DNA of 64,000 nt, from contig CAZZHR010000002.1 of the NCBI GenBank assembly GCA_964654205.1, positions 65,800-129,799 on the forward strand, in the 5' to 3' direction. Each line of letters begins with the position of its first letter. Position 1 is the first letter of the stretch. The notes beneath the pieces are model-generated. The model did not search any database. It was not told where the DNA came from and was given only the letters and a program-made list of their open reading frames with translations. Source of the stretch: an uncultured Candidatus Saccharibacteria bacterium. GTDB taxonomy: Bacteria; Patescibacteriota; Minisyncoccia; Phycocordibacterales; UBA2100. The position numbers and the translations under genes are program-made. Below are positions 1 to 64,000 of the stretch, one piece after another.

Positions 1-99
1 AAGTGCCCGATTGCGGTGCCGCTTGAACGTGCATCCGCAATTACCTCACGAAGCGTGCGCATGTCGCCCAGTATACCGCATCGATAAAAGGTCACGTGG

Positions 100-105
100 T
101 ACAAT
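100..105 (+). promoter_or_regulatory. -10 box TACAAT, preceded by TGG, 6 nt before ATG 112 (leaderless geometry)
   Basis: The sequence reads tggTACAATccgctcATG. The same -10/N6-7/start layout recurs at many genes in this window. Confidence 0.4.
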
Positions 106-111
106 CCGCTC

Positions 112-1101
112 ATGCAATACGATGTCCTTGCCATCGGCGATCCCGTTATTGACTGCTTTATCAGACTGAAAGACGCGAAAGTCCACTGCAACATCGACAA
201 CGAGGACTGCGAGCTCTGCGTAAAATTCGGCCAAAAAATCCCCTTCGAATTCGCGGTCGAAGTGCCTGCGGTCGGCAATGCGTCGAATGCCGCTGTCGCG
301 TGCGCACGGCTCGGACTCGCATCCGCTTTCCGCGGTTCGGTGGGCGACGATGCCAACGGCCAGCTCATCATCGACACCTTCGCGAAAAACGGCGTCGCAA
401 CCGAACACATCGTGAAAGAGCCGGGCAAGGTGACGAATTACCACTACGTGCTCTGGTACGAGAGTGAGCGCACCATCCTCATCAAGCACGAGCACTTTAC
501 GTACTCGCTCCCGCAGCTCTCCGGTGCGCCGAAATGGATTTATCTCTCATCGCTCGGCGAAGGGACAGAAAAGTACCAGCACGAGATTGCTGCGTATGCG
601 CAAACGAGTGGTTCCAAACTCGCGTTCCAGCCCGGCACGTTCCAGATAAAACTCGGCGCCGACGAGCTCAAAGATATTTATGCGGCGGCAGAGATAAGCT
701 TCTGCAACAAAGAAGAGGCGCAGCAGATTTTGAAGACAGAGGAGAGCGACCTGAGAAAGCTGCTCGACGGAATGAGGAGCTTGGGTGTGAAGCAGATGGT
801 GATTACGGATGGCAGAAATGGCTCCTACGCGATGGATGAAAAGGGCTCCGCCTGGCACATACCCATGTATCCCGACCCGAAGCCGCCAGTGGAGCGCACC
901 GGCGCGGGCGATGCGACAGCCTCAACGACGGTCGCGTACCTGCTCAAAGGTCTTAGTCTCGAAGAAGCTCTCATGCGCGGGCTGATCAATTCGGCATACG
1001 TCGTGCAAGAAATAGGCGCGCAAAAAGGCCTGCTTACGCCGGAGCACATTGAGGAGCTCTACGCCGCCCGCCCCGCCGACTTTAAAGCAACGGCTCTCTA
1101 G
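112..1101 (+). CDS. PfkB-family carbohydrate/nucleoside kinase (ribokinase-like)
   Basis: 329-aa ORF. N-terminal VLAIGDPVID and GNASNAAV motifs plus the C-terminal TGAGDA anion-hole motif are typical of PfkB kinases. Confidence 0.88.
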   Translation: MQYDVLAIGDPVIDCFIRLKDAKVHCNIDNEDCELCVKFGQKIPFEFAVEVPAVGNASNAAVACARLGLASAFRGSVGDDANGQLIIDTFAKNGVATEHIVKEPGKVTNYHYVLWYESERTILIKHEHFTYSLPQLSGAPKWIYLSSLGEGTEKYQHEIAAYAQTSGSKLAFQPGTFQIKLGADELKDIYAAAEISFCNKEEAQQILKTEESDLRKLLDGMRSLGVKQMVITDGRNGSYAMDEKGSAWHIPMYPDPKPPVERTGAGDATASTTVAYLLKGLSLEEALMRGLINSAYVVQEIGAQKGLLTPEHIEELYAARPADFKATAL

Positions 1102-1117
1102 AGCCATTTTCCCAATA

Positions 1118-1145
1118 TTGACTACCCGTCTAGTCGTGGTATAAT
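1118..1145 (+). promoter_or_regulatory. sigma70-like promoter: TTGACT, 16-nt spacer, TGgTATAAT
   Basis: -35 TTGACT at 1118-1123 and an extended -10 tggTATAAT at 1137-1145, upstream of the 1171/1216 ORF. Confidence 0.55.
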
Positions 1146-1215
1146 TGCAAGAGCAGGGAGGCGTTGAACAGTGTGGTGGGTGTCACTCGATTTCTCGAAC
1201 CAACGAGGAACTGTG

Positions 1216-1869
1216 ATGCGTATCAAACTGTGGACTATCGAGGCCAGGTTCTTCCGCACCTCGATTCACATGTCTCATTTCTTTGGCGCGCTCATCTTCG
1301 CGATGATCGTGGGTCCGGGAATTGAGATGCAAAGGATCGCCGAGGCGAGAGCCGAGGCGGCCCGTGAGGCGCGACTCGTGCAACTCCGCAAGGACGAGCA
1401 CGAAATCACGTGTCTCACAAACGTTGCTCACCACGAAGCTCGTGGTGAGATGGTGGGCGTGCGCGAGCTGGTCGCAAAGACTGTGCTTGCAATCGCCGGC
1501 GACAGGATGTCGAAGCTGCCGAAGACCGTGTGCGAACTCGCCAGGGTCAAAGGCATGTTCTCGAACATCCGATACGTCGAGGAGCCGCGCTTCGCTGACG
1601 CGAAATGGGCGGCGATTCACGGGGAAATGAGCGAGGTCTACTACGGACCCCGTACACTTCCCCGCGGCTGGGGGTGCGTGCGTGGGTTCCGAGTCTCCGA
1701 CGACCAATTGGAGAAACTCGGTCCCAAGGCGCTCGCACAGCTGGGCTTCACGGTGAACGCGAAGGGATTGAAGTACTTCGCGGCACACCGAGTACCCGTC
1801 GACACTCGCGGTCGCATAACGTTTTATGCACCGCGAGGCGGGTGCAGCGATCCGACTCCAACGACATAG
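1216..1869 (+). CDS. membrane-anchored protein with a SleB/Hydrolase_2-like cell-wall hydrolase domain
   Basis: The motif LTNVAHHEARGEMVGVRELVAKTVLAI resembles the SleB-family core (AR-GE...vA.Vvlnr). There is an N-terminal hydrophobic helix. ATG 1216 has GAGGA 6 nt upstream. GTG 1171, with GGGAGG upstream, is an alternative start. A promoter lies upstream and a terminator downstream. Confidence 0.55.
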   Translation: MRIKLWTIEARFFRTSIHMSHFFGALIFAMIVGPGIEMQRIAEARAEAAREARLVQLRKDEHEITCLTNVAHHEARGEMVGVRELVAKTVLAIAGDRMSKLPKTVCELARVKGMFSNIRYVEEPRFADAKWAAIHGEMSEVYYGPRTLPRGWGCVRGFRVSDDQLEKLGPKALAQLGFTVNAKGLKYFAAHRVPVDTRGRITFYAPRGGCSDPTPTT

Positions 1870-1897
1870 TTCCTCCGGCCACGTGGCCGGAATTCCT

Positions 1898-1931
1898 GAC
1901 GGCGCCCTCGTGGCGCCGTCTTCTTTTTTTT
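1898..1931 (+). terminator. rho-independent terminator
   Basis: GACGGCGCC / GGCGCCGTC 9-bp stem followed by TTCTTTTTTTT. A second palindrome, CCGGCCACGTGGCCGG, lies just upstream. Confidence 0.75.
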
Positions 1932-1958
1932 GCATCCATGCCACTCTGAACCACATCC

Positions 1959-1992
1959 GTACCGATTCCTATCTATAGATAGGAATCGGTAC
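1959..1992. repeat. perfect 34-bp palindrome GTACCGATTCCTATCTA|TAGATAGGAATCGGTAC
   Basis: Read directly from the sequence. It lies in the intergenic region between convergent genes. Confidence 0.9.
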
Positions 1993-2012
1993 AGGCAGAT
2001 ACTGAAGTGAGT

Positions 2013-2046
2013 AGGGAACAGGGAGAATTAGGGAACCGGGAGAATA
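2013..2046 (+). repeat. tandem 17-nt direct repeat: AGGGAACAGGGAGAATT / AGGGAACCGGGAGAATA
   Basis: Two adjacent copies with 15/17 identity, in an intergenic region. Confidence 0.7.
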
Positions 2047-2091
2047 TGGAGACTCGGGGATTCGCATTTCTTAGACCAGGGCGCGGGCGCT

Positions 2092-3099
2092 CTACGTGCG
2101 CCCCCTTCGCGGGATTACATTCTTTACTGCCGCGACAATATCCTTGACGCCGAGTCCGTATGCCTCGATGAGTTCTGCGGCCGTGCCAGACTCCCCGAAC
2201 TCGTCTTGTACCGCGACGAACTCCATCGGTGTCGGGGCTTCGCGCGCGAGCACTTCCGCTATCGCGCCGCCCAGTCCCCCGTTGACCTGATGTTCTTCCA
2301 CAGAGACGACGCAGCCCGCACGCTTCGCTTCGCGCACGATGGTCTCCGCGTCGATTGGTTTTATCGTATGAATATTAGTGACCGTGACCTGCATTCCCTC
2401 TCCTTCTAGCTGCTTCGCAGCTTTGAGCGCACCATGGAGGAGCGAGCCGGTGGCAAAGAGTGCGACCTGCGGAGAATCTGACTGCCATAGAACATTTGCC
2501 TTGCCGAGTGTGAATGGTGTTTCTGGCGTCGTCATCTGCGGCATCTTTTCACGCTCGACGCGGATGTAGACCGGCGTGTTCGTCTTCGCTGCTGCGATGG
2601 TAGCCTTTTTCGCCTCCTCTGCATCACATGGCGAGAGCACTATCATATTGGGCATCGCTCTCATGAGCGCGAGGTCTTCGAGCATCTGGTGCGTCGCGCC
2701 ATCGGGTCCCGTGAGAAGCCCCGCATGGGAGCCGACTATTTTTACCGGCACGTTGTTGAGCGCGATGGTCGTGCGTATCTGCTCCCAGTTGCGCCCGGGT
2801 GAGAACGCCGCGTACGAGGTGCAAAACGGGATTTTCCCGTAGTTCGCCATGCCCGAGGCCACCGTGACGAGATTTTGCTCCGCGACGCCCACTTGGATAA
2901 ACCGTGCAGGGAATTTTTTCGCGAAGAGGTCCATCTTCGTCGACTCAGTGAGGTCTGCCGAAAGCGCGACGATATTTTCATCCGCCTCGCCGGCTACGAC
3001 GAGTCCCTCGCCAAAACCCTGGCGCGTCGGGGAGAGCGTTCCGCCAGCCGGCGGAGCCCCCCAGATGTCCTCGCGCAGCTTCATTTCAGGATTCAACAT
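2092..3099 (-). CDS. transketolase, C-terminal subunit (pyrimidine-binding plus C-terminal domains)
   Basis: Motifs FIQVGVAEQN, GSHAG...GPDGATHQ and EDLALMRAMPNM. I trimmed the ORF to MLNPEMKL, 2 nt after the upstream gene's stop codon. Confidence 0.9.
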   Translation of the reverse strand: MLNPEMKLREDIWGAPPAGGTLSPTRQGFGEGLVVAGEADENIVALSADLTESTKMDLFAKKFPARFIQVGVAEQNLVTVASGMANYGKIPFCTSYAAFSPGRNWEQIRTTIALNNVPVKIVGSHAGLLTGPDGATHQMLEDLALMRAMPNMIVLSPCDAEEAKKATIAAAKTNTPVYIRVEREKMPQMTTPETPFTLGKANVLWQSDSPQVALFATGSLLHGALKAAKQLEGEGMQVTVTNIHTIKPIDAETIVREAKRAGCVVSVEEHQVNGGLGGAIAEVLAREAPTPMEFVAVQDEFGESGTAAELIEAYGLGVKDIVAAVKNVIPRRGRT

Positions 3100-3101
3100 A
3101 T

Positions 3102-3938
3102 TTATTGAGCTACCGCGCGCAACTCTTCGAGGAACTTCGGCGCCTCGTCCTTCGTCGGCGGTTTGCCGTGCCATTTGTAGTCGTTCTCGATACTCTTGAT
3201 GCCCTTCCCTGGCGTCACATGCGCGAGGATGAGCGTCGGCTTGTCCTGGATCGACTTCGCTTCATCGCACGCAGCGATGAACTGCGCGATGTTATGACCA
3301 TCTATCTCTACGACGTGCCAGCCGAATGCCTCGTACTTTGCCCGCATCGGCTCGAGCGACATCACGTCTTCTGTGTTCCCCTCTATCTGGATATTGTTGC
3401 GGTCCATGATGGCGACGAGGTTCGATAATCGATAGTGTCCGGCGAACATCGCGCCCTCCCACGTGTTGCCCTCTTGCTGCTCACCATCGGACATCGCGCA
3501 AAAAATACGGAACTTTTTGTTGTCCATCCGCGCGGCGTACGCATACCCCGCCGCTTGTGAGAGCCCGCTCCCGAGCGGTCCCGAGGTCGTTTCCACACCT
3601 GGCAACTTCTCTCGCTCTGGGTGCCCCTGGAGACGCGAACCGAACTTGCGGAGCGTCAGGCATTCTTCTACCGGAAAGTATCCCGCATGCGCCATCGTCG
3701 CGTAGCGAACCGGCGTGATGTGACCGTTGGAAAGAAACAGGCGGTCACGCTCCTCCCATTCGGGATTCTTCGGGTCGTTTTTGAGTACGTGGAAATAGAG
3801 TGCGGTGAAAATGTCCGTCATGCCTAAGGGGCCGGCTGTGTGCCCCGAACCTGCCGCCGCCAGCATTTCAATAATCGTCTGTCGAACCTTGTTAGCCTGC
3901 TGTTCCAGCCTCTGTATTTCGGCATCCGTAAGAGCCAT
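3102..3938 (-). CDS. transketolase, N-terminal subunit (TPP-binding)
   Basis: Motifs GSGHTAGPLGMTD, LSNGH and MSDGEQQEGNTWEG. Start trimmed to MALTDAEIQ. A TATAAT box lies 6 nt upstream. Confidence 0.9.
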   Translation of the reverse strand: MALTDAEIQRLEQQANKVRQTIIEMLAAAGSGHTAGPLGMTDIFTALYFHVLKNDPKNPEWEERDRLFLSNGHITPVRYATMAHAGYFPVEECLTLRKFGSRLQGHPEREKLPGVETTSGPLGSGLSQAAGYAYAARMDNKKFRIFCAMSDGEQQEGNTWEGAMFAGHYRLSNLVAIMDRNNIQIEGNTEDVMSLEPMRAKYEAFGWHVVEIDGHNIAQFIAACDEAKSIQDKPTLILAHVTPGKGIKSIENDYKWHGKPPTKDEAPKFLEELRAVAQ

Positions 3939-3944
3939 GACGCG

Positions 3945-3950
3945 ATTATA
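3945..3950 (-). promoter_or_regulatory. -10 box TATAAT 6 nt before ATG 3938 (leaderless geometry)
   Basis: The minus strand reads TATAATcgcgtcATG. The box overlaps the rpe stop codon. Confidence 0.4.
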
Positions 3951-4668
3951 CAGTCTCCGCGAGCACGGGGGGTGTGCATCCGCGCATGGCCCTCTCGTGG
4001 AGGCGAGCGAAGGCCTGGGCAGGATTGTCGCTCTTTGAGATTGCCGAGCCCACGCAGAGTCGATTTGCCCCGGCACGTACGAGGTCCTCGATGTTGGACT
4101 CCCCCACGCCACCGTCTACTGCCACCATGAGGTCGGGGTGTTTTGCATGCAGCTCTTCAACTCGTGAAAGCGCGGTGTCATTGAATGGCTGACCCTGGGG
4201 ACCAATCTTCGTTATAGACATCAGAAGCGCGTAATCAATAGCAGAAACAAATTCATCAATAGCAGCGAGTGGCGTATCAATCTTTAGCGCGAGACCAATC
4301 TCATTCGTTCCAGCACTGCGGCACAATGCGATTGTGCGCTGCACATCCTCTGCCGTGTCGAAGGATTCGACATGAAATACGATTCTCTTGAATCCAGCCT
4401 GAGCGAAGCACTCATAAACATCAAGATTCTGTTTTATCATCAAATGCAACTCCATCGAAACACTTCCTCCTAGCCTCAATTGCCGCAATTCCTCAAGCTG
4501 GGTCACATTGTTGAACGGCCATGTCTTTATATCTACGAACACGCCGTCGTCTATATCCACGTGCATCCAGTCGGTGTACGAACCGACGGATTGCACATAC
4601 GAAGCAACGTCGGACCACTCCCTCGGGACAACCGTCGGAAGTATGTGTGGGTCGCAAAGGTACCTCAT
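3946..4668 (-). CDS. rpe: ribulose-phosphate 3-epimerase family protein (divergent)
   Basis: Motifs HVDIDDGVFV, ELHLM, GLALKIDTP, LLMSI..GPQGQPF, VAVDGGV and VGSAI follow the RPE TIM-barrel pattern. Trimmed to MRYLCDP, next to the upstream stop. Confidence 0.78.
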   Translation of the reverse strand: MRYLCDPHILPTVVPREWSDVASYVQSVGSYTDWMHVDIDDGVFVDIKTWPFNNVTQLEELRQLRLGGSVSMELHLMIKQNLDVYECFAQAGFKRIVFHVESFDTAEDVQRTIALCRSAGTNEIGLALKIDTPLAAIDEFVSAIDYALLMSITKIGPQGQPFNDTALSRVEELHAKHPDLMVAVDGGVGESNIEDLVRAGANRLCVGSAISKSDNPAQAFARLHERAMRGCTPPVLAETV

Positions 4669-4670
4669 TT

Positions 4671-5126
4671 TTATTGTGGACCGACTCGGTAGCTGCCGGT
4701 TGGCTCCGTTGATGGAGAAGCACCTTCCGGTACATTGCACGTATCAGCGGGCGACGGTACGCTCGCTTCCATAACCGCACCAATGCAATACGAGACTACA
4801 GCAGAACCAATCGTGTACGGGGTGTAGTTGTAGTTGCTGCCCGTCGACGGGTCGGTAGGTACCTCTGAAATGTAGCTTGGCGCGAGACCCGCAAGAGCGC
4901 CTGGGTACGCGGGCAGTGACTGAGAAGAATAGTAGAGCTCGAGCGCGACTTGGAGCTGCTTGAGGTCCGAGATGCGACGCGTATCGCGCCCCTTCTCTCT
5001 CGCACTATTGAGTGATGCGAGCACAACAGAAGATAGGAGTCCGATGATAGCCACCACGACGAGAAGCTCTATGAGCGTGAACCCTCGCTGGGTGCTACGT
5101 CGCGATATGCGCAAATCTGTTGACAT
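4671..5126 (-). CDS. type IV pilin / pseudopilin with a prepilin N-terminal cleavage-methylation motif
   Basis: Leader MSTDLRISRRSTQRG followed by FTLIELLVVVAIIGLLSSVVL, i.e. the G|FTLIE motif with Glu at +5. Confidence 0.88.
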   Translation of the reverse strand: MSTDLRISRRSTQRGFTLIELLVVVAIIGLLSSVVLASLNSAREKGRDTRRISDLKQLQVALELYYSSQSLPAYPGALAGLAPSYISEVPTDPSTGSNYNYTPYTIGSAVVSYCIGAVMEASVPSPADTCNVPEGASPSTEPTGSYRVGPQ

Positions 5127-5129
5127 GAT

Positions 5130-5348
5130 TTATTGCGGAAGGAGAGGGGGCGCGTCAGAACCACCGGTATTGAATAAGAGAAACGCTCCGACGAGCGCCA
5201 GAACACCAATGCCGATGAGTGTATAGATGGCTGTCTGCCTGTCTCCCACGAGTCCCCACGATACGAGCTTGTCCGCAAAGTCGCCGCGTTCCGCAGCGGG
5301 CGGTCTCCCGAATTCGTCGTTGTTGCTGTCAAAACGCATGTCGCTCAT
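5130..5348 (-). CDS. small single-TM membrane protein, unknown function
   Basis: 72 aa with one hydrophobic helix (AIYTLIGIGVLALVGAFLLF). Its stop is 3 nt from the pilin start. A TATACT box lies 7 nt upstream of its ATG. Confidence 0.5.
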   Translation of the reverse strand: MSDMRFDSNNDEFGRPPAAERGDFADKLVSWGLVGDRQTAIYTLIGIGVLALVGAFLLFNTGGSDAPPLLPQ

Positions 5349-5355
5349 ACCATGA

Positions 5356-5361
5356 AGTATA
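5356..5361 (-). promoter_or_regulatory. -10 box TATACT 7 nt before ATG 5348
   Basis: The minus strand reads gggTATACTtcatggtATG. Confidence 0.4.
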
Positions 5362-5392
5362 CCCTGCGACAGGACAAATCAACACGGGTTGC

Positions 5393-5884
5393 TCACAGTT
5401 GCGTGTCGATGCTCGCGATTCGGCGCGCATGGCGTTCATCACCGGAAAAAGGGGCATCGAGCCAATCTTTGACGGCTTTCTTTGCATCGTCTATAGAGAG
5501 GAATCGGGCACCGAGGGAAAGTGCGTTCGCGTTGTTGTGCTCGCGCGTCGAGACTATCATGTTGAATGTCTTCCCTGCCGCATCGGTCTGTGTCGTGACG
5601 CCGCCGTAGTACACAACAGCGCGAACCCCCTTGAATCGGTTTGCGACGATGGCTTCACCTTGTCCCGAACCCCCCAAGATTACTGCTCTGCTGTCGAATC
5701 CACCCGCAACGTCGGCTGAAAGCTTCCGCGCAGCTCCGGCAACGATGCCGGGATAGTCGTCGGCCGCATCGTACGTGGATGCTCCGCAATCTTCTACCTC
5801 GTAGCCAAGCTCGTCTCGTACAAATGCCACGAGCGTATTTTTCAATTCGAACCCCGCGTGGTCTGCGGCGAAATAGACCTTCAT
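5393..5884 (-). CDS. rpiB: ribose-5-phosphate isomerase B (RpiB/LacA/LacB family)
   Basis: MKVYFAADHAGFELKN and ILGGSGQGEAIVANR are typical of RpiB. The start is 1 nt after the gap stop. Confidence 0.9.
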   Translation of the reverse strand: MKVYFAADHAGFELKNTLVAFVRDELGYEVEDCGASTYDAADDYPGIVAGAARKLSADVAGGFDSRAVILGGSGQGEAIVANRFKGVRAVVYYGGVTTQTDAAGKTFNMIVSTREHNNANALSLGARFLSIDDAKKAVKDWLDAPFSGDERHARRIASIDTQL

Positions 5885-5885
5885 A

Positions 5886-6905
5886 CTACAGTCGCTTCGC
5901 GACTTCACTCACATGCTCGACGAGCGTGTGCACATATCCCATCTCGTTGTCGTACCACGCGAGCACCTTCACGAGCGTGCCATCTACAACACGAGTCATC
6001 GAGAGGTCGGCGATAGAGCCAAATGGCAGTCCAAGGATGTCGCTCGAGACAAGCGGTTCTTCGCTCACAGCGAAGACTCGCTTCCACCTGTCGCTCTGTG
6101 CCGCTGCCTTCAGGGTGGCGTTCACTTCTTCGGCGCTCGTCGCGCGCTTGGCAACAAAAGTGACATCGACGAGAGAGCCCGCGGGTACGGGCACGCGCAC
6201 CGATACGCCGTCGAACTTTCCCGCAAGCTGCGGATATGCAAGCGCAGTCGCCTTCGCAGCACCGGTCGAGGTCGGCACCATATTGAGCGCAGCAGCACGG
6301 CTTTCGCGGAGATCTTTAGACTTGCCGCCATCTACGAGTGCCTGTGATGCGGTGTATGCGTGCGTCGTATTGAGAATCGCTCGCTCGATGCCTATCGCTT
6401 CATCCAAGATGCCCACGAGGGGTGATGCGGCGTTGGTTGTGCAGGAGGCATTCGATGAAATGTCACACGTGCCCTGGCCGGGCAGGCCGAATTTCGATTC
6501 GTTCGCCCCGATGAGTATGGTCTCAAGCCCATCGCCTTTCCCAGGTGCAGAGATGACGACTTTCTTTGCACCCGCGGTGATGTGTCCGCGCGCTTTTTCA
6601 GCATCGGTGAAGAAACCTGTCGATTCGACGACAATGTCGATGCCGAGGTCTTTCCATGGGAGTTTTTCAGGCTCTTTCTCTGCAGTTATACGCACGTTCC
6701 TCCCCCCTATCACGAGCCCGCCATCGCCCACTGCGACTTCGAATTTCGCCTTTCCATAGACAGAATCGTAGGTGAGGAGATACGCGAGGCTCTCCGCGGG
6801 GGTGAGGTCGTTGACCGCGACGAGTTCGAGGCCAGGCCTATCGTGTATCGCCCGCGCGAACCCCCTGCCAATCCTGCCAAATCCATTGATTGCAATTTTT
6901 GCCAT
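5886..6905 (-). CDS. gap: glyceraldehyde-3-phosphate dehydrogenase, type I
   Basis: MAKIAINGFGRIGR, the SNASCTTN catalytic-Cys motif and WYDNEMGY. I trimmed the 424-aa ORF to the conserved N-terminus. Confidence 0.95.
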   Translation of the reverse strand: MAKIAINGFGRIGRGFARAIHDRPGLELVAVNDLTPAESLAYLLTYDSVYGKAKFEVAVGDGGLVIGGRNVRITAEKEPEKLPWKDLGIDIVVESTGFFTDAEKARGHITAGAKKVVISAPGKGDGLETILIGANESKFGLPGQGTCDISSNASCTTNAASPLVGILDEAIGIERAILNTTHAYTASQALVDGGKSKDLRESRAAALNMVPTSTGAAKATALAYPQLAGKFDGVSVRVPVPAGSLVDVTFVAKRATSAEEVNATLKAAAQSDRWKRVFAVSEEPLVSSDILGLPFGSIADLSMTRVVDGTLVKVLAWYDNEMGYVHTLVEHVSEVAKRL

Positions 6906-6911
6906 GTGGCG

Positions 6912-6917
6912 AGTATA
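6912..6917 (-). promoter_or_regulatory. -10 box tggTATACT 6 nt before ATG 6905 (leaderless geometry)
   Basis: The minus strand reads gtggTATACTcgccacATG. Confidence 0.45.
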
Positions 6918-7116
6918 CCACCCGCGCACAGGTGCTCTTGGGGAGATTTCTGGTGTTATTCCGTAGCGGGTGTGGATGTCGCCCCAGACGGTTCTGATGC
7001 TTCGTTGCTCTCTTCCGATTCCGTCCCCTCGTTGGTATCGGAGTCCTCGGATTCGGTACTCGTTGCCGCAGATGGCTCTTCCGGCACCTCTACTTCCCCG
7101 GCGTTGGGGTCGAACA

Positions 7117-7632
7117 CTATGACAGTACGTTCCGCGAACGTCGAAAAAGAACGTACGCACCGAAAAGGAGTAGGGGTGTGAGGATCACACCGCCCACCAA
7201 ATACGGCGCAGGAAAAACACGTTCACCTTCGACGACAGTGATGGAGAACTCGTTCGCGGCAAGCTCCTCGCCGTCTGCCGTTCTGTAACTCACACTCAGC
7301 GCAAACGTACCCTGCTCTGGGAACGTGTAAAGGAGCGTGGTCGGGCCGAAAGTTTGGAAACGGACTCCGGTCGCAAGAAGTGTTTTTCGCTCTCTCATTA
7401 CCCTCACCCACACATGGTCGAAATGCTCGAACGCGAGGTCTTCTTCTGCTCGCAGTTCAAACTCAAACCGTGACGCGCGCCCGGCTTCGAACGTAGGCTC
7501 ATCGTAGCCAATATCAATGAAAAAAGGTGACGATGTGGCTTCGAGGGAGTATCCGAGCGAATGCGCATTGACTATCGAGTAGGGAGCTACCGCGAGGAAA
7601 AGCAGGAGGATGCAGAACAGCACACGCCGCAT
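7117..7632 (-). CDS. secreted / C-terminally anchored beta-sandwich-like protein, unknown function
   Basis: Signal peptide MRRVLFCILLLFLAVAPYSIVNA and a C-terminal TM (LVGGVILTPLLLFGAYVLF). A TAGACT box lies 7 nt upstream of the ATG. Confidence 0.6.
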   Translation of the reverse strand: MRRVLFCILLLFLAVAPYSIVNAHSLGYSLEATSSPFFIDIGYDEPTFEAGRASRFEFELRAEEDLAFEHFDHVWVRVMRERKTLLATGVRFQTFGPTTLLYTFPEQGTFALSVSYRTADGEELAANEFSITVVEGERVFPAPYLVGGVILTPLLLFGAYVLFRRSRNVLS

Positions 7633-7649
7633 GTCTGTCAGTCTATCAT

Positions 7650-7874
7650 TCAACGGTTCGCGTGCATCAGGCATTCCGCTCGGACGTACGGCGGAGTCGC
7701 GTCACAGAAATTCCTCAACCTCACAGTCTTTTGCGCATGCTGATGCAAGTCGACTTTTGCATGACCGAGTGCTGTGTCCATTATCCTGCGCGCCCACTCA
7801 AGCATGCGCGCAGCGAGTATCTCGCCGCTCTCGCGGATGAAGTGGGCAACAGCGCTGATAAAGGACTCGTTCAT
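7650..7874 (-). CDS. small hypothetical protein
   Basis: 74 aa. Its ATG is 1 nt after the stop of the upstream gene. There is no recognisable motif. Support comes only from the tight operon spacing. Confidence 0.35.
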   Translation of the reverse strand: MNESFISAVAHFIRESGEILAARMLEWARRIMDTALGHAKVDLHQHAQKTVRLRNFCDATPPYVRAECLMHANR

Positions 7875-7875
7875 A

Positions 7876-9141
7876 TCAATTTTCAGGTGTGGTGGTCGCT
7901 TGCTGCACTTGTTCGCTCTCTGTAGCCACTGGCTCGGTAGTTGTCGCTGGGATTTCTATCTCCGTACTTCCTGCTTCGGTATTCGTGCTTCCCATTCCAC
8001 TCTCCGTACTCCCCCCTTCGTTCCCTCCGCTCTCATTCGACGCTTCTTCATTCATACCTCCTATTTCGTCTCCTTGTTCTTCTTGGACTTCTTCTTGGGC
8101 AGGCGTGCTCGTTGCCGAAATCGTGTCGCTCGACGCTTCTTCATTCGTACTTCCTCCTTCTCCTGCTGGACTTTCAACGTTCACATTTTCACTTTCAACC
8201 TGCGGCGGAGCCGCCGGCCTCACATTCCCCGCCTCGCTCACTTCGCCACCCGGATTCGCAGCATCACCCACGAGCACGATGCGGCGCACTGTTATCACTG
8301 CACCGCCTGGGTCTGTCGCGCTGTATTCAATCGAGTGCGCAGTCGTCGTCGAGGTATCGATGCCAGTCCATGTCGCTTTCTCGACGCCGTTGATGCGCAT
8401 ATACACGCCCGCGTTGGTCTGGTATGGATCGACGAGTACCGCGCCGAGGTCTGCGTAGCTCGCACCGAGCGGAATACGCGCCGGATTGTTGCCGAGGAGC
8501 TGCAGACCTATCTTGAGCCCGCTCGCGCTCGTACTTCCTGCTTCGTTACTCGTACTTCCGTTTCCGCTTCCATCTGCGGGACCAAAGACCGCGGCCGCTG
8601 CGGCCACCTGCGGCTGGACGACAGGGGTGTAGCCGGGGAGCGTCTCGGTGCTGTCATCGAGGAATTTGCCGATAAGGCCGCCGTACGACGTCGCTACGGT
8701 GAGCTGCGTCACTGCGCTCCGCGCGTTCTCTTGTGTCTTGCTCAGCCGCGAAGCCTCGCGTTCTATCACTTGCCTGAGCTGCTGCGTCACGTACAGGCCG
8801 AGGTCGCGATACTCGCCGAGGTCTGTCTTCGAGACCTGCATCGTTACTTTTTTGATTACGTCCTTCCAGACGTACTCGTCGACATCTATCGTGTGGAATT
8901 CGTACTCTACGAAATAGTCGTTCTCGTCTTCGGTGACCGCGGTGATGACAGCACGCGGGCTGTAGCTCGAGAGGTCCTTGCCGACGAGGTAGGTGTTGTC
9001 CACGGTGAGCACTTCATGCTGCTGCGAGTAGATGGCCTCCGGATTCGTCGCCGCAAAGACCCCCGTGCCGCCTAGAATCAGGATGCCGAGTGCCACCGGC
9101 ACGGCATTGTGATACTGAAAGAAGTGAAGAAGTGGGGTCAT
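7876..9141 (-). CDS. membrane-anchored surface protein with an Ig-like (DUF5011-type) domain and an acidic low-complexity tail
   Basis: N-terminal TM (VPVALGILILGGTGVFA). The segment GNNPARIPLGASYADLGAVLVD...SIEYSATDPGG fits the DUF5011 Ig-like pattern. The C-terminal 120 aa or so are rich in E/S/T/G. Confidence 0.72.
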   Translation of the reverse strand: MTPLLHFFQYHNAVPVALGILILGGTGVFAATNPEAIYSQQHEVLTVDNTYLVGKDLSSYSPRAVITAVTEDENDYFVEYEFHTIDVDEYVWKDVIKKVTMQVSKTDLGEYRDLGLYVTQQLRQVIEREASRLSKTQENARSAVTQLTVATSYGGLIGKFLDDSTETLPGYTPVVQPQVAAAAAVFGPADGSGNGSTSNEAGSTSASGLKIGLQLLGNNPARIPLGASYADLGAVLVDPYQTNAGVYMRINGVEKATWTGIDTSTTTAHSIEYSATDPGGAVITVRRIVLVGDAANPGGEVSEAGNVRPAAPPQVESENVNVESPAGEGGSTNEEASSDTISATSTPAQEEVQEEQGDEIGGMNEEASNESGGNEGGSTESGMGSTNTEAGSTEIEIPATTTEPVATESEQVQQATTTPEN

Positions 9142-9175
9142 AGGTGAGAGGTTAGAGTTGATAGTTTTTAGTTGA
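9141..9175 (+). repeat. direct repeat copy 1: TAGGTGAGAGGTTAGAGTTGATAGTTTTTAGTTGA
   Basis: About 29/35 identical to the copy at 9532-9566. It spans the stop codon and 3' end of the four-helix-bundle gene. Confidence 0.8.
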
Positions 9176-9598
9176 TAAGGGTGTACGCAACTTCCCGATA
9201 ATCGCCGTAAGCATTCGCTGTACTTCGTCGAGCAATTCGATGGATTTGGAGAAATCTATACTGGGAAAGAGCCGTTGCGCCGCGAGAAGCTGTGTTTCCA
9301 GCTCCGCGGCTGAACCAGCCGAGACGCATAAGAATTGCGCGTAATCCTTCCTTGTCCCCCTCTTTGTACCCTCGGCTATGTTTGAGGGGATTGATATTGC
9401 GGCGCGCCGCATCTGGCTCATCAGACCAAACTGCTCCGACTGTGGGAGTTTCGCGGTATCGCGGTACATCGTTTCGACAAGACTCATAGCCCTCTGCCAC
9501 ACGACCAAATCCTTGAAAGACCGCACAGGGGTAGGTGCGAGGTTAGAGTTTTTAGTTTTTAGGTTTGAGCTGTGTGTCGTTTTCATATTTCTTTTCAC
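9152..9598 (-). CDS. four-helix-bundle protein of the 23S rRNA intervening-sequence (S23-IVS) family
   Basis: FKDLVVWQRAMSLVETMY, SQMRRAAISIPSNIAEG and SAGSAAELETQLLAA are hallmark motifs. The start is GTG 9598 or ATG 9586. Confidence 0.85.
   Translation of the reverse strand: MKRNMKTTHSSNLKTKNSNLAPTPVRSFKDLVVWQRAMSLVETMYRDTAKLPQSEQFGLMSQMRRAAISIPSNIAEGTKRGTRKDYAQFLCVSAGSAAELETQLLAAQRLFPSIDFSKSIELLDEVQRMLTAIIGKLRTPLSTKNYQL
9532..9566 (+). repeat. direct repeat copy 2: TAGGTGCGAGGTTAGAGTTTTTAGTTTTTAGGTTT
   Basis: Lies in the 5' codons of the four-helix-bundle gene, 391 bp from copy 1. Confidence 0.8.
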
Positions 9599-9601
9599 TA
9601 A

Positions 9602-9615
9602 AACCTCTAACCTAT
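9602..9615 (-). repeat. inverted copy: ATAGGTTAGAGGTT on the minus strand
   Basis: 13/14 match to ATAGGTGAGAGGTT at 9140-9153 in inverted orientation. The two copies bracket the four-helix-bundle gene. Confidence 0.75.
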
Positions 9616-10112
9616 AAACTCATCACTACCTTCCCAATAATGTCGACTTGTTGAACTGCTCCGAAGACGCGCCCATCGCTGCTCTTGCTGCGATTGTCAC
9701 CGAGCACAAGGTAATCTTCTGGCCCGAGTTGCATACGAAATGCTCCATTGTTCGTCCCGCCTATCATGCTTCCCGTCTCGTACCTCGTACTCTTTCCTTC
9801 GCTATCAGTGACCGTCACTCCATCTTCGCCAAGCTCTACAAGCTCACCGGGCAAGCCAATCACCCGTTTCACTTCAATCACCTCTTTCTGGTGCGGATTG
9901 CGATGCACGAGTATGTCGCCACGGCTAATGTGGAATCGGTGAGTCACCTTTTCGACGATAACAACGTCGTTCGCAGAAAACGTCGGCTCCATCGAGCCGC
10001 CAGAGACCACGTACGGACGGAAAATGAAAACCGAAGACAGCAGCGCGAGCGCAATGACAGTCGCAATCGTCTCTTTGTGCGTTCGTATCGTTGTGTGCAA
10101 TTGGTACGTCAT
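9612..10112 (-). CDS. lepB: signal peptidase I (S26 family)
   Basis: SGGSMEPTF (catalytic Ser), VKRVIGLPGE (Lys box), VLGDNRSKSSDGR and an N-terminal TM. Confidence 0.9.
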   Translation of the reverse strand: MTYQLHTTIRTHKETIATVIALALLSSVFIFRPYVVSGGSMEPTFSANDVVIVEKVTHRFHISRGDILVHRNPHQKEVIEVKRVIGLPGELVELGEDGVTVTDSEGKSTRYETGSMIGGTNNGAFRMQLGPEDYLVLGDNRSKSSDGRVFGAVQQVDIIGKVVMSL

Positions 10113-10114
10113 AT

Positions 10115-13100
10115 CTAAATTTCCATCCCGAGCATGAGCGCGAGGGCTTGGACGAAGCTGTTTGATGTGGCGGCAGGGGCGGCAGAATATTTGAACGGCT
10201 GCTCCGCGAACGCGGCGTAGACCATTGTGTCGCCGCTCGTGTTGAGGAAGGTGGTTCTTAACTTGAAACCATTGGCTAGAGAATCAATGACGTCTGCGGG
10301 TGCCGACTCTTGAGACGAACCATCGGCGCCCAAAACGCCACTTATTGGATTGTAGGTGTTCCTTGTTGTATCCAACATCCACCAACTACCCGTCGTTCCA
10401 ACCGCGGGCTTAAGCATGACAAACCGCGGCTTGAAGCCGGTGTAGACGAACGGACCGTCGGTCGAGCCATTGCCGGTGTAGGAGCCAAATGCCGACATGC
10501 CGGTCGTGGAGGCAAAGAGGTACGCCGCGTACTCGCTCCCGCCACCTACGCCGCCCGGTGTGCTCGAGGAATCGGTGAGTGCGCCGTTCTCCGTAAATGC
10601 TCCGCCTCGCCCCCTGTTGATGTGCCAATTGTCGCTCGTTCCAGAGAAGTACACATCGGGGACGAGTGTGGAACCGACCCCGATGACGGGCACGGGTTCG
10701 CCATTCGCGTCGATGAAGAAGCGCCTATTGGCTTCGACCGAGAGGTCCAGGCTCGTCCCGAACTTTATCCAAAGGTCTTTGATGTCTCCCGTGAGCTTGA
10801 AGCCCGCGTCCGGTTCCGCCCCCACCGCGAAGTTGCCTCTCGTCCAGTCGATCGTGTCGTTGGTAAGCGTGGAGCCGCCCGAATTGAAGTCGCTCACATC
10901 GTTGCGGTAGACCCAGGCGGAGCCGGTGTTTAGGTCGACCGAGAAGAGGTAGTGCACCCAGCCACTCGAGGCGAGCGTCTGCGTCGAGGAGTTCAGGATC
11001 ATGTCGAAGTTGTTGGACGCGTCGAGCCCCACGACCTGGATCACCTGCGTACCCGCCGTGCGTACGATGTAGAAGCCCGTGCCGAGGTCTCCCGTCGCTG
11101 CGATCGTCTGGTTGGTGCTATCTGCGCCCGTAATGTTGACCCAAAAAGAGACAGTTAACCGTTTGCCGTCCACGACGTCTGTGAGGTTTGCACCGCGCGT
11201 GAGGTAATCGTTGGTACCGTCGAAATGCGCGGCGCCGCCTTTGTTCACATCGGCATTCGTCCCCACGGTGAAGGCGCTTGCGGTAGGCGCGGTGTCGTTC
11301 CAGTAGGTCGCGTCGTCGGCAGTCGCAGCTGTGCTGTTGAGCAATAGATAGTCAGTCGCCGGTGCAGATGTATTGGACGAGTGATAGACCGCCCAATCGC
11401 CGGAGCCCGAAGCTTGTGTGTACGAGCGGAGCATCGCGCTCCCCTGATCGGCGATCGCCACGCTTGTGGCAGAGAGCGCCGCAACCGCGGGGTTCGGAGT
11501 CGTGCCGTCGACGATACCGCTCCCGTCGGCCACCTCTCTCCAATCGGTACCGTCGAAGGCGTACACACGGAGCTCGTTGGTCGTTGAGTCCACGAATGCC
11601 ACTCTGTTGCGGCCCAGCGCCGCCATGCCCGTCGAGCCTCCACTCGATTCGATTGTGAGAGAATTGCCCACCTGAGACCAATTCGTGCCGTCGAAATCAT
11701 ACGCGCGCAGCTGCTTTGTCCCCGAGTAGTCGTAGAGGGCTACGCGCGAAGCCGAGAGCGCCGCGAGGGAAGGGAGTGTGATGCCGCTGATGTTGAGCTC
11801 GTTCCCAGTCAGAGTCCAGTTGGTGCCGTCGAAATCATACGCGCGCAAGTCGTCGTTGGTGCCGTCGATAAAGGCTATGCGGTCGGACAGGAGCCCCGCA
11901 AGCGCGGGAGATCCCACGCCCGAGATGTTGAGCTCGTTGCCGGTCAGCGACCATGTAGAGCCGTTGAAATCGTATGCGCGCAAGTCGTCATTCCCGCTGT
12001 CAATAAATGCGACACGGCTCGAAAGCATAGTTGCGAGCGAGGGCGACCCTATACCCGAGATGCTGAGTCCGCTTCCTGTGAGAGACCAATTCGACGAGCT
12101 CAGGTCGTATGCGCGCAAAGACGCATTCCCGAAATCAACATATGCCACCCTCGTCGCGGAGAGCGCGGCAAGCGCGGGAGTATTGATACCGCTTATCGTG
12201 AGGCTGTTGCTCGTCTGTGCCCAGTCTCCGCGCACCTCTTTCACGAGCATGAAGTCCGGCGCTTTACCGAGCGAATGGCTCACCGTCCTGCTCTTACCCG
12301 TCCCCTTGTACGAGACGATGTCGAACCCGGCCTCCGCCGTCTCTTTCCAGAGCCATGAGATGTAGTTCTTGCCGCTCGTGTTGACGTTGGCCGAGCTCGC
12401 GCCGGAGCCGAGGCTGAAGCCGTTGTCGTCGTACGACGTGAGCGATTCCGTGTCGTCGACATCTTCACCGGCGGTCAGATTGGAGCTGAGCCACGCCTGC
12501 ACCCCGCGCAGAGCATCGAAGAGCGCATGGTTGGTCGAAGCGTCGGTACGGTTCTTTATCCACACGAGGTCGGGGCTAAAGCCGGTAACCGTTGTGCTTG
12601 TACCCGTCTGGTAGACAGACTTTGCCGCACCCGTGCCTGCGTACGCGATCGCATCAAAATAATTCTTCGGCACCACCACATCCGGCTCGGGCAAGTTGGC
12701 GGTCGAGAGTGCTTTGAAGCCAGAGGGCGGTTCGTATCTGAAATATCCCCCCGCCGCCGAGTAGTGCGTCGTCGTAGTTGTCCCTGGCTGACCAAAGTTT
12801 ATTGAAGCGCTTGCACCCGTGTAGACGGCGAGTGATGGAAATACAGGGTCAGCTCCGCTGAGTGTGGCGGCAGCTCCTGTGCCTCCTACTGGGTCACCAC
12901 TGTTCTGCCATGTCCCGTTTTTTGAGAAGTAAATCTTCTTGTTATCCAAATCAAGCGCTACACCGACGACATCGTTCGTTGTAAACGTATTGCCGTACGC
13001 GGCATTGGTCCCTCCGTTGTACGTCGTACCATCATGCCCGTAGTAGCTGATGCCCCCATTAGCAGACGAGCCGCCGGGAAATGCGCCGAGTGTCATCGGA

Positions 13101-14242
13101 GTGAACGCTGTGGAAGTTGCAACCCCGACGAGATAAAAATTACTGCCACTACTCTGTGCACCAGCTGTCACTTCCCAATACCATTTACCACTCGTGACAC
13201 CAATAATTGAGAGTGCCGTAAGAAAATTCCCAGCACTATGAGTCATACTCAAGTTGCCTTGAGAAAGAGTCAGCGAAGAGTTTTTGTAAATCGAGTTAAG
13301 TGTCGCAAACGCGTTCGTCGGGGTGTCGATGACTTGGTCGGTTGCGTCGAGGTTGTTGGCGGTCCAGTTGTTGCCGTTGCCGGATGTGTCGGTGCCAAGC
13401 GCCGCACTGTTGCCAAAGGCGAGCTTGAAGCCATTTGTCCCATACGTGCCCGTGTACGACTTCGGCCGCCAGTATCCATTGGCGTCGTACTCGCCGAAAG
13501 AGGTGGGCGTGAGCGCCTGCCCGTCGACAAAATGTAGGTCGGAGAGGTAGACATCAATCGAGCAACATGCACCCCCTTGTTGCTGACCGATACGATTGTT
13601 CGCATTGGCGAGCGCGAATTGGTACTCAGCGTTTTGTGCGGGATAATTCGCAGCGTCAAACGCCGTAATCTGCATCCCATCGATGTACATCTTCACTCTA
13701 TTCGCTGCAGTCGCATCTGTCGTGTCCCACACAACTACGACATGCATCCATTTTGATGGATCGCGAAAAAGTGCCGAGCTGCGAAGTTCGGCGGAAGTAG
13801 CCCCGCCGAAGGCGAAACTCAGGTTGTCCGCTGCAGCGCCGCCCGCCCCGAATTCAAGCCACGAAGAATTGCTCGACGAACCATCGTAGCCGGCAACTAT
13901 CGTTTGTCTCGTCCCCAAATTCCCCCTTTTTATCCACGTAGATATCGTTCCCTTCTTACGGTCAGCGGGTGCACCGGAGAATGTCTTGCTTAGGTTTGCA
14001 CTGTCATCGTCGTTGAAGCGAGCGCTGTTCGCGATCGTGTACGCCGCCTCCGCCTGCGGGAGTGTGAGAAGCGCAAACTGCGCGCCAAACCACGCCAGCG
14101 CGACAATCGCCGCCACAACCACCCGCCACCTCCACAGCCCGTTCAAAGCGTTCAAGGAGGCGTGCAAGGGGCGCCCTTGCACATGTGCAAGGGCGCCCCT
14201 TGCGCCGGAGATTTTGAGAAACTTGGTGAAGAGATTACTCAT
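10115..14242 (-). CDS. giant (1375 aa) signal-anchored surface protein: LamG, SPRY, six 45-aa repeats, LamG, plus three copies of a phage-structural-protein-like module
   Basis: One uninterrupted ORF with an N-terminal TM (VVVAAIVALAWFGAQFALL). Its domain signatures are listed as separate features. Its start forms an ATGA overlap with the RAYT stop. Confidence 0.9.
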   Translation of the reverse strand: MSNLFTKFLKISGARGALAHVQGRPLHASLNALNGLWRWRVVVAAIVALAWFGAQFALLTLPQAEAAYTIANSARFNDDDSANLSKTFSGAPADRKKGTISTWIKRGNLGTRQTIVAGYDGSSSNSSWLEFGAGGAAADNLSFAFGGATSAELRSSALFRDPSKWMHVVVVWDTTDATAANRVKMYIDGMQITAFDAANYPAQNAEYQFALANANNRIGQQQGGACCSIDVYLSDLHFVDGQALTPTSFGEYDANGYWRPKSYTGTYGTNGFKLAFGNSAALGTDTSGNGNNWTANNLDATDQVIDTPTNAFATLNSIYKNSSLTLSQGNLSMTHSAGNFLTALSIIGVTSGKWYWEVTAGAQSSGSNFYLVGVATSTAFTPMTLGAFPGGSSANGGISYYGHDGTTYNGGTNAAYGNTFTTNDVVGVALDLDNKKIYFSKNGTWQNSGDPVGGTGAAATLSGADPVFPSLAVYTGASASINFGQPGTTTTTHYSAAGGYFRYEPPSGFKALSTANLPEPDVVVPKNYFDAIAYAGTGAAKSVYQTGTSTTVTGFSPDLVWIKNRTDASTNHALFDALRGVQAWLSSNLTAGEDVDDTESLTSYDDNGFSLGSGASSANVNTSGKNYISWLWKETAEAGFDIVSYKGTGKSRTVSHSLGKAPDFMLVKEVRGDWAQTSNSLTISGINTPALAALSATRVAYVDFGNASLRAYDLSSSNWSLTGSGLSISGIGSPSLATMLSSRVAFIDSGNDDLRAYDFNGSTWSLTGNELNISGVGSPALAGLLSDRIAFIDGTNDDLRAYDFDGTNWTLTGNELNISGITLPSLAALSASRVALYDYSGTKQLRAYDFDGTNWSQVGNSLTIESSGGSTGMAALGRNRVAFVDSTTNELRVYAFDGTDWREVADGSGIVDGTTPNPAVAALSATSVAIADQGSAMLRSYTQASGSGDWAVYHSSNTSAPATDYLLLNSTAATADDATYWNDTAPTASAFTVGTNADVNKGGAAHFDGTNDYLTRGANLTDVVDGKRLTVSFWVNITGADSTNQTIAATGDLGTGFYIVRTAGTQVIQVVGLDASNNFDMILNSSTQTLASSGWVHYLFSVDLNTGSAWVYRNDVSDFNSGGSTLTNDTIDWTRGNFAVGAEPDAGFKLTGDIKDLWIKFGTSLDLSVEANRRFFIDANGEPVPVIGVGSTLVPDVYFSGTSDNWHINRGRGGAFTENGALTDSSSTPGGVGGGSEYAAYLFASTTGMSAFGSYTGNGSTDGPFVYTGFKPRFVMLKPAVGTTGSWWMLDTTRNTYNPISGVLGADGSSQESAPADVIDSLANGFKLRTTFLNTSGDTMVYAAFAEQPFKYSAAPAATSNSFVQALALMLGMEI
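10748..11236 (-). other. second LamG/concanavalin-like (Laminin_G_3-type) domain, aa ~1003-1165
   Basis: AAHFDGTNDYL...LTVSFWVN...GWVHYLFSVDLNTGSAWVYRND...FAVGAE fits the Laminin_G_3 pattern. Confidence 0.65.
11408..12217 (-). repeat. six tandem in-frame ~135-bp (45-aa) repeats, likely a beta-propeller
   Basis: Unit consensus LRAYDFDGTNW(S/T)LTGNELNISG(I/V)GSPSLAALSxxRVAFxDxxNDx. The GAAATCRTAYGCGCGCA motif recurs about every 135 nt on the plus strand. Confidence 0.85.
12788..13345 (-). other. SPRY/B30.2-like domain, aa ~300-485
   Basis: The TSGKWYWEV signature, then VVGVALDLDNKKIYFSKNG and FPSLAVYTGASASINFG, match the SPRY pattern. Confidence 0.7.
13508..14035 (-). other. first LamG/concanavalin-like domain, aa ~70-245
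   Basis: GTISTWIKR...WMHVVVVWDTT...VKMYIDG...SDLHFVDGQAL fits the Laminin_G_3 pattern. Confidence 0.65.
14163..14204. repeat. REP-like palindrome doublet: TGCAAGGGGCGCCCTTGCA-CATG-TGCAAGGGCGCCCCTTGCg
   Basis: Two 19-nt near-palindromes (8-bp stems) in inverted orientation form a 42-nt palindrome. It lies within codons 13-27 of the 1375-aa ORF, 35 nt downstream of the RAYT stop. Confidence 0.85.
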
Positions 14243-14901
14243 ACTTCGTCGAGCATTAATTCTCGGACTGTCGATTTCCGTGCGACGATGTCGTCGAAAG
14301 CGTCTTCAACGAAACGCTGGTACTCGCGCGCACTCTTGAAGTGCTCAAGGATTGTTGCCGTATCACACAATCCCCCGGTATCTGGCGAGAGGTACTCGGC
14401 ATAGCTACTATGCGGCCACTTTCGAGCGTCTCGCACAAGCTTCGCCACTTGGGGATTCACATGAATATAGGCCGAGAGGTGTTTGAGTTGCGTATCGTCT
14501 ACCACATGCACGGCCTTGATGCGATCCTGAAATACATGTCCCACATGATCGTACTTGCGATTGAAGTACATCGAGTAGCTCGTCAGTAGTTTCAGAAAAA
14601 GTTTACTAATCGATACATCTTTGTTCTGTCGTATGAGAAAATGGAAATGATTAGGCATAAGACAGTACACAGCAATCGAGAATGCATCTCTTTCGAATGG
14701 CTCGATGCGAATCTGGACGCGCTTCCCGCCGGTGTGCAAGGGCGCCCCTTGCACATCGCGACCGAGAGAGCGCATAAGTCGGTCTAGGAAAACTCGTGCA
14801 TCCTCATCATCTCGAAGGATGTCCATCTTGCCATTGCCGCGGCTGAAGAGGTGGTACCACTCTCCTGTCGAGAACTCTTTGTAGTCGCGTGAATTTGTCA
14901 T
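14239..14901 (-). CDS. REP-associated tyrosine transposase (RAYT) / IS200-like Y1 transposase homolog
   Basis: WYHLFSRGN, the HUH motif CLMPNHFHFLI, GHVFQDR and YIHVNP (catalytic Tyr region). There is no second IS gene. Confidence 0.85.
   Translation of the reverse strand: MTNSRDYKEFSTGEWYHLFSRGNGKMDILRDDEDARVFLDRLMRSLGRDVQGAPLHTGGKRVQIRIEPFERDAFSIAVYCLMPNHFHFLIRQNKDVSISKLFLKLLTSYSMYFNRKYDHVGHVFQDRIKAVHVVDDTQLKHLSAYIHVNPQVAKLVRDARKWPHSSYAEYLSPDTGGLCDTATILEHFKSAREYQRFVEDAFDDIVARKSTVRELMLDEV
14735..14753. repeat. third copy of the REP-like palindrome, inside the RAYT ORF and in frame
   Basis: TGCAAGGGCGCCCCTTGCA on the plus strand. It encodes VQGAPLH between the N-terminal strand and the HUH motif. 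Confidence 0.85.
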
Positions 14902-14911
14902 ACTCGATTAG

Positions 14912-17900
14912 TCATCTAAAGCCCGTGGCAGCCGCGCCGAATACGACGAGCGAGCTGGTCGCATTGGTCGCGACAAATGAGACGAGGTCACATTGGTTGG
15001 CCGTCGTGGTGAGTGTCGGTGCGCTTCCACCCTGCCAGCGCACGACCGCTGGCCAGGTCAGTGTGCGGCTTCCCGTGCCGTCTTGGCACACCACGAGACG
15101 GAGGATTTGCCCCGCGATGAAATTGGAGAATGTAATCGTGCGGTTGCCGCCGAGTGTCACCTTCTGCTGGTTGCCTTCAAGCCAGTTGATAGCCACGGTC
15201 GCGCCGTCGGAGAGACTCCTTTCCACCGTGGTGATAGCGCCACCCGCACCCACCGCAAATTTCGCAAACGGCGTCGATGTACCCACACCCACGTTGCCGT
15301 TGGCGTTGATGACAAAGAGGGACTGCGCTGTGGTGGAAGCGACCTGTATGAAGTTGGTCGAGCTATCCTGCGTCTCTATCGTGAGCTTGGCCGCAGGGGT
15401 CGTGGTGCCGATTCCTGCCGCTGTCTCTACATAGAGCTTGCCCGCTCCAGTCGGCGACGTGGGGCAGCCGGATGCGCAGACAAGGAGGTTGTCGTCGGAG
15501 AGCAGAATGTTTTTGTTGGACGTGTGTATCGTAAGGTCGCCAGTCGAGTCCACTTGGAGCGAGGCGACCGTGGAATCATTGTACGAAATCGCTACCTGAG
15601 GATTCGCCGCTGCAGCCGTCACCGAGAACTTGCGGTACGGCGATGTGGTGCCGACACCGAAGAATCCGGCACTCGTGGCGCGCATCACCTCGGTGAGCGC
15701 GCCACTTTGCAGTGTCGAGAACACGAGGTCGCCCTTCCCGAGCCCGCCGAAGTTCTGTTGCAAGATGCTCGTGATTGCAGAAGTCGTCGTACCCGTGCCG
15801 GTGACATCGAGCGCGCGGAATGAGAGCCGCGATGCGGTCGATGTCGCGCTCGCCGCATTGGTGAGGTAGAGCTGGTCGGCGGTCGCGCCGGAAGATGTGT
15901 TGTAGACATCGAGCTTCGTGCCCGGCGTCGTCGTACCGATGCCGACATTGCCCGTGCTGGTGATGCGCATTCGCTCTTGGCTCGACTCATATCCACCAGT
16001 CCTAAACTGAATACTGTCGGAGCCGCCTGATGCAACATTCCCGTTGGTAAAGAGCACCAGACTAGTATTCGAACCGAAACTCGTGTTTCCGCCGAGACCG
16101 TATCCGACACCAGACCCGTACGCACGGAAGTAGCCTGTCGCAGTATCGCTATGTACAGTGTATGTGCTCTGACCATTGCTATTTGCATTCGTCACCGTGA
16201 CCCCGTCGACGCTCGCTACATTGCTGTACACAGTGAGTTTTGTAGACGGAGTCGTCGTCCCTACCCCCACGTTGCCGGTGTTTGTCACCGCAAAGAGCGA
16301 GCTCGTCGCGCTCGCGGTCGAGCTCGCTATCTCGAAGAGCATCGTATTGGTCTCGCCCGACAGTGCGTGCACTGAGAGCTTAGCCCACGGCGACGACGTG
16401 CCGATACCGAAGCGCGCATTGACCGTATCCCACGTGAGCGTACTCGACGCCGCCATCACGCCGCCGTAGTTGAATTGTATGTTGCCGTTGCCGCCTGCCG
16501 GAGCCGAGCCGCCGGATGCGAGGAGGGAGCCGGAGAAGTATGTGTAGACTGCCGAACCATCGACAGCTGTACCCGTTGAAAGCACCGCTGCTTCGAGATA
16601 GTCGGATGTTCCATTCATGTCGACAATGGTGGTTACTTGCGCCGCATCTGCACCACCCGATCGATAGGGACCGTTTGCTATCGCGACACCGTTCTTACGG
16701 ACAGCTGCCTGACAGTTGTTTGTGGTATTTGTACATCCAACAGACGCGACAACGATATACTTGCCGGCTACCGTAGGTGTGAAGCGGTTGGTCGTTAGGT
16801 CAAAATTGTTGTTGGTATCGTAAGTTTCAGTCGTCCAATCGACCACAAGTACCGTATCGCTCACAGTGGTTGTCGCCGACCCATTGCGATGCACATGGAA
16901 CGCTACCGTAGAAGAAGCGGTTCCAACCGTGCGGTTCGTGTAGACCTTGACCGCGAATCCGCCTGCGCCGCCTGCGCCGCCTGCGCCTCCAGTGCCCGCA
17001 TTTCCAGCGCTACCCCCGGAGCCAACGGTGAAATAGAAAGTCCCCGTCGGACTGCCTACAAGCTCGTACGCGTATCCTCCGCCTCCACCTCCGCCTCCAC
17101 TCCATACGTTGTTGAGATCATTGATTCCGCCGCCAGCCCCTCCTCCTCCGAACGCGTTGCCTGCGCCGCCTGCTGCCGTAGTACCCGCTCCGCCACCCCC
17201 ACCGCGGGCACCATTGCCCCCCGCTCCTCCCACTGCGTACAGATCTTGCGTCTCCCCACCATCCGCATCAATACCAAGCGTGAGTCCGCCTGCACCACCA
17301 ACGAGATTTACTTCGCCACCGGAGCCAGAACCGCCAGATGCCGCAGGCCCATTGGAGCCAGACCCACCGCCTCCGCCCGTCGCACTTAAGTGCGGAGAGG
17401 AGCATGCGACAGAATTGCTTCCGAAGCATGTCGTACCTCCTACGCCACCATTGCCGCCGTTGCCTCCACCGCCACCCCCTCCACCGCCGCCCCAAACCTC
17501 CACTTCTATATATGACGTATCGCTCGGGAGCGTGAGCGTGCCACCGGAGAAGCTCGGTGCGCTGCCGGGGTCTCCGGTGAAGACCACCGACGAGGTTCCC
17601 ACAGTGGAAGTCGCGTATGTTCCTATGAGCGTGTTGCCACCACCTCCGCCTCCACTCGAGCCGCTCCCCGTCCCCGCACACTGTCCGCTCGGGAGCAGGA
17701 AGCAGCCGCTCGTGAGTTGGACGCCACCCGCAAAGGTGGATGTTGCCGAGCCGGTGATATTGAGGAGTGTTGATTGAATGCCGCCAGAGAATGTTGTGGT
17801 GGAAGGCGACCCAAACGTCGCTGCGCCGGTGGATGCCGAGAACGAGAGCGCGGCTACCGTAGAAGTCGACGAGTGCGTCGAGGTGGCGAGGTAGAAGGTG

Positions 17901-20900
17901 CTGCCGATGTTGCGGAGTGTCCAGAGATTGCTGCCGAGCCCGTCCGAGAGCGCGAGCTGCGGACCTGTCGAGCTCGCGACCGTAAGAATATGGTACGGTG
18001 TCGTCGTACCGATGCCGAACGTACCGTTGAAATAGCCGAGACCGTTGTCGAGAATGCGGAAGCGCGTCGTCGAGGCGGAGTCGAAGAATTCCGTGAGTAT
18101 GCCCGTGCCCGTCCCAGATCCCTGCACTGAGAGCTTAGCCCACGGTGACGTGGTGCCGATTCCGACGTTGCCCGTCGAACCCTGAATGAGCATTCTCGTC
18201 GCGTAACTCCCGGCCGTTGCGTTGGCCTTGAAATGGAGGTCGCCATTGTTGCCCGTCTGCCCTATCTCCGCCCAGCCCGTGCCAGTACCCGCGCCGCCGG
18301 TCGTGAATATCATGCTGCCGACGTTGCCTGTACCGGCTCTGTTGAGGAAGAGTCGGAAGTCGCCCGACGTGTCAAAGGCCGCACTCGTACCGAAGACGTC
18401 GAGCTTACTCCCCGGCGTCGTCGTACCGATTCCCACGCTGCCGGTGCTCTTTACCGCCAAAAGGTCACCGCCGGATCCGCTCGATGAGTTGAGCTGCAAG
18501 AGGTCCGCGCTGGAACCGGTATGAAGACTTCCAACGATGACGGGCTTCGCGATGTCGTGCTCGTTGTAGATGTTGAAGATACCTGTAAAGGTCGGGGAGG
18601 TTTTGCCAAAACCGATCTCCCCCGTGGGACTGACGATGAAGGCGTTGACGCCGTCGGTCCTGTTCTGGAAGAAGAGCGCCCCAGCAGGAGTATTGCCGCT
18701 ATCCCCCGCGAGGAAGCCCCATTTCTTACCGCCGGAGTCCGTATTCTGGAGATTGAACCACGGATCGCTGCCGCTCACATGGAACTTCGCGTCGCTTGAA
18801 GCTGCGCCCACGCCGAGCAGACCCTGCACGAGTAGGTTACCTGTCGTCGTCGCGCCGCCTGAGATCGTGAGGCCGCCCGCCTGTGTGCCGTCGCCGATGG
18901 TGGAACTTGCTGTGACACCGAGGCCGCCAGTTACAGCGAGTGTGGTCCACGGACTTACGTTGCCGATACCGACACTTCCACCACCGCTTTGAAGGACGAG
19001 ATTATTCCATGCACCGGCACCGCTGCTCTGTGCGCTGAGTCCAAAATAAGTATTGCCCGTGCTCGCGCCCGACGCTACAAAGAGCACCGAACCGGCTGAA
19101 CCAGAGACCCAATCGCTCGTCGTTATCGCAAGTTGTGAAGGCGCATTACCGCCAGTAATTTGCAACTTACCGTTGGTCGGACTCGCCGTGCCGATACCGA
19201 AGTTGCCGCTGATGCGGTCGACGAAGACGAGCGGCGAGGAGGTACCGACGGTAAAGAGCGAGGTCGATGGCGGCGTCGATGTGCCGACGGCGAGACCGCC
19301 GGAGGCGATTGTGCTCGTCGCCGTCGTCGAAGTGGCGACGAAATATGAAGCGTCGACGAATGACGTAAAGCGAGCATTGCCACTAACGTGAAGCTTATAG
19401 GTGGGAGAGGTATTACCTATACCTACAGAGCCAGCTGTATTGAGGAACAATAAGTCTGTCGCCGCGGCGCCCGTGCTGATGGAAAATCCAGAGCTATCGT
19501 TACCACTGATTCCGACTTTCCATTCTGGAGTCGTACCGCTTCTGACAAAGCTGACATTCGGTGCCACATTTCCGTTTATCAAAATTCCTTGATACGTCGT
19601 TCCTGCAGTCACATGGAGTGGCTGCTGCGGATTTGTTGTTCCAATTCCAACCCGACCGCTTGGGTTCCAAATGCCGGAGCCCGGGAAGAATGCGGTGCCA
19701 GAGACAGAGAGCGCGGTTGAGGACGCATACGGGAACGTGGACGCTGCTGTGGTAGAAGTCGCAGTGAAGATTGGCGCGGTGATGGTGTTGTATGCGGTGA
19801 GTGCGCCGCGCAGGAGTGAGCTGCCCGCGACTGAGAGGTTTCCGCTTGAGTCGATGGTCGTCGTCGCGCTGCCGCCGAAGTACGCAGTGCCAAAGTTGGA
19901 GAAGTTAGTACTCGACGCATTCCCCGAGAATATCTGGAGCGCCGTCCAGTTGTTGGAGACACTTGTGTCCACGGAGCCCCCACCGCCCGTGATACAAGCA
20001 CCGTCTACGGCAAAGCATCCGTCGGCGAGGTTTATTCCATTGGCAAATGTGGTAGTAGCCGAGCCGGTAAAGGTAATATCGCTCAGCGTAGTCCCAGAAA
20101 GGGTACCGCCCGTAATCGTCGAGTCGGAGATATCGACGCTGCTGAGCTGATCGATTTTGTTTGTGTGCGCGACCGTCTGATACACATTGGTAATACTTGC
20201 CGACTGCGCTGTAGAGACACCGGCGACGAGGCTTGTGAGTCGCTGTTCCACGGCTGCGATCCGCGTATCGAGGTCGGCATCCGTGATGCCGCCGACAGAT
20301 GCAACTATGCGCTCGGTCTCGACGATACGTTCAACGACTCGTTCGTTTGTCACCACAGTCGATGTGCTCACAACAACAGGCGTTTGCTGCGATTGCGCTA
20401 CGATAACCTGTGCGCGTTCATACGGATCCATCGTGTCGATGAATCCCGCATCGAGCGGTGTAAGTGCGAGCGAGTTCGTCGCGTCACTCGGGAACACGAT
20501 GTTGTAGACGAACGTGTCGACGCTCGTGTTGACTGCCTTCGCGATGGTGCGCAGCGCATCAGGGAAGAAAGAAAGTGTCGCGCTCGATACTTGTGCGAGC
20601 GCGACCTCGGGATTCTCAACCGCATAGTACGTCGCATCACTCGCCGCGCGCACCGCGCGCGTCGCCACTTCATCAACTCGTACGAGCGACTGCGCGACGC
20701 TCGCCGCCATCTCGCGCGTAGTCTCCGCTGCAAACCGCGCATAGGCTGGGTCGACAAACGCATACGTGCCAAATGTCATGGTGAACGCAACGAGCATCGC
20801 GACAAACTTCTGCAGAAACTCCGTCGCGGGAGAAATCGTGTACACCGGCACGTGCACATGTGCGTGACTCAAAGTACGAGCAACCGCCTCGTGCACGCCC

Positions 20901-21349
20901 GACGGCGCCGCTGCGATAGACGGCATCGCGTGAGCGACCTTCGCGCTCTGCGCCACCGCCGCAGCCTTCAATTTTTCCTGCACATGCTTCGCGTGCGCCG
21001 CCAACGTCTTCGTCACAGGTATTTGTCCGCTCACAGAAAGGGCGCTCTCGACACTCTTTACACTTTCAGATTTCAACTTTATATCTTGTGGCTTATTCTC
21101 CACCCCGTGATATTCACGCACCCGTTCATCCGACAGCTGCTCCCTGCGGATGGTTTTCGCATGCTCTTGCTCCACGAGGTATTTTTGGAGCGAGCCCTCA
21201 TCGACGTACCAGTTCTTGCCGATTCTTCTACCGCGAAGCCTTCCATCACGGCAAAGACGAGCGATGTAGTCGCGAGAGAGCCCTGCACTGGATGAAGCAT
21301 CCCCGGCCGAGAGGTGCTTCTGCCCGTCGAAATATATTTCGTTGCTCAT
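14912..21349 (-). CDS. giant (2145 aa from ATG 21349) membrane protein: cytoplasmic excisionase-type HTH, one TM, then an ectodomain of GIGTTxP repeats, a glycine-rich domain and a C1q-like domain
   Basis: One uninterrupted ORF. Modules are listed separately. I prefer ATG 21349 (MSNEIYFDG) over GTG 21430 because the paralogous module in the next gene starts at the same relative position. Confidence 0.9.
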   Translation of the reverse strand: MSNEIYFDGQKHLSAGDASSSAGLSRDYIARLCRDGRLRGRRIGKNWYVDEGSLQKYLVEQEHAKTIRREQLSDERVREYHGVENKPQDIKLKSESVKSVESALSVSGQIPVTKTLAAHAKHVQEKLKAAAVAQSAKVAHAMPSIAAAPSGVHEAVARTLSHAHVHVPVYTISPATEFLQKFVAMLVAFTMTFGTYAFVDPAYARFAAETTREMAASVAQSLVRVDEVATRAVRAASDATYYAVENPEVALAQVSSATLSFFPDALRTIAKAVNTSVDTFVYNIVFPSDATNSLALTPLDAGFIDTMDPYERAQVIVAQSQQTPVVVSTSTVVTNERVVERIVETERIVASVGGITDADLDTRIAAVEQRLTSLVAGVSTAQSASITNVYQTVAHTNKIDQLSSVDISDSTITGGTLSGTTLSDITFTGSATTTFANGINLADGCFAVDGACITGGGGSVDTSVSNNWTALQIFSGNASSTNFSNFGTAYFGGSATTTIDSSGNLSVAGSSLLRGALTAYNTITAPIFTATSTTAASTFPYASSTALSVSGTAFFPGSGIWNPSGRVGIGTTNPQQPLHVTAGTTYQGILINGNVAPNVSFVRSGTTPEWKVGISGNDSSGFSISTGAAATDLLFLNTAGSVGIGNTSPTYKLHVSGNARFTSFVDASYFVATSTTATSTIASGGLAVGTSTPPSTSLFTVGTSSPLVFVDRISGNFGIGTASPTNGKLQITGGNAPSQLAITTSDWVSGSAGSVLFVASGASTGNTYFGLSAQSSGAGAWNNLVLQSGGGSVGIGNVSPWTTLAVTGGLGVTASSTIGDGTQAGGLTISGGATTTGNLLVQGLLGVGAASSDAKFHVSGSDPWFNLQNTDSGGKKWGFLAGDSGNTPAGALFFQNRTDGVNAFIVSPTGEIGFGKTSPTFTGIFNIYNEHDIAKPVIVGSLHTGSSADLLQLNSSSGSGGDLLAVKSTGSVGIGTTTPGSKLDVFGTSAAFDTSGDFRLFLNRAGTGNVGSMIFTTGGAGTGTGWAEIGQTGNNGDLHFKANATAGSYATRMLIQGSTGNVGIGTTSPWAKLSVQGSGTGTGILTEFFDSASTTRFRILDNGLGYFNGTFGIGTTTPYHILTVASSTGPQLALSDGLGSNLWTLRNIGSTFYLATSTHSSTSTVAALSFSASTGAATFGSPSTTTFSGGIQSTLLNITGSATSTFAGGVQLTSGCFLLPSGQCAGTGSGSSGGGGGGNTLIGTYATSTVGTSSVVFTGDPGSAPSFSGGTLTLPSDTSYIEVEVWGGGGGGGGGGNGGNGGVGGTTCFGSNSVACSSPHLSATGGGGGSGSNGPAASGGSGSGGEVNLVGGAGGLTLGIDADGGETQDLYAVGGAGGNGARGGGGGAGTTAAGGAGNAFGGGGAGGGINDLNNVWSGGGGGGGGYAYELVGSPTGTFYFTVGSGGSAGNAGTGGAGGAGGAGGFAVKVYTNRTVGTASSTVAFHVHRNGSATTTVSDTVLVVDWTTETYDTNNNFDLTTNRFTPTVAGKYIVVASVGCTNTTNNCQAAVRKNGVAIANGPYRSGGADAAQVTTIVDMNGTSDYLEAAVLSTGTAVDGSAVYTYFSGSLLASGGSAPAGGNGNIQFNYGGVMAASSTLTWDTVNARFGIGTSSPWAKLSVHALSGETNTMLFEIASSTASATSSLFAVTNTGNVGVGTTTPSTKLTVYSNVASVDGVTVTNANSNGQSTYTVHSDTATGYFRAYGSGVGYGLGGNTSFGSNTSLVLFTNGNVASGGSDSIQFRTGGYESSQERMRITSTGNVGIGTTTPGTKLDVYNTSSGATADQLYLTNAASATSTASRLSFRALDVTGTGTTTSAITSILQQNFGGLGKGDLVFSTLQSGALTEVMRATSAGFFGVGTTSPYRKFSVTAAAANPQVAISYNDSTVASLQVDSTGDLTIHTSNKNILLSDDNLLVCASGCPTSPTGAGKLYVETAAGIGTTTPAAKLTIETQDSSTNFIQVASTTAQSLFVINANGNVGVGTSTPFAKFAVGAGGAITTVERSLSDGATVAINWLEGNQQKVTLGGNRTITFSNFIAGQILRLVVCQDGTGSRTLTWPAVVRWQGGSAPTLTTTANQCDLVSFVATNATSSLVVFGAAATGFR
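16517..16906 (-). other. C1q/TNF-like jelly-roll domain (130 aa)
   Basis: VAFHVHRNG...FDLTTNRFTPTVAGKYIVVASV...AAVRKNGVAIANG...VDMNGTSDYLEAAV...YTYFSGSLLA follows the C1q globular-domain pattern (F.A...F...G.FT.P..G.Y.F...KNG...L..GD.V...F.G.LL). Confidence 0.6.
16940..17515 (-). other. glycine-rich domain of the type seen in phage minor-tail / ALK-like Gly_rich proteins
   Basis: Opens with IEVEVWGGGGGGGGGGNGGNGG, has internal EVNLVGGAGG and FYFTVGSGGSAGNAGTGGAGG, and closes with GGFAVKVY. Confidence 0.6.
21173..21349 (-). other. excisionase-type (HTH_17-like) module at the N-terminus of the giant protein
   Basis: IYFDGQKHLSAGDASSSAGLSRDYIARLCRDGRLRGRRIGKNWYVDEGSLQKYL fits the pattern of HTH_17, a MerR-superfamily helix-turn-helix (hEaA..lGvs..ti.rl.r.G.l....iG..w.i....l..yl). 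Confidence 0.6.
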
Positions 21350-21650
21350 GAGCGATGATGCCTGTGGCCGGACGCACGATTTATCTAATATTCTACTACT
21401 CTTTTCGCCAATTGGACGTGTATCGGACACTATTACGTGTGGACAAGCCTAAGCAGAATTTGTACCGGACATTTTTTACATTTTTTCCCACAAGTTCGTA
21501 TCAACGCACAAAAAATTCTCCGTTTTTTTGAAAAAAAGCCTCTTCACTACAACCTCTCACCTCTTACCTACCCCCCTCCTCCCGGCCGACTCGGGCATCC
21601 GAGGAGCGACGTAGAGCGGTATTCCGCGCGTGTGTGGCGCAGAAAATGAA

Positions 21651-21670
21651 CGGCGCCCAATTGGGCGCCG
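21651..21670 (-). terminator. hairpin / terminator: CGGCGCCCAATTGGGCGCCG
   Basis: A perfect 20-nt palindrome 26 nt downstream of the 21696 stop, followed on the minus strand by TTCATTTT. Confidence 0.55.
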
Positions 21671-21695
21671 CCTTAAGGCCTAGTCACTACACGAA

Positions 21696-22682
21696 TCAGC
21701 GCGAATAGCGTACTTCTTTGCTCACGATGGCTTCCAGAAGGTCGATGAGTACTTCGAGGCCACTCGCTGCATTTGCGGTCATGGTCTCAACCGCGCCAAC
21801 ATCTGCCGCCTCGAACATTGCGTAAAGTGATTCACTCTTGATCGACGCAAAGCCATACGACATCACGATGACCACGGTGAGAGCCACGCCCGCTTTTATC
21901 GCCAAAGACTTAGACATTCCGGGCATCCGTCCACGTCGCATGGGTGCCGTCTTGGCCACTGCATGCGGCACAGCACCTGCACGAGCCCGCGTCTCAACAA
22001 TGCGAATCAGTACAGCATTCGGAAGCGGCTCCAACGCCGCGCTTCGCACTTCATCATTCGCCACCGTTTTCACGTCGGCTGTCGCATTTTGAGTGTCGCC
22101 CTTCAGCTGAGGTTTGTTCACCATTGGCATAAGATGCTTCTCGTCCCGGATGTAGGTGTAGTACGAGGTAGGCCTCTCATCTGATCTCAGCCCTTGAGGC
22201 ACATTACTCGGTGCCGGTCGTACCAGGCCTACTGCATCCGCCTGGACTGCAGCGAGAAGCGAATCTTTCTGGGATTTATGCGTCAAAAGGCCGTTTCTCT
22301 CGACATACCAGCGATTCCCTATTTGCCGAGAGAGTATTTTGCCGGCCCGAGCGAGCTGACCAATGTAGTCAGGATTGTAGCCTGTCATTTTCGCGGCCTT
22401 TGCCGCCGAGACATAGTCCTTGCCATCGAAGGTAATGAGTGTGTCGGCTGCGTCCACAGGCCGTATAGGGGCTTCTGGTGGCCTTGGGACGAATGAATCA
22501 GCATTGCGCTTGTACGCTTCGAGTGAGGCAGGATTCACGTACCAGAGCCCGCCTACGCGCTGCGCGTCGATGACTCCACCGCGCGCAAGCTGGCCGACGT
22601 AGTCCTGCGCGTAGCCGTATTCCTTTGCCGCGCGCTTCGAAGATATATATGTCGTTCCGCCGAGATATAGCTGATCTGCCAT
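21696..22682 (-). CDS. C-terminally membrane-anchored protein with two tandem excisionase-type HTH modules
   Basis: YISSKRAAKEYGYAQDYVGQLARGGVIDAQRVGGLWYVNPASLEAY and YVSAAKAAKMTGYNPDYIGQLARAGKILSRQIGNRWYVERNGL. TM helix LAIKAGVALTVVIVMSYGFASI near the C-terminus. A TATACT box lies 6 nt upstream of ATG 22682. Confidence 0.8.
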   Translation of the reverse strand: MADQLYLGGTTYISSKRAAKEYGYAQDYVGQLARGGVIDAQRVGGLWYVNPASLEAYKRNADSFVPRPPEAPIRPVDAADTLITFDGKDYVSAAKAAKMTGYNPDYIGQLARAGKILSRQIGNRWYVERNGLLTHKSQKDSLLAAVQADAVGLVRPAPSNVPQGLRSDERPTSYYTYIRDEKHLMPMVNKPQLKGDTQNATADVKTVANDEVRSAALEPLPNAVLIRIVETRARAGAVPHAVAKTAPMRRGRMPGMSKSLAIKAGVALTVVIVMSYGFASIKSESLYAMFEAADVGAVETMTANAASGLEVLIDLLEAIVSKEVRYSR

Positions 22683-22688
22683 GATGCA

Positions 22689-22694
22689 AGTATA
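22689..22694 (-). promoter_or_regulatory. -10 box TATACT 6 nt before ATG 22682 (leaderless geometry)
   Basis: The minus strand reads ttgTATACTtgcatcATG. Confidence 0.45.
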
Positions 22695-22756
22695 CAATGA
22701 GCCGCATCTCGGCTTCCCGACTTTCCGAGATTATGTGGACAGCGCAGTTCCTTCGC

Positions 22757-24196
22757 TTACCTCATTACCCCTTTTATGAGAAGCTCTCTCAATACCTCGG
22801 GGTCAGCTGAACCTCTGAGCTGTCGCATACACTGTCCTAACAAAAACTCAAGAGCAGCAGCCTTTCCTGCCCTGTAACCAGCCGCTACATTTGGGTTCGC
22901 GTCGATGACGCTCTTTACGACACCCTCCATAAGCACCGTATCAGTCTTCTGCAACAAGTCGTGCTTCTCCGCGATTGCAATTGGATTACCGCCCCCTTGT
23001 ACCATGAGCGCGAGAATATCTTTTGCAGCTCGAGAGGTTACCTTCCTTTCAGCGACAAGGCCGATAAGCTCCGCAAAGCCATGTGCATCAACAGGGATTT
23101 CGGCGCTTAAAATCGAATCTCGCACTTCGATGTCTCGGACAATTTTTACCAAATCATTCGCAATATAGTTACTCGCAATTGCGAGCTGTCCTGCGGCAAG
23201 CTTTGCCGCAACGGCGTCAAAAAATCTTCCGAATCGCTCATCCTTTACGAACGAATCCGCATCCTCAGGCTTCACGCCAGCCGCCTTGTACCGCGCGCGC
23301 CTTTGCGCAGGCAACTCCGGCAACTTTAAATCTTTAAACATTTCTACCTCTGAAAGCCTCAGGCTCGGTAAATCAGGATCCGGGAAGTATCGATAATCTG
23401 CGCTACCTTCTTTGGTACGCTGCGGGAAAGTCGCCTGCTTCGTCTCATCCCAACCGAGTGTCTGCTTGGTAACCTCGCCTCCAGTCTCAAGAAGCTTCGT
23501 CTGGCGCTCTATCTCGTAGCGCACGGCGCGCTCCATCGCATTAAAAGAATTTAGGTTCTTGATCTCTACGTATCCCATGGAGCGCTCCCCCCTTTTCGCC
23601 ACAGAAACGTTTGCTTCTACGCGCATCTCCCCTTTTTCCATGTTTGCCTCGCTCACGCCAAGCGCCCTGAGCAGTAGCTGCAGCTCGCGCGCAAACTCAC
23701 CCGCCTGCTCCGCGCTATGAATCACCGGCTCCGTAACAAGCTCCATAAGCGGGACACCAGCTCTGTTGTAATCGATAGTGGTCTCACCTGACACCTCGTC
23801 GCCTGCCTGCGCAGGTAGGTGCATCGAACTTGCTGTATCTTCCTCCAAGTGTACGCGCGTAATCGCTACACCGGCAAGCTCCCCTCCTGAAACTAGCGGA
23901 TGCTCGTATTGCGAGATTTGATAGCCCTTTGGCAAATCCGGATAGAAATAGTTTTTACGGTCAAACTCTGCGTAGTCTGCGAGCTTCGAGCCAAGCGCAG
24001 TTCCCACACGCAGTACATGCATGACTGCCTGCTTATTTATTACCGGGAGCGTCCCCGGGTGCGCCATGCACACAGGGCAGATGTTTACGTTGGGTCTTGA
24101 TTCATCAGGGTCATTTTTTGAAGCACAAAACATCTTCGTCTCGGTTCGAAGTTCGGCGTGTATTTCGAGGCCTATGGTGGGCACATACTCAGCCAT
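22757..24196 (-). CDS. gatB: Asp-tRNA(Asn)/Glu-tRNA(Gln) amidotransferase subunit B
   Basis: IGLEIHAEL, NICPVCMAHPGTLPV, YFYPDLPKGYQISQ and ADYRYFPDPDLP are hallmark GatB motifs. Confidence 0.95.
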   Translation of the reverse strand: MAEYVPTIGLEIHAELRTETKMFCASKNDPDESRPNVNICPVCMAHPGTLPVINKQAVMHVLRVGTALGSKLADYAEFDRKNYFYPDLPKGYQISQYEHPLVSGGELAGVAITRVHLEEDTASSMHLPAQAGDEVSGETTIDYNRAGVPLMELVTEPVIHSAEQAGEFARELQLLLRALGVSEANMEKGEMRVEANVSVAKRGERSMGYVEIKNLNSFNAMERAVRYEIERQTKLLETGGEVTKQTLGWDETKQATFPQRTKEGSADYRYFPDPDLPSLRLSEVEMFKDLKLPELPAQRRARYKAAGVKPEDADSFVKDERFGRFFDAVAAKLAAGQLAIASNYIANDLVKIVRDIEVRDSILSAEIPVDAHGFAELIGLVAERKVTSRAAKDILALMVQGGGNPIAIAEKHDLLQKTDTVLMEGVVKSVIDANPNVAAGYRAGKAAALEFLLGQCMRQLRGSADPEVLRELLIKGVMR

Positions 24197-24625
24197 ATGG
24201 CGGCATCATACGACCTCTAAGCCATACGCGGAACACCCATAGAGCCAAAGCCCGCCAATCTGTCAGCACCCCACTCGCCCTGCCATTGCCACCCTATTGC
24301 TGCTCACAGATACCGAAGACTCCGCAGCGGCACCCGTTCGTGCTCTGTACTTCGCTCATCGCTCTTCTCCTGATTGCGAACCCTCGGCCTTACGAGTCTA
24401 CCGAGATGCGTCGCTATACAAAGCCATCTCGGATGCCGAGATAATGTACACGGCAGATGCGAATGTTGTGGGTAGTGTGCTGAATCTTGGCCGACGACGA
24501 GCTGCAGTCCGCGTCGCGTTCAGCATGCAAGTGGAGCTACTCAGTACCTCTTGCCTACCATTGCGGCAAGAACGCGTGAAAATATACGCAACATTAATCC
24601 GCTCATGTAAAGAGCGCTTTTCGTG

Positions 24626-27151
24626 CTACACGACAATGCGCCACCCGTCTGCGAGTAGGGGCTCGGCCTTCTTAAATTTCATTTCCTTGGTCTCAGTGCC
24701 ATTCGTAATAATGACTTTGTCGTTGCGACGGTATTCTTTCTTGCCCGCAATGGGCGCTTGTGCGGTGATACTCCGCGCCGCTCGCGATACCGCTTGTTCC
24801 CCCGCCGTCGCCGTGTGCACTCGCGGCGCCGCTCCGATATGTGGAATTAGTGTTCGTACGTGCGCAGCATACGTCTCCTCTAGCTGCTGGAAAAGCCTGC
24901 GACCTTCTTTTTTGTACTCGACGAGCGGATCGCGCTGTCCGTATGCGCGGAGATTCACGCTCGAGCGCAGGTACTCCATAGCTTCGAGATGCTCCACCCA
25001 GAGAAAGTCGATGCCCTGTAAGAGTATGCGGCGCACCGTCGGGACAAACGCATCCGTAAGCTCCTCTTTCTTTTTCTGTATAGCTTGAGCAAGAGCCTCA
25101 TCAGAGAGCGCGAGCCGCTCGAGCTCAGCCAGTACCGCCCCCTCTCCACCCGTCAGGAGGTCACGGCGACGTGTGTAGATGCTCTTGCGCTGGATGTTGA
25201 GCACATCGTCGTATGCGAGCACATGCTTGCGTGAGTCGAAGTGTATCTCCTCTATTCGCGTCTGCGCCTTCTCGAGCGAGCGCGTGATCATTTTGTTGAA
25301 TATCGGCTCGTCCTCGGGAATATTGAAGCTCCCCATCACCCGCTTGATGACGTCGCTCGCAAAAACGCGCATGAGACTGTCCTCAAGCGAAACGTAGAAC
25401 TGTGTCGCACCCGGGTCCCCTTGTCGGCCTGAGCGGCCACGCAGCTGGTTGTCGATGCGGCGCGCTTCGTGGCGCTCGGTGCCGAGCACAAAGAGGCCGC
25501 CGAGACTTTTTACTTCCTCGTAACTCTCCGGTGTCCCTGGATTGCCGCCGAGCTTAATGTCGACGCCTCGGCCGGCCATGTTGGTCGCGATGGTTACCGC
25601 GCCCTTCTTCCCGGCTTGCGCGACGATCTCACCCTCGCGCTCGTGATTCTTTGCGTTGAGCACTTCGTGCGGGATGCCCTCTTGCTTGAAGTACACCGAG
25701 AGCAGCTCGTTCTTTTCCACCGATACGGTACCGATGAGGACGGGCTGCCCCTTCTCGTGCAGCTCGCGCACGCGCTTCGCTATGGCTTTCATCTTGCCGT
25801 TCTCGGTCTGCAGGATGAGGTCGTCGAGGTCTGTTCGCTGAACGGGCTTGTTGGTCGGCACACTCGCTACGTTCAGGCCATATACCTTGTAGAATTCTTC
25901 GGACGAAGTGGCTGCGGTACCCGTCATGCCCGCGAGCTTGTCGTAGAGGCGGAAATAATTCTGGAAAGTTATCGATGCGAAAGTACGGCTCTCCTGTTGG
26001 ACTGAGACACCCTCCTTTGCCTCTATGGCCTGGTGGAGGCCATCAGACCACCTGCGCCCTGGCTGCATGCGACCCGTGAACTCGTCGACAATGATGACAG
26101 TCCCATCTCGCACTACGTAGTCCTTGTCTCGCTCAAAGAGAGCTTTTGCTCTCACGGCGGTCTCGAGGTGATGCACCATCTTGATGCCAGCATCCGTATA
26201 TATATTGTCTATCCCGAGCGCTGCCTGCGCCTTCTCGATACCTGCATCGGTCATCGCTATCTGTTTGTGCTTTTCGTCTACGGTGAAGTCCTCCTCGCGA
26301 ACCATGCCGCGCGCAATCTGCGCGAATCGCCCGTAGAGCGATTCTGCCTGCGAGACGGGTGCCGAGATAATCAGTGGCGTGCGTGCCTCGTCGATGAGGA
26401 TGGAATCTATCTCGTCGACTATTGCGAACCGGTACCCGCCATCCTGCGGGACGCGCTGACGCAAACCTGCTGCCTCGTATTCAAGGTTGTCGCGGAGGTA
26501 GTCGAAGCCGAATTCATTGTTGGTACCGTAGGTGATGTCGGCGGCATATGCTTCCCCGCGCGTACACGGACGAAGGAAATCTCGCGCCACCTTGAAGCTA
26601 CCTTCTGTATCCTGCTGCGCCTCTTCCTCCGCCTTGAGTTCCGGCGGAACATGCGATGGATCGTATATAAATGACGACTCGTGGTTGAGCACTCCCACGG
26701 TGAGGCCGAGTGCATAGTATATTTGCCCCATCCATGCGCCATCGCGGCGCGAGAGGTAGTCGTTGACAGTGATGACATGTACGCCTTTGCCCTCGAGGGC
26801 GTTGAGGTACGCTGGGAGCGTCGCGACGAGTGTCTTGCCCTCGCCCGTGCGCATCTCTGCGATGCCACCCTGGTGGAGTATCATCCCACCGATGAGCTGC
26901 ACGTCGAAGTGACGTTGACCGAGCGTCCTGCGCGACGCCTCCCTCACCGCGGCAAATGCCTCAGGCGCGAGGCTATCAAGGGATTCCCCGCCCGAAATGC
27001 GGACCTTGAATTCCGCGCTCTTTCCCTTGAGCGCCTCGTCGGTGAGCGCCGTAAACGTGTCTTCAAGTGCATTGACAGCAGCCACAATAGGCTGCGCCTT
27101 GCGGAGCGCCGCGACATTGGTATCTCCGAAGAGTCCTTTCCAAAATGACAT
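24626..27151 (-). CDS. secA: preprotein translocase ATPase SecA
   Basis: MRTGEGKTLVATLPAYLNAL, IVDEIDSILIDEARTPLIIS, GMTGTA, TNMAGRGVDIKLGG and LRGRSGRQGDPG. Trimmed to MSFWKGLFG. Confidence 0.95.
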   Translation of the reverse strand: MSFWKGLFGDTNVAALRKAQPIVAAVNALEDTFTALTDEALKGKSAEFKVRISGGESLDSLAPEAFAAVREASRRTLGQRHFDVQLIGGMILHQGGIAEMRTGEGKTLVATLPAYLNALEGKGVHVITVNDYLSRRDGAWMGQIYYALGLTVGVLNHESSFIYDPSHVPPELKAEEEAQQDTEGSFKVARDFLRPCTRGEAYAADITYGTNNEFGFDYLRDNLEYEAAGLRQRVPQDGGYRFAIVDEIDSILIDEARTPLIISAPVSQAESLYGRFAQIARGMVREEDFTVDEKHKQIAMTDAGIEKAQAALGIDNIYTDAGIKMVHHLETAVRAKALFERDKDYVVRDGTVIIVDEFTGRMQPGRRWSDGLHQAIEAKEGVSVQQESRTFASITFQNYFRLYDKLAGMTGTAATSSEEFYKVYGLNVASVPTNKPVQRTDLDDLILQTENGKMKAIAKRVRELHEKGQPVLIGTVSVEKNELLSVYFKQEGIPHEVLNAKNHEREGEIVAQAGKKGAVTIATNMAGRGVDIKLGGNPGTPESYEEVKSLGGLFVLGTERHEARRIDNQLRGRSGRQGDPGATQFYVSLEDSLMRVFASDVIKRVMGSFNIPEDEPIFNKMITRSLEKAQTRIEEIHFDSRKHVLAYDDVLNIQRKSIYTRRRDLLTGGEGAVLAELERLALSDEALAQAIQKKKEELTDAFVPTVRRILLQGIDFLWVEHLEAMEYLRSSVNLRAYGQRDPLVEYKKEGRRLFQQLEETYAAHVRTLIPHIGAAPRVHTATAGEQAVSRAARSITAQAPIAGKKEYRRNDKVIITNGTETKEMKFKKAEPLLADGWRIVV

Positions 27152-27189
27152 GGATACCCATCCTACCACTGTGCGACTTTTCAATCCAT

Positions 27190-27222
27190 GAAAAGAAGAA
27201 GCCTCCTTTCGGAGGCTTCTTC
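27190..27222 (-). terminator. rho-independent terminator: 12-bp stem GAAGAAGCCTCC/GGAGGCTTCTTC, then TTTTC
   Basis: A perfect stem with a 4-nt loop and a T-tract on the minus strand, 5 nt downstream of the 23-codon ORF stop. Confidence 0.8.
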
Positions 27223-27226
27223 GGGA

Positions 27227-27298
27227 CTACGCGCGCTTCTTGCGCTTCGTGGCCTTCTTTTTCTTGGCTGTCTTTTTCGCCTTCTTTTTCTTTGCCAT
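27227..27298 (-). CDS. unannotated 23-aa polybasic micro-protein MAKKKKAKKTAKKKKATKRKKRA
   Basis: I translated it by hand. It is below the ORF-track cutoff. It runs ATG to TAG, has its own strong terminator, and an AT-rich -10-like AATATT lies 7 nt upstream. Confidence 0.45.
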   Translation of the reverse strand: MAKKKKAKKTAKKKKATKRKKRA

Positions 27299-27439
27299 GG
27301 TCGTAAATATTTTGAGAGTATTAAACTCGACCTTCGCTTCGCGCGCGAAACGCTACAGCGTTTACATAATTATTGCACTCATGCATGTAAAGAAATGTTT
27401 TTTGAAAAAATTGTGTGGATAACTCTTTTATTTTTTAAA

Positions 27440-27759
27440 ATGTATCTCTGATGTAGAAATCAGTTATATGAAATTACTTTCACAGGAAGATATTCAGTAC
27501 GTACTTGAGAAGACATTTCCTTCCGTACACTCCGCGTCGCTCGCCCATACGCAGAAACACCCTTCTGAGGGGTGTTTCTGAAAGACGCACAGCGGAGGAC
27601 GGGTGCGAGCTCCAAAAAAAGTGAAAGTCTTATGTGAGTGCCGCCGCCCTCCGCAATACGCCCTTTTAGTCCTACGACAAAGAGTAACACCCTGTCCTTG
27701 AGTGACAACCTCTATTCGTTGCACACTACTCAGATACGAGACTTGCGTATAATCAGCCA
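27440..27759 (-). ncRNA. candidate structured RNA of unknown class, possibly a long 3'UTR
   Basis: It lies downstream of a duplicated TATAAT promoter element at 27766-27771. It contains a 10-bp hairpin (27553-27579), a long imperfect hairpin (GCGGAGG 27592-27598 pairs with CCTCCGC 27648-27654) and a terminal hairpin at 27448-27463 followed by a T-rich run. No convincing ORF is present. Confidence 0.3.
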
Positions 27760-27772
27760 TGGCGGATTATAA
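27747..27772. promoter_or_regulatory. 26-bp near-palindrome GTATAATCAGCCATGGCGGATTATAA, a candidate operator that contains TATAAT
   Basis: Half-sites TATAATC / GATTATA lie around a central CCATGG. The 18-bp core ATGGCGGATTATAAACAA (27759-27776) is repeated exactly at 28456-28473. Confidence 0.5.
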
Positions 27773-27786
27773 ACAAGCGCGTGAGC

Positions 27787-28422
27787 CTATCGTTCTCCCA
27801 AACCGAAGTGCACTCGCAAGGGTTTATCGTACTCGATTGCGTCCGCAATAATGTATCTCACCTCCGTTCGCAGCGATGCGTCTAGCTTCAGAAGCGTTAT
27901 GATTTCTTCACAATCATACGGGTGCACCCATACGCTGTTTTGCAATCGGTGAAAACCAAGTCTCTTTAATATTTCGCGTACACGATCTCGCGTAGAGCGC
28001 CGCGCATGCGGAATGTCGAATATCACGACTCGCCAACGTCCGTCCCATCGACGCGGCCTAGGTATTTCTACGGCCGAAAGCCGGATGCGTTCCGCATGTG
28101 ACTTTCCCCTCTCCGTCAGTATGGGGTAACGTTTGCCCGAGTGCCGCATAAACTCGACCATCCCTTTTTTCTTCAATCTCGAGAGTGTCTCCCGCAGCCT
28201 CTGCGTGGGCTGCGGGGGCAGGATTACATCAAGGTGTTCTCTTTTGATGAGCGCAGCGACTTTCGGCGCCATCACCGCTACCGTGAGAATTCCTCCGAGA
28301 GCGAGCGTACCTATCACAGCTCTTTCTATCGATCCGCGTCTCAACCGCAGACGAACTCCACTCTCCTGGGATACGCGCGATTCTTGCTCACGCCTCTTCT
28401 GGGTATTCTGTTTTTGCCGCAT
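27787..28422 (-). CDS. PaaX-family-like regulator with a Cas2/VapD-fold C-terminal domain
   Basis: LRETLSRLKKKGMVE (winged-helix-like), then WDGRWRVVIFDIPHARRSTRDRVREILKRLGFHRLQNSVWVHPYD, typical of PaaX C-terminal or Cas2-like domains. ATG 28422 has TACAAT 6 nt upstream. TTG 28437 is an alternative start. Confidence 0.7.
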   Translation of the reverse strand: MRQKQNTQKRREQESRVSQESGVRLRLRRGSIERAVIGTLALGGILTVAVMAPKVAALIKREHLDVILPPQPTQRLRETLSRLKKKGMVEFMRHSGKRYPILTERGKSHAERIRLSAVEIPRPRRWDGRWRVVIFDIPHARRSTRDRVREILKRLGFHRLQNSVWVHPYDCEEIITLLKLDASLRTEVRYIIADAIEYDKPLRVHFGLGER

Positions 28423-28428
28423 GAGTGC

Positions 28429-28434
28429 ATTGTA
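28429..28434 (-). promoter_or_regulatory. -10 box TACAAT 6 nt before ATG 28422 (leaderless geometry)
   Basis: The minus strand reads gtTACAATgcactcATG. Confidence 0.45.
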
Positions 28435-28443
28435 CAAACTTGT

Positions 28444-28469
28444 TTATAACTCGCTATGGCGGATTATAA
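28444..28469. promoter_or_regulatory. second copy of the palindromic operator/promoter element: TTATAACTCGCTATGGCGGATTATAA
   Basis: An imperfect palindrome that shares the exact 18-bp core with 27759-27776. It lies 22-50 nt upstream of the regulator gene start. Confidence 0.5.
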
Positions 28470-28622
28470 ACAATTCAGGAATGTTCCCTTTAGTCCTGTT
28501 GTGCAGTGTGCATAAACTGAATACCGCCCTTTCGGGCGGTACTTCAGCGACTTTCAATCTGCGAGCCACACTTTGTGGCACTCACGTATTCATTATATGT
28601 ACCGCGCAGCGACGCGCAAGTA

Positions 28623-30854
28623 CTAGAGTACTTCGGCCGTACCGGTACGTATCTGCTCAATGACAGGATCCGCCTGCTCTCCAATACCCGGGATAGCGCG
28701 CTTCGCTTCTTCGAGCGCCGCGATCGCCGCCGCGCGATTGCCGGAGAGGTAGTGTATCGCGGCAAGCGTGAAATAGAGCTGCGCATCCTGTGGATTTGCG
28801 CGGATGGCAGCTTCCCAAATCGGCACCGCGCGCACGAGCTGGTTGGTCGAGCGATACGCGGCGAGCACGCGCGAATCGGCCGCCTGGCCTTTCTCGACGT
28901 ATGGTGCGAGCACCTCTTCTCCCTCAGCCATCTGGCCGTTCAAAATGAGCCCAGAGCCGTAAAGCACGGCCGCAGTCGCGAATGACGCGTCGAGTTCGTG
29001 CGCCTGTTTGTAATACGAGAGCGCCGAGGCGGTATCGCCGCGCGCTATCGCGTTCTCCGCAAGCTGGAACATTATTGCCTGCTTTTTCGGAGAGTCTTCG
29101 AGCGCCCGTTCGTACGCTGCCTTCGCATCGTCGTGCAATCCATAGGCTCCATAGAGCACGCCGAGAAAGAGTGGAAAACGCGCATCCAGCGGCGACATGT
29201 CCTCCTGTTTCCGCATTTCCGATTCCGCGAGCGCAAAGAACTGCTGCTTCGTGGCCTCGGGTATGTCGAGCTGGCTCGCCTGTGCTGCCATTTGCGCGAG
29301 CTGCTCCCGGGCTTCCTGCATGCCAAATGTGCCGAGCTCAATCGACTGCCTCATGTACTCCAGATTCGTTGCAATCTGACCCTGCGGTGCGATCGCCTGG
29401 AGCAGAAGCCTGTTCGCAGCGAGCGGCTTTTGGTTGACACCCCATGCGAGGAAAAGCAGCGCGAGTGCACATGCGAGCGCGATGTACGGGATGTACGCAC
29501 GGTTGACTACTGCGCTCCAGAGCACTTTTGCTTCTTGCGCCTTACTGGCTCGATATGCGATAAACGCGAGCACCGTCCCAAAGAGGATGTAGCTTGTCAC
29601 GTTGTCGAAGACGAAGAAGTTGTGCACGAAGTAGCCCGCGAGGAGTCCCGTGAGTATCGAGCGCTCCGCTATCGAGAATCCATCCGGCCGTCCCGTCAAG
29701 ACACTTCGCCAGAGCGCGAATAGCGCAGCGAAGAATATCGAGAGATACGCGAGCAGGCCGAGCGTTCCCCCTGCGACCCACCAGTCGAAAATGATGTTGT
29801 GCACGCGGTCAAACCACGGCTCCTGGCTGTGCATGCGCGGGTCGTAGTACTTGTCGAAAACGAGCGCGTAATTCTCCTGACCCCAGCCCAAAATGGGCTT
29901 CTCCTGTACACCCTGCCATGCCATCTGCCAGTTGATGAATCGCGCCTTCGTCGTCGCGTCGTCGAGTGAGATGGTCGCAAGACGCTGGAGGAAGCCGATG
30001 CGCTGCACCCACGTCTGCTCTTTCACTAAGAAGAACCCGCCGATAATGACGAGGAGCCCTACCACCATCGCCGCCGACGCTCTCCATGCGTTGCGCGAAT
30101 TTTGAGCCTGCATGAGCACGAGCAGCGCGGAAAGGAGCGCGCCGCCGACGAGACCGAGAATCGCACCGCGCGTACCGGTGAGGAGAAGTGCGATGGTGTC
30201 GAGCACAATGATAGAGCCGTACATAAGCGAGATGCCGACGCGCTTTCCCTCGCCCCTTTCCACCCACTGCTGCGCCCAGAGCATCGCCGCGAGGAATATG
30301 TGGAACAGCATGTATGCAGCGAAGTAGATGGGGTTGCCGAATGTCGCGTCGATGCGGCCGCTCAGTCCCGCTGCTCCACCCTGACCGAGTGCAATCTGGC
30401 CGGTAACTTGGAAGAGGCCGTATATCGAGAGGTACGCCGAGACGCCGAGCGTCGTCCACCACAGCCACCGCCAGAGTTTCTCCGTCTGGAGCATCGAGGC
30501 TGCAACCACGGTGTAGACGAGGAGATGGGCAAGCGTCACCCACCCGTCCATGCGCTCGTAGTTGCTCCAGATGCTCTTAAAGGGGTATTCGCCGAAGATG
30601 TCGGCAAGCCCGATGATGGCAACAAATACAGCGAGTGCCGCGAGCACCCATGAGCGCCGGGGTCTATACGCGGGATTGACGAGTGCGAGCGCGAGCCACG
30701 CTGCCGCGCTTATCTCGACAACGATGCGAAAGGCGAAGTTTTTACCCGTGATGTAGGGGAAAAAGAGCGACGAAGTGACGAGGAGGCACACGAAGGGGAG
30801 CGCAAATACGCCAGCAAGGGCAATGAATCGGAGCGTCTTCTCAAGGACAGTCAT
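28623..30854 (-). CDS. O-antigen ligase (Wzy_C)-domain polytopic membrane protein with C-terminal TPR repeats
   Basis: Many TM helices. LLTGTRGAILGLVGG and FDRVHNIIFDWWVAGGTLGLLAY fit the O-antigen ligase core. The C-terminal 280 aa or so are TPR-like (AxxYYKQAxELD...). Trimmed to MTVLEKT, with TAGAAT 7 nt upstream. Confidence 0.78.
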   Translation of the reverse strand: MTVLEKTLRFIALAGVFALPFVCLLVTSSLFFPYITGKNFAFRIVVEISAAAWLALALVNPAYRPRRSWVLAALAVFVAIIGLADIFGEYPFKSIWSNYERMDGWVTLAHLLVYTVVAASMLQTEKLWRWLWWTTLGVSAYLSIYGLFQVTGQIALGQGGAAGLSGRIDATFGNPIYFAAYMLFHIFLAAMLWAQQWVERGEGKRVGISLMYGSIIVLDTIALLLTGTRGAILGLVGGALLSALLVLMQAQNSRNAWRASAAMVVGLLVIIGGFFLVKEQTWVQRIGFLQRLATISLDDATTKARFINWQMAWQGVQEKPILGWGQENYALVFDKYYDPRMHSQEPWFDRVHNIIFDWWVAGGTLGLLAYLSIFFAALFALWRSVLTGRPDGFSIAERSILTGLLAGYFVHNFFVFDNVTSYILFGTVLAFIAYRASKAQEAKVLWSAVVNRAYIPYIALACALALLFLAWGVNQKPLAANRLLLQAIAPQGQIATNLEYMRQSIELGTFGMQEAREQLAQMAAQASQLDIPEATKQQFFALAESEMRKQEDMSPLDARFPLFLGVLYGAYGLHDDAKAAYERALEDSPKKQAIMFQLAENAIARGDTASALSYYKQAHELDASFATAAVLYGSGLILNGQMAEGEEVLAPYVEKGQAADSRVLAAYRSTNQLVRAVPIWEAAIRANPQDAQLYFTLAAIHYLSGNRAAAIAALEEAKRAIPGIGEQADPVIEQIRTGTAEVL

Positions 30855-30861
30855 AGCCGGG

Positions 30862-30867
30862 ATTCTA
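30862..30867 (-). promoter_or_regulatory. -10 box TAGAAT 7 nt before ATG 30854
   Basis: The minus strand reads TAGAATcccggctATG. Confidence 0.4.
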
Positions 30868-31686
30868 TCACGAACGCTTCTTGCGCGTCGGCCGGCCATG
30901 GTCGTCTTCGATGCGGACAATGTCCTCCTCATCGAAATCGCCGTATGCGACCTCCACGACGATGCCGCCTTTCTTCGACTCGAGCCTGTGTACCTGTTTC
31001 TTGCCCACACAGTACGTCTCGCCCCTTTTGAGCCTCACCTGCTCCGCTTTGCCCTTTGCATCGTGGAGGGTCGCTAAGGCATCGCCCTCTACAAGGAGCC
31101 AGCACTCGCTGCGACGATGATGGTATTGCAGACTCAACCGACTCTTGGGCTTTATGTAAATGGTCTTGAGATTCCAGTCCTTGCCACTGTCCCAGCCGTA
31201 GTATTCGCCCCACGGCCGTACTGTTTTCTTCACCGGTTTTGCCGCTTTCGCGATCATCCAGGACGAAGACTGTACTTTCCCTCCGTGACCAACTCGGTAC
31301 TTCCGCGCGATGCCGAGCTCGATGCACACAGAGTCCTCTGGCGTATTCGACTGTACCCTGTCGCCGCCATTGGCGAAGACGTGCGGGCGCAGCTTCCGGA
31401 GCGTGCGCGAGACACTCATATCGGGGTCGTTCTCCGCGTGGTCGGTGAGCACCACCTTGTCGACGAACGGGAGCGACCGTATCATCTCTGCGCGCTCTTT
31501 CTCCGGCATAAAAGCGAAACCTTTCTTAGACTTGAGCCAATTGTCATTGTTGATGATGACAACAAGCTTGTCGCCGAGCTTCTTTGCCTCCTTAAACATA
31601 CGCACATGTCCGATATGGAGTGGGTCGAACCCCCCCGACACAGCGACCCATCGAACCTTTTTGCTACCGTATCGTGCCTTGGCCAT
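30868..31686 (-). CDS. bifunctional cytidylyl/adenylyltransferase-like domain (RfaE-II / TagD type) fused to a cupin (type II phosphomannose-isomerase-like) domain
   Basis: N-terminal VAVSGGFDPLHIGHVRMF (HxGH nucleotidyltransferase). C-terminal RPWGEY...SLQYHHRRSECWLLVEGDA (cupin motif). Confidence 0.82.
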   Translation of the reverse strand: MAKARYGSKKVRWVAVSGGFDPLHIGHVRMFKEAKKLGDKLVVIINNDNWLKSKKGFAFMPEKERAEMIRSLPFVDKVVLTDHAENDPDMSVSRTLRKLRPHVFANGGDRVQSNTPEDSVCIELGIARKYRVGHGGKVQSSSWMIAKAAKPVKKTVRPWGEYYGWDSGKDWNLKTIYIKPKSRLSLQYHHRRSECWLLVEGDALATLHDAKGKAEQVRLKRGETYCVGKKQVHRLESKKGGIVVEVAYGDFDEEDIVRIEDDHGRPTRKKRS

Positions 31687-31718
31687 AGTGGCGTCATCCT
31701 AGCAGAGAGGGCGCACGC

Positions 31719-32459
31719 ATGCGAACTCCTCTATATAATAGGGCTGTGGCGCATATATCACTTATCTTACCCGCGATAGACGAGACGAATTCGCTAGAAG
31801 AGACTGTCCGACTTTCACGTAAGGCACTTTCGTCGCACGACCTCGAGTTTCTCATCGTGACATCTCCCGCCTTTACGACAGGTCCTTGTCTTCGCACAAT
31901 CGAGAATCTGACGACCAACAACCCCGACATTCGACACATCGTGCAAACACTGCCGGGTGTCGGCGGCGCCATACGTAATGCGTTCGATGTTGCGAAGGGC
32001 GAATACACGGTACTCATGGCGAGCGACCTTGAGACTGACCCCGTCGCACTTCCGGCACTCATACAAAAATTGGAGGATGGATTCGACATCGCCGCTACGA
32101 CCCGGTGGCGCGGTGGCGCACATTTCGTAGGCTACCATCCTGTGAAACTTGTATTCAACTACGCATTTCAAAAACTATTTCGCATACTCTACTGGACAGA
32201 CCTCACAGACATGACATACGCATACCGCGCGTACCGCACACCAATAGTAAAACGCATCAGGTGGGAAGAAACGCGGCATCCTTTCCTTTTCGAGAGTATC
32301 GTGAAGCCACTGCGGCTGGGGTACAGAGTGACCGAAGTCGACACCTCATGGAAAGCTCGTTCGGAAGGCGTCTCGCACGGACGACTCACGGACACTCTGA
32401 ACTACGCAAAAGTAGGTCTCAGAGTCCGCTTTATGCCCGCGTCGGAGTTGGTATACTAG
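31719..32459 (+). CDS. GT2 polyprenol-phosphate glycosyltransferase (DPM1/ArnC-like)
   Basis: ISLILPAIDETNSLEETV and MASDLETDP (DxD-like). The alternative in-frame start GTG 31746 has TATAAT 6 nt upstream. Confidence 0.82.
   Translation: MRTPLYNRAVAHISLILPAIDETNSLEETVRLSRKALSSHDLEFLIVTSPAFTTGPCLRTIENLTTNNPDIRHIVQTLPGVGGAIRNAFDVAKGEYTVLMASDLETDPVALPALIQKLEDGFDIAATTRWRGGAHFVGYHPVKLVFNYAFQKLFRILYWTDLTDMTYAYRAYRTPIVKRIRWEETRHPFLFESIVKPLRLGYRVTEVDTSWKARSEGVSHGRLTDTLNYAKVGLRVRFMPASELVY
31734..31739 (+). promoter_or_regulatory. -10 box TATAAT 6 nt before in-frame GTG 31746
   Basis: The sequence reads ctaTATAATagggctGTG. The divergent intergenic gap is only 32 nt. Confidence 0.4.
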
Positions 32460-32559
32460 CCGCAACTCATATGCGTCCAGCTCTCATCACCCCGATACCA
32501 CAATGCTACGCATTGGCTACGGGGCAGGCCGGCGGCATACCTGGTGAGATTTCCTGACT

Positions 32560-33627
32560 ATGAAAAACAAACCGACACTGATTACTGGAGGTTGCGGCTT
32601 CGTTGGACGCCACCTCACGAAAAGCCTCATCGAACGAGGCTATCGAGAAATATGGATTATTGACAACATCGCTCTTGAGAGTGCACACCGTCCACACAGC
32701 TGGCTCTCGGCACGATGGCAAGAGTCCAGTGAGGGCGACGCGCTCATGTATAAGAAAGATGATGTATCGATACGATTCCTCGAGCGCGACGCGCTCGAAG
32801 TGTTCGCTACCCAGCCCGCCGGCGAATTTCCTCAGTTCGGCGATGTCTTCCACCTTGCTTCTATTGTAGGCGGGCGAACGCTTATCGATGGTGACCCCCT
32901 CCTCGTCGCACGTGACCTCGGTATCGATGCCGCGCTATTTCTTTGGCTCTCCCGTGATTCTATGCGCGCCGAACGCGTACTGTACGCTTCATCATCCGCT
33001 GCCTATCCCACGAGACTCCAGGGAGAGAGTGGTGCTGTCGCGCTCAAAGAGTCATTCATAGAATTCTCGGGCGGAACGCTTGGCCAGCCGGACATGACAT
33101 ACGGCTGGGCGAAACTCACCGGCGAGTACCTCGCAAAGCTCGCGCACGAAAAGTACGGCATGCACGTCGCCTGCGTCCGACCATTTTCCGGATATGGGGA
33201 GGATCAAGACCTCACATATCCCACCCCATCTATCGCTCTGCGTGTCGCACGCGGTGACGACCCCATAGAGGTTTGGGGTACCGGTACGCAAGGGCGCGAT
33301 TTCGTGCACATTGACGACTGCGTCGACGCATTCTTCGCTGTACTCGAGAAAGTGTCCGACGGCTCCGCCATCAATATCGGCACTGGGACGCCCACGACAT
33401 TCATTGAATTGATAGAACGCATGCTTACACTCGAAGGTCGTGCAGCAGGAATCAAGCCTCTTTCTGACAAACCGGTCGGAGTGACGACGCGATATGCGGA
33501 CACTACTATGATGGACGAGCGAGTACAGTGGCAGCCGAAAATATCGCTCGACGAGGGACTGCGCCGTGTACTCGACGGTGCGAGACAACGCCTCGCGGGA
33601 AACCCGCTTCCATTCTGCATCGTATGA
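32560..33627 (+). CDS. NAD-dependent nucleotide-sugar epimerase/dehydratase (extended SDR)
   Basis: LITGGCGFVGRHL Rossmann motif and YGWAK (YxxxK). Confidence 0.88.
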   Translation: MKNKPTLITGGCGFVGRHLTKSLIERGYREIWIIDNIALESAHRPHSWLSARWQESSEGDALMYKKDDVSIRFLERDALEVFATQPAGEFPQFGDVFHLASIVGGRTLIDGDPLLVARDLGIDAALFLWLSRDSMRAERVLYASSSAAYPTRLQGESGAVALKESFIEFSGGTLGQPDMTYGWAKLTGEYLAKLAHEKYGMHVACVRPFSGYGEDQDLTYPTPSIALRVARGDDPIEVWGTGTQGRDFVHIDDCVDAFFAVLEKVSDGSAINIGTGTPTTFIELIERMLTLEGRAAGIKPLSDKPVGVTTRYADTTMMDERVQWQPKISLDEGLRRVLDGARQRLAGNPLPFCIV

Positions 33628-34724
33628 AGACGGCAATCGTCACCACAACGATATACGTGCCGAGACTCTTGGCTTCCTATGCCGACGACGCAAAGAAGCA
33701 CGGACACAACCCTATCTTTATCGTAGTCGCGGACAAGAAAACACCGCCGGAGGCCGAGGCGTTCTGCGCAGAACTCGCGAAAACATCGGGGTTTCGCGTC
33801 GAGTACTTTACGGTCGAGCGTCAGGACGAATACCTCTCTCGCTTCCCTGCACTGAAGGCTCACTTACCGTGGAATTGCATCCAGAGGCGCAATGTCGGGC
33901 TCCTCTATGCGTTTGAAGAAGGTTGCGAGACGATTATTACGATTGACGACGACAACTTCCGCGTAACTGAAGACTACATAGGAGCGCATGTTGTCAGCGG
34001 CGAGCGCGAGTGCGACGTAATCTCGACGACAACAGGCTGGCTCAACGTGTGTACTACTCTGAAAGAAAAGCACGGCCGGACTTTCTATCACCGCGGCTTC
34101 CCCCTCGAGAAGCGTCATCTTGAAGAAAACTGGAAGACACAAACACAGACCGTGCGGCCAGTCGTCAACGCCGGTCTCTGGCTCGGCGACCCGGACGTCG
34201 ACGCCATGGAGCGGCTCTACTGGTCCAATGAGCCGACAGAAGCGACCGAATACACAAGCACGCAAAACTACGCTCCGTCAAAGGGCATATGGACGCCTTT
34301 CAATTCACAGAACACCGCCATTGCGCGCCGAGCTATCCCCGCGTATTTTCTCAGTCCCATGGTCGGCCGGTACGATGACATTTGGGCCGCCTACATCATC
34401 AAAAGAATCGCGGACCACCTTGGCGAGTCCATCGTTTTCGGCGAACCTATCGTTCGACAAGAGCGGAACCCGCACAACTATTGGAAAGATCTCGACAATG
34501 AACGCTACGGGCATGCGCTCACTCTTCGTTTTACGCAGGTGCTCGATTCGATTGACCTAGAGGGAAAGGATTACGGCGAGTGCTACGCGGAACTCGTCGA
34601 CTCGCTGCCGACTACATTTACGTCGCTTGGCAAACTCTCCGACGTGGAGGACGCGTTCGTCGCCGGGTATTTTGAGGGTATGAGAGTATGGCGCGAGACA
34701 TTCCCTACCCAGCCCGGACAGTAA
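33624..34724 (+). CDS. reversibly-glycosylated-polypeptide (RGP, GT75) family protein, UDP-arabinopyranose-mutase-like
   Basis: TIDDDNF, HRGFPLEKR, GLWLGDPDVDA and GRYDDIWAAYI parallel the plant RGP motifs TIDDDCF, VRGYPFSLR, GLWLNIPDYDA and GRYDDMWAG. ATGA overlap with the upstream SDR gene. Confidence 0.75.
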   Translation: MKTAIVTTTIYVPRLLASYADDAKKHGHNPIFIVVADKKTPPEAEAFCAELAKTSGFRVEYFTVERQDEYLSRFPALKAHLPWNCIQRRNVGLLYAFEEGCETIITIDDDNFRVTEDYIGAHVVSGERECDVISTTTGWLNVCTTLKEKHGRTFYHRGFPLEKRHLEENWKTQTQTVRPVVNAGLWLGDPDVDAMERLYWSNEPTEATEYTSTQNYAPSKGIWTPFNSQNTAIARRAIPAYFLSPMVGRYDDIWAAYIIKRIADHLGESIVFGEPIVRQERNPHNYWKDLDNERYGHALTLRFTQVLDSIDLEGKDYGECYAELVDSLPTTFTSLGKLSDVEDAFVAGYFEGMRVWRETFPTQPGQ

Positions 34725-35055
34725 CGACGACACCAAGCAGTATCATCGCCAGGCCTATGGCCTGGAAAAGGGTGATGCGCTCGCCGAGGAGAATCGCTGC
34801 ACCTGTAGTGAGCACAAACGTCATACCTATCATAATGGGGTAGCCTACGGCGAGCGGCACAGAGCGCAGCGCGAGGAGGTAGAAACCGAGATTGAGTGCA
34901 AAGAGGACAGCAGCGCTCGCAGCGTACAGATGAGCAGCCGTGAACTCAAACCTAAACAATGCAGAAAAGGAAAACTGATTCGCAGCAGCAAACTTGAGCA
35001 GCACGTTCGCTGCAGCGTTGAGCGTGAAAGCGAGTGCGAGAAACATTAGGTTCAT
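34705..35055 (-). CDS. SMR/EamA-like 4-TM small transporter (ArnE/F-type lipid-linked sugar flippase candidate)
   Basis: 116 aa with four hydrophobic helices and an EmrE-like size. TAGACT lies 6 nt upstream of the ATG. Confidence 0.65.
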   Translation of the reverse strand: MNLMFLALAFTLNAAANVLLKFAAANQFSFSALFRFEFTAAHLYAASAAVLFALNLGFYLLALRSVPLAVGYPIMIGMTFVLTTGAAILLGERITLFQAIGLAMILLGVVVTVRAG

Positions 35056-35069
35056 AGCGTAAGTCTATA

Positions 35070-36605
35070 CTATTCGTCCGACGGTAGCGTGCGCCAAATA
35101 CCGATACCTTTCTCGCCGCCTACCCTATGAATCTCCGAAAGATTCGCCCATGGGCTCTCGACACCCAAGAACTGCCTGTAACGATACTGGATATAGAGAT
35201 CAAAATCTGCAAGATAACCAATATGCTCCTCATCGAGATACGCCCAGAGTCTGCGCTCTCGGAGAGCAGAGGCCGCTTCATTGTTCACAAGCCCGTCGAG
35301 ATTAACGATTCTATGCTCGGAGAAATAGGCTTGCACGCCCGCGTTGAATACACCTATCGTAGAATTCTCGGGCAGGTTCTCGTTCATCCAATGCGCAGCC
35401 TCGTACATGACAAGTTGCTGCGACTGCGCATACCGAAGATCTTTTTCCCAAGCGAAAACAAAAAGGGCTCCGACAGCAAGCGCACAAACTGCTGACGGGA
35501 GTGGTCGCAGCCACCCCCCTTCCCGCCACCTTCCGAGCATCCAGGCTACGAATAGGACGAAGAAGATATTGAACGCCACAAAGTACCATTCTCGAAACGT
35601 CCATCGAATGCTCGCGCTGGTTATGAAATGAAGCAATGTCCCCGCAAAAAGAAAAGCTTCTACTGGCATTTTCAGATTCACAAACCGCTCTCGTGCAGAG
35701 ATTGCCCACGCAATAACTGCACCAATAAACATGAGCGCCAAGAGAGGCGCGCCAGTTTGGTCGATAACCTGGCGTACTGCGCGCTCTGTCATGTATACGA
35801 CTGCTTTCATCTGCACGAAAAGACCCTCTCCGTTGTCTACTTTCACCAATTCATGATTTACGATAGTTGAGGAAACAGACGAAGATGTGAACAGCATGCC
35901 GAAATTCACGAAATTCCACGCAAGCCACGGTGCAACAAAGACTGTCGCTACTAGGCCAGCAGCAATTGAGTGTCGAATACCGACTACGAAGCCGTGTCGA
36001 TACATTAGAAACACGAAAAAGAGCAAGAGGTAGAATACATTGTCGAGTCGGGCAAGCATGAGGAGACCCGCCGCGGCTCCGACGAACAGAAGTCGAAGCA
36101 TTGTCGGCGACTCACTGTAACGGACAGCGGCGAGCACGGTAGTAGATAGAAGCGCCAATGACAGCGGCGTTTCAAGTCCTGACGACATTCCGTAGAGGAC
36201 AAATGGATTGAAGAGCCAGAGTGCTAGTGCACTGGCTTGTACCCAGACACTATTCGTGTACCGGCGCAGAATGAATAAAAGGGTCACTGCGGTCAATGCG
36301 CTCAGAAGCACCGAGAGTGCAAGCGCCGCCCGGACGGGTTCGATATCCATTTCACTGCCCGTGGAAAATATTGAGAAGATTCCCGTGAGCATGACGAGCC
36401 AAAGCGGATGAAATCCATTCGTCGGATTCTCGCCGTCAAAGGTCACGCCGTTCCCCTCAATGATATTGCGCGCGATTTGGAAATAGTAGAATGAATCATC
36501 AGGGATAAGATCCGAGAGCCAGAAAGAGAGCGGCTGAAAGACCATCCACAGCTGGAGTATTAAGCCGACTGCAACAGTCAGGTACGGCAGCGGTCGCGCA
36601 GTCAT
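35070..36605 (-). CDS. GT-C fold membrane glycosyltransferase (ArnT/PMT-like)
   Basis: At least 10 TM helices and a first-loop DDSFYYFQIARNI motif typical of GT-C enzymes. The start is ATG 36605 or TTG 36614. Confidence 0.7.
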   Translation of the reverse strand: MTARPLPYLTVAVGLILQLWMVFQPLSFWLSDLIPDDSFYYFQIARNIIEGNGVTFDGENPTNGFHPLWLVMLTGIFSIFSTGSEMDIEPVRAALALSVLLSALTAVTLLFILRRYTNSVWVQASALALWLFNPFVLYGMSSGLETPLSLALLSTTVLAAVRYSESPTMLRLLFVGAAAGLLMLARLDNVFYLLLFFVFLMYRHGFVVGIRHSIAAGLVATVFVAPWLAWNFVNFGMLFTSSSVSSTIVNHELVKVDNGEGLFVQMKAVVYMTERAVRQVIDQTGAPLLALMFIGAVIAWAISARERFVNLKMPVEAFLFAGTLLHFITSASIRWTFREWYFVAFNIFFVLFVAWMLGRWREGGWLRPLPSAVCALAVGALFVFAWEKDLRYAQSQQLVMYEAAHWMNENLPENSTIGVFNAGVQAYFSEHRIVNLDGLVNNEAASALRERRLWAYLDEEHIGYLADFDLYIQYRYRQFLGVESPWANLSEIHRVGGEKGIGIWRTLPSDE

Positions 36606-36638
36606 ACGAGTCAATGGATTCTAGCGAGTACAGTATGG

Positions 36639-36644
36639 CATACT
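36639..36644 (+). promoter_or_regulatory. -10 box tggCATACT 6 nt before ATG 36651
   Basis: The sequence reads tatggCATACTacccgcATG. A divergent TAGAAT lies at 36618-36623 on the minus strand. Confidence 0.4.
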
Positions 36645-36650
36645 ACCCGC

Positions 36651-37913
36651 ATGAAACAACGCCTGCTGGGACTGATAGATCAGGCGAGCGGGTTGCTCCG
36701 CACGGATCTCCGCTATTCGATGTCGGGCGGCTTTTTTCTTACGGCCATGCAAATCACGAGCGCTATCATCAGCTTTGGCCTCACAGTAGCGTTCGCCAAC
36801 CTGCTCCCGGTTGATACATATGGTACGTACCGGTACATGCTCGCAGCATACGCCATCCTTTCCATCTTCGCGCTCCCAGGCATAGAGACCGCCCTCATGC
36901 GAGCAGTATCCGTCGGCAAGGAAGGTGCGTTCGCAGAAAGTCTGCGGACCAAATTCCGGTGGGGATTACTAGGCTCGCTCGCCGCCGTCTTCTACGCTGG
37001 TTATCTTTTCTCTCAGGACAGCATGGTAATGGCCGGCCTTTTCATTGTCGTTGCACTCATGCTCCCGGCGATGGAATCCCTAGCCCTGTACAGCACCTTC
37101 TTCAACGGCAAGAAGCTTTTTCGACAGTGGGCTGCGTTCGATATTGCCGCGCAGCTGCTGTCAGTAACGGCGCTCGTTGGGGCGATGATCGCTACGAAAA
37201 ACATCGTAGCGCTCCTGCTCGCCTACTTCCTGCCATACATCATCGTCCGCGTAATCGGAAGCTGGTACGTGAAGGAGTATCACGTGACAAGCGACACACC
37301 AGACAGCGAGCTCATGCCGTACGCTAAATCTGTTACATTCTTTCAAATCATTTCGAAGATTTCTTCCTCGCTCGACCAAATAGTCCTCTACCACGTGCTA
37401 GGTCCCGCGCAGGTCGCCATCTATTCGCTCGCGATGGCTATCCCGAATCGGGCTCAGGGATTATTCAAAATCAGCGGTATTCTCGCGTTCCCCAAATTCG
37501 CCGCCCGAACGAGCGGAGAAGTCGTGTATACGCTACCGAGAAAGATGCTTCTTTTCGGTGCCGGCATCATGCTTGTGTGTGTGGTGTACGTGCTTATAGC
37601 GCCGTACCTATTTGCACTTCTCTTCCCACAATATATGGCATCTCTCACCTACTCGCAGGTCGCGATATTCTTTACACTTTCTGCCGTGACCTACCCGTTT
37701 AGTTCGTTCCTATTTTCGCATAAAAGACTCGCGGAGAATTACGCAATCTCGCTCGGGAGCTTCTTCAGTAAAATTATTGCGCTCGCCGTATTCGTTCCTT
37801 TTTACGGTATCTGGGGCGCGATTATTAGCGTCCTAGTCGCGTCCGCTACCACAACCACGATATCGGTCATCGTACTGTGGCGCGAGCGACGCAGCTCTCC
37901 TGTCGCTTCCTAG
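36651..37913 (+). CDS. Wzx-type oligosaccharide/polysaccharide flippase (MOP superfamily)
   Basis: 420 aa, about 12 TM helices, with Polysacc_synt-like organisation. Confidence 0.78.
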   Translation: MKQRLLGLIDQASGLLRTDLRYSMSGGFFLTAMQITSAIISFGLTVAFANLLPVDTYGTYRYMLAAYAILSIFALPGIETALMRAVSVGKEGAFAESLRTKFRWGLLGSLAAVFYAGYLFSQDSMVMAGLFIVVALMLPAMESLALYSTFFNGKKLFRQWAAFDIAAQLLSVTALVGAMIATKNIVALLLAYFLPYIIVRVIGSWYVKEYHVTSDTPDSELMPYAKSVTFFQIISKISSSLDQIVLYHVLGPAQVAIYSLAMAIPNRAQGLFKISGILAFPKFAARTSGEVVYTLPRKMLLFGAGIMLVCVVYVLIAPYLFALLFPQYMASLTYSQVAIFFTLSAVTYPFSSFLFSHKRLAENYAISLGSFFSKIIALAVFVPFYGIWGAIISVLVASATTTTISVIVLWRERRSSPVAS

Positions 37914-38865
37914 CAATGCAGTACAAGGATATGTAGCGCTTTCTTGTCGGGAGCATGACGAGGTAGATGATGATAGCTGGTATCCCAAATAGAACCGCGT
38001 CCTTCATCGACGCAAGTGTCGCAGTAACAGATATGACTCGCTCCTTCGGACTTCCTATATGAATGTGGCCATCATTCCGGAGTGCGCGCTTGGTTTTGTC
38101 GACAAGACCGAAGGAGAATGCTGTGCCATAGAGGAACCGCAACTTCACAATAAGGTAACGCAGCCCACCGAAGTATCGAGTCATGTAGACAATTTCGAAC
38201 CCATGTCGCTCAAGATACATTTGAAGAGAGTGTCTGTCCCAGCACGTGAGGTGTCGGGGTGGAAGGTCGCCGCGCATGAGCCAGTCGGCATGGTGCCTAT
38301 AAGGCATCGACATGGCGACGTATCCCCCATCTCGAAGTGATTGTTTGACCGCTTCGATAAAGTCGGCGTGATTATCGATATGTTCAAACACGTCAAAAAA
38401 TGTTACGAGGTCGAACTTTCTCTCTGGATGCTTGCGCGCATACTCAATGATGTCCCCGAGCTCGACATTGGGCAGTTGAAAAAGTGTGTTCGCGACCCGT
38501 ACCGCATCTCGATCAAAATCCAGCCCATAGGGATCCCATTTTTGAGAACGTGCGTAGTACAGAAAATTGCCCGTCCCACAGCCGACGTCGAGCACGCGGC
38601 CATACATCGGTGCGAGTTTCGAGATAACTTTGAGATGGTTCCAATTCGGCTTCATAAGCGGATCTCTGTTGCGACCGGCGTATCGTGTATCTTTTTCGTA
38701 CCATTCAGCGCCTGGATTTTTCAAAGGGGACCAAAACCACGCATCGCATGTGCCGCAGTCAAAGAGCATATAGGTTATGCCACTATCTTCGTGTGTGCGA
38801 CCGCGCGGTCTCGCATCGGTTGCTCCGCATAAAGGACATATCGATGCAGGTACCGTCTGTGCCAT
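37867..38865 (-). CDS. class I SAM-dependent methyltransferase with an N-terminal Cys4 zinc ribbon and a C-terminal TM
   Basis: CPLCG...CGTC ribbon and the VLDVGCGTGNF motif I. Trimmed to MAQTVPAS, because the upstream part of the ORF is antisense to the radical SAM gene. Confidence 0.8.
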   Translation of the reverse strand: MAQTVPASICPLCGATDARPRGRTHEDSGITYMLFDCGTCDAWFWSPLKNPGAEWYEKDTRYAGRNRDPLMKPNWNHLKVISKLAPMYGRVLDVGCGTGNFLYYARSQKWDPYGLDFDRDAVRVANTLFQLPNVELGDIIEYARKHPERKFDLVTFFDVFEHIDNHADFIEAVKQSLRDGGYVAMSMPYRHHADWLMRGDLPPRHLTCWDRHSLQMYLERHGFEIVYMTRYFGGLRYLIVKLRFLYGTAFSFGLVDKTKRALRNDGHIHIGSPKERVISVTATLASMKDAVLFGIPAIIIYLVMLPTRKRYISLYCIARKRQESCVARATVR

Positions 38866-38976
38866 ACAAGAAGTGAATGCGTGACACTTTAGCATGAATT
38901 GAACCGAGTGGCTTAGTCTGATAAGGTTGCTCTGGATGGGCTCTTTGACAGAGGGCCGCAACGAAGGGGTGAAACG

Positions 38977-40740
38977 ATGAAGAAAAAGTTCATCCTCGCG
39001 GCTCGCTATTACAGCATCGAGCCGCTGGGGATCCTGTACTTGGCCGGTCTCGTGAAAGCGATGCCGGACTGGGACTGCAAGGTGGTGCTCGTTCGCGAGT
39101 ACAATTTTGAGGAGCTCTACGATGCCGTGCGAAGCTGGCAGCCTGACCTGGTCGGCTTCCAGATCTGGACGGGATACCACATTCCCGCCTTCGCCGCCTG
39201 CGACCGCATACGGGGTATGGGCGTGCCCGTCGTGATAGGCGGCCCGCACGCTACGTACTTCTCGGATGAATGCAAGAAGCATGCAGAGTGGGTAGTCCAA
39301 GGAAGCGGCTTCGGCCTCCTCCAGAAGATACTCACGGGTCTTGGTGGCGGCGTTCACTTCGACAAGTCGGGCCGAGAAGAGGTTTTCCCCCTTCCTGACC
39401 GCGACGTCGTCTACAATGCGTATCCCGAGTTGGGTAACAGCCCGATTAAGAGCATCTTCGGCTCAGTCGGGTGCCCAATGACGTGCACGTACTGTTATGC
39501 GCCCTCGTTCAACGAGATGCATGGTGGCTTCAAACTAACCGTGCGTCCCGTCGACGACATCGTGCGCGAGGCGAAGGCGATCATGGAGCAGTGGCCACTT
39601 CGAATGGTCTACTTCCAGGACGACATTTTCGGGTACAACATCCGTTGGCTCGAGGAGTTCTCCAAGAAGTGGAAATCCGAGGTTGGAGTCCCGTACCACT
39701 GCCAGATCCGATTGGAGCTGACCCGACACGACAAAGGCGATCAGCGCCTAGACCTCTTCGCTGAAGGCGGCTGCAGCGGCATTACGCTCGCGATAGAAAG
39801 TGGCAACGCTTTTCTTCGCGACCGCGTGCTCTTCCGCCACATGCCCGACGAACTCATCGTCGAGGGATGCCGGAAGATCATGGATCGAGGGATGACGCTC
39901 CGGACGGAGCAGATTCTCGCGGTGCCCTTTAGCGACACGGTCACAGACCTCGCGACGCTCGACCTCAATAACCGTATCAGACCTACGATGGCGTGGACAT
40001 CGATCCTCGCCCCCTATGCCGGGACGGACATGGGCACGATCGCGAAGAATTTCGGATTCTATGACGGCAACAACGATGACCTGTCGGAATCTTTCTTCGA
40101 CAGGAGCGTACTCCGACATGTCGAAGGAGGCCCGCGGGACATCGAGGCAATCGTTGAAAAATCCGGAACTCCCGCGAACGTGCACGCGGCGAAGCAACCG
40201 CTTTTGAGCCTTCGGGCGCACAGGCGCAACAGCTACGACGCAGATGTGGTCGACAAGACTGGATTGAAGCACGGCACTATTCGGTATCTGGACCAGGTCG
40301 ACAACGAGAGGTACTGCAGGGACACCGTTCGTCTTCAGCGCCTGTTCAACTGGCTGGCAATGGTGCCGCAGGCAGCGAAGCTCGGACGCATGCTTGTGGA
40401 CATTCCGGAGGAGGAGTGGACATGGGCACGCATCGGCCGCGAGAGCGAGAAGCACCTGCACGATACGGGCGTCGGCGACGTGGAGTCATGGAAGCGCGAG
40501 CTTGCACGCGAAATGTCCGTCGAGGTATTGCCCGAGCCGATCGCTCAAAACATTCCGTTCTTCGCGCACTTCCCTGCGGGAGGCGTGCTCGCGCGGAGCG
40601 TGGTGGAAAAAGATGTCCTGCGTTCCACGAGAACGACGGGCGAGGCACTCGATGAACTCGGGACACTCGCGCGCCGGCACCTCTTCCACTTCGGCCTCTA
40701 CAAGATCGAAGAAGGATTGGCGCCGATCGCAAGTCGCTGA
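38977..40740 (+). CDS. B12-binding-domain radical SAM enzyme
   Basis: An N-terminal cobalamin-binding-like Rossmann region (IEPLGILYLAG...VVIGGPHAT), then GSVGCPMTCTYCYAPSF (CxxxCxxC). GGGGTG Shine-Dalgarno (SD, ribosome-binding) sequence upstream. Confidence 0.88.
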   Translation: MKKKFILAARYYSIEPLGILYLAGLVKAMPDWDCKVVLVREYNFEELYDAVRSWQPDLVGFQIWTGYHIPAFAACDRIRGMGVPVVIGGPHATYFSDECKKHAEWVVQGSGFGLLQKILTGLGGGVHFDKSGREEVFPLPDRDVVYNAYPELGNSPIKSIFGSVGCPMTCTYCYAPSFNEMHGGFKLTVRPVDDIVREAKAIMEQWPLRMVYFQDDIFGYNIRWLEEFSKKWKSEVGVPYHCQIRLELTRHDKGDQRLDLFAEGGCSGITLAIESGNAFLRDRVLFRHMPDELIVEGCRKIMDRGMTLRTEQILAVPFSDTVTDLATLDLNNRIRPTMAWTSILAPYAGTDMGTIAKNFGFYDGNNDDLSESFFDRSVLRHVEGGPRDIEAIVEKSGTPANVHAAKQPLLSLRAHRRNSYDADVVDKTGLKHGTIRYLDQVDNERYCRDTVRLQRLFNWLAMVPQAAKLGRMLVDIPEEEWTWARIGRESEKHLHDTGVGDVESWKRELAREMSVEVLPEPIAQNIPFFAHFPAGGVLARSVVEKDVLRSTRTTGEALDELGTLARRHLFHFGLYKIEEGLAPIASR

Positions 40741-40763
40741 ATTCGTTGCTTCACAGTTCTTCC

Positions 40764-40794
40764 GCCCCGGGCTTGTCCCGGGGCCTTTTCTTTT
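40764..40794 (+). terminator. rho-independent terminator: GCCCCGGG/CCCGGGGC, then CTTTTCTTTT
   Basis: An 8-bp GC stem, a 5-nt loop and a T-rich tail, 24 nt after the radical SAM stop. Confidence 0.75.
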
Positions 40795-40809
40795 ACTACG
40801 ATTCCTGGC

Positions 40810-40815
40810 TATACT
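40810..40815 (+). promoter_or_regulatory. -10 box tggcTATACT 6 nt before ATG 40822
   Basis: The sequence reads ctggcTATACTcgccgcATG. Confidence 0.45.
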
Positions 40816-40821
40816 CGCCGC

Positions 40822-41259
40822 ATGACAAAGAAACACCCTATCACCGTGGTTGTATCCGGAGGTTTCGACCCTGTACATATCGGCCACGTCCGAATGTTTC
40901 GCGAAGCCAAAAAGCTCGGAGACACGCTTATTGTGGTCTTGAATAATGACAATTGGGTGAAGGACAAAAAGGGGTACGTATTCATGCCCGCCAAGGAGCG
41001 GAAAGAAGTTATTGAAAGCATTAAATATGTTGATAAGGTCGCACTCTCATCTCACATACCAGGCGACGCGGACAAGACCATCGCGCGTGAACTGAGGCGT
41101 ATTAGACCCGATATTTTTGCCAATGGTGGTGGTGCGAAGCATATGCCTGGTAATGAACTCGACACCTGTCGTGAACTCGGCATTCAACTCGCTTACGACG
41201 TGGGGGGCAGAAAGAAAGTTCAGTCGAGCTCGCGGCTCGTACAAAATTCAAGGCACTGA
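40822..41259 (+). CDS. stand-alone cytidylyl/adenylyltransferase-like protein, paralog of the N-terminal domain of 30868-31686
   Basis: [37 protein letters not shown] aligns almost residue for residue with [37 protein letters not shown]. Confidence 0.85.
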   Translation: [145 protein letters not shown]

Positions 41260-41288
41260 TTGACAATAGTGATGTAAATCTGCATAGT
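41260..41288 (+). promoter_or_regulatory. sigma70-like promoter: TTGACA, 17-nt spacer, CATAGT
   Basis: A perfect -35 hexamer and a plausible -10, upstream of the SD-led (GGGAGA) ATG 41330. Confidence 0.5.
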
Positions 41289-41329
41289 TGCACCGGACCA
41301 TCCCGAAACGATTGGTGTGGGAGACAATA

Positions 41330-42205
41330 ATGCTGACATTAGATGCGGCCACGCTGCTCTCGCGAGCTGCGTACGGCCAAGACATGTTCGTCACGGAAGC
41401 CCAGGTGGCAGAGCGCGGCGAGCGACTCGCGATCAATGTTCCGGAAGGGGCGCGCGTCGCCACCAGTCGCGCGGAGCGGTGGGAGCTCTCGGCTACGAAC
41501 AATCCGAAGTGGCGCTGGTCGCAAGGCGGTGCGCTTCCACTCATGCGTCTGCGCGACGCGATCGTCGCTCCGCTTCAGCTCTCGGATTCGACGTTGCCCT
41601 TGTACGCCAATCACCTTACGGCGGCGACAGGGCTCGCGAGCTCACCCGAGGAATGGGTCAATCCCAGACGCCTTATGCGTGAAGCGTTCGAAGAGATCGC
41701 GATCGCGACGCCGACCGGTATAGCGATTCCCATCTTCAACGACCCCGAACTCGACACGCTTTCCTTCGGCACATTACCTGGGGTTCTGTCGCTCATCGAG
41801 ATGCAGAGTGACTTGCCAGACCTCTTCCACCTCGGTGTGTTCAACCGCGTGCGGGCGCAACACCTGCCACTTCGCGGCGAACGCTCGATTAGCGTGAGTA
41901 TTTTCGGAAGGATCGTCTCGCACATGCGAGCGGTCGCGGTCTTGGACGAGACGACGCGCGGAGTCGATATTATGCATGCGTATCAAATCGATCTGCGTGC
42001 GTGGAGGCTCGACGAGATCTCGCTCTTTTGCGCCGAGTCACGCGACGGTGTGCCGACCAATAGTGAGATCGCTTGTCTCGAGTTCAATGACGACTTCGAG
42101 CCTCTGCGAATCATCCGGTCGTTCAAGACAGGCAAGGCGATTGAGGGCACGGGCTCGATGGAGCGGATCTCGCCGGTTCTGAGGGCGACGCTCGCATCGC
42201 TCTGA
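41330..42205 (+). CDS. hypothetical protein, possibly a degenerate Nudix fold
   Basis: GLASSPEEWVNPRRLMREAFEEIAI loosely resembles the Nudix box Gx5Ex7REUxEExGU, but the spacing is off by one. No other motif was recognised. Confidence 0.5.
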   Translation: MLTLDAATLLSRAAYGQDMFVTEAQVAERGERLAINVPEGARVATSRAERWELSATNNPKWRWSQGGALPLMRLRDAIVAPLQLSDSTLPLYANHLTAATGLASSPEEWVNPRRLMREAFEEIAIATPTGIAIPIFNDPELDTLSFGTLPGVLSLIEMQSDLPDLFHLGVFNRVRAQHLPLRGERSISVSIFGRIVSHMRAVAVLDETTRGVDIMHAYQIDLRAWRLDEISLFCAESRDGVPTNSEIACLEFNDDFEPLRIIRSFKTGKAIEGTGSMERISPVLRATLASL

Positions 42206-42223
42206 AGCACACGCAATCTTGCG

Positions 42224-42254
42224 AGCCCCGGCGACGCCGGGGCTTGTTCTTTTA
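42224..42254 (+). terminator. rho-independent terminator: AGCCCCGG/CCGGGGCT, then TGTTCTTTT
   Basis: An 8-bp stem, a 5-nt loop and a T-rich tail. Confidence 0.7.
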
Positions 42255-42285
42255 TATGAGCGCGCAATCGGCTACTATGCATGTA

Positions 42286-43419
42286 ATGAACAGAATCAGG
42301 GTCGCCATAATGACCGACGATTTTGATCCGCGACCAGAGCGGACTTTGTACTATCGCCGCCTCATTGAGCGCCTCATTGCATCCCCAGAGCTGGAAGTTA
42401 CCCTCGTCCATGCGAAAGCGGTGCCAGATGAACCGCTCTATGCGCAGACGCGCGAGGTCATCATGCCGCGTGTACAGCTGCCATTCGGTTCGCGATTCGT
42501 GGCATTTTTGCGCTACTGTTTGACCACCGAGGACCGATACGACATCGTGCACTGGCTGAAACCTCGTATTTTTCCTTTCTTCTGGCTTTTCCCAGCGAGG
42601 CGGATCATCGTTATGGCGCATGGCGGTGGTGACGTGTTTGTTCCAGGCATATGGACCCTCTCACGTCGCATATTTAACTGGACAATGATCTATTTTGGCA
42701 ACCGTATCCATACACTTATTGCAGTATCTGAGTACGCGAATAAAGAAATTGTGTACGCTTACAGAGCGCATCCGGAAAAAGTTGTGACCATCTATAACCC
42801 TGTCGATCCTCTGTACACACAGCCCTTTTCAGAAACTGTCGAGGCAGAGATCCGCCGCGAACACGGGCTAAGGGAGCCCTACTTCTTTTCGATAAGCCGA
42901 TTCCGCCTGCATAAAAATATTGGCCGTACTGTCGAGGCATTCGTGAGATACAGGACAGAACATCCCGAGAGTCGTGAACATCTTGCGCTCGGAGGTGGCT
43001 CGCTCGACGAGTTCGAGACGGCGTACGGCCCTCTTCTCGATTCCCCGTATACTAAGGATATCCACTTCCTAGGATATATCCCTTCCGAACATCTCCCAGC
43101 TCTCTACAGAGGCGCCACTGCGCTCGTATTCATATCGCTCAATGAGGGCTTTGGACTACCTGTCGTCGAGGCTATGGCCTGCAAGACGCCTGTCATCGTT
43201 TCGAATGTGACGTCGCTTCCTGAGATTGCAGGCGACGCTGGTGTCATAGTGGATCCGCAGAGCACCAGCGACGTAGCCGCCGCTATGTCCAGGGTCGCTC
43301 TCGATGAGCCATTTAGGAGGCAGCTCGTGGAGCGTGGGTACAAACGCAGTACATTCTTTACGTGGGACAAGAACTTCGCCTCTGTTCTCGCACTCTACAA
43401 ACGCGCTCTCTCTCAATGA
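42286..43419 (+). CDS. GT4-family glycosyltransferase
   Basis: EGFGLPVVEAMACKTPVIVSNVTSLPEIAGDAG (the EX7E region). Start moved past the terminator to MNRIRVAIM, with TACTAT 7 nt upstream. Confidence 0.88.
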   Translation: MNRIRVAIMTDDFDPRPERTLYYRRLIERLIASPELEVTLVHAKAVPDEPLYAQTREVIMPRVQLPFGSRFVAFLRYCLTTEDRYDIVHWLKPRIFPFFWLFPARRIIVMAHGGGDVFVPGIWTLSRRIFNWTMIYFGNRIHTLIAVSEYANKEIVYAYRAHPEKVVTIYNPVDPLYTQPFSETVEAEIRREHGLREPYFFSISRFRLHKNIGRTVEAFVRYRTEHPESREHLALGGGSLDEFETAYGPLLDSPYTKDIHFLGYIPSEHLPALYRGATALVFISLNEGFGLPVVEAMACKTPVIVSNVTSLPEIAGDAGVIVDPQSTSDVAAAMSRVALDEPFRRQLVERGYKRSTFFTWDKNFASVLALYKRALSQ

Positions 43420-43811
43420 CTATGGAACTCCGCACACCACTTCCCGAAGCTCTCGATCGACTCTCAATCCTCACACTCAAGCTCGAACACACACCCGAGA
43501 ATGATCCTCGACGTACGAGCGTGAAGAAGGAATATGATTTTTATCGCGCCGTGGTGGAAAGCTATCGCACGGATGGTACTCCTGTACAGAACGCGTGGCT
43601 CGATGAGCTTGTAGCGGTCAATCGCACATGCTGGGATATGGAGGACGCCATCCGTGAAGGCAAGGAGGGAGGCCTTACACTAGAGGAAGTAGGTAGGCGT
43701 GCGCTTGAACTAAGAGATCTCAATAAACAACGCATCTCCGTGAAGAATCGGATTGCGAAGGAGTGCGGCCTCGACTTTTTCGAGGTCAAAATACGGCACG
43801 CGTCTGAATAG
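43416..43811 (+). CDS. small helical protein resembling DUF4254
   Basis: VNRTCWDMEDAIRE and LRDLNKQRISVKNRIAKE resemble the DUF4254 pattern (N..LW..ED..R ... Nq.Rnd.Ie.iD), recalled from memory. ATGA overlap with the upstream GT. Confidence 0.5.
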   Translation: MTMELRTPLPEALDRLSILTLKLEHTPENDPRRTSVKKEYDFYRAVVESYRTDGTPVQNAWLDELVAVNRTCWDMEDAIREGKEGGLTLEEVGRRALELRDLNKQRISVKNRIAKECGLDFFEVKIRHASE

Positions 43812-43814
43812 CTC

Positions 43815-44942
43815 CTAGGTTCGCTCTAACGCCTCTTTGACAATCTTGATCACGTAATCCACCTCGTTTTTCTTGAGCTTCGCATACATCGGGAGTGACA
43901 CAGTGCTGCCCGCAATCTTCTCCGCTATGGGAAAATCCCGTGTCTTGAATCCGAACTTCTTCTTGTAGAGCGTAAAAAGGTGGATAGGCGGATAGTTGAT
44001 GACGGCGCCAACACCGTGAGTATTCAAGTATGCGAGTACCGCGTCGCGCTTTTTCGCCTCCACCCAAATGGGAAAGAGATGGTATCCGTGAATCGCGCCA
44101 CGAAGCGCCTCCGGCATTTGAATAGCCAGATTCTTGAAACCGGCGCGATACTTTTTTGCCACCGCTTCTCTTTTTGCGCGCGTCGAATCCGCTTTTCTCA
44201 ACTGCGGCAAGAGCATGGCACCCTGTATATTGTTCATGTTTGCTTTCCATCCAGCCACGTTAATATCGTATGTCTTAAGCCCCGTCCTCTCGCGTTGGGC
44301 GAGCTCCGACGTGATGCCATGTGAACGCAATTGACGCATGAGCGCTGCGACATCATCGCTCTGCGTTGCAAACGCCCCGCCTTCGCCGCTTGTAATTCCT
44401 TTTGTCGCATAAAAACTAAAGCAGGCGCCGAATGACTTTTCGCCCGGCCGAATGCCATCGCGCTTAGCCTCAAGAGCATGTGCAGCGTCCTCGATGACAA
44501 TGAGCTTGTTCCTTTTTGCGATGGAAAGGATTTTCTTCATATCAACCATTTGCCCGTACAGATGGACGGGCAGTATGGCTTTAGTGCGCTTCGTAATGGC
44601 TTTTTCTATGAGGTCCGCGTTGATATTGCCCGTATGCGACTCAACATCAACGAAAACCGGTTTTGCTCCGGTCATCAAAATGACATTCGAACTCGCGACA
44701 AACGACATGGGTGTCGTGATGACCTCGTCTCCTTCCCCTACGCCGGCAGCAAGCAGCGCGAGATGCAACGCGCTCGTACAGCTCATAAGCCCGATTGCAT
44801 GTTTTGTGCCAAGGTATCGAGCGAGTGCCTTCTCAAACGCGTCCACGTCCGCGCCTGTCGTGAGGAAAAGTGACTGCAGCACACCATCGACGGCGGCGCG
44901 TTCCTTTTCTCCCACATTATGTTTAAAAAAAGCCACTTTCAT
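43815..44942 (-). CDS. DegT/DnrJ/EryC1/StrS-family PLP-dependent sugar aminotransferase
   Basis: FSFYATKGITSGEGGA (PLP Lys) and a family-typical N-terminal region. Confidence 0.9.
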   Translation of the reverse strand: MKVAFFKHNVGEKERAAVDGVLQSLFLTTGADVDAFEKALARYLGTKHAIGLMSCTSALHLALLAAGVGEGDEVITTPMSFVASSNVILMTGAKPVFVDVESHTGNINADLIEKAITKRTKAILPVHLYGQMVDMKKILSIAKRNKLIVIEDAAHALEAKRDGIRPGEKSFGACFSFYATKGITSGEGGAFATQSDDVAALMRQLRSHGITSELAQRERTGLKTYDINVAGWKANMNNIQGAMLLPQLRKADSTRAKREAVAKKYRAGFKNLAIQMPEALRGAIHGYHLFPIWVEAKKRDAVLAYLNTHGVGAVINYPPIHLFTLYKKKFGFKTRDFPIAEKIAGSTVSLPMYAKLKKNEVDYVIKIVKEALERT

Positions 44943-44943
44943 A

Positions 44944-45930
44944 CTAGACCCTTGATACTTCGGAGAATATCTGTTTGAAAACTTCTATATTGTAGTAGCG
45001 CAGATTGGCGTAGTCGAAAGAAGCATCGTAGTGTTCGTCCAAACCTTTCAGTATCGATGCCACGGAGCCAGTTGGTCTAAATTTGAGCTCTTTCTTAGCC
45101 TTTTCTATGGTCGCGGTGTAATTGCGAAGATCTGGTGAGTTGAGTATCTCGAGTGCTATCTCTACACCGTGCTTCTTTTTAAAGTGCGCTTGTATCTCTT
45201 CGGCTACCGCTCCCACTGTGACGTTGCAACTCGCAATGTTAAACGTACCAGAAACAGCTTGTGGTGCCTCGATAGCGAGGATGTACGCCTGCACGGCGTC
45301 ATCCATATCAAGAAGCGGGCGACCTATCTTGGGATTGTCTACGACTATCTTTTTTCTCAGGCGGGCATTTTTGTACATCGCATTCACAAGGAGGTCGAAG
45401 CGCATGCGCGGACTCCAACCTGATACGGTACCTTTCCGAATCGCAATGACCGAAAAATCTTTGCTCGCGAGAGGCATAAGTGCTTGATTCGCCTGCGCCT
45501 TGGACGCGCCATACGGATACGCAGACGTGAGCGGCGCGTTTTCGTCGCACACTTTCCCGTCGGCATTGCCATACACAGAACACGAATCGGCGAATATGAA
45601 TCGATTGACCCCCGCATGGAGAGCTGCAAATGCCGAATACGCTGGAACGCCAAGATTGCTGATAAAGTTGTACGCGCTCGCATACTGCGCCATCGGATCG
45701 CTCGAGAGACCGGCGAGAAATACGACCGTATCAAACCCTTTAAAAAAATCCTGCGGCACCTTGAGTACGTCGGATTTTACTAGTGTTACGGACTCATCGA
45801 GATGGTTCCCAAACCAGCACGGATCGACGACCGTGACTTTGTACCCGCGCTCAAGCAGCTCGGGAACAAGTCTGGTCCCGATGTATCCTGCCCCACCTAT
45901 TACGCACAGGCTTCGAGGGCTCTTTGTCAT
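44944..45930 (-). CDS. NAD-dependent nucleotide-sugar epimerase/dehydratase (SDR)
   Basis: VIGGAGYIGTRLV and YGASK (YxxxK). TATACA lies 6 nt upstream of the ATG. Confidence 0.88.
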   Translation of the reverse strand: MTKSPRSLCVIGGAGYIGTRLVPELLERGYKVTVVDPCWFGNHLDESVTLVKSDVLKVPQDFFKGFDTVVFLAGLSSDPMAQYASAYNFISNLGVPAYSAFAALHAGVNRFIFADSCSVYGNADGKVCDENAPLTSAYPYGASKAQANQALMPLASKDFSVIAIRKGTVSGWSPRMRFDLLVNAMYKNARLRKKIVVDNPKIGRPLLDMDDAVQAYILAIEAPQAVSGTFNIASCNVTVGAVAEEIQAHFKKKHGVEIALEILNSPDLRNYTATIEKAKKELKFRPTGSVASILKGLDEHYDASFDYANLRYYNIEVFKQIFSEVSRV

Positions 45931-45983
45931 GTTGGCTGTATAGTACGCACAATCGTGGTGTAAATCAAACGTACACGTCTCTC

Positions 45984-46649
45984 CTACTGTCCCGTGTCAC
46001 CCTGCTTATATATTTTTAGAATGTACGTGTGTCCATCGTGTGTAAAATGCGCAGGATATCGTTCGTTGTCGACCACTCGAAGCAAGTTGAATTGCTGGAG
46101 AATGGTTTGATGTATGTCGAGTTCGCTATCTTTGGATTTACGCTTCTTGTACCACGTACTTTCCCCCCGCTGCTCTCTCGGCTCATTGTGTGGATATGCA
46201 TCGATGAATTTAAGTGCGAGTTCAATGGTTTTTTGTCCTTGCGCTTGCTTCAGCTCTTCATTGAGTTCATGTCCTTGAAAATGAATAGTGTCCTTATAGT
46301 AGTACGGTCCCGAATCTACTTTTGCCACAGCCTCGAAGAGCGTTACAGGGATATCATTTTTACCCTCCAATATTTGCCAGGTCAGCGGTGAAAATCCTTG
46401 GCCGAGCGGGAGATCGCTCGGGTGAATCACGATGTTGTGCCTGTGTTTTTGTAGCGTGGACTCCGGCACAATCTTGTCGCAGCTAAGTATGAAGAGGATG
46501 TCGCCTTTCTCTATATCATTTTCCACCCCGAAAATTCTTACTGAGTGTCCTCGCGACTCGATGGCCAACTTAAGTTCAGCAATGTAGGGGTGTATCCAGC
46601 TATTTGGATTATCAACGAATATCGATATTGAGAGGTTTTGCTTTGCCAT
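45984..46649 (-). CDS. formyltransferase-domain protein (sugar N-formyltransferase candidate)
   Basis: NIVIHPSDLPLGQGFSPLTWQILEG matches the Formyl_trans_N motif (H.SLLP..RG..P). GATAAT lies 6 nt upstream of ATG 46649. Confidence 0.78.
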   Translation of the reverse strand: MAKQNLSISIFVDNPNSWIHPYIAELKLAIESRGHSVRIFGVENDIEKGDILFILSCDKIVPESTLQKHRHNIVIHPSDLPLGQGFSPLTWQILEGKNDIPVTLFEAVAKVDSGPYYYKDTIHFQGHELNEELKQAQGQKTIELALKFIDAYPHNEPREQRGESTWYKKRKSKDSELDIHQTILQQFNLLRVVDNERYPAHFTHDGHTYILKIYKQGDTGQ

Positions 46650-46659
46650 AGCGCAATTA

Positions 46660-47793
46660 TCATCGTCGCGAGCGCTTGTGGTCAAGGAGTTGCGAAAAGA
46701 GTCTCGCCAGTGCGGCCGCGGAGTTTTCTATCGTACGGTCGCCGTAGCGCACCCTTGCTTCTCGGGCGAGGCGCGCCATAAGAGCATCATCAGAGAGTGC
46801 GCGAACAAGCGCGCGGGCAAGCCCCTCTACATCTCGAGGCTCCGCGAGAAGTCCTGTTTCTTCGTGCTTTATGACGTCCGGGATACCGCCCACGTTCGAC
46901 GCCACGATGGGTAGATCTGAAAAGAACGCTTCCGCAAGTACCATGCCTTGCCCTTCCCACACCGAAGGAAATACGAAGATGTCCGCACTTCTCATAAGGT
47001 CTGGTACATCTTTGCGGGCGCCTAGGAAGATGACTCTGTGCTCAATGCCGAGTTCTTTTGCCTCCTGTTTGAGCGAGGCTTCAAGCCCACCTATTCCCGC
47101 TATTGCAAAATATGTGTCTGGCTTATCTTTAAGAACCAGCGGCATCGCCCTTAAGAGGTACGTATGACCTTTTTGTTCTATGAGGCGCCCCACTGTGAGT
47201 ACGAAATGCGCACCCTCTGGTATTCCGATTTCGCGCCGTATCTTTACCCTATCTATCGGCGTAGTGAATTTCGAAAGGTCGACCGCGTTCATTGATATTT
47301 CGTGGATTTTCTTTTGGGGAAAACCAATCACATCACGTGCGTAGACAGATATTGCCTGTGTTTGCGAGAGACACGCATCTGTACATTTAGATAAAACCCA
47401 GTCAGTCCAGATGTATTTTTTGGGAAGTGACGGGATGAGGTTCTGTACGGCCGTCACGATAAGTCGCGTACGAGCAAGGAGGGCTGCCAACCTACCGAAG
47501 AGATCCGACATGAACAGTTGTGTGAAGACGACATCAAATTTCTCCCTACGTATGTACCGATATAGTCGAAAGAACCCGGGTACGTCCCAAAAACCCCTGA
47601 AACCGAAATCAATGTATACGACCGACGGTTTCAGCAGGTCTTTGAAGAAAGAGTACTTTTGCTCGGTGCGGAGTGTCGCGACGGTCACATCTACGTCCTT
47701 CTTTTCTAGTTCGTTCGCGAAGTTTACGACGAGCCGTTGTACACCACCGGGCGCGAGCTCATTCGTCAGCAGAAGCAGCTTGAACTTACTCAT
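46660..47793 (-). CDS. GT4-family glycosyltransferase
   Basis: VFPSVWEGQGMVLAEAFFSDLPIVASNVGGIPDVI. Confidence 0.9.
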   Translation of the reverse strand: MSKFKLLLLTNELAPGGVQRLVVNFANELEKKDVDVTVATLRTEQKYSFFKDLLKPSVVYIDFGFRGFWDVPGFFRLYRYIRREKFDVVFTQLFMSDLFGRLAALLARTRLIVTAVQNLIPSLPKKYIWTDWVLSKCTDACLSQTQAISVYARDVIGFPQKKIHEISMNAVDLSKFTTPIDRVKIRREIGIPEGAHFVLTVGRLIEQKGHTYLLRAMPLVLKDKPDTYFAIAGIGGLEASLKQEAKELGIEHRVIFLGARKDVPDLMRSADIFVFPSVWEGQGMVLAEAFFSDLPIVASNVGGIPDVIKHEETGLLAEPRDVEGLARALVRALSDDALMARLAREARVRYGDRTIENSAAALARLFSQLLDHKRSRR

Positions 47794-48419
47794 GAAGAAG
47801 TGCTCTTTACTGCCGCGACGAGGTATCCGAGCGGATAGCGATTGGTTGAGAATGTCTGCTTTTTGTCCAGACCCACGAGCACGTCATCGAGTACAGAACT
47901 CACCAGGCCATGTGCCTGCGCAAGAAGCGGAACCTTCGAAAGAACGTTATGCGCCACGTGGGACGCCGCCGTAAAGGGACCCTTTCCGATAGGCGTTACC
48001 TGCACGTTGTGGAACTCCGCATCCGCGAATATTTTCTTCAGGGTTTCATCAGTGTAGCGAAAGTAATCGTGCGGCGAGGGGTGTACTTGCATGATGAATG
48101 GCACCGCGAGCAGTATCTTCCCGCCGGGCTTGAGTATGCGGCGACACTCTGAAAGGAATTGCTCGTGATTGTAGATGTGCTCCATGATGTTCATGCATAT
48201 GACACCGTCGTACGACGCGTCTGGGAGCGGAAACTTTTCTTCCAGATCGAAAATGTGCTCCGCGCCCGTCTCCCGCGAGAGATTCACGACCTCCACCTTT
48301 TTCTCTCCGCGCAGAAGCGCGTGATAGCCCGAGCGACTATCGCCCCCGACGTCTAACACACGGCCAGTGAGCTCGTGCTTTTCGAGCTCTCTGTACAGTC
48401 GACGTCTCCAGGGACTCAT
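47790..48419 (-). CDS. class I SAM-dependent methyltransferase
   Basis: VLDVGGDSRSGY (motif I-like) and ILKPGGKILLAVPF. 4-nt overlaps with both neighbouring genes. Confidence 0.78.
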   Translation of the reverse strand: MSPWRRRLYRELEKHELTGRVLDVGGDSRSGYHALLRGEKKVEVVNLSRETGAEHIFDLEEKFPLPDASYDGVICMNIMEHIYNHEQFLSECRRILKPGGKILLAVPFIMQVHPSPHDYFRYTDETLKKIFADAEFHNVQVTPIGKGPFTAASHVAHNVLSKVPLLAQAHGLVSSVLDDVLVGLDKKQTFSTNRYPLGYLVAAVKSTSS

Positions 48420-49444
48420 ATATGCATTTCTCTTCTTAGCATCCCGACCAGTGTACCCAAACTATGATCACGCGCCACTTGCTCACGCAGTTCATTCGTG
48501 CCCGCCGAGCCAAGGAACTGCTCGATCCGATCCGACAGCTGATGAGCATCACCCGCTTTGAACCATAGCTTGTCTCCTGCGAATTGCCGATAATCCTCAC
48601 TGCATGCGATGCTTGTGCATCCACAGGCAACCGCTTCGAAGATGGTCTTGTCGAACATACCGCTCGCGCTCGCGTTGACGAATACCTCGTGCACGGAATA
48701 GATAGCTGGCGTTTCGCTGTTCTTCACGCCTGGATAGAATACTACGTTGTCGGAAAGGTTATTCTCGCGGACGAAACGCTTTTGGTCTTCGAGATACCCA
48801 GCACCTTTTGGCAGTGCGTCGCCGTACATCGAAGCCGTAAAATCAATTCCTCTGCTCTTCAAAATCTTGAACGCCTCGAGCATCACGTGGATATTTTTCG
48901 ATGGTGCAATGCGGCCGAGCGAAAGGATACTGCGCGGTTTACGCTCCATCCCAGGCACTGGCCTGAACATATCAGTGTCAATGCCGACAGGCATCAGTAC
49001 ATTCTTTCGATATTTCGCGACGTACGAGCTTTTCGACGTACAGAATGTTTTATGCGAGAGCGCTACGGCTATATCTGTGACAATCCCGGGCGCCCAGTGA
49101 TTGCGCCAGAGATACACGCGCTTGCCCATGAGCCGCCAGAAGATACCGCCGAGCACGACGTACTCCGGATTCATATGTACGAAGACCGCGTCGTACTCGC
49201 GTCGAAGCGTCCACGCGAGTCGATAAAACCGAAGTATATAAAGCAACCGGTTACCACCAGATTCTTTGCCGAGCGAGTACACCTGTACATTCGCCGGGAC
49301 ATCGTGTGCTCCGACACGCAGCCCCACCGCGTGAATGTGCGGGAACTTCGCCGCAAAAGCACGCAGCCACCCATGGAAAAACCCCAACACGGGGTCTTTC
49401 GTATCTATCGCCTGTGTAAACACGAGAAGCCTCGTCCCGTTCAT
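48416..49444 (-). CDS. GT4-like glycosyltransferase, paralog of the C-terminal half of 49441-51423
   Basis: LLVFTQAIDTKDPVLGFFHGWLRAF...VQVYSLGKE aligns with VLVCTESVDRSDPLLGYFHGWLREF...VTEHSLGKE in the next gene. Confidence 0.8.
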   Translation of the reverse strand: MNGTRLLVFTQAIDTKDPVLGFFHGWLRAFAAKFPHIHAVGLRVGAHDVPANVQVYSLGKESGGNRLLYILRFYRLAWTLRREYDAVFVHMNPEYVVLGGIFWRLMGKRVYLWRNHWAPGIVTDIAVALSHKTFCTSKSSYVAKYRKNVLMPVGIDTDMFRPVPGMERKPRSILSLGRIAPSKNIHVMLEAFKILKSRGIDFTASMYGDALPKGAGYLEDQKRFVRENNLSDNVVFYPGVKNSETPAIYSVHEVFVNASASGMFDKTIFEAVACGCTSIACSEDYRQFAGDKLWFKAGDAHQLSDRIEQFLGSAGTNELREQVARDHSLGTLVGMLRREMHI

Positions 49445-51423
49445 GATGTGTAGTGCGAATGTTCTCCGCCCTCCCTCGTCAACATTTCGAGCATGTTGGG
49501 GACGACAGAGGAGAGCGCGTGCTCGCGGCGCACGTAGGCACGCGCAAGAGCGCGCGCATGCTCGCGCTTCTCTTCCGAGAGCGCGAGCGCGGCCTTGATA
49601 GCTACGGCTACGCTCTCAGGCGTGACTTCCTCGAGGAACAGCCTCGGCTCGATGACCCGTTGCACCTCCTTTTCTGAGGTAATCACAAGACAGCCGGCCG
49701 CCATCGCCTCATAGAGCGTCTTTTTTGAGCCGTGCGCGGAACCCGCGTGAATGAAAATCTCATGCGATGCGTAGATGCCCGGCGTCTTCTCATGGAGCAC
49801 CGTCCCGCGATACGCGACTGCTCCGCTGCGTTCTGCGTCGGTGAACTGGGAGCGGAGCTTCGCCGCGTACGCTTCATCTCCCGGTCGCGGCTCCCCGTAG
49901 ACATCGAGCGAGAAGTTGTGGACGTTCTCGCGCACCTGCGCGGCGGCCGCGATGACCGACTCGAGTCGCTTCGATTGATGGATGCGGCCCATAAAAAGCA
50001 GCGACTCTTTCGGCGCAGAGCGTAATGCGGAATACATGTCCGTATCGATGCCCATCGGGACGTACCGCGCGTGTGCAAGCCGGGCGGCATACGAATCCTT
50101 GCTCGAATAGAAGACGATGTCGGCGAGCTGCATCGCCATGCGCGCCATCCATGTCGCGCGCGCGTCGTTGTGCCAGAAACCGACGCGCTTGCCGAGCAGC
50201 TTCCAGAGCCACCCGCCGACGACGGCAAACTCGGACGAGAGATGGACGAGTACCGCGTCGTACTCGCGGCGATGCTTCCACGCCACGGAAAGCAGGCGCG
50301 CCGAGTACACGAGTCGGCGGAAGAACCGCCCCACGGCCGACATCGATTCCTTGCCGAGACTGTGTTCAGTCACGTTGGGTGGGAGCCCCCTGTCGCCGTA
50401 GCCGAGGCAGACGACGTGCAGCCTGTGTGCGTGACGTGCAAACTCCCTAAGCCAGCCGTGGAAGTAGCCGAGGAGCGGGTCGGAGCGGTCTACCGATTCA
50501 GTGCAGACGAGCACTTTCACCTCGCCGCGCAGCGAGCTCAATTTCGGGAGCTCCATCCGTTCGAACGGCTCTTTGAGCACCGACTTTCCATACACGCCCT
50601 CAAGGAGGTCGAGGTCTTTGCCCGTGCCGCGGAGGAGTTCGATATTTTTACGCTCCATGGCTTCCAAGAGCGCCGTACCTGCTTCATTGCCAATCTTTGT
50701 GCTGTATTCGCCTCGGAGAGCCGCGACATCTTTGATAAAACAGTGGCCGCCCGCGCCGCGTCCGCTTTTGTGTATCGGGCGAGCGTAGCGATTGTTGACG
50801 AGAGGGTCCGCTTCGATGGCGCGCTGAATCATGTGCCAATTGCAGCCGTGGTGCGCCGCGAGGTCGTACATGAGGTTGAAAAAGAGTATTTGCGTGTAGC
50901 CGCTCCCGTTGTGCGAGTACTTGATGATCTCGGCTTCCGTGCTCGAGCATGTCTGCGCATATGGCGCAGTCGGAAGGACAGAGTGGATGAGCGCTGCGGC
51001 AGCCTTCTGCTTCGGCGTGTCTTCTGTGAGCCCTACGATGTTCATAAAAGGATGCGCCGCGTCGTGCGCCGCGGTCGCCTCGCTGAGAAATTCCGGCGAG
51101 TAGATGACTGTCTTGTCGGGGAACTCGGTCTGTAATACTTTTGCAGTGCCAGGCACGATGGTCGATTTTATGACTGCAACTTTGTTTTTTCCCACGAGCT
51201 CAATTGCGGATCGGACGATCGAGTAGTCGAATCCCGATGGCGTGGTCGGAGTCGGCACTGCGATAAAGACGAGGTCGCACTCAAGCACCTTGTCCCTATT
51301 TCGCACATAGGGCTCTTCGAGGGCATAGCGGACGCACGCATAGCCGCGGCGCTCGAAATCGTCGGCATAATTCTTGCCGATGAATCCCTGCCCTATGAAC
51401 CCGATGAGCGGCGTGTCTTTCAT
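49441..51423 (-). CDS. fusion protein: UDP-glucose/GDP-mannose dehydrogenase-like N-terminal half plus a GT4-like glycosyltransferase C-terminal half
   Basis: IGFIGQGFIGKNYA Rossmann motif, VFIAVPTPT and GGHCFIKD (catalytic Cys region), then the GT domain described above. Confidence 0.78.
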   Translation of the reverse strand: MKDTPLIGFIGQGFIGKNYADDFERRGYACVRYALEEPYVRNRDKVLECDLVFIAVPTPTTPSGFDYSIVRSAIELVGKNKVAVIKSTIVPGTAKVLQTEFPDKTVIYSPEFLSEATAAHDAAHPFMNIVGLTEDTPKQKAAAALIHSVLPTAPYAQTCSSTEAEIIKYSHNGSGYTQILFFNLMYDLAAHHGCNWHMIQRAIEADPLVNNRYARPIHKSGRGAGGHCFIKDVAALRGEYSTKIGNEAGTALLEAMERKNIELLRGTGKDLDLLEGVYGKSVLKEPFERMELPKLSSLRGEVKVLVCTESVDRSDPLLGYFHGWLREFARHAHRLHVVCLGYGDRGLPPNVTEHSLGKESMSAVGRFFRRLVYSARLLSVAWKHRREYDAVLVHLSSEFAVVGGWLWKLLGKRVGFWHNDARATWMARMAMQLADIVFYSSKDSYAARLAHARYVPMGIDTDMYSALRSAPKESLLFMGRIHQSKRLESVIAAAAQVRENVHNFSLDVYGEPRPGDEAYAAKLRSQFTDAERSGAVAYRGTVLHEKTPGIYASHEIFIHAGSAHGSKKTLYEAMAAGCLVITSEKEVQRVIEPRLFLEEVTPESVAVAIKAALALSEEKREHARALARAYVRREHALSSVVPNMLEMLTREGGEHSHYTS

Positions 51424-51441
51424 GGCGACGTATACTAGCAA

Positions 51442-52515
51442 TTATCGCACCCCCGCGGAAGCTACATCAGCGCAGTACGCGGATACATAGTCTTCGAAGC
51501 TTTTGTAAGGATAATCGGCCAAGAACGCGTCATAAGGACCCTCGGCAAACCAGCGCTTGAGCGCATCTCTGTAATCCTTTTCTTCTGTGACGATTGCTCC
51601 CGCTTCTCTGGCGATACCCACGTCGGTCGATAGGACCGGCTTCCCGGCAGCGAGCGCCTCGATGATGACGAGGCCATACCCTTCGTAGCGCGACGTGACA
51701 AGCACGAGGTCGGCGAGCGCGTAGTATGGCGCACTGTCTGTCTCGCCCTCAAAAAAGACGCGCTCGGCCACTTTGAGTTCATGAGCGAGCTTGTCGAGGT
51801 ACGGCCGTTCGCTGCCACCACCCACGATGACGAGGCACGCATCCGTCGGTGCCGCAGCCGCGAACGCCCGGAGCGCGAGGCATGGATTCTTTTCCGCCTC
51901 AAAGCGACCTACATAGAGCAGGCGTTTCGAAAACCGGGCAAACTTTTGCACAAGCTCCGTATCGGGTCTCGCATTGCGTACACGATCAATATCGACAAAG
52001 ATGGGCAGCACCGTTATCGGACATGTGAGCTCGAATGTATCCTGCAGTGAGCGCTTAATGCGCTCGGAAACGACACGAACACGTGATGAGCGTTGCAATA
52101 CGATTCCCGCCATACGGACGCGCAATCTGTTGATCCAAGAATGATTCGCATACGCCGGAGAAAGAAAGTCTGTGTGGACTTGCACATGCAGCGGCTTGCC
52201 GACAAAACGTGATATCACGAGTGCCGTGAGCCCAGCCTCGAATGGATCCTGTGCGGATACGACATCCGGCCATGGCAACCGCGTCGCGAGGAGTAGCGCA
52301 TCTATGCTATACAGCAACTTCGAGAACGACCTCGTAGGATGCACATGAAGCGCCCCATCGCGGATTTCTGTGAACCCATCGTTTTCGAGCGAGAAACCAA
52401 TGATGTCGAGTGCGCCGAATTTCTCAGCGTACGCTTTCTGCCGCGCGTATGCGGGAGAGCCGGGCACCAGGATGCCCCGCTTTGACCTGTCGGCTCCGAT
52501 CTGCAAGACATGCAT
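51442..52515 (-). CDS. GT4-family glycosyltransferase
   Basis: TSRYEGYGLVIIEALAAGKPVLSTDVGIAREAG. Confidence 0.87.
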   Translation of the reverse strand: MHVLQIGADRSKRGILVPGSPAYARQKAYAEKFGALDIIGFSLENDGFTEIRDGALHVHPTRSFSKLLYSIDALLLATRLPWPDVVSAQDPFEAGLTALVISRFVGKPLHVQVHTDFLSPAYANHSWINRLRVRMAGIVLQRSSRVRVVSERIKRSLQDTFELTCPITVLPIFVDIDRVRNARPDTELVQKFARFSKRLLYVGRFEAEKNPCLALRAFAAAAPTDACLVIVGGGSERPYLDKLAHELKVAERVFFEGETDSAPYYALADLVLVTSRYEGYGLVIIEALAAGKPVLSTDVGIAREAGAIVTEEKDYRDALKRWFAEGPYDAFLADYPYKSFEDYVSAYCADVASAGVR

Positions 52516-52529
52516 ACCTCTACAGAGTA

Positions 52530-53687
52530 TCAGCGTGCCGTGAGAATGTCCTCATACAATGTGATGAATGAATTCACCACGTTCGTAAGCTGGAACTGTT
52601 TAGACCTCTCATATGCAGACTTGGCCATTTTATTCCGCAGATCAAGGTTCACTAGAAGTTCCCGAATTTTCTCAGAGAATGCGTCTTCGTCACTCGGATC
52701 GACGAGGAAACCCGTAATCCCATCTTGCACCAATTCCGAGCAACCCCCCACATCGGTGGACACAATAGGAAGGCCGAAGTGCATGGCTTCGATGAAGACG
52801 TTGGGGAATCCCTCTTCGAGAGACGCAGACACGTAGAGCGCGGCGCCTTGAAACTGCGCATACACGTCTGCTGACGATAGGCGTCCTGTAAACGTGACCG
52901 GCACTCGGAGCCGCTTTGCTTCTGACTCGGATTCCTCGCGGATCCTGTCCTGGCCGTCACCGATGAGCACGAGATGTGCATGGGGGGTTTTCGCCTTGGC
53001 GAACGCACGGATTATCGTCGGTATTCTTTTGTGCGGAATGAACCGATTCGCTGACACGACGACAGGCTTGCTATCGTGAGTGAATGTCTTGTACCCGCCG
53101 CCCTCGATGTCGAGCGCATTTGGAATGATTCGGATACTCGCATCCTCGCCTGCTATCGCGCGAATGTTCTTCGCACGGAACTGTGAGGGTGCCCACACCA
53201 CAGAAAAAAGCAGAAGGCCGTGGCGTTCTATCCAAGTCAGGAACCTCGAAAAAACCGAGAAAGAGTAGGTGCCGCCGAAGTCACGGCTTTTTACGTCACT
53301 CGTTGCGTATGTTTCCCACACCCAGTCGCCTGCGAACTTTATGATACTGGGCATGCCTGCGATTTTCGCAAAAAGGCCTGCCACGAATGACAGTGCGCTC
53401 ACGCTGTGCGCATGTAGGATGTCCGGTCGCTCACGCACGATGACCCATGCCAGACATGCAGAACCGACGAGCCAGCGGATGGGCTTATCGAGCGGCGTGC
53501 GAGTGTAGCGCCAACGGTATCGGTACACCGTGTATCCGTCTGGATTCGACAACTCAAAGCGATCCCCTACAGTGACAACAACGGGTGTTACGCCCCTATC
53601 ATTGAGTACACGGCAAAGGTGCCACGACTGCGTTGCGGGCCCTCCTATCATGGGTGGGAAAATGGGCGCGTACATCAAGACTTTCAT
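52530..53687 (-). CDS. GT4-family glycosyltransferase
   Basis: ASLEEGFPNVFIEAMHFGLPIVSTDVGGCSELV. TAGTAT lies 6 nt upstream of the ATG. Confidence 0.9.
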   Translation of the reverse strand: MKVLMYAPIFPPMIGGPATQSWHLCRVLNDRGVTPVVVTVGDRFELSNPDGYTVYRYRWRYTRTPLDKPIRWLVGSACLAWVIVRERPDILHAHSVSALSFVAGLFAKIAGMPSIIKFAGDWVWETYATSDVKSRDFGGTYSFSVFSRFLTWIERHGLLLFSVVWAPSQFRAKNIRAIAGEDASIRIIPNALDIEGGGYKTFTHDSKPVVVSANRFIPHKRIPTIIRAFAKAKTPHAHLVLIGDGQDRIREESESEAKRLRVPVTFTGRLSSADVYAQFQGAALYVSASLEEGFPNVFIEAMHFGLPIVSTDVGGCSELVQDGITGFLVDPSDEDAFSEKIRELLVNLDLRNKMAKSAYERSKQFQLTNVVNSFITLYEDILTAR

Positions 53688-53693
53688 ATCTCG

Positions 53694-53699
53694 ATACTA
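53694..53699 (-). promoter_or_regulatory. -10 box TAGTAT 6 nt before ATG 53687
   Basis: The minus strand reads TAGTATcgagatATG. Confidence 0.4.
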
Positions 53700-53762
53700 T
53701 ACATGCCTCCTCGCCCGCTCATTGTCCCATTCGTCCGACTGTCACCAGCGACCCGAGCTACG

Positions 53763-54818
53763 CTAGCCACGTTTGGTGGCAAATTTTACCTTTTTGAAGT
53801 ACGCCTGCTGAAGGTCGAGTTGCATCTTCTCAAAGGTGCCCGGCGGCAAAGCTTTAGTCGCAGCAATAATACGACGGATACCCTCCTCCAAGGAGACCTC
53901 TGGCGTGAATCCGAGTACTTTCTTTACTTTCTTCATATCTGCAAGCAGTCGGTACGCATAGATCTGAATAGGGACATTTACACGCACGGGCTTCGGAGTC
54001 TTGACTCCGAGCTGCTTAGCAATGATAGCAAGTACGTCATTGAACGTGTGCTCAATGCCGAAGCCAAGGTTCAGTTCGCAGGTCGGGATATTCTTTTCCA
54101 TCGCCATAATGAAAGCGCGGGCTACGTCGTCGACATAGATGAAATCACGCGTCTGCTTGCCGTCGCCCCATATGACCGGCTTCTGTCCGCCCATGAGCGC
54201 CCACGTAAGGAGCGACGTGATGTTGGCATACCCCAGCTTCGTATGCTCTCCGACTCCGTAGACGGAGAATGGTCGGAAGGCGATGCATTTGAAACCCCAC
54301 CTGTTGCTATAGCGCCTTGCTTCAAGTTCGCACCAATGTTTCGAGCCTGCTTTACTGTCGGGCGGATCGATGGGCATGTCCTCGCGAAATGGCACGCGCG
54401 GCGGCTTGTTCCATTCCTCATAGACGGCGGACGTGGATGCCCATACTATCTTTCTTTTCCCATGCTTGCGCATCGCCTCAAGGATTGTCTTGAACCCGCG
54501 CATCGTAAAGTCGCAGGACTCTACGTCGTTCTCTTCGTACATGATGAACGACGACGGCGCAGCGAGATGGATGATATGGTCTGCTTTTGAGACCAAGTCC
54601 GAAACGAGCTTGTAGTCACGGACGTCGCCCTCTTTCCAGGCTATGTGCGGGGAATTGAGTATTTGGTCGCGATTCGAGAACCGGAAATTATCGAGCGCCG
54701 TGACCCGGTATCCCTTTTCGATAAGTTGCCTCACGAGAGAGCGCCCGATAAAACCTGCTGCGCCTGTCACGAATACGTTTTCACGCAGACCAGACTTTTT
54801 TCGAAACTGTTTTTTCAT
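53763..54818 (-). CDS. NAD-dependent nucleotide-sugar epimerase/dehydratase (SDR)
   Basis: VFVTGAAGFIGRSLV Rossmann motif. Trimmed to MKKQFRKK. Confidence 0.88.
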   Translation of the reverse strand: MKKQFRKKSGLRENVFVTGAAGFIGRSLVRQLIEKGYRVTALDNFRFSNRDQILNSPHIAWKEGDVRDYKLVSDLVSKADHIIHLAAPSSFIMYEENDVESCDFTMRGFKTILEAMRKHGKRKIVWASTSAVYEEWNKPPRVPFREDMPIDPPDSKAGSKHWCELEARRYSNRWGFKCIAFRPFSVYGVGEHTKLGYANITSLLTWALMGGQKPVIWGDGKQTRDFIYVDDVARAFIMAMEKNIPTCELNLGFGIEHTFNDVLAIIAKQLGVKTPKPVRVNVPIQIYAYRLLADMKKVKKVLGFTPEVSLEEGIRRIIAATKALPPGTFEKMQLDLQQAYFKKVKFATKRG

Positions 54819-54850
54819 ATGGCGAGGATAGTACCATGGCGGCACTCAAA

Positions 54851-54878
54851 GTAAAACGGGGCGCGAGGGCGCCCCGTT
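54851..54878 (-). terminator. rho-independent terminator: AACGGGGCGC/GCGCCCCGTT, then TTTTAC
   Basis: A 10-bp GC-rich stem and a 4-nt loop, with a T-tract on the minus strand. Confidence 0.7.
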
Positions 54879-54901
54879 CCAATCTTGGGCAGGCGGGAAC
54901 G

Positions 54902-55123
54902 CTACCGCGTTGGCGGACCCGCGAGAAGATAGGGACTCCTCAGAATGAGCTCGGTGATGATGAGAGACGACTGAATCCAGGCGATGGCAATGGTAGCCGG
55001 CGCAAGCGTCAGCATTGCGTACTCCTTCATTCCGAACTCGTTTCCTTGGAGAGGAGAGACAAATGGGAACATTACAGCTCCCTCCTTTCCTACCCAATCA
55101 AACACCCATATCGGTGTTCTCAC
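54902..55123 (-). CDS. possible small membrane protein
   Basis: GTG start. One hydrophobic helix (AMLTLAPATIAIAWIQSSLIITELIL). It sits between the GT stop and the terminator, but there is no family motif. Confidence 0.3.
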   Translation of the reverse strand: MRTPIWVFDWVGKEGAVMFPFVSPLQGNEFGMKEYAMLTLAPATIAIAWIQSSLIITELILRSPYLLAGPPTR

Positions 55124-55130
55124 CAGCGAG

Positions 55131-56354
55131 TTATCCCCTGTTCGTCAGTGGGTCGAAAACCTCCCTTTTCATGCGCTCTGCTATCAGACCCCAGTCGTAC
55201 CGCTCCGCCGCAAGCTCCCTGGCGTTCTTTACGATGCGTGCGGTGAGCGACGGCTCACCCATGTAGCGCCGCACAGCTTTAGCGACTGATTCCGGATTGC
55301 TGACTTCGCAGAAGATGCCTGTCGGTTCCATGTCGGGATTTCTCTCCGGGTCGAAAAGAAAATCTGGTATGCCGCCGACCGGAGTCGCCACCACGGGAAT
55401 GCCCGCAGCGAACGCTTCAACAAACGCATTGCCAAAACCCTCGATAAGCGATGGTCGCACAAAAATGTCGCACATTTTGTAGTACGCCGGCAATTCGTCG
55501 TGACCGATGTGCCCCGCAAAAATTACGCGCCCCCGCACGCCAGATTCCTGCGCTATGCGCTCGAGCTTGGCTTCGTCTTCTCCAGAGCCGGCAATGAGCA
55601 GCTTTACATTCTCGGGCAGGTGCGCGAGCGAGCGAATCGTGTCCTCGACACCGCGCGAGAGTACGAGGCGCGATGCGGTGAAGAGGAATACGTCACCCAT
55701 TTTTTTGTCGTACTTTTCCTTCAACGTGAGGAGTTCATCTTCCGGTATCACACGAGAAAACTTCGCCACGTCGACTGCGTTGGGAATCACTGCTACGTGC
55801 CCCTTGTACCCTATGTTCCGCACCTCCCGCTCCAGAAAATGCGATATAACCTTGATGCGGTCGGCTCTATGGTAGACACGTTTGTACAGCCACCACAGCA
55901 CATAGAGAATCGGTCGACGCTTCGGCATGTCGCTAAACGCTCGGCCGTCCTGTAGCTCAAGCACATACGGCGTCTTGGGGTGCAGATAATTGAAGATCAT
56001 GCCCGCGAAACCCGCCTGGTTCGCCATCATCGACCAGACCGTGTCGTACACATACTTCTGGTCGAGCATCATCGCTTTCACAAATGCCGTAAAAGGGAAC
56101 AGTAGCTTGGCGAACTTGAGAGTAAGCGGCATCATGCGATCCGACACCTTTGGATTTGCAGCAGACGGGCCGATGCGGTGAATCGTTATGTTGCCCCGCC
56201 TCTCGACTTTCGGCAGGGCTCTGTCGAAGCGGAGCGTCACCATGTGAAATTCATACTCGCTGGAATCAATGCGGTCGGTAATTTCTTTTATCGCCACCTC
56301 CGCGCCGCCAACGAAGGGATGGTAAGTGAGCGAGATAATCAGAACGCGTCTCAT
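55131..56354 (-). CDS. GT4-family glycosyltransferase
   Basis: RPSLIEGFGNAFVEAFAAGIPVVATPVGGIPDFL. Confidence 0.9.
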   Translation of the reverse strand: MRRVLIISLTYHPFVGGAEVAIKEITDRIDSSEYEFHMVTLRFDRALPKVERRGNITIHRIGPSAANPKVSDRMMPLTLKFAKLLFPFTAFVKAMMLDQKYVYDTVWSMMANQAGFAGMIFNYLHPKTPYVLELQDGRAFSDMPKRRPILYVLWWLYKRVYHRADRIKVISHFLEREVRNIGYKGHVAVIPNAVDVAKFSRVIPEDELLTLKEKYDKKMGDVFLFTASRLVLSRGVEDTIRSLAHLPENVKLLIAGSGEDEAKLERIAQESGVRGRVIFAGHIGHDELPAYYKMCDIFVRPSLIEGFGNAFVEAFAAGIPVVATPVGGIPDFLFDPERNPDMEPTGIFCEVSNPESVAKAVRRYMGEPSLTARIVKNARELAAERYDWGLIAERMKREVFDPLTNRG

Positions 56355-57238
56355 GCCTTCTGTGCCTTTAGTGAATCTATATACTGTTTTACCGTCATCT
56401 GCGGCTTCCAGCCGAATTCCTTTTCCACTCGTGTCGTATCGACGATCGAGTCCATGCGGTTCCCCTTCCGCTCCGGCAGCATGACGATGTTGTCAGTAAA
56501 CATCTTCGCGATATCGAGCACCGTGTGCGATTCAGGACTTCCGAGACCGTACTCATCGCCCTGCCCTTTCTCCCCCACATCGACGAGGCCGCGCGCGATG
56601 TCGCCGGCAAAGGTAAAGTTGCGCTTCTGCGTACCAGGTGAGACCACGGTGATGGGCTCGCCTTTCCAGTACTGCGTCTTGAAACGTCCGATGACGCTCG
56701 CATACGGGCCTTCCGCGAGCTCTTGTTTTCCGTACGCATTGTAGAAATACGTGATGGCGTACGGCATGCTGAACCATGTGCCGTAGTTGCGCACGAGTTC
56801 GGTATTGCTCGCCTTCATCCACGCGTAGGGCGATTGGTCGCGCCCCATGCCGCCATCTGAGAACTTGGTCGACGAACCGGCATACACGATTTTGCACTTC
56901 TGGCCAGATAGATTGCGCTTGCGCCAATACTCGAAGACGCGGAACGTGCCGTGGACGTTGCTCTCCCACACGAGCGGCAAGTCGTCGAAGCTTTGTTCGA
57001 CGCGCGAGTACTCGCCGAGATGGAAAATGATAGCGGGGTTTTCTTTGCCGAGAAGCTGTTCGATGTCTTTCGTATGTCCCTCTACGTACTCCGCTCCCGC
57101 GAAATGATTGTCCTTGCTGCCGATGAAGTAATTGTCGAGCGATACCACCCGATACCCCTTTTCGAGGAGCATCTCGATAAGGTGTGAACCAATCAGACCG
57201 GCGCCACCTGTCACAATGACCGTTTTTTTCTCACTCAT
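56351..57238 (-). CDS. NAD-dependent nucleotide-sugar dehydratase/decarboxylase (SDR; UDP-glucuronate decarboxylase / dTDP-glucose dehydratase-like)
   Basis: VIVTGGAGLIGSHLIE and YAWMK (YxxxK). 4-nt overlap with the downstream GT. Confidence 0.88.
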   Translation of the reverse strand: MSEKKTVIVTGGAGLIGSHLIEMLLEKGYRVVSLDNYFIGSKDNHFAGAEYVEGHTKDIEQLLGKENPAIIFHLGEYSRVEQSFDDLPLVWESNVHGTFRVFEYWRKRNLSGQKCKIVYAGSSTKFSDGGMGRDQSPYAWMKASNTELVRNYGTWFSMPYAITYFYNAYGKQELAEGPYASVIGRFKTQYWKGEPITVVSPGTQKRNFTFAGDIARGLVDVGEKGQGDEYGLGSPESHTVLDIAKMFTDNIVMLPERKGNRMDSIVDTTRVEKEFGWKPQMTVKQYIDSLKAQKA

Positions 57239-57272
57239 GTGTTGAAGCGTACAGTGTGTCGTTACAAAAGCA

Positions 57273-57300
57273 AAGTCGCCGTTTTCTCAAACGGCGACTT
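57273..57300 (-). terminator. hairpin terminator: AAGTCGCCGTT/AACGGCGACTT
   Basis: An 11-bp stem and a 6-nt loop. The minus strand continues GCTTTTGTAAC. Outer GTTAC/GTAAC bases extend the stem. Confidence 0.62.
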
Positions 57301-57370
57301 GTAACATGTGTCGTTCACTGGCCGCGGAGCTTGCGAATCTCGTCGGAAGTAAGCCCGAGGTCGCTCGGCG

Positions 57371-57868
57371 TCACCACGCCGCTCGCGAGCACATCGTTGC
57401 GTAGGTGGTCGAGCGCATGATCGGGCTCGGCCCAGACTCGCTCGCGGTGATGCGAACGAACTCCATAGCATGCGCAATCACCGCTGCGCGAAAATACGCG
57501 TCCACGACCTGCTTGGGCATGCCGATGTCAGCGTAGCTCAGGCCTTTCCGCAGTAGATCGTCGAGTTCGCGCCGCCCATGATGCGGATATTCGCCCGGAA
57601 GGGTCTGCCACCGATAGATGCAGTAGCGTACGCTGAAGATGTTCGCGCGCTTGCGAGCGCTCTTCAGCATCGTCTGCGTCACCCTGGTGCCGTCACCGAG
57701 GGTTACGACATGACCGTCCTCGATGAGCCGCGAGAAATCTTCGATGAAGTCGGGCATCTTCAGTGTAAACCAGTTCGACCTCTCCGTTGGCCAGAACCCT
57801 TCGCCGGTCGAAAGGAGCTCTTCGAGCTCTTTCGTGTTGTGTCGTGGTCGCAGTTTGGTGACGCTCAT
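57371..57868 (-). CDS. hypothetical protein
   Basis: 165 aa. GGGAGG SD 5 nt upstream of the ATG and a terminator downstream. No recognisable motif. Confidence 0.5.
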   Translation of the reverse strand: MSVTKLRPRHNTKELEELLSTGEGFWPTERSNWFTLKMPDFIEDFSRLIEDGHVVTLGDGTRVTQTMLKSARKRANIFSVRYCIYRWQTLPGEYPHHGRRELDDLLRKGLSYADIGMPKQVVDAYFRAAVIAHAMEFVRITASESGPSPIMRSTTYATMCSRAAW

Positions 57869-57927
57869 CTGCGCCTCCCGGTTGCCAATACTCCTACCAT
57901 TATACCACGAATGCCAGACTCAAGCAA

Positions 57928-59136
57928 CTACACCGTATCCTCAACGATGCCCCACTCGCCCTGCCGCTTCCGGCGCACCGCCATCACAGCGCCACCAGTG
58001 AGGAGCGCGAGTGCGACGGGAGCAAACCACCACATGCTCATGCCGAACGATGCGCTTGCGGCAGCGACGGTAGGACGCACCACATCCGTGGCCGATTCTG
58101 GTACCACCTCCACCGCTTCAGTTTCCTCGTCGGGGGCAGCGGGAGAGAGTTGCACGGACGCGCGAGATGCGGGCTTAGGCGCTACACTCGACTGCACCGC
58201 TTGGAATTCGCTCGGCGAGGGCGCTGACGCTGGCGCACTCTGTGTGGGCGCATCACCCGCTTTCATCGCGAGTACGCCGTTGGGGTACGCGAGCTCCGCC
58301 TCCGCTCCTGCAAAAAAGCCGAGTGTTTTCGGAGATACCCGCATCGACGAGCCGGCAAGAATGAAGGAGTTGTCGGGCAGAAGAAATTCGCGCATGAATG
58401 CGCGAATAATCCATGAGGATAGGTCGAGATCTCGATCTGCATGGTTCTCGATTATCACGCTTCCGTCGGACTCAGCGCGAAACGCCAGCCGCGCTGGTTC
58501 TGCTGTGACGACGATACGGTCGCTTGCGGACTCAATGTCCTTAGCAACGGAGAGCACGACGACGTATTTCCCAGGGTACTCATAGTGGTGCGTCACGGTC
58601 GCACCTTCTGCCGTACCCCCATCGCCGAAGTTCCAGTTGAACCGCACATTGTCGAGGGGCTCCTTCTTCTTATTGTAGGCGCGTGCGCGATACGTCGTGT
58701 GCGCACCGACGATGACGACTCTGTCCTCGCCCGCGTCGACGAAGACTGAGGGGTCTGGCGGCGCTACGTATGACGAGACGGGTGCAATCTGCTGTGTCGT
58801 CGCTGTGGTCTGGGTATTCGTCGACTGAGTAGTGGTCGTGCTGGTGTCGGTTCCCGATGTTGTCTGTGCTTGTGATGATCCTCCTGGAGCTTCGCCGACG
58901 GTGATGAGATGTTTAAAATTGTCGAAAGTCGACGGTCCGATGCCATTGACATTGATGATGTCCTCAATTGTCGCGAAGGGGCCGTTCGTCGTCCTGTAAT
59001 CGATTATTCTCTGGGCCAAGGTAGGCCCAATGCCCGGGAGAGTATCGAGCGTTGCGAGGTCCGCCGTGTTGATATTGATGAGCGCATGCGCCGGGAGCGG
59101 CGCAAGAAGCAATATGAGTGCGACAAGCCATCGCAT
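57928..59136 (-). CDS. comEA: ComEA-like DNA receptor: signal peptide, tandem helix-hairpin-helix, Thr-rich linker, PKD domain, lamin-tail-like domain, C-terminal TM
   Basis: INTADLATLDTLPGIGPTLAQRII...NVNGIGPSTF (HhH). FNWNFGDGGTAEGATVTHHYEYPGKYVV (PKD). SVIIENHADRDLDLSSWII (LTD-like). WWFAPVALALLTGGAVMAV (TM). Confidence 0.8.
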   Translation of the reverse strand: MRWLVALILLLAPLPAHALININTADLATLDTLPGIGPTLAQRIIDYRTTNGPFATIEDIINVNGIGPSTFDNFKHLITVGEAPGGSSQAQTTSGTDTSTTTTQSTNTQTTATTQQIAPVSSYVAPPDPSVFVDAGEDRVVIVGAHTTYRARAYNKKKEPLDNVRFNWNFGDGGTAEGATVTHHYEYPGKYVVVLSVAKDIESASDRIVVTAEPARLAFRAESDGSVIIENHADRDLDLSSWIIRAFMREFLLPDNSFILAGSSMRVSPKTLGFFAGAEAELAYPNGVLAMKAGDAPTQSAPASAPSPSEFQAVQSSVAPKPASRASVQLSPAAPDEETEAVEVVPESATDVVRPTVAAASASFGMSMWWFAPVALALLTGGAVMAVRRKRQGEWGIVEDTV

Positions 59137-59143
59137 GCACGGT

Positions 59144-59149
59144 ATTATG
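59144..59149 (-). promoter_or_regulatory. -10 box CATAAT 7 nt before ATG 59136
   Basis: The minus strand reads cgCATAATaccgtgcATG. Confidence 0.4.
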
Positions 59150-59198
59150 CGACACGAATCAATGAGAGAGTGTTTGACTATTGAATCGCTGTGGATTC

Positions 59199-61079
59199 TC
59201 AGTTAACACCCTTGTCCTTTGTATCGCCGCCGTTGACGACGCGCTGGAGCACTTGGTTGGATACTTCAGGATTCGCTTGTGACCGCTCCCCGGCGTGATT
59301 CTGTTGCATCTCTGTAGGCTTTTGATGCGGCGTCGCATGGCGAGGACCGCCCTGAGACTTATCAAAGCGTTGCTCACCCCGGCCATGATTGTGGTGCGGC
59401 TGGTGGTCGCGCGACTGCTGTTTATGCGCCTGCTTATCGCGCAATAGCTCGAGCGGCGAGCGAGCGGGTGCTTGAGCTGATGAAATACCCTCGGCACGTG
59501 CCTTTTCTATCGCGTCGCGAAGAGAGTTCCGTCCCGCCTCGGCGCGAGGTTGGGTTGTCACCTGCTCGCGCCGCGGCTCCACCCTGGCAATGGTCGGCTG
59601 CAGTACGGGCGCAGGCGCAGGTGACGGGCGCGACTCGCGCAATCTCTCTGCCGGAGAGATGCTCGGGGGAGGTGTAAAGCCACCATTCGGCCGATAGTCG
59701 CGCCGTTCTTTTTTTTCTTTTGGCGGCGGGATGAACTCTTCTTGCTTAGATTTTATGAGCTCCTCTATCTTCGCCCTTGGTACGCCGAAGGCGTGTCGCG
59801 ACGACATGATGACATCGTCGCGGTATGTGATGTTGGGCGGCTCAATAGGCGGTATGGTCTCTGCCGAAAAGGGCGGCGAACCCACACCATCTATCATGAG
59901 CGTGAGGTAAATCTGCCCGAGGCCGAGATTCACGAGGTCCTCCGGTTCGAACGTGGGCTGGAAGACAGTCTCGAGAACTTCCGCGTCGAATGGACCCACC
60001 CGGAAGACAATGAGCGTGCCGACGTTGCCGAAGACCGCGTCGCGGACTTCCTCTTCCATCTGCTCGATGTACTGGTTGGCCAGCGTGAGCGCGAGCTTGT
60101 ACTTGCGGGATTCTGAGAGAATATCGGCGAATGCCTCGTTCATCATCGACTGGAATTCGTCGACATAAAAGTAGAAGCGAGGCAGTTTCGCAAGACGCAT
60201 CGGCGGTTCGTCTGCACGCGACATCGCAGCAAGGTAAATCTTGACGGTGAGCGCCGAGCCGAGGAGAGAGGCGTTCGTCTCGCCCATGCGTCCTTTTGAG
60301 AGATTGACGATGAAGATTTTCTTCTCATCCATCACTTTGCGCAAATCGAAGGAAGATTTTGCCTGGCCTACAATGTTGCGAATGAGAGGGTTTGAGACGA
60401 ATTGGCCGATTTTGTTCTGGATTGCCGGCAGAGCTTCGCGTGTGTATGTGTCGGTAAAATTCGCAAATTCCTCCACCCAGAACGCTTTGACGATAGGGTC
60501 TGAAACCTTTTCAAGCACCGCATTGCGATACGTTTTGTTGATGAGCATGCGGTTCACGTCGAGCAGCGTCGAGCCTGGATACTCGAGGAGTGCGAGCAGA
60601 GTGTTTTGCAAGATATACTCCATGCGGGCGCTCCACGCGTCCACCCAGATGCGTTTGAGTGCCCCCATGAGACCGGAGACGACGAGGTGCCGCTTGTCAT
60701 ACCCCACGTCCTCCATCACGTTGAATCCAAGGGGGTATTCGGTATCAAACGGCGCGAAGTAGATGACATCACTGATACGCTCCTGCGGGATGAAATCGAG
60801 GAGCTTTTCGGCGGTCGAGCCGTGGGGGTCGATAAAGGCGATGCCTTCCCCATTTTGAATATCCTGAATCGCCATGTTCTCGAGCATGGTCGATTTGCCC
60901 ATGCCGGTCTTGCCGATAACATAGATATGCTTTCCGCGGTCTATCGCGCGGATACCGAACATTTCCCTCTTTCCCCGCGTGTGCGTCGATGCGAAGTAGG
61001 TGATTCGCCTATCGTCGTCGAACTGGTCAGGGTGGGGCTTGTGCTCGCCTGAAGCGTGACTGTCGTGGTGCTCAGACAT
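59199..61079 (-). CDS. soluble VirD4/TraD/TraG-like (type IV coupling protein-like) P-loop ATPase with a disordered His/Gln-rich C-terminus
   Basis: Walker A VIGKTGMGKST, Walker B FYFYVDEFQ, then LANQY...VGTLIVFRV. No N-terminal TM. The last 190 aa or so are low complexity. Confidence 0.78.
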   Translation of the reverse strand: MSEHHDSHASGEHKPHPDQFDDDRRITYFASTHTRGKREMFGIRAIDRGKHIYVIGKTGMGKSTMLENMAIQDIQNGEGIAFIDPHGSTAEKLLDFIPQERISDVIYFAPFDTEYPLGFNVMEDVGYDKRHLVVSGLMGALKRIWVDAWSARMEYILQNTLLALLEYPGSTLLDVNRMLINKTYRNAVLEKVSDPIVKAFWVEEFANFTDTYTREALPAIQNKIGQFVSNPLIRNIVGQAKSSFDLRKVMDEKKIFIVNLSKGRMGETNASLLGSALTVKIYLAAMSRADEPPMRLAKLPRFYFYVDEFQSMMNEAFADILSESRKYKLALTLANQYIEQMEEEVRDAVFGNVGTLIVFRVGPFDAEVLETVFQPTFEPEDLVNLGLGQIYLTLMIDGVGSPPFSAETIPPIEPPNITYRDDVIMSSRHAFGVPRAKIEELIKSKQEEFIPPPKEKKERRDYRPNGGFTPPPSISPAERLRESRPSPAPAPVLQPTIARVEPRREQVTTQPRAEAGRNSLRDAIEKARAEGISSAQAPARSPLELLRDKQAHKQQSRDHQPHHNHGRGEQRFDKSQGGPRHATPHQKPTEMQQNHAGERSQANPEVSNQVLQRVVNGGDTKDKGVN

Positions 61080-61085
61080 ACGGGA

Positions 61086-61091
61086 AGTATA
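61086..61091 (-). promoter_or_regulatory. -10 box TATACT 6 nt before ATG 61079 (leaderless geometry)
   Basis: The minus strand reads ggggTATACTtcccgtATG. The box lies inside the left arm of the 17-bp inverted repeat. Confidence 0.45.
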
Positions 61092-61194
61092 CCCCGTGAG
61101 ATAGGCGCTCCTCCGGTCTTTAATGCAAATTGGAGCAAAGCAGGATCGACCATGTTTCTAGGCTCACCCCGCACGCATATCTCACGGGGTATAC
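61087..61194. repeat. perfect 17-bp inverted repeat: GTATACCCCGTGAGATA (61087-61103) / TATCTCACGGGGTATAC (61178-61194), 74-nt spacer
   Basis: Read directly. The arms are exact reverse complements. Confidence 0.9.
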
Positions 61195-61195
61195 C

Positions 61196-61222
61196 AAGAA
61201 GCGTCCCTCAGGGACGCTTCTT
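61196..61222 (-). terminator. hairpin at the 3' end of the hydrolase gene: AAGAAGCGTCCC/GGGACGCTTCTT
   Basis: A 12-bp stem and a 3-nt loop that overlap the TAA stop. No clear T-tract. Confidence 0.45.
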
Positions 61223-62489
61223 ATTGCGCCGAGAGCGCCTGTTTCAAGCTGCTGTATCGATTCGCGGGATCCCAGAAGTACCACGAGGTGAGCCCTGCGT
61301 CGTACGTTGCGCGTGTCTGGTCGAGGATGTCTTGCGCGGTATACGTCTTGCCGTAATTAAAATCCTGCAGCCACGGGCGCAGCATCTTGGGGTCATACAC
61401 CGGTTTCTCGTACACTGCCGGCGTCGACGTGCCGATACGCGTAAAGGCGAGCGACGGGACGGTCGTCGTGGGCGCTTTGAGTCGCCGCACCGCTTCGGCC
61501 ATGGATTGGTACACGACTTTGTACGGGTCACTGTTCGGGTCACTCAGTCCTGCAAAGCCCTTGTTGTAGTGCGATGGGTACACCATGGGCGCGATGTAGT
61601 CGAAATATGGAAGCGCGCGCTCGAGCTGTTGGCCGATACCGAGGTCGTCGGTGAGCACGGTCGTGTAGCCAAAGAGGTCTGCGCTCATGACCGGCACGTG
61701 GCCGCCGTGGTGCGCCGTATCAAATCCCTTTACTTGCTTGTGGAGATACGAGAAGAATTTCTCCAGCTCGCCTGCCCGGTCTGTCGAGGGATAGACGATG
61801 TCGCTCATGACGCCGTCGGATGGCCAACGGACGTAATCGTAATTCAGTTCGTCGAAGCCGAGCTCGTAGCTCTCTCGGCTAAGCTCCACAATGTAGTCCC
61901 AGTGCGGCTCCGAATTGACCGCGATAAATGAGAGGCCCTTGTGGTCTTTCCATGGCTCACCGGGCCGCGCCTTCGACTGCACCGCTCGCTCAGGATGCAC
62001 CTTCGACATGAAGGGGTCTTGGAACACCGTGATGCGTCCTATCACGTAGATTCCTTTTTCATGGAGCGTCGCGATGAACTCGCGCATATCGCCCGCTCCG
62101 CACTTGGCGGCATCCCACGCTGGTTTCAATTCCTCACTCTCGGGCTTGAACGCGATGGTACCTGAGTAATCTTTTATATCGATAACGACCGCGTTGAGCT
62201 TCGTCGAGTCCAAGAGTTCTACAAGGGTGTTGCGGAGCGAGGGCGTCCCCACGGCGCACTGCGTCATGTATATCGCGTACATGGGCTCCGGCGCGGCCAC
62301 GTGACTTACGCGCGCCTTCGGAGCCTCGGGAATCACCACCTTCGGCGTACTGGTCGCACCAGCGCGGATAAATTCTGCCGACGGATTAGAGAGAGAAATG
62401 AACACGCCCGCCGCAACGACGGCGGGTGCCGCGATGCCGAGGAAAACGACGCCTATCCTCGACGCGCTCGTTCGTTTAGAGCTGGACAT
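61221..62489 (-). CDS. putative glycoside hydrolase, GHL10/DUF4015-type TIM barrel, signal-anchored
   Basis: LNAVVIDIKDYSG, VIGRITVFQD and GFDELNYDYVRWPSDG fit the DUF4015 pattern. N-terminal TM. Trimmed to MSSSKRT. Confidence 0.7.
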   Translation of the reverse strand: MSSSKRTSASRIGVVFLGIAAPAVVAAGVFISLSNPSAEFIRAGATSTPKVVIPEAPKARVSHVAAPEPMYAIYMTQCAVGTPSLRNTLVELLDSTKLNAVVIDIKDYSGTIAFKPESEELKPAWDAAKCGAGDMREFIATLHEKGIYVIGRITVFQDPFMSKVHPERAVQSKARPGEPWKDHKGLSFIAVNSEPHWDYIVELSRESYELGFDELNYDYVRWPSDGVMSDIVYPSTDRAGELEKFFSYLHKQVKGFDTAHHGGHVPVMSADLFGYTTVLTDDLGIGQQLERALPYFDYIAPMVYPSHYNKGFAGLSDPNSDPYKVVYQSMAEAVRRLKAPTTTVPSLAFTRIGTSTPAVYEKPVYDPKMLRPWLQDFNYGKTYTAQDILDQTRATYDAGLTSWYFWDPANRYSSLKQALSAQ

Positions 62490-62697
62490 GCTCGTGACGC
62501 GGTTGCGAGACGTTCTCGGTTTCTGGTCGGCGCGGATTCTCAATGTGGCCGTACCTCCTGCGCACTACGATGCCGAGCGCGATGACGAAAACGCCAACAG
62601 CAAAGAAAATCCACGTGTCCCAGGTGTTGGGAAAGCCCAAAAAAGGAAGTGCTGCGACGAGGACGCCGGAGAGCATGATGAGCGCATCGAGTGTCAT
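62476..62697 (-). CDS. small two-TM membrane protein
   Basis: MTLDALIMLSGVLVAALPFLGF...IFFAVGVFVIALGIVV. ATG 62697 has TATACT 7 nt upstream. ATG 62724, with an AGGAG SD, is the alternative start. Confidence 0.5.
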   Translation of the reverse strand: MTLDALIMLSGVLVAALPFLGFPNTWDTWIFFAVGVFVIALGIVVRRRYGHIENPRRPETENVSQPRHEHVQL

Positions 62698-62704
62698 GTG
62701 GCCT

Positions 62705-62710
62705 AGTATA
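62705..62710 (-). promoter_or_regulatory. -10 box TATACT 7 nt before ATG 62697
   Basis: The minus strand reads TATACTaggccacATG. Confidence 0.4.
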
Positions 62711-62768
62711 TAGCCACGCGGCATACGCTCCTAGTGCACAAACATCTTTATAGTCCTGTGTACCCCTC

Positions 62769-62805
62769 CCTCCCATGAGTGACCTCGTAGGTCACTCATG
62801 GGAGG
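62769..62805 (-). terminator. 16-bp perfect hairpin: CCTCCCATGAGTGACC/GGTCACTCATGGGAGG
   Basis: A 5-nt loop, 19 nt downstream of the rsmI stop. The arm TCACTCATGGG is repeated once more at 62806-62816. No T-tract. Confidence 0.5.
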
Positions 62806-62823
62806 TCACTCATGGGTGCGCTT

Positions 62824-63549
62824 TTATGCCGAGGACTGCGGCTCGATGATGACGACAAATTCTCCCCGCTCGGCCTTGCGCTTCTTCAGGTCTGCGGCGA
62901 GTTCTTTCGGCGTACCAGAGAGCATTTCTTCATGGAGTTTCGTGAGCTCGCGACCGATGTGCACTTTGCGAACTTTTACCACCTCAAGCTCCGAGAGGAG
63001 CTTCTGAATGCGGTGAGGCGACTCGAAAAGTACGACCGGGATGCCGCCCTGTGGTGAGCCTGGTCGAACCATCGCGGCGACTCTTTTTACAAATGTCTGA
63101 CGTCCTTTTTTGTGCGGCGCGAATCCAAGGAATGCGAACTCCGGCGACGCAAGCCCTGCAATCGAGAGCGCCGCGGTGAGCGAGCTTGGCCCTGGGATTG
63201 CGTCGACGAGTCCGCCGCCCTCGCGCACAAGTGCGACGAGGCGCGCGCCGGGGTCGGATATGCCCGGCGTCCCCGCGTCCGACACGTAGACCACATGCTC
63301 ACCGCTGAGCACGCGCTCGAGCACTTCTTTCGACTTCTTGCCCTCCATCGCCGCATCGAGTCGCTGGAGCGATTTTCTGATGCCATAGTGTGCGAGCAAC
63401 TTCGACACGACACGCGTGTCTTCTGCGTAGATAACACTGCACTCTTTCAAGTTCCACAGCGCCCGGAATGTGATATCGCCCATGTTGCCGATGGGCGTGG
63501 CGACGATAGAGAGTTTCCCCTGCTCGGTCTCCCTTGAGACTTCGTTCAT
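62824..63549 (-). CDS. rsmI: 16S rRNA (cytidine1402-2'-O)-methyltransferase
   Basis: LSIVATPIGNMGDITFRAL, IYAEDTR, VSDAGTPGISDPG and ESPHR are typical RsmI tetrapyrrole-methylase-fold motifs. Confidence 0.9.
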   Translation of the reverse strand: MNEVSRETEQGKLSIVATPIGNMGDITFRALWNLKECSVIYAEDTRVVSKLLAHYGIRKSLQRLDAAMEGKKSKEVLERVLSGEHVVYVSDAGTPGISDPGARLVALVREGGGLVDAIPGPSSLTAALSIAGLASPEFAFLGFAPHKKGRQTFVKRVAAMVRPGSPQGGIPVVLFESPHRIQKLLSELEVVKVRKVHIGRELTKLHEEMLSGTPKELAADLKKRKAERGEFVVIIEPQSSA

Positions 63550-63571
63550 ACGCAGACCCTACCACTGATAC

Positions 63572-63611
63572 AAAAAAGAGAGAAGCCGCGGCGCTTTCGC
63601 GCCGCGGCTTC
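63572..63611 (-). terminator. rho-independent terminator: 13-bp stem GAAGCCGCGGCGC/GCGCCGCGGCTTC, then TCTCTTTTTTG
   Basis: A perfect GC-rich stem, a 4-nt loop and a T6 tract on the minus strand, 19 nt after the 63630 stop. Confidence 0.82.
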
Positions 63612-63629
63612 GAGACGATGCCGTGATTG

Positions 63630-63872
63630 TTACTTTTTGCCCGGCGTTCCGAGCAGAAGCTCACCGTACTCGACGAGCTTGCGCCGATTTCGCGGCGTCA
63701 GGCCGTCATAGATGACCTGGACTCTCGACGGGGCGTGGTTCTCATGGCACTGCTTGAGCTGCCGCTTCGCGAGCCCAAGTGCGCTTTCAAGCGCGTAGAC
63801 CGCTTTTGAGGCGGAGCGGTCGAGCCCACGGAACCGGTGGGTCACCCTGCGGGTGATTTTTTTCCTTGGCAT
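63630..63872 (-). CDS. small basic hypothetical protein (80 aa)
   Basis: GAGGAG SD 9 nt upstream of ATG 63872, a promoter upstream and a strong terminator downstream. No family recognised. Confidence 0.55.
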   Translation of the reverse strand: MPRKKITRRVTHRFRGLDRSASKAVYALESALGLAKRQLKQCHENHAPSRVQVIYDGLTPRNRRKLVEYGELLLGTPGKK

Positions 63873-63917
63873 TTCAACGTTCTCCTCGCTTCCAGCCCCT
63901 ATGGCCGGTATGTTTGT

Positions 63918-63945
63918 ATTATAGCACACCTTGCGGATAATGCAA
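63918..63945 (-). promoter_or_regulatory. sigma70-like promoter: TTGCAT, 16-nt spacer, tgcTATAAT
   Basis: -35 at 63940-63945 and an extended -10 at 63918-63926 on the minus strand. Confidence 0.55.
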
Positions 63946-64000
63946 GTTCGCCCTATTCCTTGCCTTCGTTCTTAGAAATATGCGCAACGAGCGGTGGAAT

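Follow-up and report, generated by a model that had tools for sequence, protein, structure and literature searches.

Genes for a B12-type radical SAM enzyme, a nucleotidyltransferase and a Nudix-fold protein in a Patescibacteria surface-glycan locus: a candidate module for tailoring a nucleotide-bound sugar

Genes and features of the locus

Pfam annotation of the ORFs in the window, i.e. the whole stretch of 64,000 nucleotides analyzed, indicates that the region from 28.6 to 57 kb forms a single large glycan locus, in agreement with the sugar-cluster context proposed in the initial annotation. The four genes described there, encoding a methyltransferase, a radical SAM enzyme, a nucleotidyltransferase and a Nudix-like protein, are present on the strands and at the coordinates reported, with only minor start-codon corrections. 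The relevant features are the following.

28623..30854, minus strand: membrane protein of the Wzy_C (O-antigen-ligase-like) type carrying TPR repeats at its C-terminus (Pfam Wzy_C and TPR)
30868..31686, minus strand: nucleotidyltransferase paralogue fused to a type II phosphomannose-isomerase-like cupin, 272 aa (Pfam CTP_transf_like and MannoseP_isomer)
37867..38865, minus strand: class I SAM-dependent methyltransferase, 332 aa (Pfam Methyltransf_23, 89 bits, E = 3.6e-25)
38866..38976, no strand: divergent intergenic region of 111 bp separating the start codon of the methyltransferase gene from that of the radical SAM gene, read from the sequence
38977..40740, plus strand: radical SAM enzyme, 587 aa (PF02310 and PF04055 above gathering thresholds)
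40764..40794, plus strand: hairpin GCCCCGGG-cttgt-CCCGGGGC resembling an intrinsic terminator, with a T-run after it, 3' of the radical SAM gene
40822..41259, plus strand: cytidylyltransferase-like (HxGH) nucleotidyltransferase, 145 aa, subfamily A (PF01467, 57 bits)
41260..41288, plus strand: match to a sigma-70-like promoter, TTGACA-17-CATAGT, 5' of the Nudix-like gene (10/12 positions)
41330..42205, plus strand: divergent Nudix-fold protein, 291 aa, with a stretched Nudix box and an extra beta-rich C-terminal half
42221..42257, plus strand: terminator-like hairpin (42221-42247) followed by a T-run, 3' of the Nudix-like gene
42286..43419, plus strand: GT4-family glycosyltransferase (Pfam Glycos_transf_1, E = 6e-28)
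43416..43811, plus strand: small protein without assigned function, with weak similarity to DUF4254/DUF6165 (sub-threshold Pfam matches)

The methyltransferase start was placed at the ATG at 38865; the mechanical ORF extends to 39357 and gene callers begin at 38769. For the nucleotidyltransferase, gene callers place the start at 40894, which would remove the HxGH motif (GGFDPVHIGH), and start 40822 is therefore preferred. The GT4 gene probably starts at the ATG at 42286 (mechanical ORF from 42244), and the start of the small downstream gene, 43416, was read from its translation (mechanical ORF from 43362).

The hairpin at 40764-40784 with its T-run fits the earlier proposal that the radical SAM gene has its own terminator. 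A consensus scan revealed no promoter in the divergent region 38866..38976. The 291-aa gene had been described as promoter-equipped and the expected match is indeed present, but promoter-like sites in the region are no more frequent than in shuffled sequence, so that this promoter is only suggestive. The proposal that the nucleotidyltransferase gene is leaderless is plausible, since TATACT lies 5 nt upstream of its start and no Shine-Dalgarno sequence is visible before it, although the consensus scan did not confirm it.

The radical SAM enzyme belongs to a widespread, uncharacterized family

The radical SAM enzyme scored above threshold with both the B12-binding model PF02310 (45.1 bits, cutoff 32.1) and PF04055 (49.2 bits, cutoff 29.5). 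Its N-terminal Rossmann domain of the B12-binding type (residues ~1-125) is followed by a barrel (~135-370) carrying the cluster motif CPMTCTYC (CxxxCxxC core; C166, C170 and C173) and by a mainly helical C-terminal domain that is specific to the family (~380-587). An AlphaFold2 model (mean pLDDT 93.9) displayed a five-strand Rossmann domain followed by the barrel, and Foldseek matched it across both domains to TsrM, OxsB, TokK, CysS and MgmA, all cobalamin-bound structures. Sequence and fold thus uphold the cobalamin-domain radical SAM architecture, including a Rossmann fold of the cobalamin-binding type in the N-terminal domain. At least 120 full-length homologues with ≥50% identity were found, mostly in Patescibacteria, and DPANN archaea carry relatives at 31-35% identity. 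We found no biochemical data in the literature on any member of this family or of the Nudix-like family; the radical SAM family is widespread yet uncharacterized.

The top match by sequence (E = 3e-16; profile E = 1e-14) and by fold (E = 2.5e-18, target-normalized TM-score 0.68) was AprD4, the apramycin 1,2-diol dehydratase (PDB 6FD2), which likewise places a Rossmann-like domain N-terminal to the barrel and which acts on a sugar. The two proteins share 20% identity, and their sequences resemble each other only across the barrel (residues 137-370). The radical SAM enzyme exceeds AprD4 in length by ~130 aa, and its C-terminal domain of ~200 aa, which has no Pfam match, lies beyond the AprD4-similar region. 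The top NCBIfam matches were HpnJ (TIGR03471; 60 bits, cutoff 577.6), a hopanoid-associated B12-domain radical SAM enzyme, and AprD4 (NF033070; 59 bits, cutoff 500), with every NCBIfam score falling short of its cutoff by about tenfold. Hopanoid genes are absent here. HpnJ is a proposed ring contraction enzyme, one of the B12-domain enzymes that modify sugars without methylating them (PMC9204698). GenK, GenD1 and other class B sugar C-methyltransferases share the overall domain class and the sugar-tailoring role, but were absent from the NCBIfam and PDB matches of the enzyme, to which they show no specific similarity. The GenK/Fom3-type C-methylation proposed in the initial annotation, and with it a branched or methylated sugar, is not established: the nearest characterized relatives, AprD4 and HpnJ, do not methylate, and their NCBIfam models score far below cutoff.

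Conserved residues suggest that the Rossmann domain binds cobalamin

Motifs contacting cobalamin were defined from solved enzymes (PMC9204698) and counted over 45 family sequences at 31-100% identity. The loops equivalent to the cobalamin-contacting loops of TsrM, TokK and OxsB keep invariant residues in these sequences. G88-G89-P90 is invariant, as are G66 and H68 of the downstream motif G60-x-[QNHST]-x-[W/Y]64-T-G66-x-H68, in which G60 is kept in 43/45 sequences and W64 aligns with TsrM Arg69. An [GSA]-[ESGD]-G-F element was also found, with Glu in 17/45. This conservation, together with the modeled fold, suggests that the enzyme probably uses cobalamin through its N-terminal domain. No cobalamin genes turned up, as had been noted before, when essentially all ORFs in the window with 100 aa or more were annotated with Pfam, and it is a reasonable inference that the organism would have to scavenge the cofactor. 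A TP_methylase gene (62824-63549) was considered as a corrin methylase and rejected, as it encodes RsmI.

A different, in our view unlikely, explanation is that the enzyme works without cobalamin, dehydrating or rearranging a sugar in the manner of AprD4/HpnJ, and that its Rossmann domain is structural or only binds substrate; it would then neither transfer a methyl group nor require B12, and its target could for example be a vicinal diol in a heptose side chain or in a ring. The lineage of the window has a reduced genome, which, like the window's lack of cobalamin genes, fits such an enzyme. So do the top ranks of AprD4 by sequence and fold and of HpnJ and AprD4 among the NCBIfam models, and AprD4 itself binds no cobalamin despite its Rossmann-like domain (PMC12931638). 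The AprD4 similarity, however, excludes the N-terminal domain, which passes the Pfam B12-binding threshold and keeps invariant residues precisely at the loops contacting cobalamin in TsrM, TokK and OxsB (PMC9204698); the NCBIfam scores, about tenfold short of their cutoffs, also speak against this explanation.

As for the chemistry, C-methylation would be the single most likely reaction, plausible though unproven, since methyl transfer is what the majority of cobalamin-type radical SAM enzymes catalyze; an AprD4/HpnJ-like dehydration or rearrangement comes close behind in likelihood.

The nucleotidyltransferase and the Nudix-fold protein

The 145-aa nucleotidyltransferase shares the CTP_transf_like fold and the HxGH motif with HldE domain II/HldC (heptose-1-phosphate adenylyltransferase) and TagD (glycerol-3-phosphate cytidylyltransferase). 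It scored below cutoff with both rfaE_dom_II (62 bits, cutoff 181.5) and TagD (59 bits, cutoff 165.4), and its PDB sequence matches comprised ECT, an RfaE-like protein (3glv), TagD, the Fom1 cytidylyltransferase domain (5x3d) and HldC (5x9q). The paralogy noted earlier is borne out by the N-terminal half of the cupin fusion protein (30868-31686), with which the 145-aa protein shares 56% identity over 135 aa. HldE-domain-II-type enzymes adjoining radical SAM/Nudix-like genes on contigs L005, L006 and L011 are 34-38% identical to the window protein, which is therefore not their orthologue and forms a separate subfamily.

The 291-aa protein has a Nudix fold and a metal-binding box. The residues of the degenerate Nudix-like box described earlier could be located as G101-x5-E107-x9-R117-E118-A-F-E121-E122, with an insertion of 2-3 residues (x9-10 versus x7). 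Unlike Nudix hydrolases acting on nucleotide-sugars or ADP-ribose (YfcD, NadM-Nudix, NUDT22, GDP-mannose hydrolase), the protein had no Pfam match, NUDIX included, nor any NCBIfam match; it further differs from them by its length, its extra beta-rich half, the box insertion and the loss of the Glu-Glu pair in its nearest homologues. Of the 47 family members, 46 have R117 and E118, whereas 43 have E121 and 42 have E122. In the four closest homologues Arg-Ser replaces Glu-Glu, which makes hydrolase activity doubtful in that subgroup. Fusions to HAD sugar-phosphatase domains or to a UDP-glucose/GDP-mannose dehydrogenase occur in other members, and one further member adjoins phosphomannose-isomerase cupins and phosphomannomutase. 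We infer that the protein cleaves or proof-reads a nucleotide-sugar pyrophosphate.

Gene neighborhoods of the orthologues

Apart from the window's own sequence, five contigs were found to encode close homologues (48-52% identity) of the Nudix-like protein. Four of these contigs, L005, L006, L007 and L092, have the gene directly downstream of a radical SAM orthologue, and on L005, L006 and L092 a cytidylyltransferase-like gene comes next. Thus, three of the four genes, i.e. those for the radical SAM, Nudix-like and nucleotidyltransferase proteins, recur jointly on other contigs; the full four-gene combination was observed only in this window.

The methyltransferase has, as reported, an N-terminal Cys4 zinc ribbon (C10xxC13...C37xxC40, CxxC-x23-CxxC) and a C-terminal hydrophobic helix (MKDAVLFGIPAIIIYLVML; Kyte-Doolittle mean 1.96, maximum at residues 287-305), and is transcribed divergently from the radical SAM gene. 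The ribbon is kept in homologues on L029, L022 and L008. The L029 homologue (31% identity over 230 aa) is also divergent from a radical SAM relative, and those on L008 and L022 lie 2.2 kb upstream of one. Methyltransferase genes occur at 6/29 radical SAM orthologue loci and at 5/57 control loci (p = 0.11). The link of this gene to the module is weak and lacks statistical support.

The controls in this and the following comparisons were loci with more distant B12-type radical SAM genes (Fisher test). Enriched at the orthologue loci were nucleotidyltransferase (10/29 versus 2/57, p = 2e-4), PfkB kinase (7/29 versus 2/57, p = 0.006), GT9 (9/29 versus 7/57, p = 0.04), Wzy_C (7/29 versus 1/57, p = 0.002) and ABC exporter genes (7/29 versus 2/57, p = 0.006); 9/29 loci had none of these partners. 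GT9 was the commonest flanking Pfam family (11 of 129 flanking genes). The neighbors are enriched for genes of the ADP-heptose pathway and include GmhA (218 bits, cutoff 209), HldE domain II (185 bits, cutoff 181.5) and a GmhB-like phosphatase (158 bits, below the cutoff of 178), and genuine HldE-type enzymes flank the orthologues in other genomes. The window contains no GT9, HldE kinase, GmhA or GmhB, so that the heptose link comes from the relatives and not from this genome segment.

It could be that the four adjacent genes are independent glycan genes with their own promoters and terminators, gathered by shuffling of surface-polysaccharide loci. The terminator-like hairpins 3' of the radical SAM and Nudix-like genes, the promoter-like site before the latter, the non-significant methyltransferase association, the restriction of the full set to this window and the fact that its nucleotidyltransferase is a local paralogue rather than an orthologue of those elsewhere would agree with this. 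We consider it very unlikely, as the radical SAM/Nudix-like adjacency recurs on L005, L006 and L007, whose radical SAM proteins are 52-69% identical to the window enzyme, and on L092, and a nucleotidyltransferase gene is next to the pair on three of these four contigs. That a nucleotidyltransferase of a different subfamily occupies the same place in the window argues that selection keeps this function adjacent.

Another conserved arrangement, ABC exporter - radical SAM - Wzy_C/TPR - MurB, was found on L001, L008, L009, L010 and L022, and partially on L007; the Wzy_C/TPR gene adjoins the radical SAM orthologue on L001, L003, L008, L009, L010 and L022. This order, the enrichment of Wzy_C and ABC exporter genes, and the activity of the distant relative HpnJ on a lipid-linked sugar (PMC9204698) would suit late action on a lipid-linked or polymerized envelope glycan, with an MsbA/PglK-like ABC exporter and the Wzy_C/TPR ligase as partners and the nucleotidyltransferase and Nudix-like proteins as nearby precursor supply. 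Such late action appears quite unlikely given that the Nudix-like gene adjoins the radical SAM gene on four of five contigs, and that nucleotidyltransferase, kinase, GmhA and GT9 genes often lie 20-1100 bp from it, including in DPANN archaeal loci that have no Wzy or ABC match.

A candidate pathway for modification of a nucleotide-bound sugar

The position of the radical SAM gene beside those for a nucleotidyltransferase and a newly recognized Nudix-fold protein suggests modification of a sugar on a nucleotide handle. We estimate a probability of about 0.5 that these three genes form a module, within a large surface-glycan locus of an ultra-small bacterium of the Patescibacteria, that tailors a nucleotide-bound sugar. 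Terminator- and promoter-like signals separate the three genes, so co-transcription is not required. The small HxGH nucleotidyltransferase would join a sugar phosphate, probably of the manno or glycero-manno-heptose type, to a nucleotide. The radical SAM enzyme would then alter an unactivated carbon of the nucleotide-bound sugar, its [4Fe-4S] cluster and SAM generating a 5'-deoxyadenosyl radical, probably with the help of cobalamin in the Rossmann domain. Next, the Nudix-fold protein may act on the pyrophosphate bond as proposed above, and the product would enter a surface glycan through the neighboring GT4 glycosyltransferases, a Wzx-type flippase and the Wzy_C/TPR ligase.

The logic of this candidate module resembles the transient cytidylylation of fosfomycin biosynthesis, which proceeds from the Fom1 cytidylyltransferase domain via Fom3 to FomD (PMC8158854). 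Both sets pair an HxGH nucleotidyltransferase with a B12-type radical SAM enzyme and, putatively in the window, with a nucleotide-removing hydrolase, and the 145-aa protein matched the Fom1 domain (5x3d) with E = 1e-5, both belonging to the same superfamily, as does HldC. The likeness concerns gene logic and not similarity between the radical SAM enzyme and Fom3: the hydrolase of the Fom route is FomD and its counterpart in the window has a Nudix fold, the Fom genes form an antibiotic cluster and the window a glycan locus, and, unlike in the Fom system, no PEP mutase or other phosphonate genes are among the annotated ORFs of the window.

The two genes following the Nudix-like gene also have orthologues near a radical SAM orthologue. 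On L017, the GT4 orthologue (43% identity over 375 aa) directly precedes the radical SAM orthologue, ending 115 bp upstream of it, and the orthologue of the small protein (46% identity over 127 aa) lies directly 3' of it.

The four genes and their expression signals

The ORF map, the Pfam and NCBIfam scans and the raw sequence bear out the initial annotation of the four genes as follows:

37867-38865, reverse strand, methyltransferase (332 aa), start most plausibly the ATG at 38865
38977-40740, forward strand, radical SAM enzyme (587 aa), PF02310 at residues 4-111 and PF04055 at residues 163-308
40822-41259, forward strand, nucleotidyltransferase (145 aa), motif GGFDPVHIGH
41330-42205, forward strand, Nudix-like protein (291 aa)

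The methyltransferase is a class I SAM-dependent enzyme according to its match to PF13489 (Methyltransf_23; 89 bits, cutoff 27). The Cys4 ribbon ascribed to it has the form CxxC-x23-CxxC and is kept in homologues of three other loci, and the C-terminal transmembrane segment that had been claimed corresponds to a terminal hydrophobic 19-mer (mean Kyte-Doolittle value 1.96). The terminator ascribed to the radical SAM gene is a terminator-like GC-rich hairpin with a T-run located 3′ of the gene at 40764-40794. For the nucleotidyltransferase gene we prefer the start at 40822, because the 40894 start chosen by gene callers would delete the HxGH motif; no Shine-Dalgarno sequence is present upstream of 40822. 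The Nudix-like gene is preceded by a promoter-like match (TTGACA-17-CATAGT) and by a ribosome-binding site (GGGAGA) 8 nt 5′ of the ATG, and a second terminator-like hairpin is located downstream of it. Rfam and tRNA scans of the window detected no RNA genes.

The 587-aa protein represents a widespread radical SAM family

Membership of the radical SAM superfamily is indicated by the match to PF04055 (49.2 bits, cutoff 29.5) and by the cluster motif C166-x3-C170-x2-C173, which is invariant in 45 sequences. A search of 5.8 billion proteins yielded 120 full-length homologues of 50-70% identity, mainly from Patescibacteria metagenome bins and a few labelled Stellaceae or Pyrinomonadaceae, and by the annotations of these homologues the organism of the window belongs to the Patescibacteria; the neighbourhood of one Stellaceae-labelled homologue, P0008, was uninformative. 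Among the GTDB species genomes, orthologues were found in bins labelled Saccharibacteria, Adlerbacteria, Kaiserbacteria, Paceibacterota, Acidobacteriota and Polyangiales, and relatives of 31-35% identity, full or near-full length, in bins of Woesearchaeota, Nanoarchaeota and Methanosarcinales as well as of Deltaproteobacteria, Rhodospirillales, Nitrospirae and Lentisphaerae. The similarity to more distant B12-type radical SAM genes is confined to residues 1-380. Within the family conservation is strong over the entire length, including the C-terminal 200 residues, for which searches of Pfam and PDB sequence models returned a single, non-significant PDB match (E = 0.34).

The AlphaFold2 model (pLDDT 93.9, pTM 0.90) consists of a Rossmann domain of five beta-alpha units (residues 3-119), a barrel and a mainly helical C-terminal domain. 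This fold, together with the match to PF02310 (45.1 bits, cutoff 32.1), supports the B12-type N-terminal domain proposed initially. The closest known structure, and the top Foldseek match in the PDB, is AprD4 (E = 2.5e-18, 20% identity), followed by the cobalamin enzymes MgmA, TsrM, OxsB, TokK and CysS and then by the methylthiotransferases MiaB and RimO. The alignments to TsrM, OxsB, TokK and CysS cover both domains.

Every NCBIfam match of the enzyme lies well under its cutoff, including those to the AprD4 family (NF033070; 58.8 bits, cutoff 500), HpnJ (TIGR03471; 60.2 bits, cutoff 577.6) and PhpK (45 bits). We reject a role in hopanoid synthesis like that of HpnJ because hopanoid genes were not found among the annotated ORFs of the window and the score falls short of the cutoff by a factor of ten. 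A literature search on radical SAM enzymes and heptose, Patescibacteria or the candidate phyla radiation returned nothing on the 587-aa family; a Campylobacter capsule paper that names a radical SAM gene proved irrelevant to it.

Cobalamin binding and the type of reaction

In OxsB, TsrM and TokK, cobalamin is contacted by a downstream G-x-S/T-x-X motif in the beta3 loop, by a Gly-Gly pair in beta4 and by a Gly-Glu pair where alpha5 begins (PMC9204698). We placed these motifs in the radical SAM family by sequence and predicted secondary structure.

Table. Putative cobalamin-contact elements in the radical SAM family
Downstream beta3-loop motif: G60-x-[QNHST]-x-[W 35 / Y 10]-T-G66-x-H68; G66 and H68 invariant (45 sequences)
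beta4 Gly-Gly: G88-G89-P90 invariant (45 sequences)
Gly-Glu element before alpha5: [G/S/A]-[E/S/G/D]-G-F; Glu in 17 of 45
Position of the classical DxHxxG loop: S-I-E15-P-L-G18; Glu and Gly invariant

In the window's enzyme the beta3-loop motif reads G60-F-Q-I-W64, and a weak HMM alignment puts W64 opposite Arg69 (R69) of TsrM, the residue under the cobalt. At the Gly-Glu element Glu is found in all DPANN-type relatives, and the window's protein has Ser (G-S-G-F).

AprD4, a sugar 1,2-diol dehydratase, binds no cobalamin yet clusters with B12 radical SAM enzymes (PMC12931638), and for HpnJ a sugar ring contraction has been proposed (PMC9204698). None of the nearest characterised relatives is thus a methylase, and one may ask whether the enzyme is instead a cobalamin-independent dehydratase or rearrangement enzyme. 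The similarity to AprD4 is limited to the barrel (residues 137-370), however, and the match to the B12-binding model belongs to the N-terminal domain itself. We take the conserved motifs and the W64 alignment as good but indirect evidence that this domain still holds a cofactor. We regard a cobalamin-independent enzyme as unlikely and consider, from the sequence motifs, that the enzyme probably binds cobalamin. Methyl transfer specifically is a possibility with the odds leaning against it: the C-methylation to a branched sugar suggested in the initial annotation could occur, but is not what the nearest characterised relatives favour.

As noted initially, the annotated ORFs of the window include neither a synthesis nor an uptake gene for cobalamin. 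The TP_methylase gene at 62824-63549 (reverse strand) might be read as a corrin methylase but is RsmI (187 bits, cutoff 168); RsmI is a 16S rRNA 2′-O-methyltransferase whose Pfam family is named 'tetrapyrrole (corrin/porphyrin) methylase', and not a cobalamin gene. Patescibacteria and DPANN archaea are generally considered unable to make cobalamin, and if the radical SAM enzyme really uses it, such organisms would have an extra vitamin dependency.

Two nucleotidyltransferase subfamilies

The 145-aa protein contains PVHIGH at residues 16-21 and matches PF01467 with 57.1 bits (cutoff 21), which places it in the HxGH family. Its scores against HldE domain II (TIGR02199; 62.2 bits, cutoff 181.5) and TagD (TIGR01518; 58.8 bits, cutoff 165.4) are far lower than these models demand, and among solved enzymes ethanolamine-phosphate cytidylyltransferase, an archaeal RfaE-like protein, TagD, the cytidylyltransferase domain of Fom1 and HldC are about equally close to it. 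The paralogy noted earlier is clear: over 135 aa the protein shares 56% identity with the N-terminal half of a 272-aa fusion encoded at 30868-31686 (reverse strand). This unusual fusion joins a cytidylyltransferase-like nucleotidyltransferase to a type II phosphomannose-isomerase (PMI) cupin and parallels the classical GDP-mannose pyrophosphorylase/PMI fusion, but with a different nucleotidyltransferase fold.

Both window proteins are of a subfamily, type A (GGFDPVHIGH), that also occurs as stand-alone genes in L009 and L022 (L numbers denote loci on other contigs with radical SAM or Nudix-like homologues), these being orthologues of the nucleotidyltransferase in the fusion. The other subfamily, type B (TNGCFDIIHVGH, HldE-domain-II-like), adjoins the radical SAM and Nudix-like genes in L005, L006, L011 and L092, and is fused to kinases or GmhB in L018, L020 and L024. 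The window's gene is therefore a local paralogue in the place of a non-orthologous enzyme, which argues for selection on the nucleotidyltransferase function. Its belonging to type A leaves the sugar uncertain.

A divergent Nudix-fold family

A word-based search with the 291-aa protein gave five homologues of 48-52% identity, each of 291-292 aa, and 96 relatives were obtained when 1.84 billion cluster representatives were searched exhaustively with a profile. Some of these are fused to HAD Hydrolase_3/S6PP sugar-phosphatase domains and one to a UDP-glucose/GDP-mannose dehydrogenase. The AlphaFold2 model, based on a 47-sequence alignment (pLDDT 96.4), has the alpha/beta/alpha sandwich of Nudix proteins, and its top 50 Foldseek matches are all Nudix proteins, none of them significant. 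The protein has no Pfam match, PF00293 included, and lacks the canonical box GX5EX7REUXEEXGU; its own box reads G-x5-E-x9-R-E-A-F-E-E-I-A-I, with a longer spacing and without the final Gly. The family signature, S-G-x5/6-E-x9/10-R-E-[G/A]-x-E-E, equals a Nudix box with an insertion of 2-3 residues, of which R117 and E118 are found in 46 of the 47 members, E121 in 43 and E122 in 42. The window's protein has R-E-A-F-E-E at this place and its four closest homologues R-E-A-F-R-S. Thus the Nudix guess was right as to the fold, the box being divergent, and the roughly 96 cluster representatives constitute a new Nudix-fold family that is missed by current Pfam and NCBIfam models.

Conservation of the gene neighbourhood

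Close homologues of the Nudix-like gene are present on five contigs besides the window's own sequence. In four of these (L005, L006, L007 and L092) the gene is located directly 3′ of the radical SAM orthologue. The next gene in L005, L006 and L092, on the opposite strand, encodes a cytidylyltransferase-like protein of 149-164 aa, and in L007 and L091 the Nudix-like gene is followed by Wzy_C. A transposase-like gene with a faint rve match (L091, 293-1462) is located 5′ of the Nudix-like gene in L091, at the usual place of the radical SAM gene, and may have disrupted the module by inserting there. The distant Nudix-like member of L088 (35% identity, tblastn) has no linked radical SAM gene; its neighbours are phosphomannose-isomerase cupins, a Hydrolase_3 phosphatase and a phosphomannomutase. 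The contigs of L089 and L090 are too short to judge linkage to a radical SAM gene.

We compared 29 loci with full or near-full-length radical SAM relatives with 57 control loci having more distant B12-type radical SAM genes (tblastn).

Table. Genes near radical SAM genes (orthologue loci; control loci; Fisher p)
Nucleotidyltransferase: 10/29; 2/57; 2e-4
Wzy_C: 7/29; 1/57; 0.002
PfkB kinase: 7/29; 2/57; 0.006
MsbA-like ABC exporter: 7/29; 2/57; 0.006
GT9: 9/29; 7/57; 0.04
Ribbon methyltransferase: 6/29; 5/57; 0.11

The mere adjacency of the four genes could have no functional meaning. For the methyltransferase the comparison fits such a view, as its partnership, put forward initially, is at best loose (6/29 against 5/57, p = 0.11). 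The nucleotidyltransferase counts and the recurrence of the Nudix-like gene directly 3′ of radical SAM orthologues point the other way, and for the four genes as a whole we consider this explanation very unlikely.

The most common Pfam family around the radical SAM gene is GT9, with 11 of the 129 genes flanking 24 orthologues, and two settings recur. The first consists of ADP-heptose-pathway genes with GT9. Thus, GmhA (218 bits, cutoff 209) is located 38 bp upstream of the radical SAM relative in L024, a bifunctional HldE (domain II 185 bits, cutoff 181.5) directly downstream of the radical SAM gene in L020, and a GmhB-like HAD-IIIA phosphatase (158 bits, under the cutoff of 178) adjoins the nucleotidyltransferase in L011; L006 has an HldE-domain-I-like kinase. 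L024, from the DPANN archaeon GW2011_AR15, also has at ~6550-7550 (reverse strand), 3 kb from the radical SAM relative, a 333-aa ORF with an N-terminal HAD DxDGT motif and a C-terminal HldE-domain-II-type nucleotidyltransferase, which appears to be a GmhB-adenylyltransferase fusion.

The second setting, found in several Patescibacteria, has the order ABC exporter, radical SAM, Wzy_C/TPR, MurB. Export and ligation genes so close to the radical SAM gene would suit an enzyme that acts late, on a lipid-linked or already polymerised glycan, a reading that we hold to be quite improbable. In L017, an orthologue (43%) of the window's GT4 directly precedes the radical SAM orthologue, and an orthologue (46%) of the small DUF4254/DUF6165-like protein directly follows it (11911-12387). 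These two proteins may be parts of one functional unit.

A candidate tailoring module for nucleotide-linked sugars

The best-supported reading of the trio of nucleotidyltransferase, radical SAM enzyme and Nudix-like protein is a nucleotide-handle tailoring module. The analysis shows the domain architectures, folds, motif conservation and gene-neighbourhood statistics; the substrate, cobalamin use, reaction type and hydrolase activity are inferred. The nucleotidyltransferase would activate a sugar phosphate, the B12-type radical SAM enzyme would then modify it by radical chemistry, and the Nudix-fold protein would process the nucleotide-sugar, so that the product could feed the surrounding glycan-assembly machinery. 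Since the trio recurs, the list of candidate substrates can be narrowed to manno- or heptose-type sugars linked to a nucleotide.

Among known pathways, Fom1/Fom3/FomD (PMC8158854) comes closest in its logic. Genes for the three enzyme types, namely nucleotidyltransferase, B12-type radical SAM enzyme and candidate hydrolase, are adjacent in the window, L005, L006 and L092; the candidate hydrolase is unrelated to FomD. The annotated ORFs of the window include neither a PEP mutase nor any other phosphonate gene, and for this reason we reject a phosphonate (Fom3-like) substrate.

Sugar tailoring by B12-domain radical SAM enzymes is well known in general; what we describe is a new, uncharacterised variant in this class, plus an unmodelled Nudix-fold family. 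The strongly conserved radical SAM family recurs in envelope-glycan and ADP-heptose loci of Patescibacteria and DPANN, its orthologues sharing 50% identity or more with the query and its functional motifs being invariant down to 31% identity, and this suggests that a sugar is modified in a yet unknown manner at the host interface. Both Patescibacteria and DPANN archaea live in attachment to other cells, and to our knowledge their surface glycans are almost unstudied. A more specific reading, to which we assign a low probability, is that the 587-aa protein founds an uncharacterised cobalamin-type family, common to the ultra-small episymbionts of both domains (Patescibacteria and DPANN), that carries out a new radical modification of nucleotide sugars of the ADP-heptose type with a dedicated Nudix-fold family as partner; the modification may for example be C-methylation, chain extension or deoxygenation. 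If true, these organisms would need scavenged corrinoid to make their cell-surface glycans. The window does not contain a classical ADP-heptose pathway, as no GT9, HldE kinase, GmhA, GmhB, MsbA-like exporter or MurB was found there.

The surface-glycan locus and its surroundings

According to the Pfam annotation, 28.6-57 kb of the window is a single large surface-glycan locus with the following gene order:

Wzy_C/TPR ligase-like protein, then nucleotidyltransferase-PMI-cupin fusion
GT2, epimerase, RGP-like transferase, small SMR-like membrane protein, PMT_2/ArnT-like transferase
Wzx flippase, then the methyltransferase, radical SAM, nucleotidyltransferase and Nudix-like genes
GT4, then small DUF4254/DUF6165-like protein
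DegT aminotransferase, epimerase, formyltransferase
several further GT4s, second methyltransferase, UDP-glucose-dehydrogenase/GT4 fusion, additional epimerases

The small protein adjoining a GT4 (43416-43811, forward strand) is only weakly similar to DUF4254/DUF6165. The consecutive genes at 43815-46685 (reverse strand) for a DegT-family aminotransferase, an SDR epimerase/dehydratase and a formyltransferase-like protein suggest synthesis of an N-formylated amino sugar. The fusion at 49441-51441 (reverse strand) is a 666-aa protein joining the N-terminal and central domains of UDP-glucose/GDP-mannose dehydrogenase to a GT4 glycosyltransferase.

Outside this locus the window encodes non-oxidative pentose-phosphate enzymes, GAPDH, SecA, GatB, giant surface proteins and a T4SS-coupling-like ATPase. 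The sugar-phosphate genes at 112-7160 are those for a PfkB kinase (112-1101, scoring best as a ribokinase-like kinase), a split transketolase, ribulose-phosphate 3-epimerase, RpiB and GAPDH; pentose-phosphate enzymes of this kind could yield sedoheptulose 7-phosphate, the heptose precursor. The region 10115-21430 (reverse strand) holds two giant ORFs, one of 1375 aa (SPRY, DUF7483) and one of 2172 aa (a weak HTH_17 match alone), with an IS200-like Y1 transposase gene between them at 14239-14901. A protein with a PaaX central/Cas2-like domain is encoded at 27787-28437 (reverse strand), between the SecA and Wzy_C/TPR genes. Finally, at 57928-61079 (reverse strand) a ComEA-like HHH_3 and PKD protein adjoins a TrwB/TraG-like type IV coupling ATPase, and these genes may belong to DNA-uptake or conjugation-related machinery.

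Follow-up and report, generated by a model that had tools for sequence, protein, structure and literature searches.

The question raised by this locus is what a VirD4/TraD-like ATPase does beside a ComEA-like surface protein. Both genes are found on the minus strand of the window (the whole stretch of DNA analysed, 64,000 nucleotides), where the original prediction had placed them, with the partner gene 62 nt downstream of the ATPase gene. The pair had been read as either a possible DNA-uptake module or the remnant of a conjugative element. As had also been noted, VirB/Trb, relaxase and ComEC genes are lacking in the window, none being identified by a Pfam scan of 36 of the 50 larger ORFs; this absence is not absolute, as several ORFs, including one of 2172 amino acids, have no Pfam match. 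Coordinates are collected in Table 1.

Table 1. Features of the ATPase-partner locus (window positions; aa, residues of the encoded protein)
Feature	Position	Strand	Basis or remark
Terminator-like hairpin, 12-bp stem and T-rich tail	57273..57300	-	closes the unit before the epimerase gene
Orphan 165-aa ORF	57371..57868	-	between partner gene and terminator-like hairpin
Partner, exported and C-terminally anchored surface protein, 402 aa (HhH, PKD, LTD-like, TM, tail)	57928..59136	-	
Cytoplasmic tail KRQGEWGIVEDTV, family motif [ED][WFY]x[IL][IVT][ED][ED]	57931..57963	-	family alignment
C-terminal TM helix, aa 368-391	57964..58035	-	hydropathy and AF2 model
Second beta-sandwich, LTD-like, aa 214-295	58252..58497	-	Pfam, hhalign, AF2
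PKD domain, aa 125-213	58498..58764	-	PKD_4, E = 4e-13 (Pfam)
Thr/Ser/Gln-rich disordered linker, aa 82-120	58777..58893	-	composition; pLDDT < 50
ComEA-type tandem helix-hairpin-helix head, aa 19-80	58897..59082	-	HHH_3, TIGR00426
Signal-peptide-like N-terminus, aa 1-18 (...PLPAHA, cleavage before L)	59083..59136	-	hydropathy 2.19; cleavage site read by eye
TM-less T4CP-class (VirD4/TraG/TraD-like) P-loop ATPase, 626 aa	59199..61079	-	ORF; Pfam PF10412, PF02534, PF12696
Disordered C-terminal ATPase tail, P/R/E/Q-rich, aa 437-626	59199..59771	-	composition
Walker B FYFYVDEFQ, aa 302-310	60150..60176	-	ATPase sequence
Walker A GKTGMGKST, aa 56-64	60888..60914	-	ATPase sequence
MITE-like insertion in ATPase leader, about 102 nt inserted	61087..61194	.	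z = -7.9
Perfect 13-bp hairpin overlapping the DUF4015 stop codon	61196..61222	-	conserved in closest relative

The ATPase passes the Pfam gathering scores of TrwB_AAD_bind (33.9 bits against a cut-off of 20.5), T4SS-DNA_transf (27.5 against 20.1) and TraG-D_C (24.4 against 22), and by these profiles is assigned to the VirD4/TraG/TraD clade. TrwB (E = 4e-7) and DotL are the solved structures closest to it in sequence comparison. With VirD4, TrwB and TraD it shares the Walker A and B motifs, an RKY...AHQY..Q block and the TraG-D_C region, the similarity being low (34 bits to TrwB_AAD_bind). Residues G56, G59, G61 and K62 of Walker A and D307 and E308 of Walker B are invariant in a homologue alignment (A2). 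Unlike these coupling proteins, the ATPase has no N-terminal TM domain, is located in a chromosomal housekeeping context and is linked to no T4SS, relaxase or oriT. No TM helix is predicted, all 19-residue windows lying below a Kyte-Doolittle value of 1.6 (maximum 1.27), in agreement with the original prediction. The view that this absence is unusual does not hold, as TM-less T4CPs with a neighbouring membrane protein form a known subclass, for example TraJ with TraI of pIP501 (PMC7434980). In sister lineages an uncharacterised membrane N-domain, absent from the window and with no detectable relatives, is fused to the ATPase or encoded in the gene before it, and the split order (N-domain gene, then ATPase gene) resembles TraJ/TraI. 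TraI, however, is encoded within a conjugation operon and is a small membrane protein, whereas the neighbour of the ATPase here is exported to the cell surface, is large and carries ligand-binding domains.

The last 190 residues of the ATPase are of low complexity (P 11.6%, R 11.1%, E 9.5%, Q 8.9%). The disorder described earlier stands; the label His/Gln/Pro-rich is better replaced by P/R/E/Q-rich, since His makes up just 4.2% of the tail and is gathered in one His/Gln patch. The tail terminates in a clade-wide motif, E-V-S-x-x-V-L-x-x-V-(V/L)-x-G, which the near clade retains whether or not a partner gene is present. Disordered C-terminal extensions with a conserved terminal motif are likewise found in TraD and DotL. 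The AF2 model of the ATPase has a pLDDT of 38.

In the partner, the signal peptide, HhH unit, Thr-rich linker, PKD domain and C-terminal TM helix proposed earlier were all recovered. The head is matched by HHH_3 (74.6 bits, Pfam) and by TIGR00426, the NCBIfam model of the ComEA HhH region (59.6 bits, above the cut-off of 53.1), and is modelled by AF2 with a pLDDT of about 96. The PKD fold is confirmed by Foldseek, with TM-scores of 0.7-0.8 to the ColG/ColH PKD domains. For the second beta-sandwich (pLDDT > 94), LTD is the best Pfam match in 10/10 homologous fragments, all of them below the gathering score (E 0.046 to 4.6e-8), and hhalign gives a probability of 65% against true LTD heads; the supposed lamin-tail domain is thus classed as LTD-like and not as a confirmed LTD. 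A stalk precedes the TM helix and RRKRQGEWGIVEDTV trails it, E394, W395 and I397 of the tail being invariant or nearly so. The whole model has a mean pLDDT of 80, its domains set apart by disordered linkers. From these domain assignments, the partner is predicted to be Sec-exported and anchored at its C-terminus, presenting a swappable ligand-binding head on a stalk of PKD and LTD-like domains.

The two genes are not separated by a terminator in the window; the terminator-like hairpin comes after the unit. The 165-aa orphan ORF has a coding-like GC3 of 0.75, and gene calling in an independent assembly (L164) also recovered it. It has no Pfam match and no homologue in 160 loci, and is missing in the closest relative (L165); it is genome-specific, and its membership of the module is doubtful. 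The MITE-like element consists of two 21-nt inverted arms, 95% complementary, with 66 nt between them, and ends 8 nt ahead of the ATPase ATG. Its annotated span takes in a duplicated GTATAC at each end, and L165 lacks the insertion at exactly that point. The 13-bp hairpin upstream of the ATPase may be a terminator or attenuator.

The ATPase has more than 8000 close homologues, which where named come from Kaiserbacteria or Paceibacterota, and 5665 clusters at 50% identity (E <= 1e-30). Judged from these comparisons, the Parcubacteria/Paceibacteria family to which it belongs is very large and highly conserved, and its range greatly exceeds that of the partner. Members of the family go by the name [quoted passage not shown]. 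T4CP homologues have been reported in 2,918 of 3,035 Patescibacteria genomes (96%), with just 148 of 5,713 near virB4 and relaxases in only 103 genomes (PMC12102498). The ATPase and these orphan homologues, near-universal and unlinked to virB4, are very probably the same family. That study contains no linkage to a PKD-LTD surface protein, no fused or split N-domain architectures and no tail motif, and no description of these was found in the literature searched.

Neighbours of the ATPase include Mur ligases, RsmI, DUF4015, GT4, SecDF, MurJ and FtsW. Kaiserbacteria-like genomes share synteny across the region (RsmI, small TM protein, DUF4015, ATPase, partner, epimerase, GT4), and the same locus recurs in dozens of species; the module is chromosomal and vertically inherited. 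The second of the original readings, in which an integrated conjugative element decayed and left the pair behind, would explain why T4CP homology occurs here apart from other transfer genes, but is effectively refuted: there is no compositional anomaly, the flanks are housekeeping genes, the ATPase core is under strong purifying selection (83-96% identity among close relatives), the locus is shared by dozens of species, and few Patescibacteria genomes have relaxases, whereas nearly all have the family. The same neighbourhood (MurC/D/E-type ligases, MurI, MurJ, FtsW/RodA, SecDF, SecA, SecY, DUF4015, GT4) would suit an envelope or division DNA translocase like FtsK/SpoIIIE, or a cell-wall biogenesis motor, with the partner as a co-expressed wall structural protein. 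Near-universal and highly conserved, the ATPase belongs like FtsK to the ASCE superfamily and has a long Pro/Gln-rich disordered region that recalls the FtsK linker. This role is nevertheless improbable: the ATPase has neither a FtsK_SpoIIIE Pfam match at E <= 0.01 nor a gamma domain, T4CP families score best, and the order is reversed, motor first and linker last. It also leaves the partner's constant adjacency and specific cytoplasmic motif unexplained.

A same-strand partner lies directly downstream of the ATPase in 31/70 species-level genomes, the other 39 having the ATPase with no partner at all, so that the core function of the ATPase must be independent of the partner. Among metagenome loci, which were found through the partner and not the ATPase, the ATPase is directly upstream in all 45 that could be tested (45/45). 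The two genes thus form a conserved, co-oriented pair, and their adjacency is not unique to the source genome. That the two genes are neighbours only through inheritance of gene order, and are not functionally coupled, was considered, given the regional synteny and the more than half of species lacking a partner. It is already disfavoured and very unlikely: the reverse association is complete, the gap is often tight or overlapping (-3 to +13 nt), and the pair persists through changes of both flanks (downstream GT4, SecA or several unnamed gene clusters) and IS200-like gene insertions between its two members. In L061, moreover, the order N-domain, ATPase, partner places the pair in a lineage with another upstream context.

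The conserved part of the partner family is the PKD-LTD-TM scaffold and not ComEA, so the earlier pairing of the ATPase with ComEA itself needs correction. Amongst 105 partners, 67 have LTD heads, 18 HhH and 12 Big-like, and many repeated recent swaps are seen; HhH and LTD heads trade places on near-identical stalks (core distance 0.14, L083 versus L095). The source partner resembles ComEA in its extracytoplasmic, membrane-tethered tandem HhH, which passes the HhH-region model, but against the full-length ComEA model it scores 67.5 bits, short of the cut-off of 152. Its anchor is C-terminal where that of ComEA is N-terminal; it carries PKD and LTD-like domains, is not part of a comE operon with comEC, and has orthologs with LTD or Big-like domains in place of the HhH head. 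In favour of a DNA ligand, ComEA is annotated in just 31% of CPR genomes (PMC6744442), and extracellular nucleases are typical fusion companions of LTDs (PMC6085458). The TM-plus-motif ending (EWDIxEE-like) is found in 75/116 partner ORFs against 3/4014 other ORFs, two of these three being short LTD-TM-tail proteins that also adjoin the ATPase. At least five partners lack a cytoplasmic tail, their sequence stopping at the TM helix, and are still adjacent to the ATPase; since the C-terminal motif of the ATPase is also independent of partner presence, tail docking cannot be what links every pair.

Heads that are swapped this often would suit an adhesin under diversifying selection as well. The ATPase could accordingly be the coupling protein of a chromosomal monoderm-type (MPF-FATA-like) T4SS near oriC, with the partner as its surface adhesin or receptor, serving host-cell contact and substrate transfer instead of free-DNA uptake. 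T4CP-class homology and adhesin-like head turnover agree with this, as do the VirB4-type T4SS of 2,417/3,035 Patescibacteria genomes, with t4cp genes often unlinked to virB4 (PMC12102498), and the replacement of pili by adhesins in Gram-positive T4SSs (PMC7434980). We regard it as possible but rather unlikely: the number of genomes with T4CP homologues exceeds that with VirB4 by about 500, these homologues are seldom near virB4, HhH heads bind DNA and not cell surfaces, and the 83 ATPase loci examined contain no T4SS cluster or T4SS gene (0/83) and are thus not confined to complete T4SS clusters. In a single Patescibacterium Tn-seq study, the T4CP homologue was dispensable, unlike the essential T4SS genes, and its authors themselves raised exaptation (PMC12102498). 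The strain used belongs to another class than the source genome and has no known partner.

The explanation we favour, tentatively and as somewhat short of probable, is a two-gene module in which an exapted T4CP-class hexameric motor ATPase and a dedicated surface partner couple DNA capture to an ATP-driven step. The ATPase would act at the inner membrane face, held there in sister lineages by the fused or adjacent membrane N-domain; in the source lineage its route of communication with the partner is probably the latter's TM helix or cytoplasmic tail. The partner head would capture an extracellular ligand, which in the source genome would be double-stranded DNA because its head is a ComEA-type HhH domain. 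DNA captured outside would be coupled to the ATP-driven step inside the cell and handed to a channel encoded elsewhere, either ComEC or the chromosomal Patescibacteria T4SS; the window and the examined neighbourhoods encode neither ComEC nor VirB6 nor VirB4. Helicobacter ComB and crenarchaeal Ced provide a conceptual precedent, with VirB4/VirD4-superfamily ATPases powering DNA import. Both differ from the pair in having linked channel subunits, ComB has no T4CP, and the ATPase shares only P-loop similarity with CedD (21 bits against a cut-off of 600). DNA uptake is a plausible role for the module, although both the lack of a linked channel gene and the presence of the DNA-binding HhH head in just 18 of the 105 partners speak against it. 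The recurrent pairing in many related ultra-small bacteria offers a testable clue to the role of widespread orphan coupling ATPases.

The gene pair in region 57371-61222 is a real, conserved module made up of an orphan ATPase of the type IV coupling protein (T4CP) class and a modular surface receptor, here called the partner. An ATPase lying beside a ComEA-like protein was the core of the original prediction, and both the observation and the pairing hold, except that the ComEA-type head is only one of several interchangeable heads of the partner. The region contains three co-oriented ORFs, all on the minus strand. Downstream of this unit are an epimerase gene and then a long series of GT4 glycosyltransferase genes. 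A strong terminator-like hairpin precedes RsmI, and no terminator was found between the ATPase and partner genes in the window. The perfect hairpin at the DUF4015 stop codon may be a terminator or attenuator dividing DUF4015 from the ATPase unit. The remaining window genes are housekeeping (pentose-phosphate enzymes, GAPDH, SecA, GatB, signal peptidase, Wzy), plus two giant proteins, and base composition is uniform throughout. ComEC, VirB, relaxase and PilB had no match among the window ORFs scanned, in agreement with the earlier statement that the window carries no VirB/Trb, relaxase or ComEC gene. No CRISPR context was seen for the PaaX-like protein with a Cas2-like domain.

Features of the ATPase-partner region and other noteworthy genes of the window
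Feature	Position	Strand	Description
ATPase	59199-61079	-	626 aa
ComEA-like partner	57928-59136	-	402 aa; start 62 nt downstream of ATPase
ORF165	57371-57868	-	orphan 165-aa ORF between partner gene and terminator-like hairpin; no Pfam match
Terminator-like hairpin	57300-57273		3' of ORF165
MITE-like insertion	61087-61194		about 102 nt in ATPase 5' leader; 21-nt terminal inverted repeats, core CCCGTGAGATA
Perfect 13-bp hairpin	61196-61222		overlaps DUF4015 stop codon; kept in closest relative (locus L165) except one loop base
DUF4015	61221-62543		upstream of ATPase; an 82-aa two-TM protein and RsmI are also upstream
Two giant ORFs	10115-21430	-	1375 aa with DUF7483 and SPRY domains; 2172 aa without Pfam match; on either side of transposase gene
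IS200-like Y1 transposase gene	14239-14901		between the giant ORFs
PaaX-like protein with Cas2-like central domain, plus 23S rRNA intervening-sequence protein gene	27787-28437 and 9152-9598

The MITE-like insertion is flanked by a duplicated GTATAC at both ends, folds into a long stem (z = -7.9) and ends 8 nt 5' of the ATPase ATG. It occurs as a single copy within the window, and L165, the closest relative, lacks precisely this stretch. The structured leader was also considered as a regulatory RNA, and this was rejected, as it has no Rfam match and no conservation in relatives; the structure is that of the insertion. ORF165 has a coding-like GC3 and is also present in an independent Logan assembly (L164); a homologue is absent from about 160 related loci, among them that of the closest relative.

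The ATPase possesses a Walker A motif at aa 56 and a Walker B motif at aa 302, and scores weakly above the gathering thresholds of three T4CP families of Pfam: PF10412 (33.9 bits, cut-off 20.5), PF02534 (27.5, cut-off 20.1) and PF12696 (24.4, cut-off 22). By its Walker motifs and these curated profile thresholds, its nucleotide-binding domain is that of a T4CP. The Pfam TrwB_AAD_bind alignment covers aa 50-361, and the closest PDB sequence matches are TrwB (best, E = 4e-7) and DotL, with alignment only around both Walker motifs. The NCBIfam equivalogs TraD SXT/TOL, CD1115 and CedD all scored below their cut-offs (44.8 bits vs 366, 33.3 vs 647, 33.2 vs 250 and 21.3 vs 600). The lack of N-terminal transmembrane (TM) helices, pointed out originally, is borne out by a maximum 19-residue hydropathy of 1.27, from which no TM segment is predicted. 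T4CPs without TM segments, which rely on a separate membrane protein, form a recognised subclass (PMC7434980). The C-terminal tail described as His/Gln/Pro-rich and disordered does have the expected length of 190 aa, but its composition is P/R/E/Q-rich. As for an all-alpha domain, aa 121-237 are predicted to be helical in an AF2 model with a pLDDT of 38, too low for use, the input for the ATPase core being limited to close relatives with 83-96% identity in this core.

Several other identities were considered for the ATPase. FtsK_SpoIIIE is absent from its Pfam matches at E <= 0.01. A defence reading and a phage origin were rejected. An anti-phage defence ATPase is suggested by matches to PADLOC mad8 (58.9 bits, E = 1.4e-16), which is given no function in the MADS preprint, and to HerA, but the ATPase has housekeeping genes as neighbours and no other defence component beside it. 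As to a phage origin, the homologues in the large Bacillus phages G, CP-51, Shanette and JL are only distant (23-29% identity), and of 2.9 million viral contigs just 5 contain relatives. The phage proteins (gp156 in G; gp91 in CP-51, L163:3753-6488) are listed together with phrog_5156, are annotated as hypothetical, and are of a long form that carries an additional N-terminal domain.

The ATPase family is very large, with more than 8000 matches of 62-93% identity; homologues fall into 21,081 clusters (50% identity) at E <= 1e-3, 5665 of which are retained at 1e-30. Relatives are named as Candidatus Kaiserbacteria, Paceibacterota or Parcubacteria. Almost all Patescibacteria keep one or two such "orphan" coupling-protein ATPases, for which a 2025 survey gave no function; VirD4-type homologues were found in 2,918 of 3,035 genomes, as against 2,417 with VirB4, and only 148 of 5,713 T4CP homologues are near virB4 (PMC12102498). 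The authors of that survey raised exaptation of these homologues as a possibility (PMC12102498). Neither T4SS genes (VirB4/VirB6) nor a relaxase were found near the ATPase, in the window or among the gene clusters that recur as neighbours in 83 loci. The alternative put forward originally, that the pair is a remnant of a conjugative element, was rejected. A role of the ATPase and partner with a T4SS encoded on the chromosome, one of the two main rival readings, is considered rather unlikely.

The co-occurrence of the two genes, raised as a check alongside the original prediction, is recurrent. In species genomes found via the ATPase and having at least 1.5 kb of downstream sequence, the partner lies directly 3' on the same strand in 31 of 70 (the PKD-LTD scaffold is present in 28, head and TM only in 3). 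In metagenome loci found via the partner and extending at least 2.5 kb upstream of it, the ATPase lies directly 5' in all cases (45/45). Spacing is often -3 to +13 nt; larger gaps are insertions of IS200-like genes, a 192-aa TM protein or a second short LTD-TM-tail protein, and the pair is kept although downstream neighbours differ. Repeated insertion of small mobile or selfish genes (IS200/REP-associated Y1 transposase-like genes, RelE-like toxin-antitoxin pairs) at the edges of the ATPase gene has left the pair intact; the insertions lie between the two genes in loci L136, L156 and L158, and upstream in L004 and L014. A consistent upstream partner was sought in the near clade (the ATPase relatives like that of the window) and rejected, position -1 being mixed (DUF4015, toxin-antitoxin-like genes, pilins and others). 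In loci L034 and L067 the gene immediately 5' of the ATPase is type IV prepilin-like (GFTLIELLVVIAIIG...), which may be due to chance, as CPR genomes are rich in pilin genes.

The partner is predicted to be extracytoplasmic and membrane-tethered, with a signal peptide and a C-terminal TM helix. Its HhH region is the tandem HhH of ComEA (TIGR00426, 59.6 bits, cut-off 53.1; HHH_3, 74.6 bits; pLDDT about 96), while the full-length ComEA model TIGR01259 aligned over the HhH part alone and scored 67.5 bits against a cut-off of 152. The AF2 model (pLDDT 80) consists of HhH (aa 20-80), a disordered linker, PKD (125-213), a second beta-sandwich (214-295), a disordered stalk and the TM helix (371-391). 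The PKD domain is confirmed by PKD_4 (49.6 bits, cut-off 27) and by Foldseek matches to collagenase PKD domains (TM-score 0.7-0.8), and Foldseek also indicates a tandem Ig-like arrangement. The second sandwich has an Ig-like fold; LTD is the top match for all 10 fragments, with scores of 14.5-33.8 bits, below the PF00932 cut-off of 34.3, and hhalign against true LTD heads gave 65%. On these profile matches and the predicted fold it is called LTD-like. Of the ComEA architecture proposed at first, the tandem HhH and PKD stand, as do the signal peptide and C-terminal TM as predictions, and the lamin-tail domain becomes this LTD-like domain below the Pfam threshold.

The homologue alignment defines a conserved unit of PKD, LTD-like domain, stalk, TM helix and EWDIxEE-type cytoplasmic tail, to which a variable N-terminal head is joined: HhH, genuine LTD or Big-like. 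Among 105 partners, 67 have LTD, 18 HhH and 12 Big-like heads. Window partner and ComEA share the tandem HhH, whereas orthologues of the partner carry LTD or Big-like domains in its place. Almost the same PKD-LTD stalk has repeatedly received a different head, with at least 22 changes required on a rough neighbour-joining tree of the core, and the core distance between HhH and LTD partners is as low as 0.14 (L083 vs L095, two related loci). This swapping suggests either that the heads are functionally equivalent or that they are under diversifying selection. Of 116 partner ORFs, 75 end in a TM helix followed by [WFY]x[IL][IVTEL][EDQ], compared with 3 of 4014 other ORFs; among these three exceptions are two short partners that likewise adjoin the ATPase.

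In a representative search the ATPase occurs in two forms: "short", as in the window, and "long", with an N-terminal TM segment and a domain of about 380 aa (N-domain). The N-domain is encoded by a separate gene directly 5' of the ATPase in 21 of 80 species-level genome loci (L057, L060-L061, L063-L066, L068-L070, L072-L082; for example, L063:1387-2691). In these sister lineages the membrane-anchored protein of about 430 aa always immediately precedes the ATPase, and many database proteins are fusions of the two. Gene order is SecD, SecF, a Sigma70_r4/HARE-HTH protein, N-domain, ATPase, PGK and RecJ, the Sigma70_r4 and HARE-HTH protein and SecDF being consistently upstream. No relatives of the N-domain were found in Pfam or PDB, the sole match being phrog_5156, and tblastn and HMM searches did not find it in the window or in near-clade loci. 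Locus L061 (Niyogibacteria) contains N-domain, ATPase and partner together.

For the version in the window genome, a receptor-coupled motor acting on extracellular DNA is the likeliest single mechanism, and is proposed tentatively. Several observations weaken this DNA model or the docking of the ATPase on the partner. The partner is missing in more than half of the species with the ATPase. Against docking, a few partners stop at the TM helix and have no tail, and the C-terminal motif of the ATPase follows clade (E-V/I-S/P-x-x-x-L-x-x-V/I/L-L in the near clade, LKPGExIKF in the N-domain clade); covariation of this motif with partner presence was accordingly rejected. Against DNA transport, no linked channel gene was seen: the polytopic membrane ORFs near the ATPase, among which ComEC was sought, are MurJ, FtsW, SecY, a permease and PMT_2. 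That the ATPase is instead an envelope- or division-associated translocase, the other main rival reading, is regarded as improbable.

A broader form of the receptor-coupled motor, put forward as improbable, would make the pair the core of an unrecognised Paceibacteria-specific trans-envelope machine, in which a T4CP-derived motor freed from conjugation is wired via the EWDIxEE-type receptor tail to extracellular DNA capture and imports nucleic acid for nucleotide scavenging. Patescibacteria have no nucleotide synthesis of their own. HhH heads would capture DNA directly, and import would either not involve ComEC or take place upstream of it. Only 31% of CPR genomes have an annotated ComEA, for which reason others have suspected an "alternative DNA-binding mechanism" (PMC6744442), and LTD heads could be this mechanism. 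LTDs are associated with extracellular nucleases, and ExeM without its LTD has lower activity in vitro (PMC6085458).

No description of the linkage, the tail motif or the fused and split N-domain architectures was found in the literature searched. One large branch of the ATPase family is linked to a surface partner whose head is DNA-binding or LTD and which has a specific cytoplasmic tail motif, and its sister lineages have a fused or split membrane domain beside the ATPase. From these findings a concrete hypothesis arises for a hitherto unannotated ATPase, that of a receptor-coupled motor, with defined peptides, domains and gene pairs, and the swapping of HhH and LTD heads offers a way into the function of bacterial lamin-tail domains.
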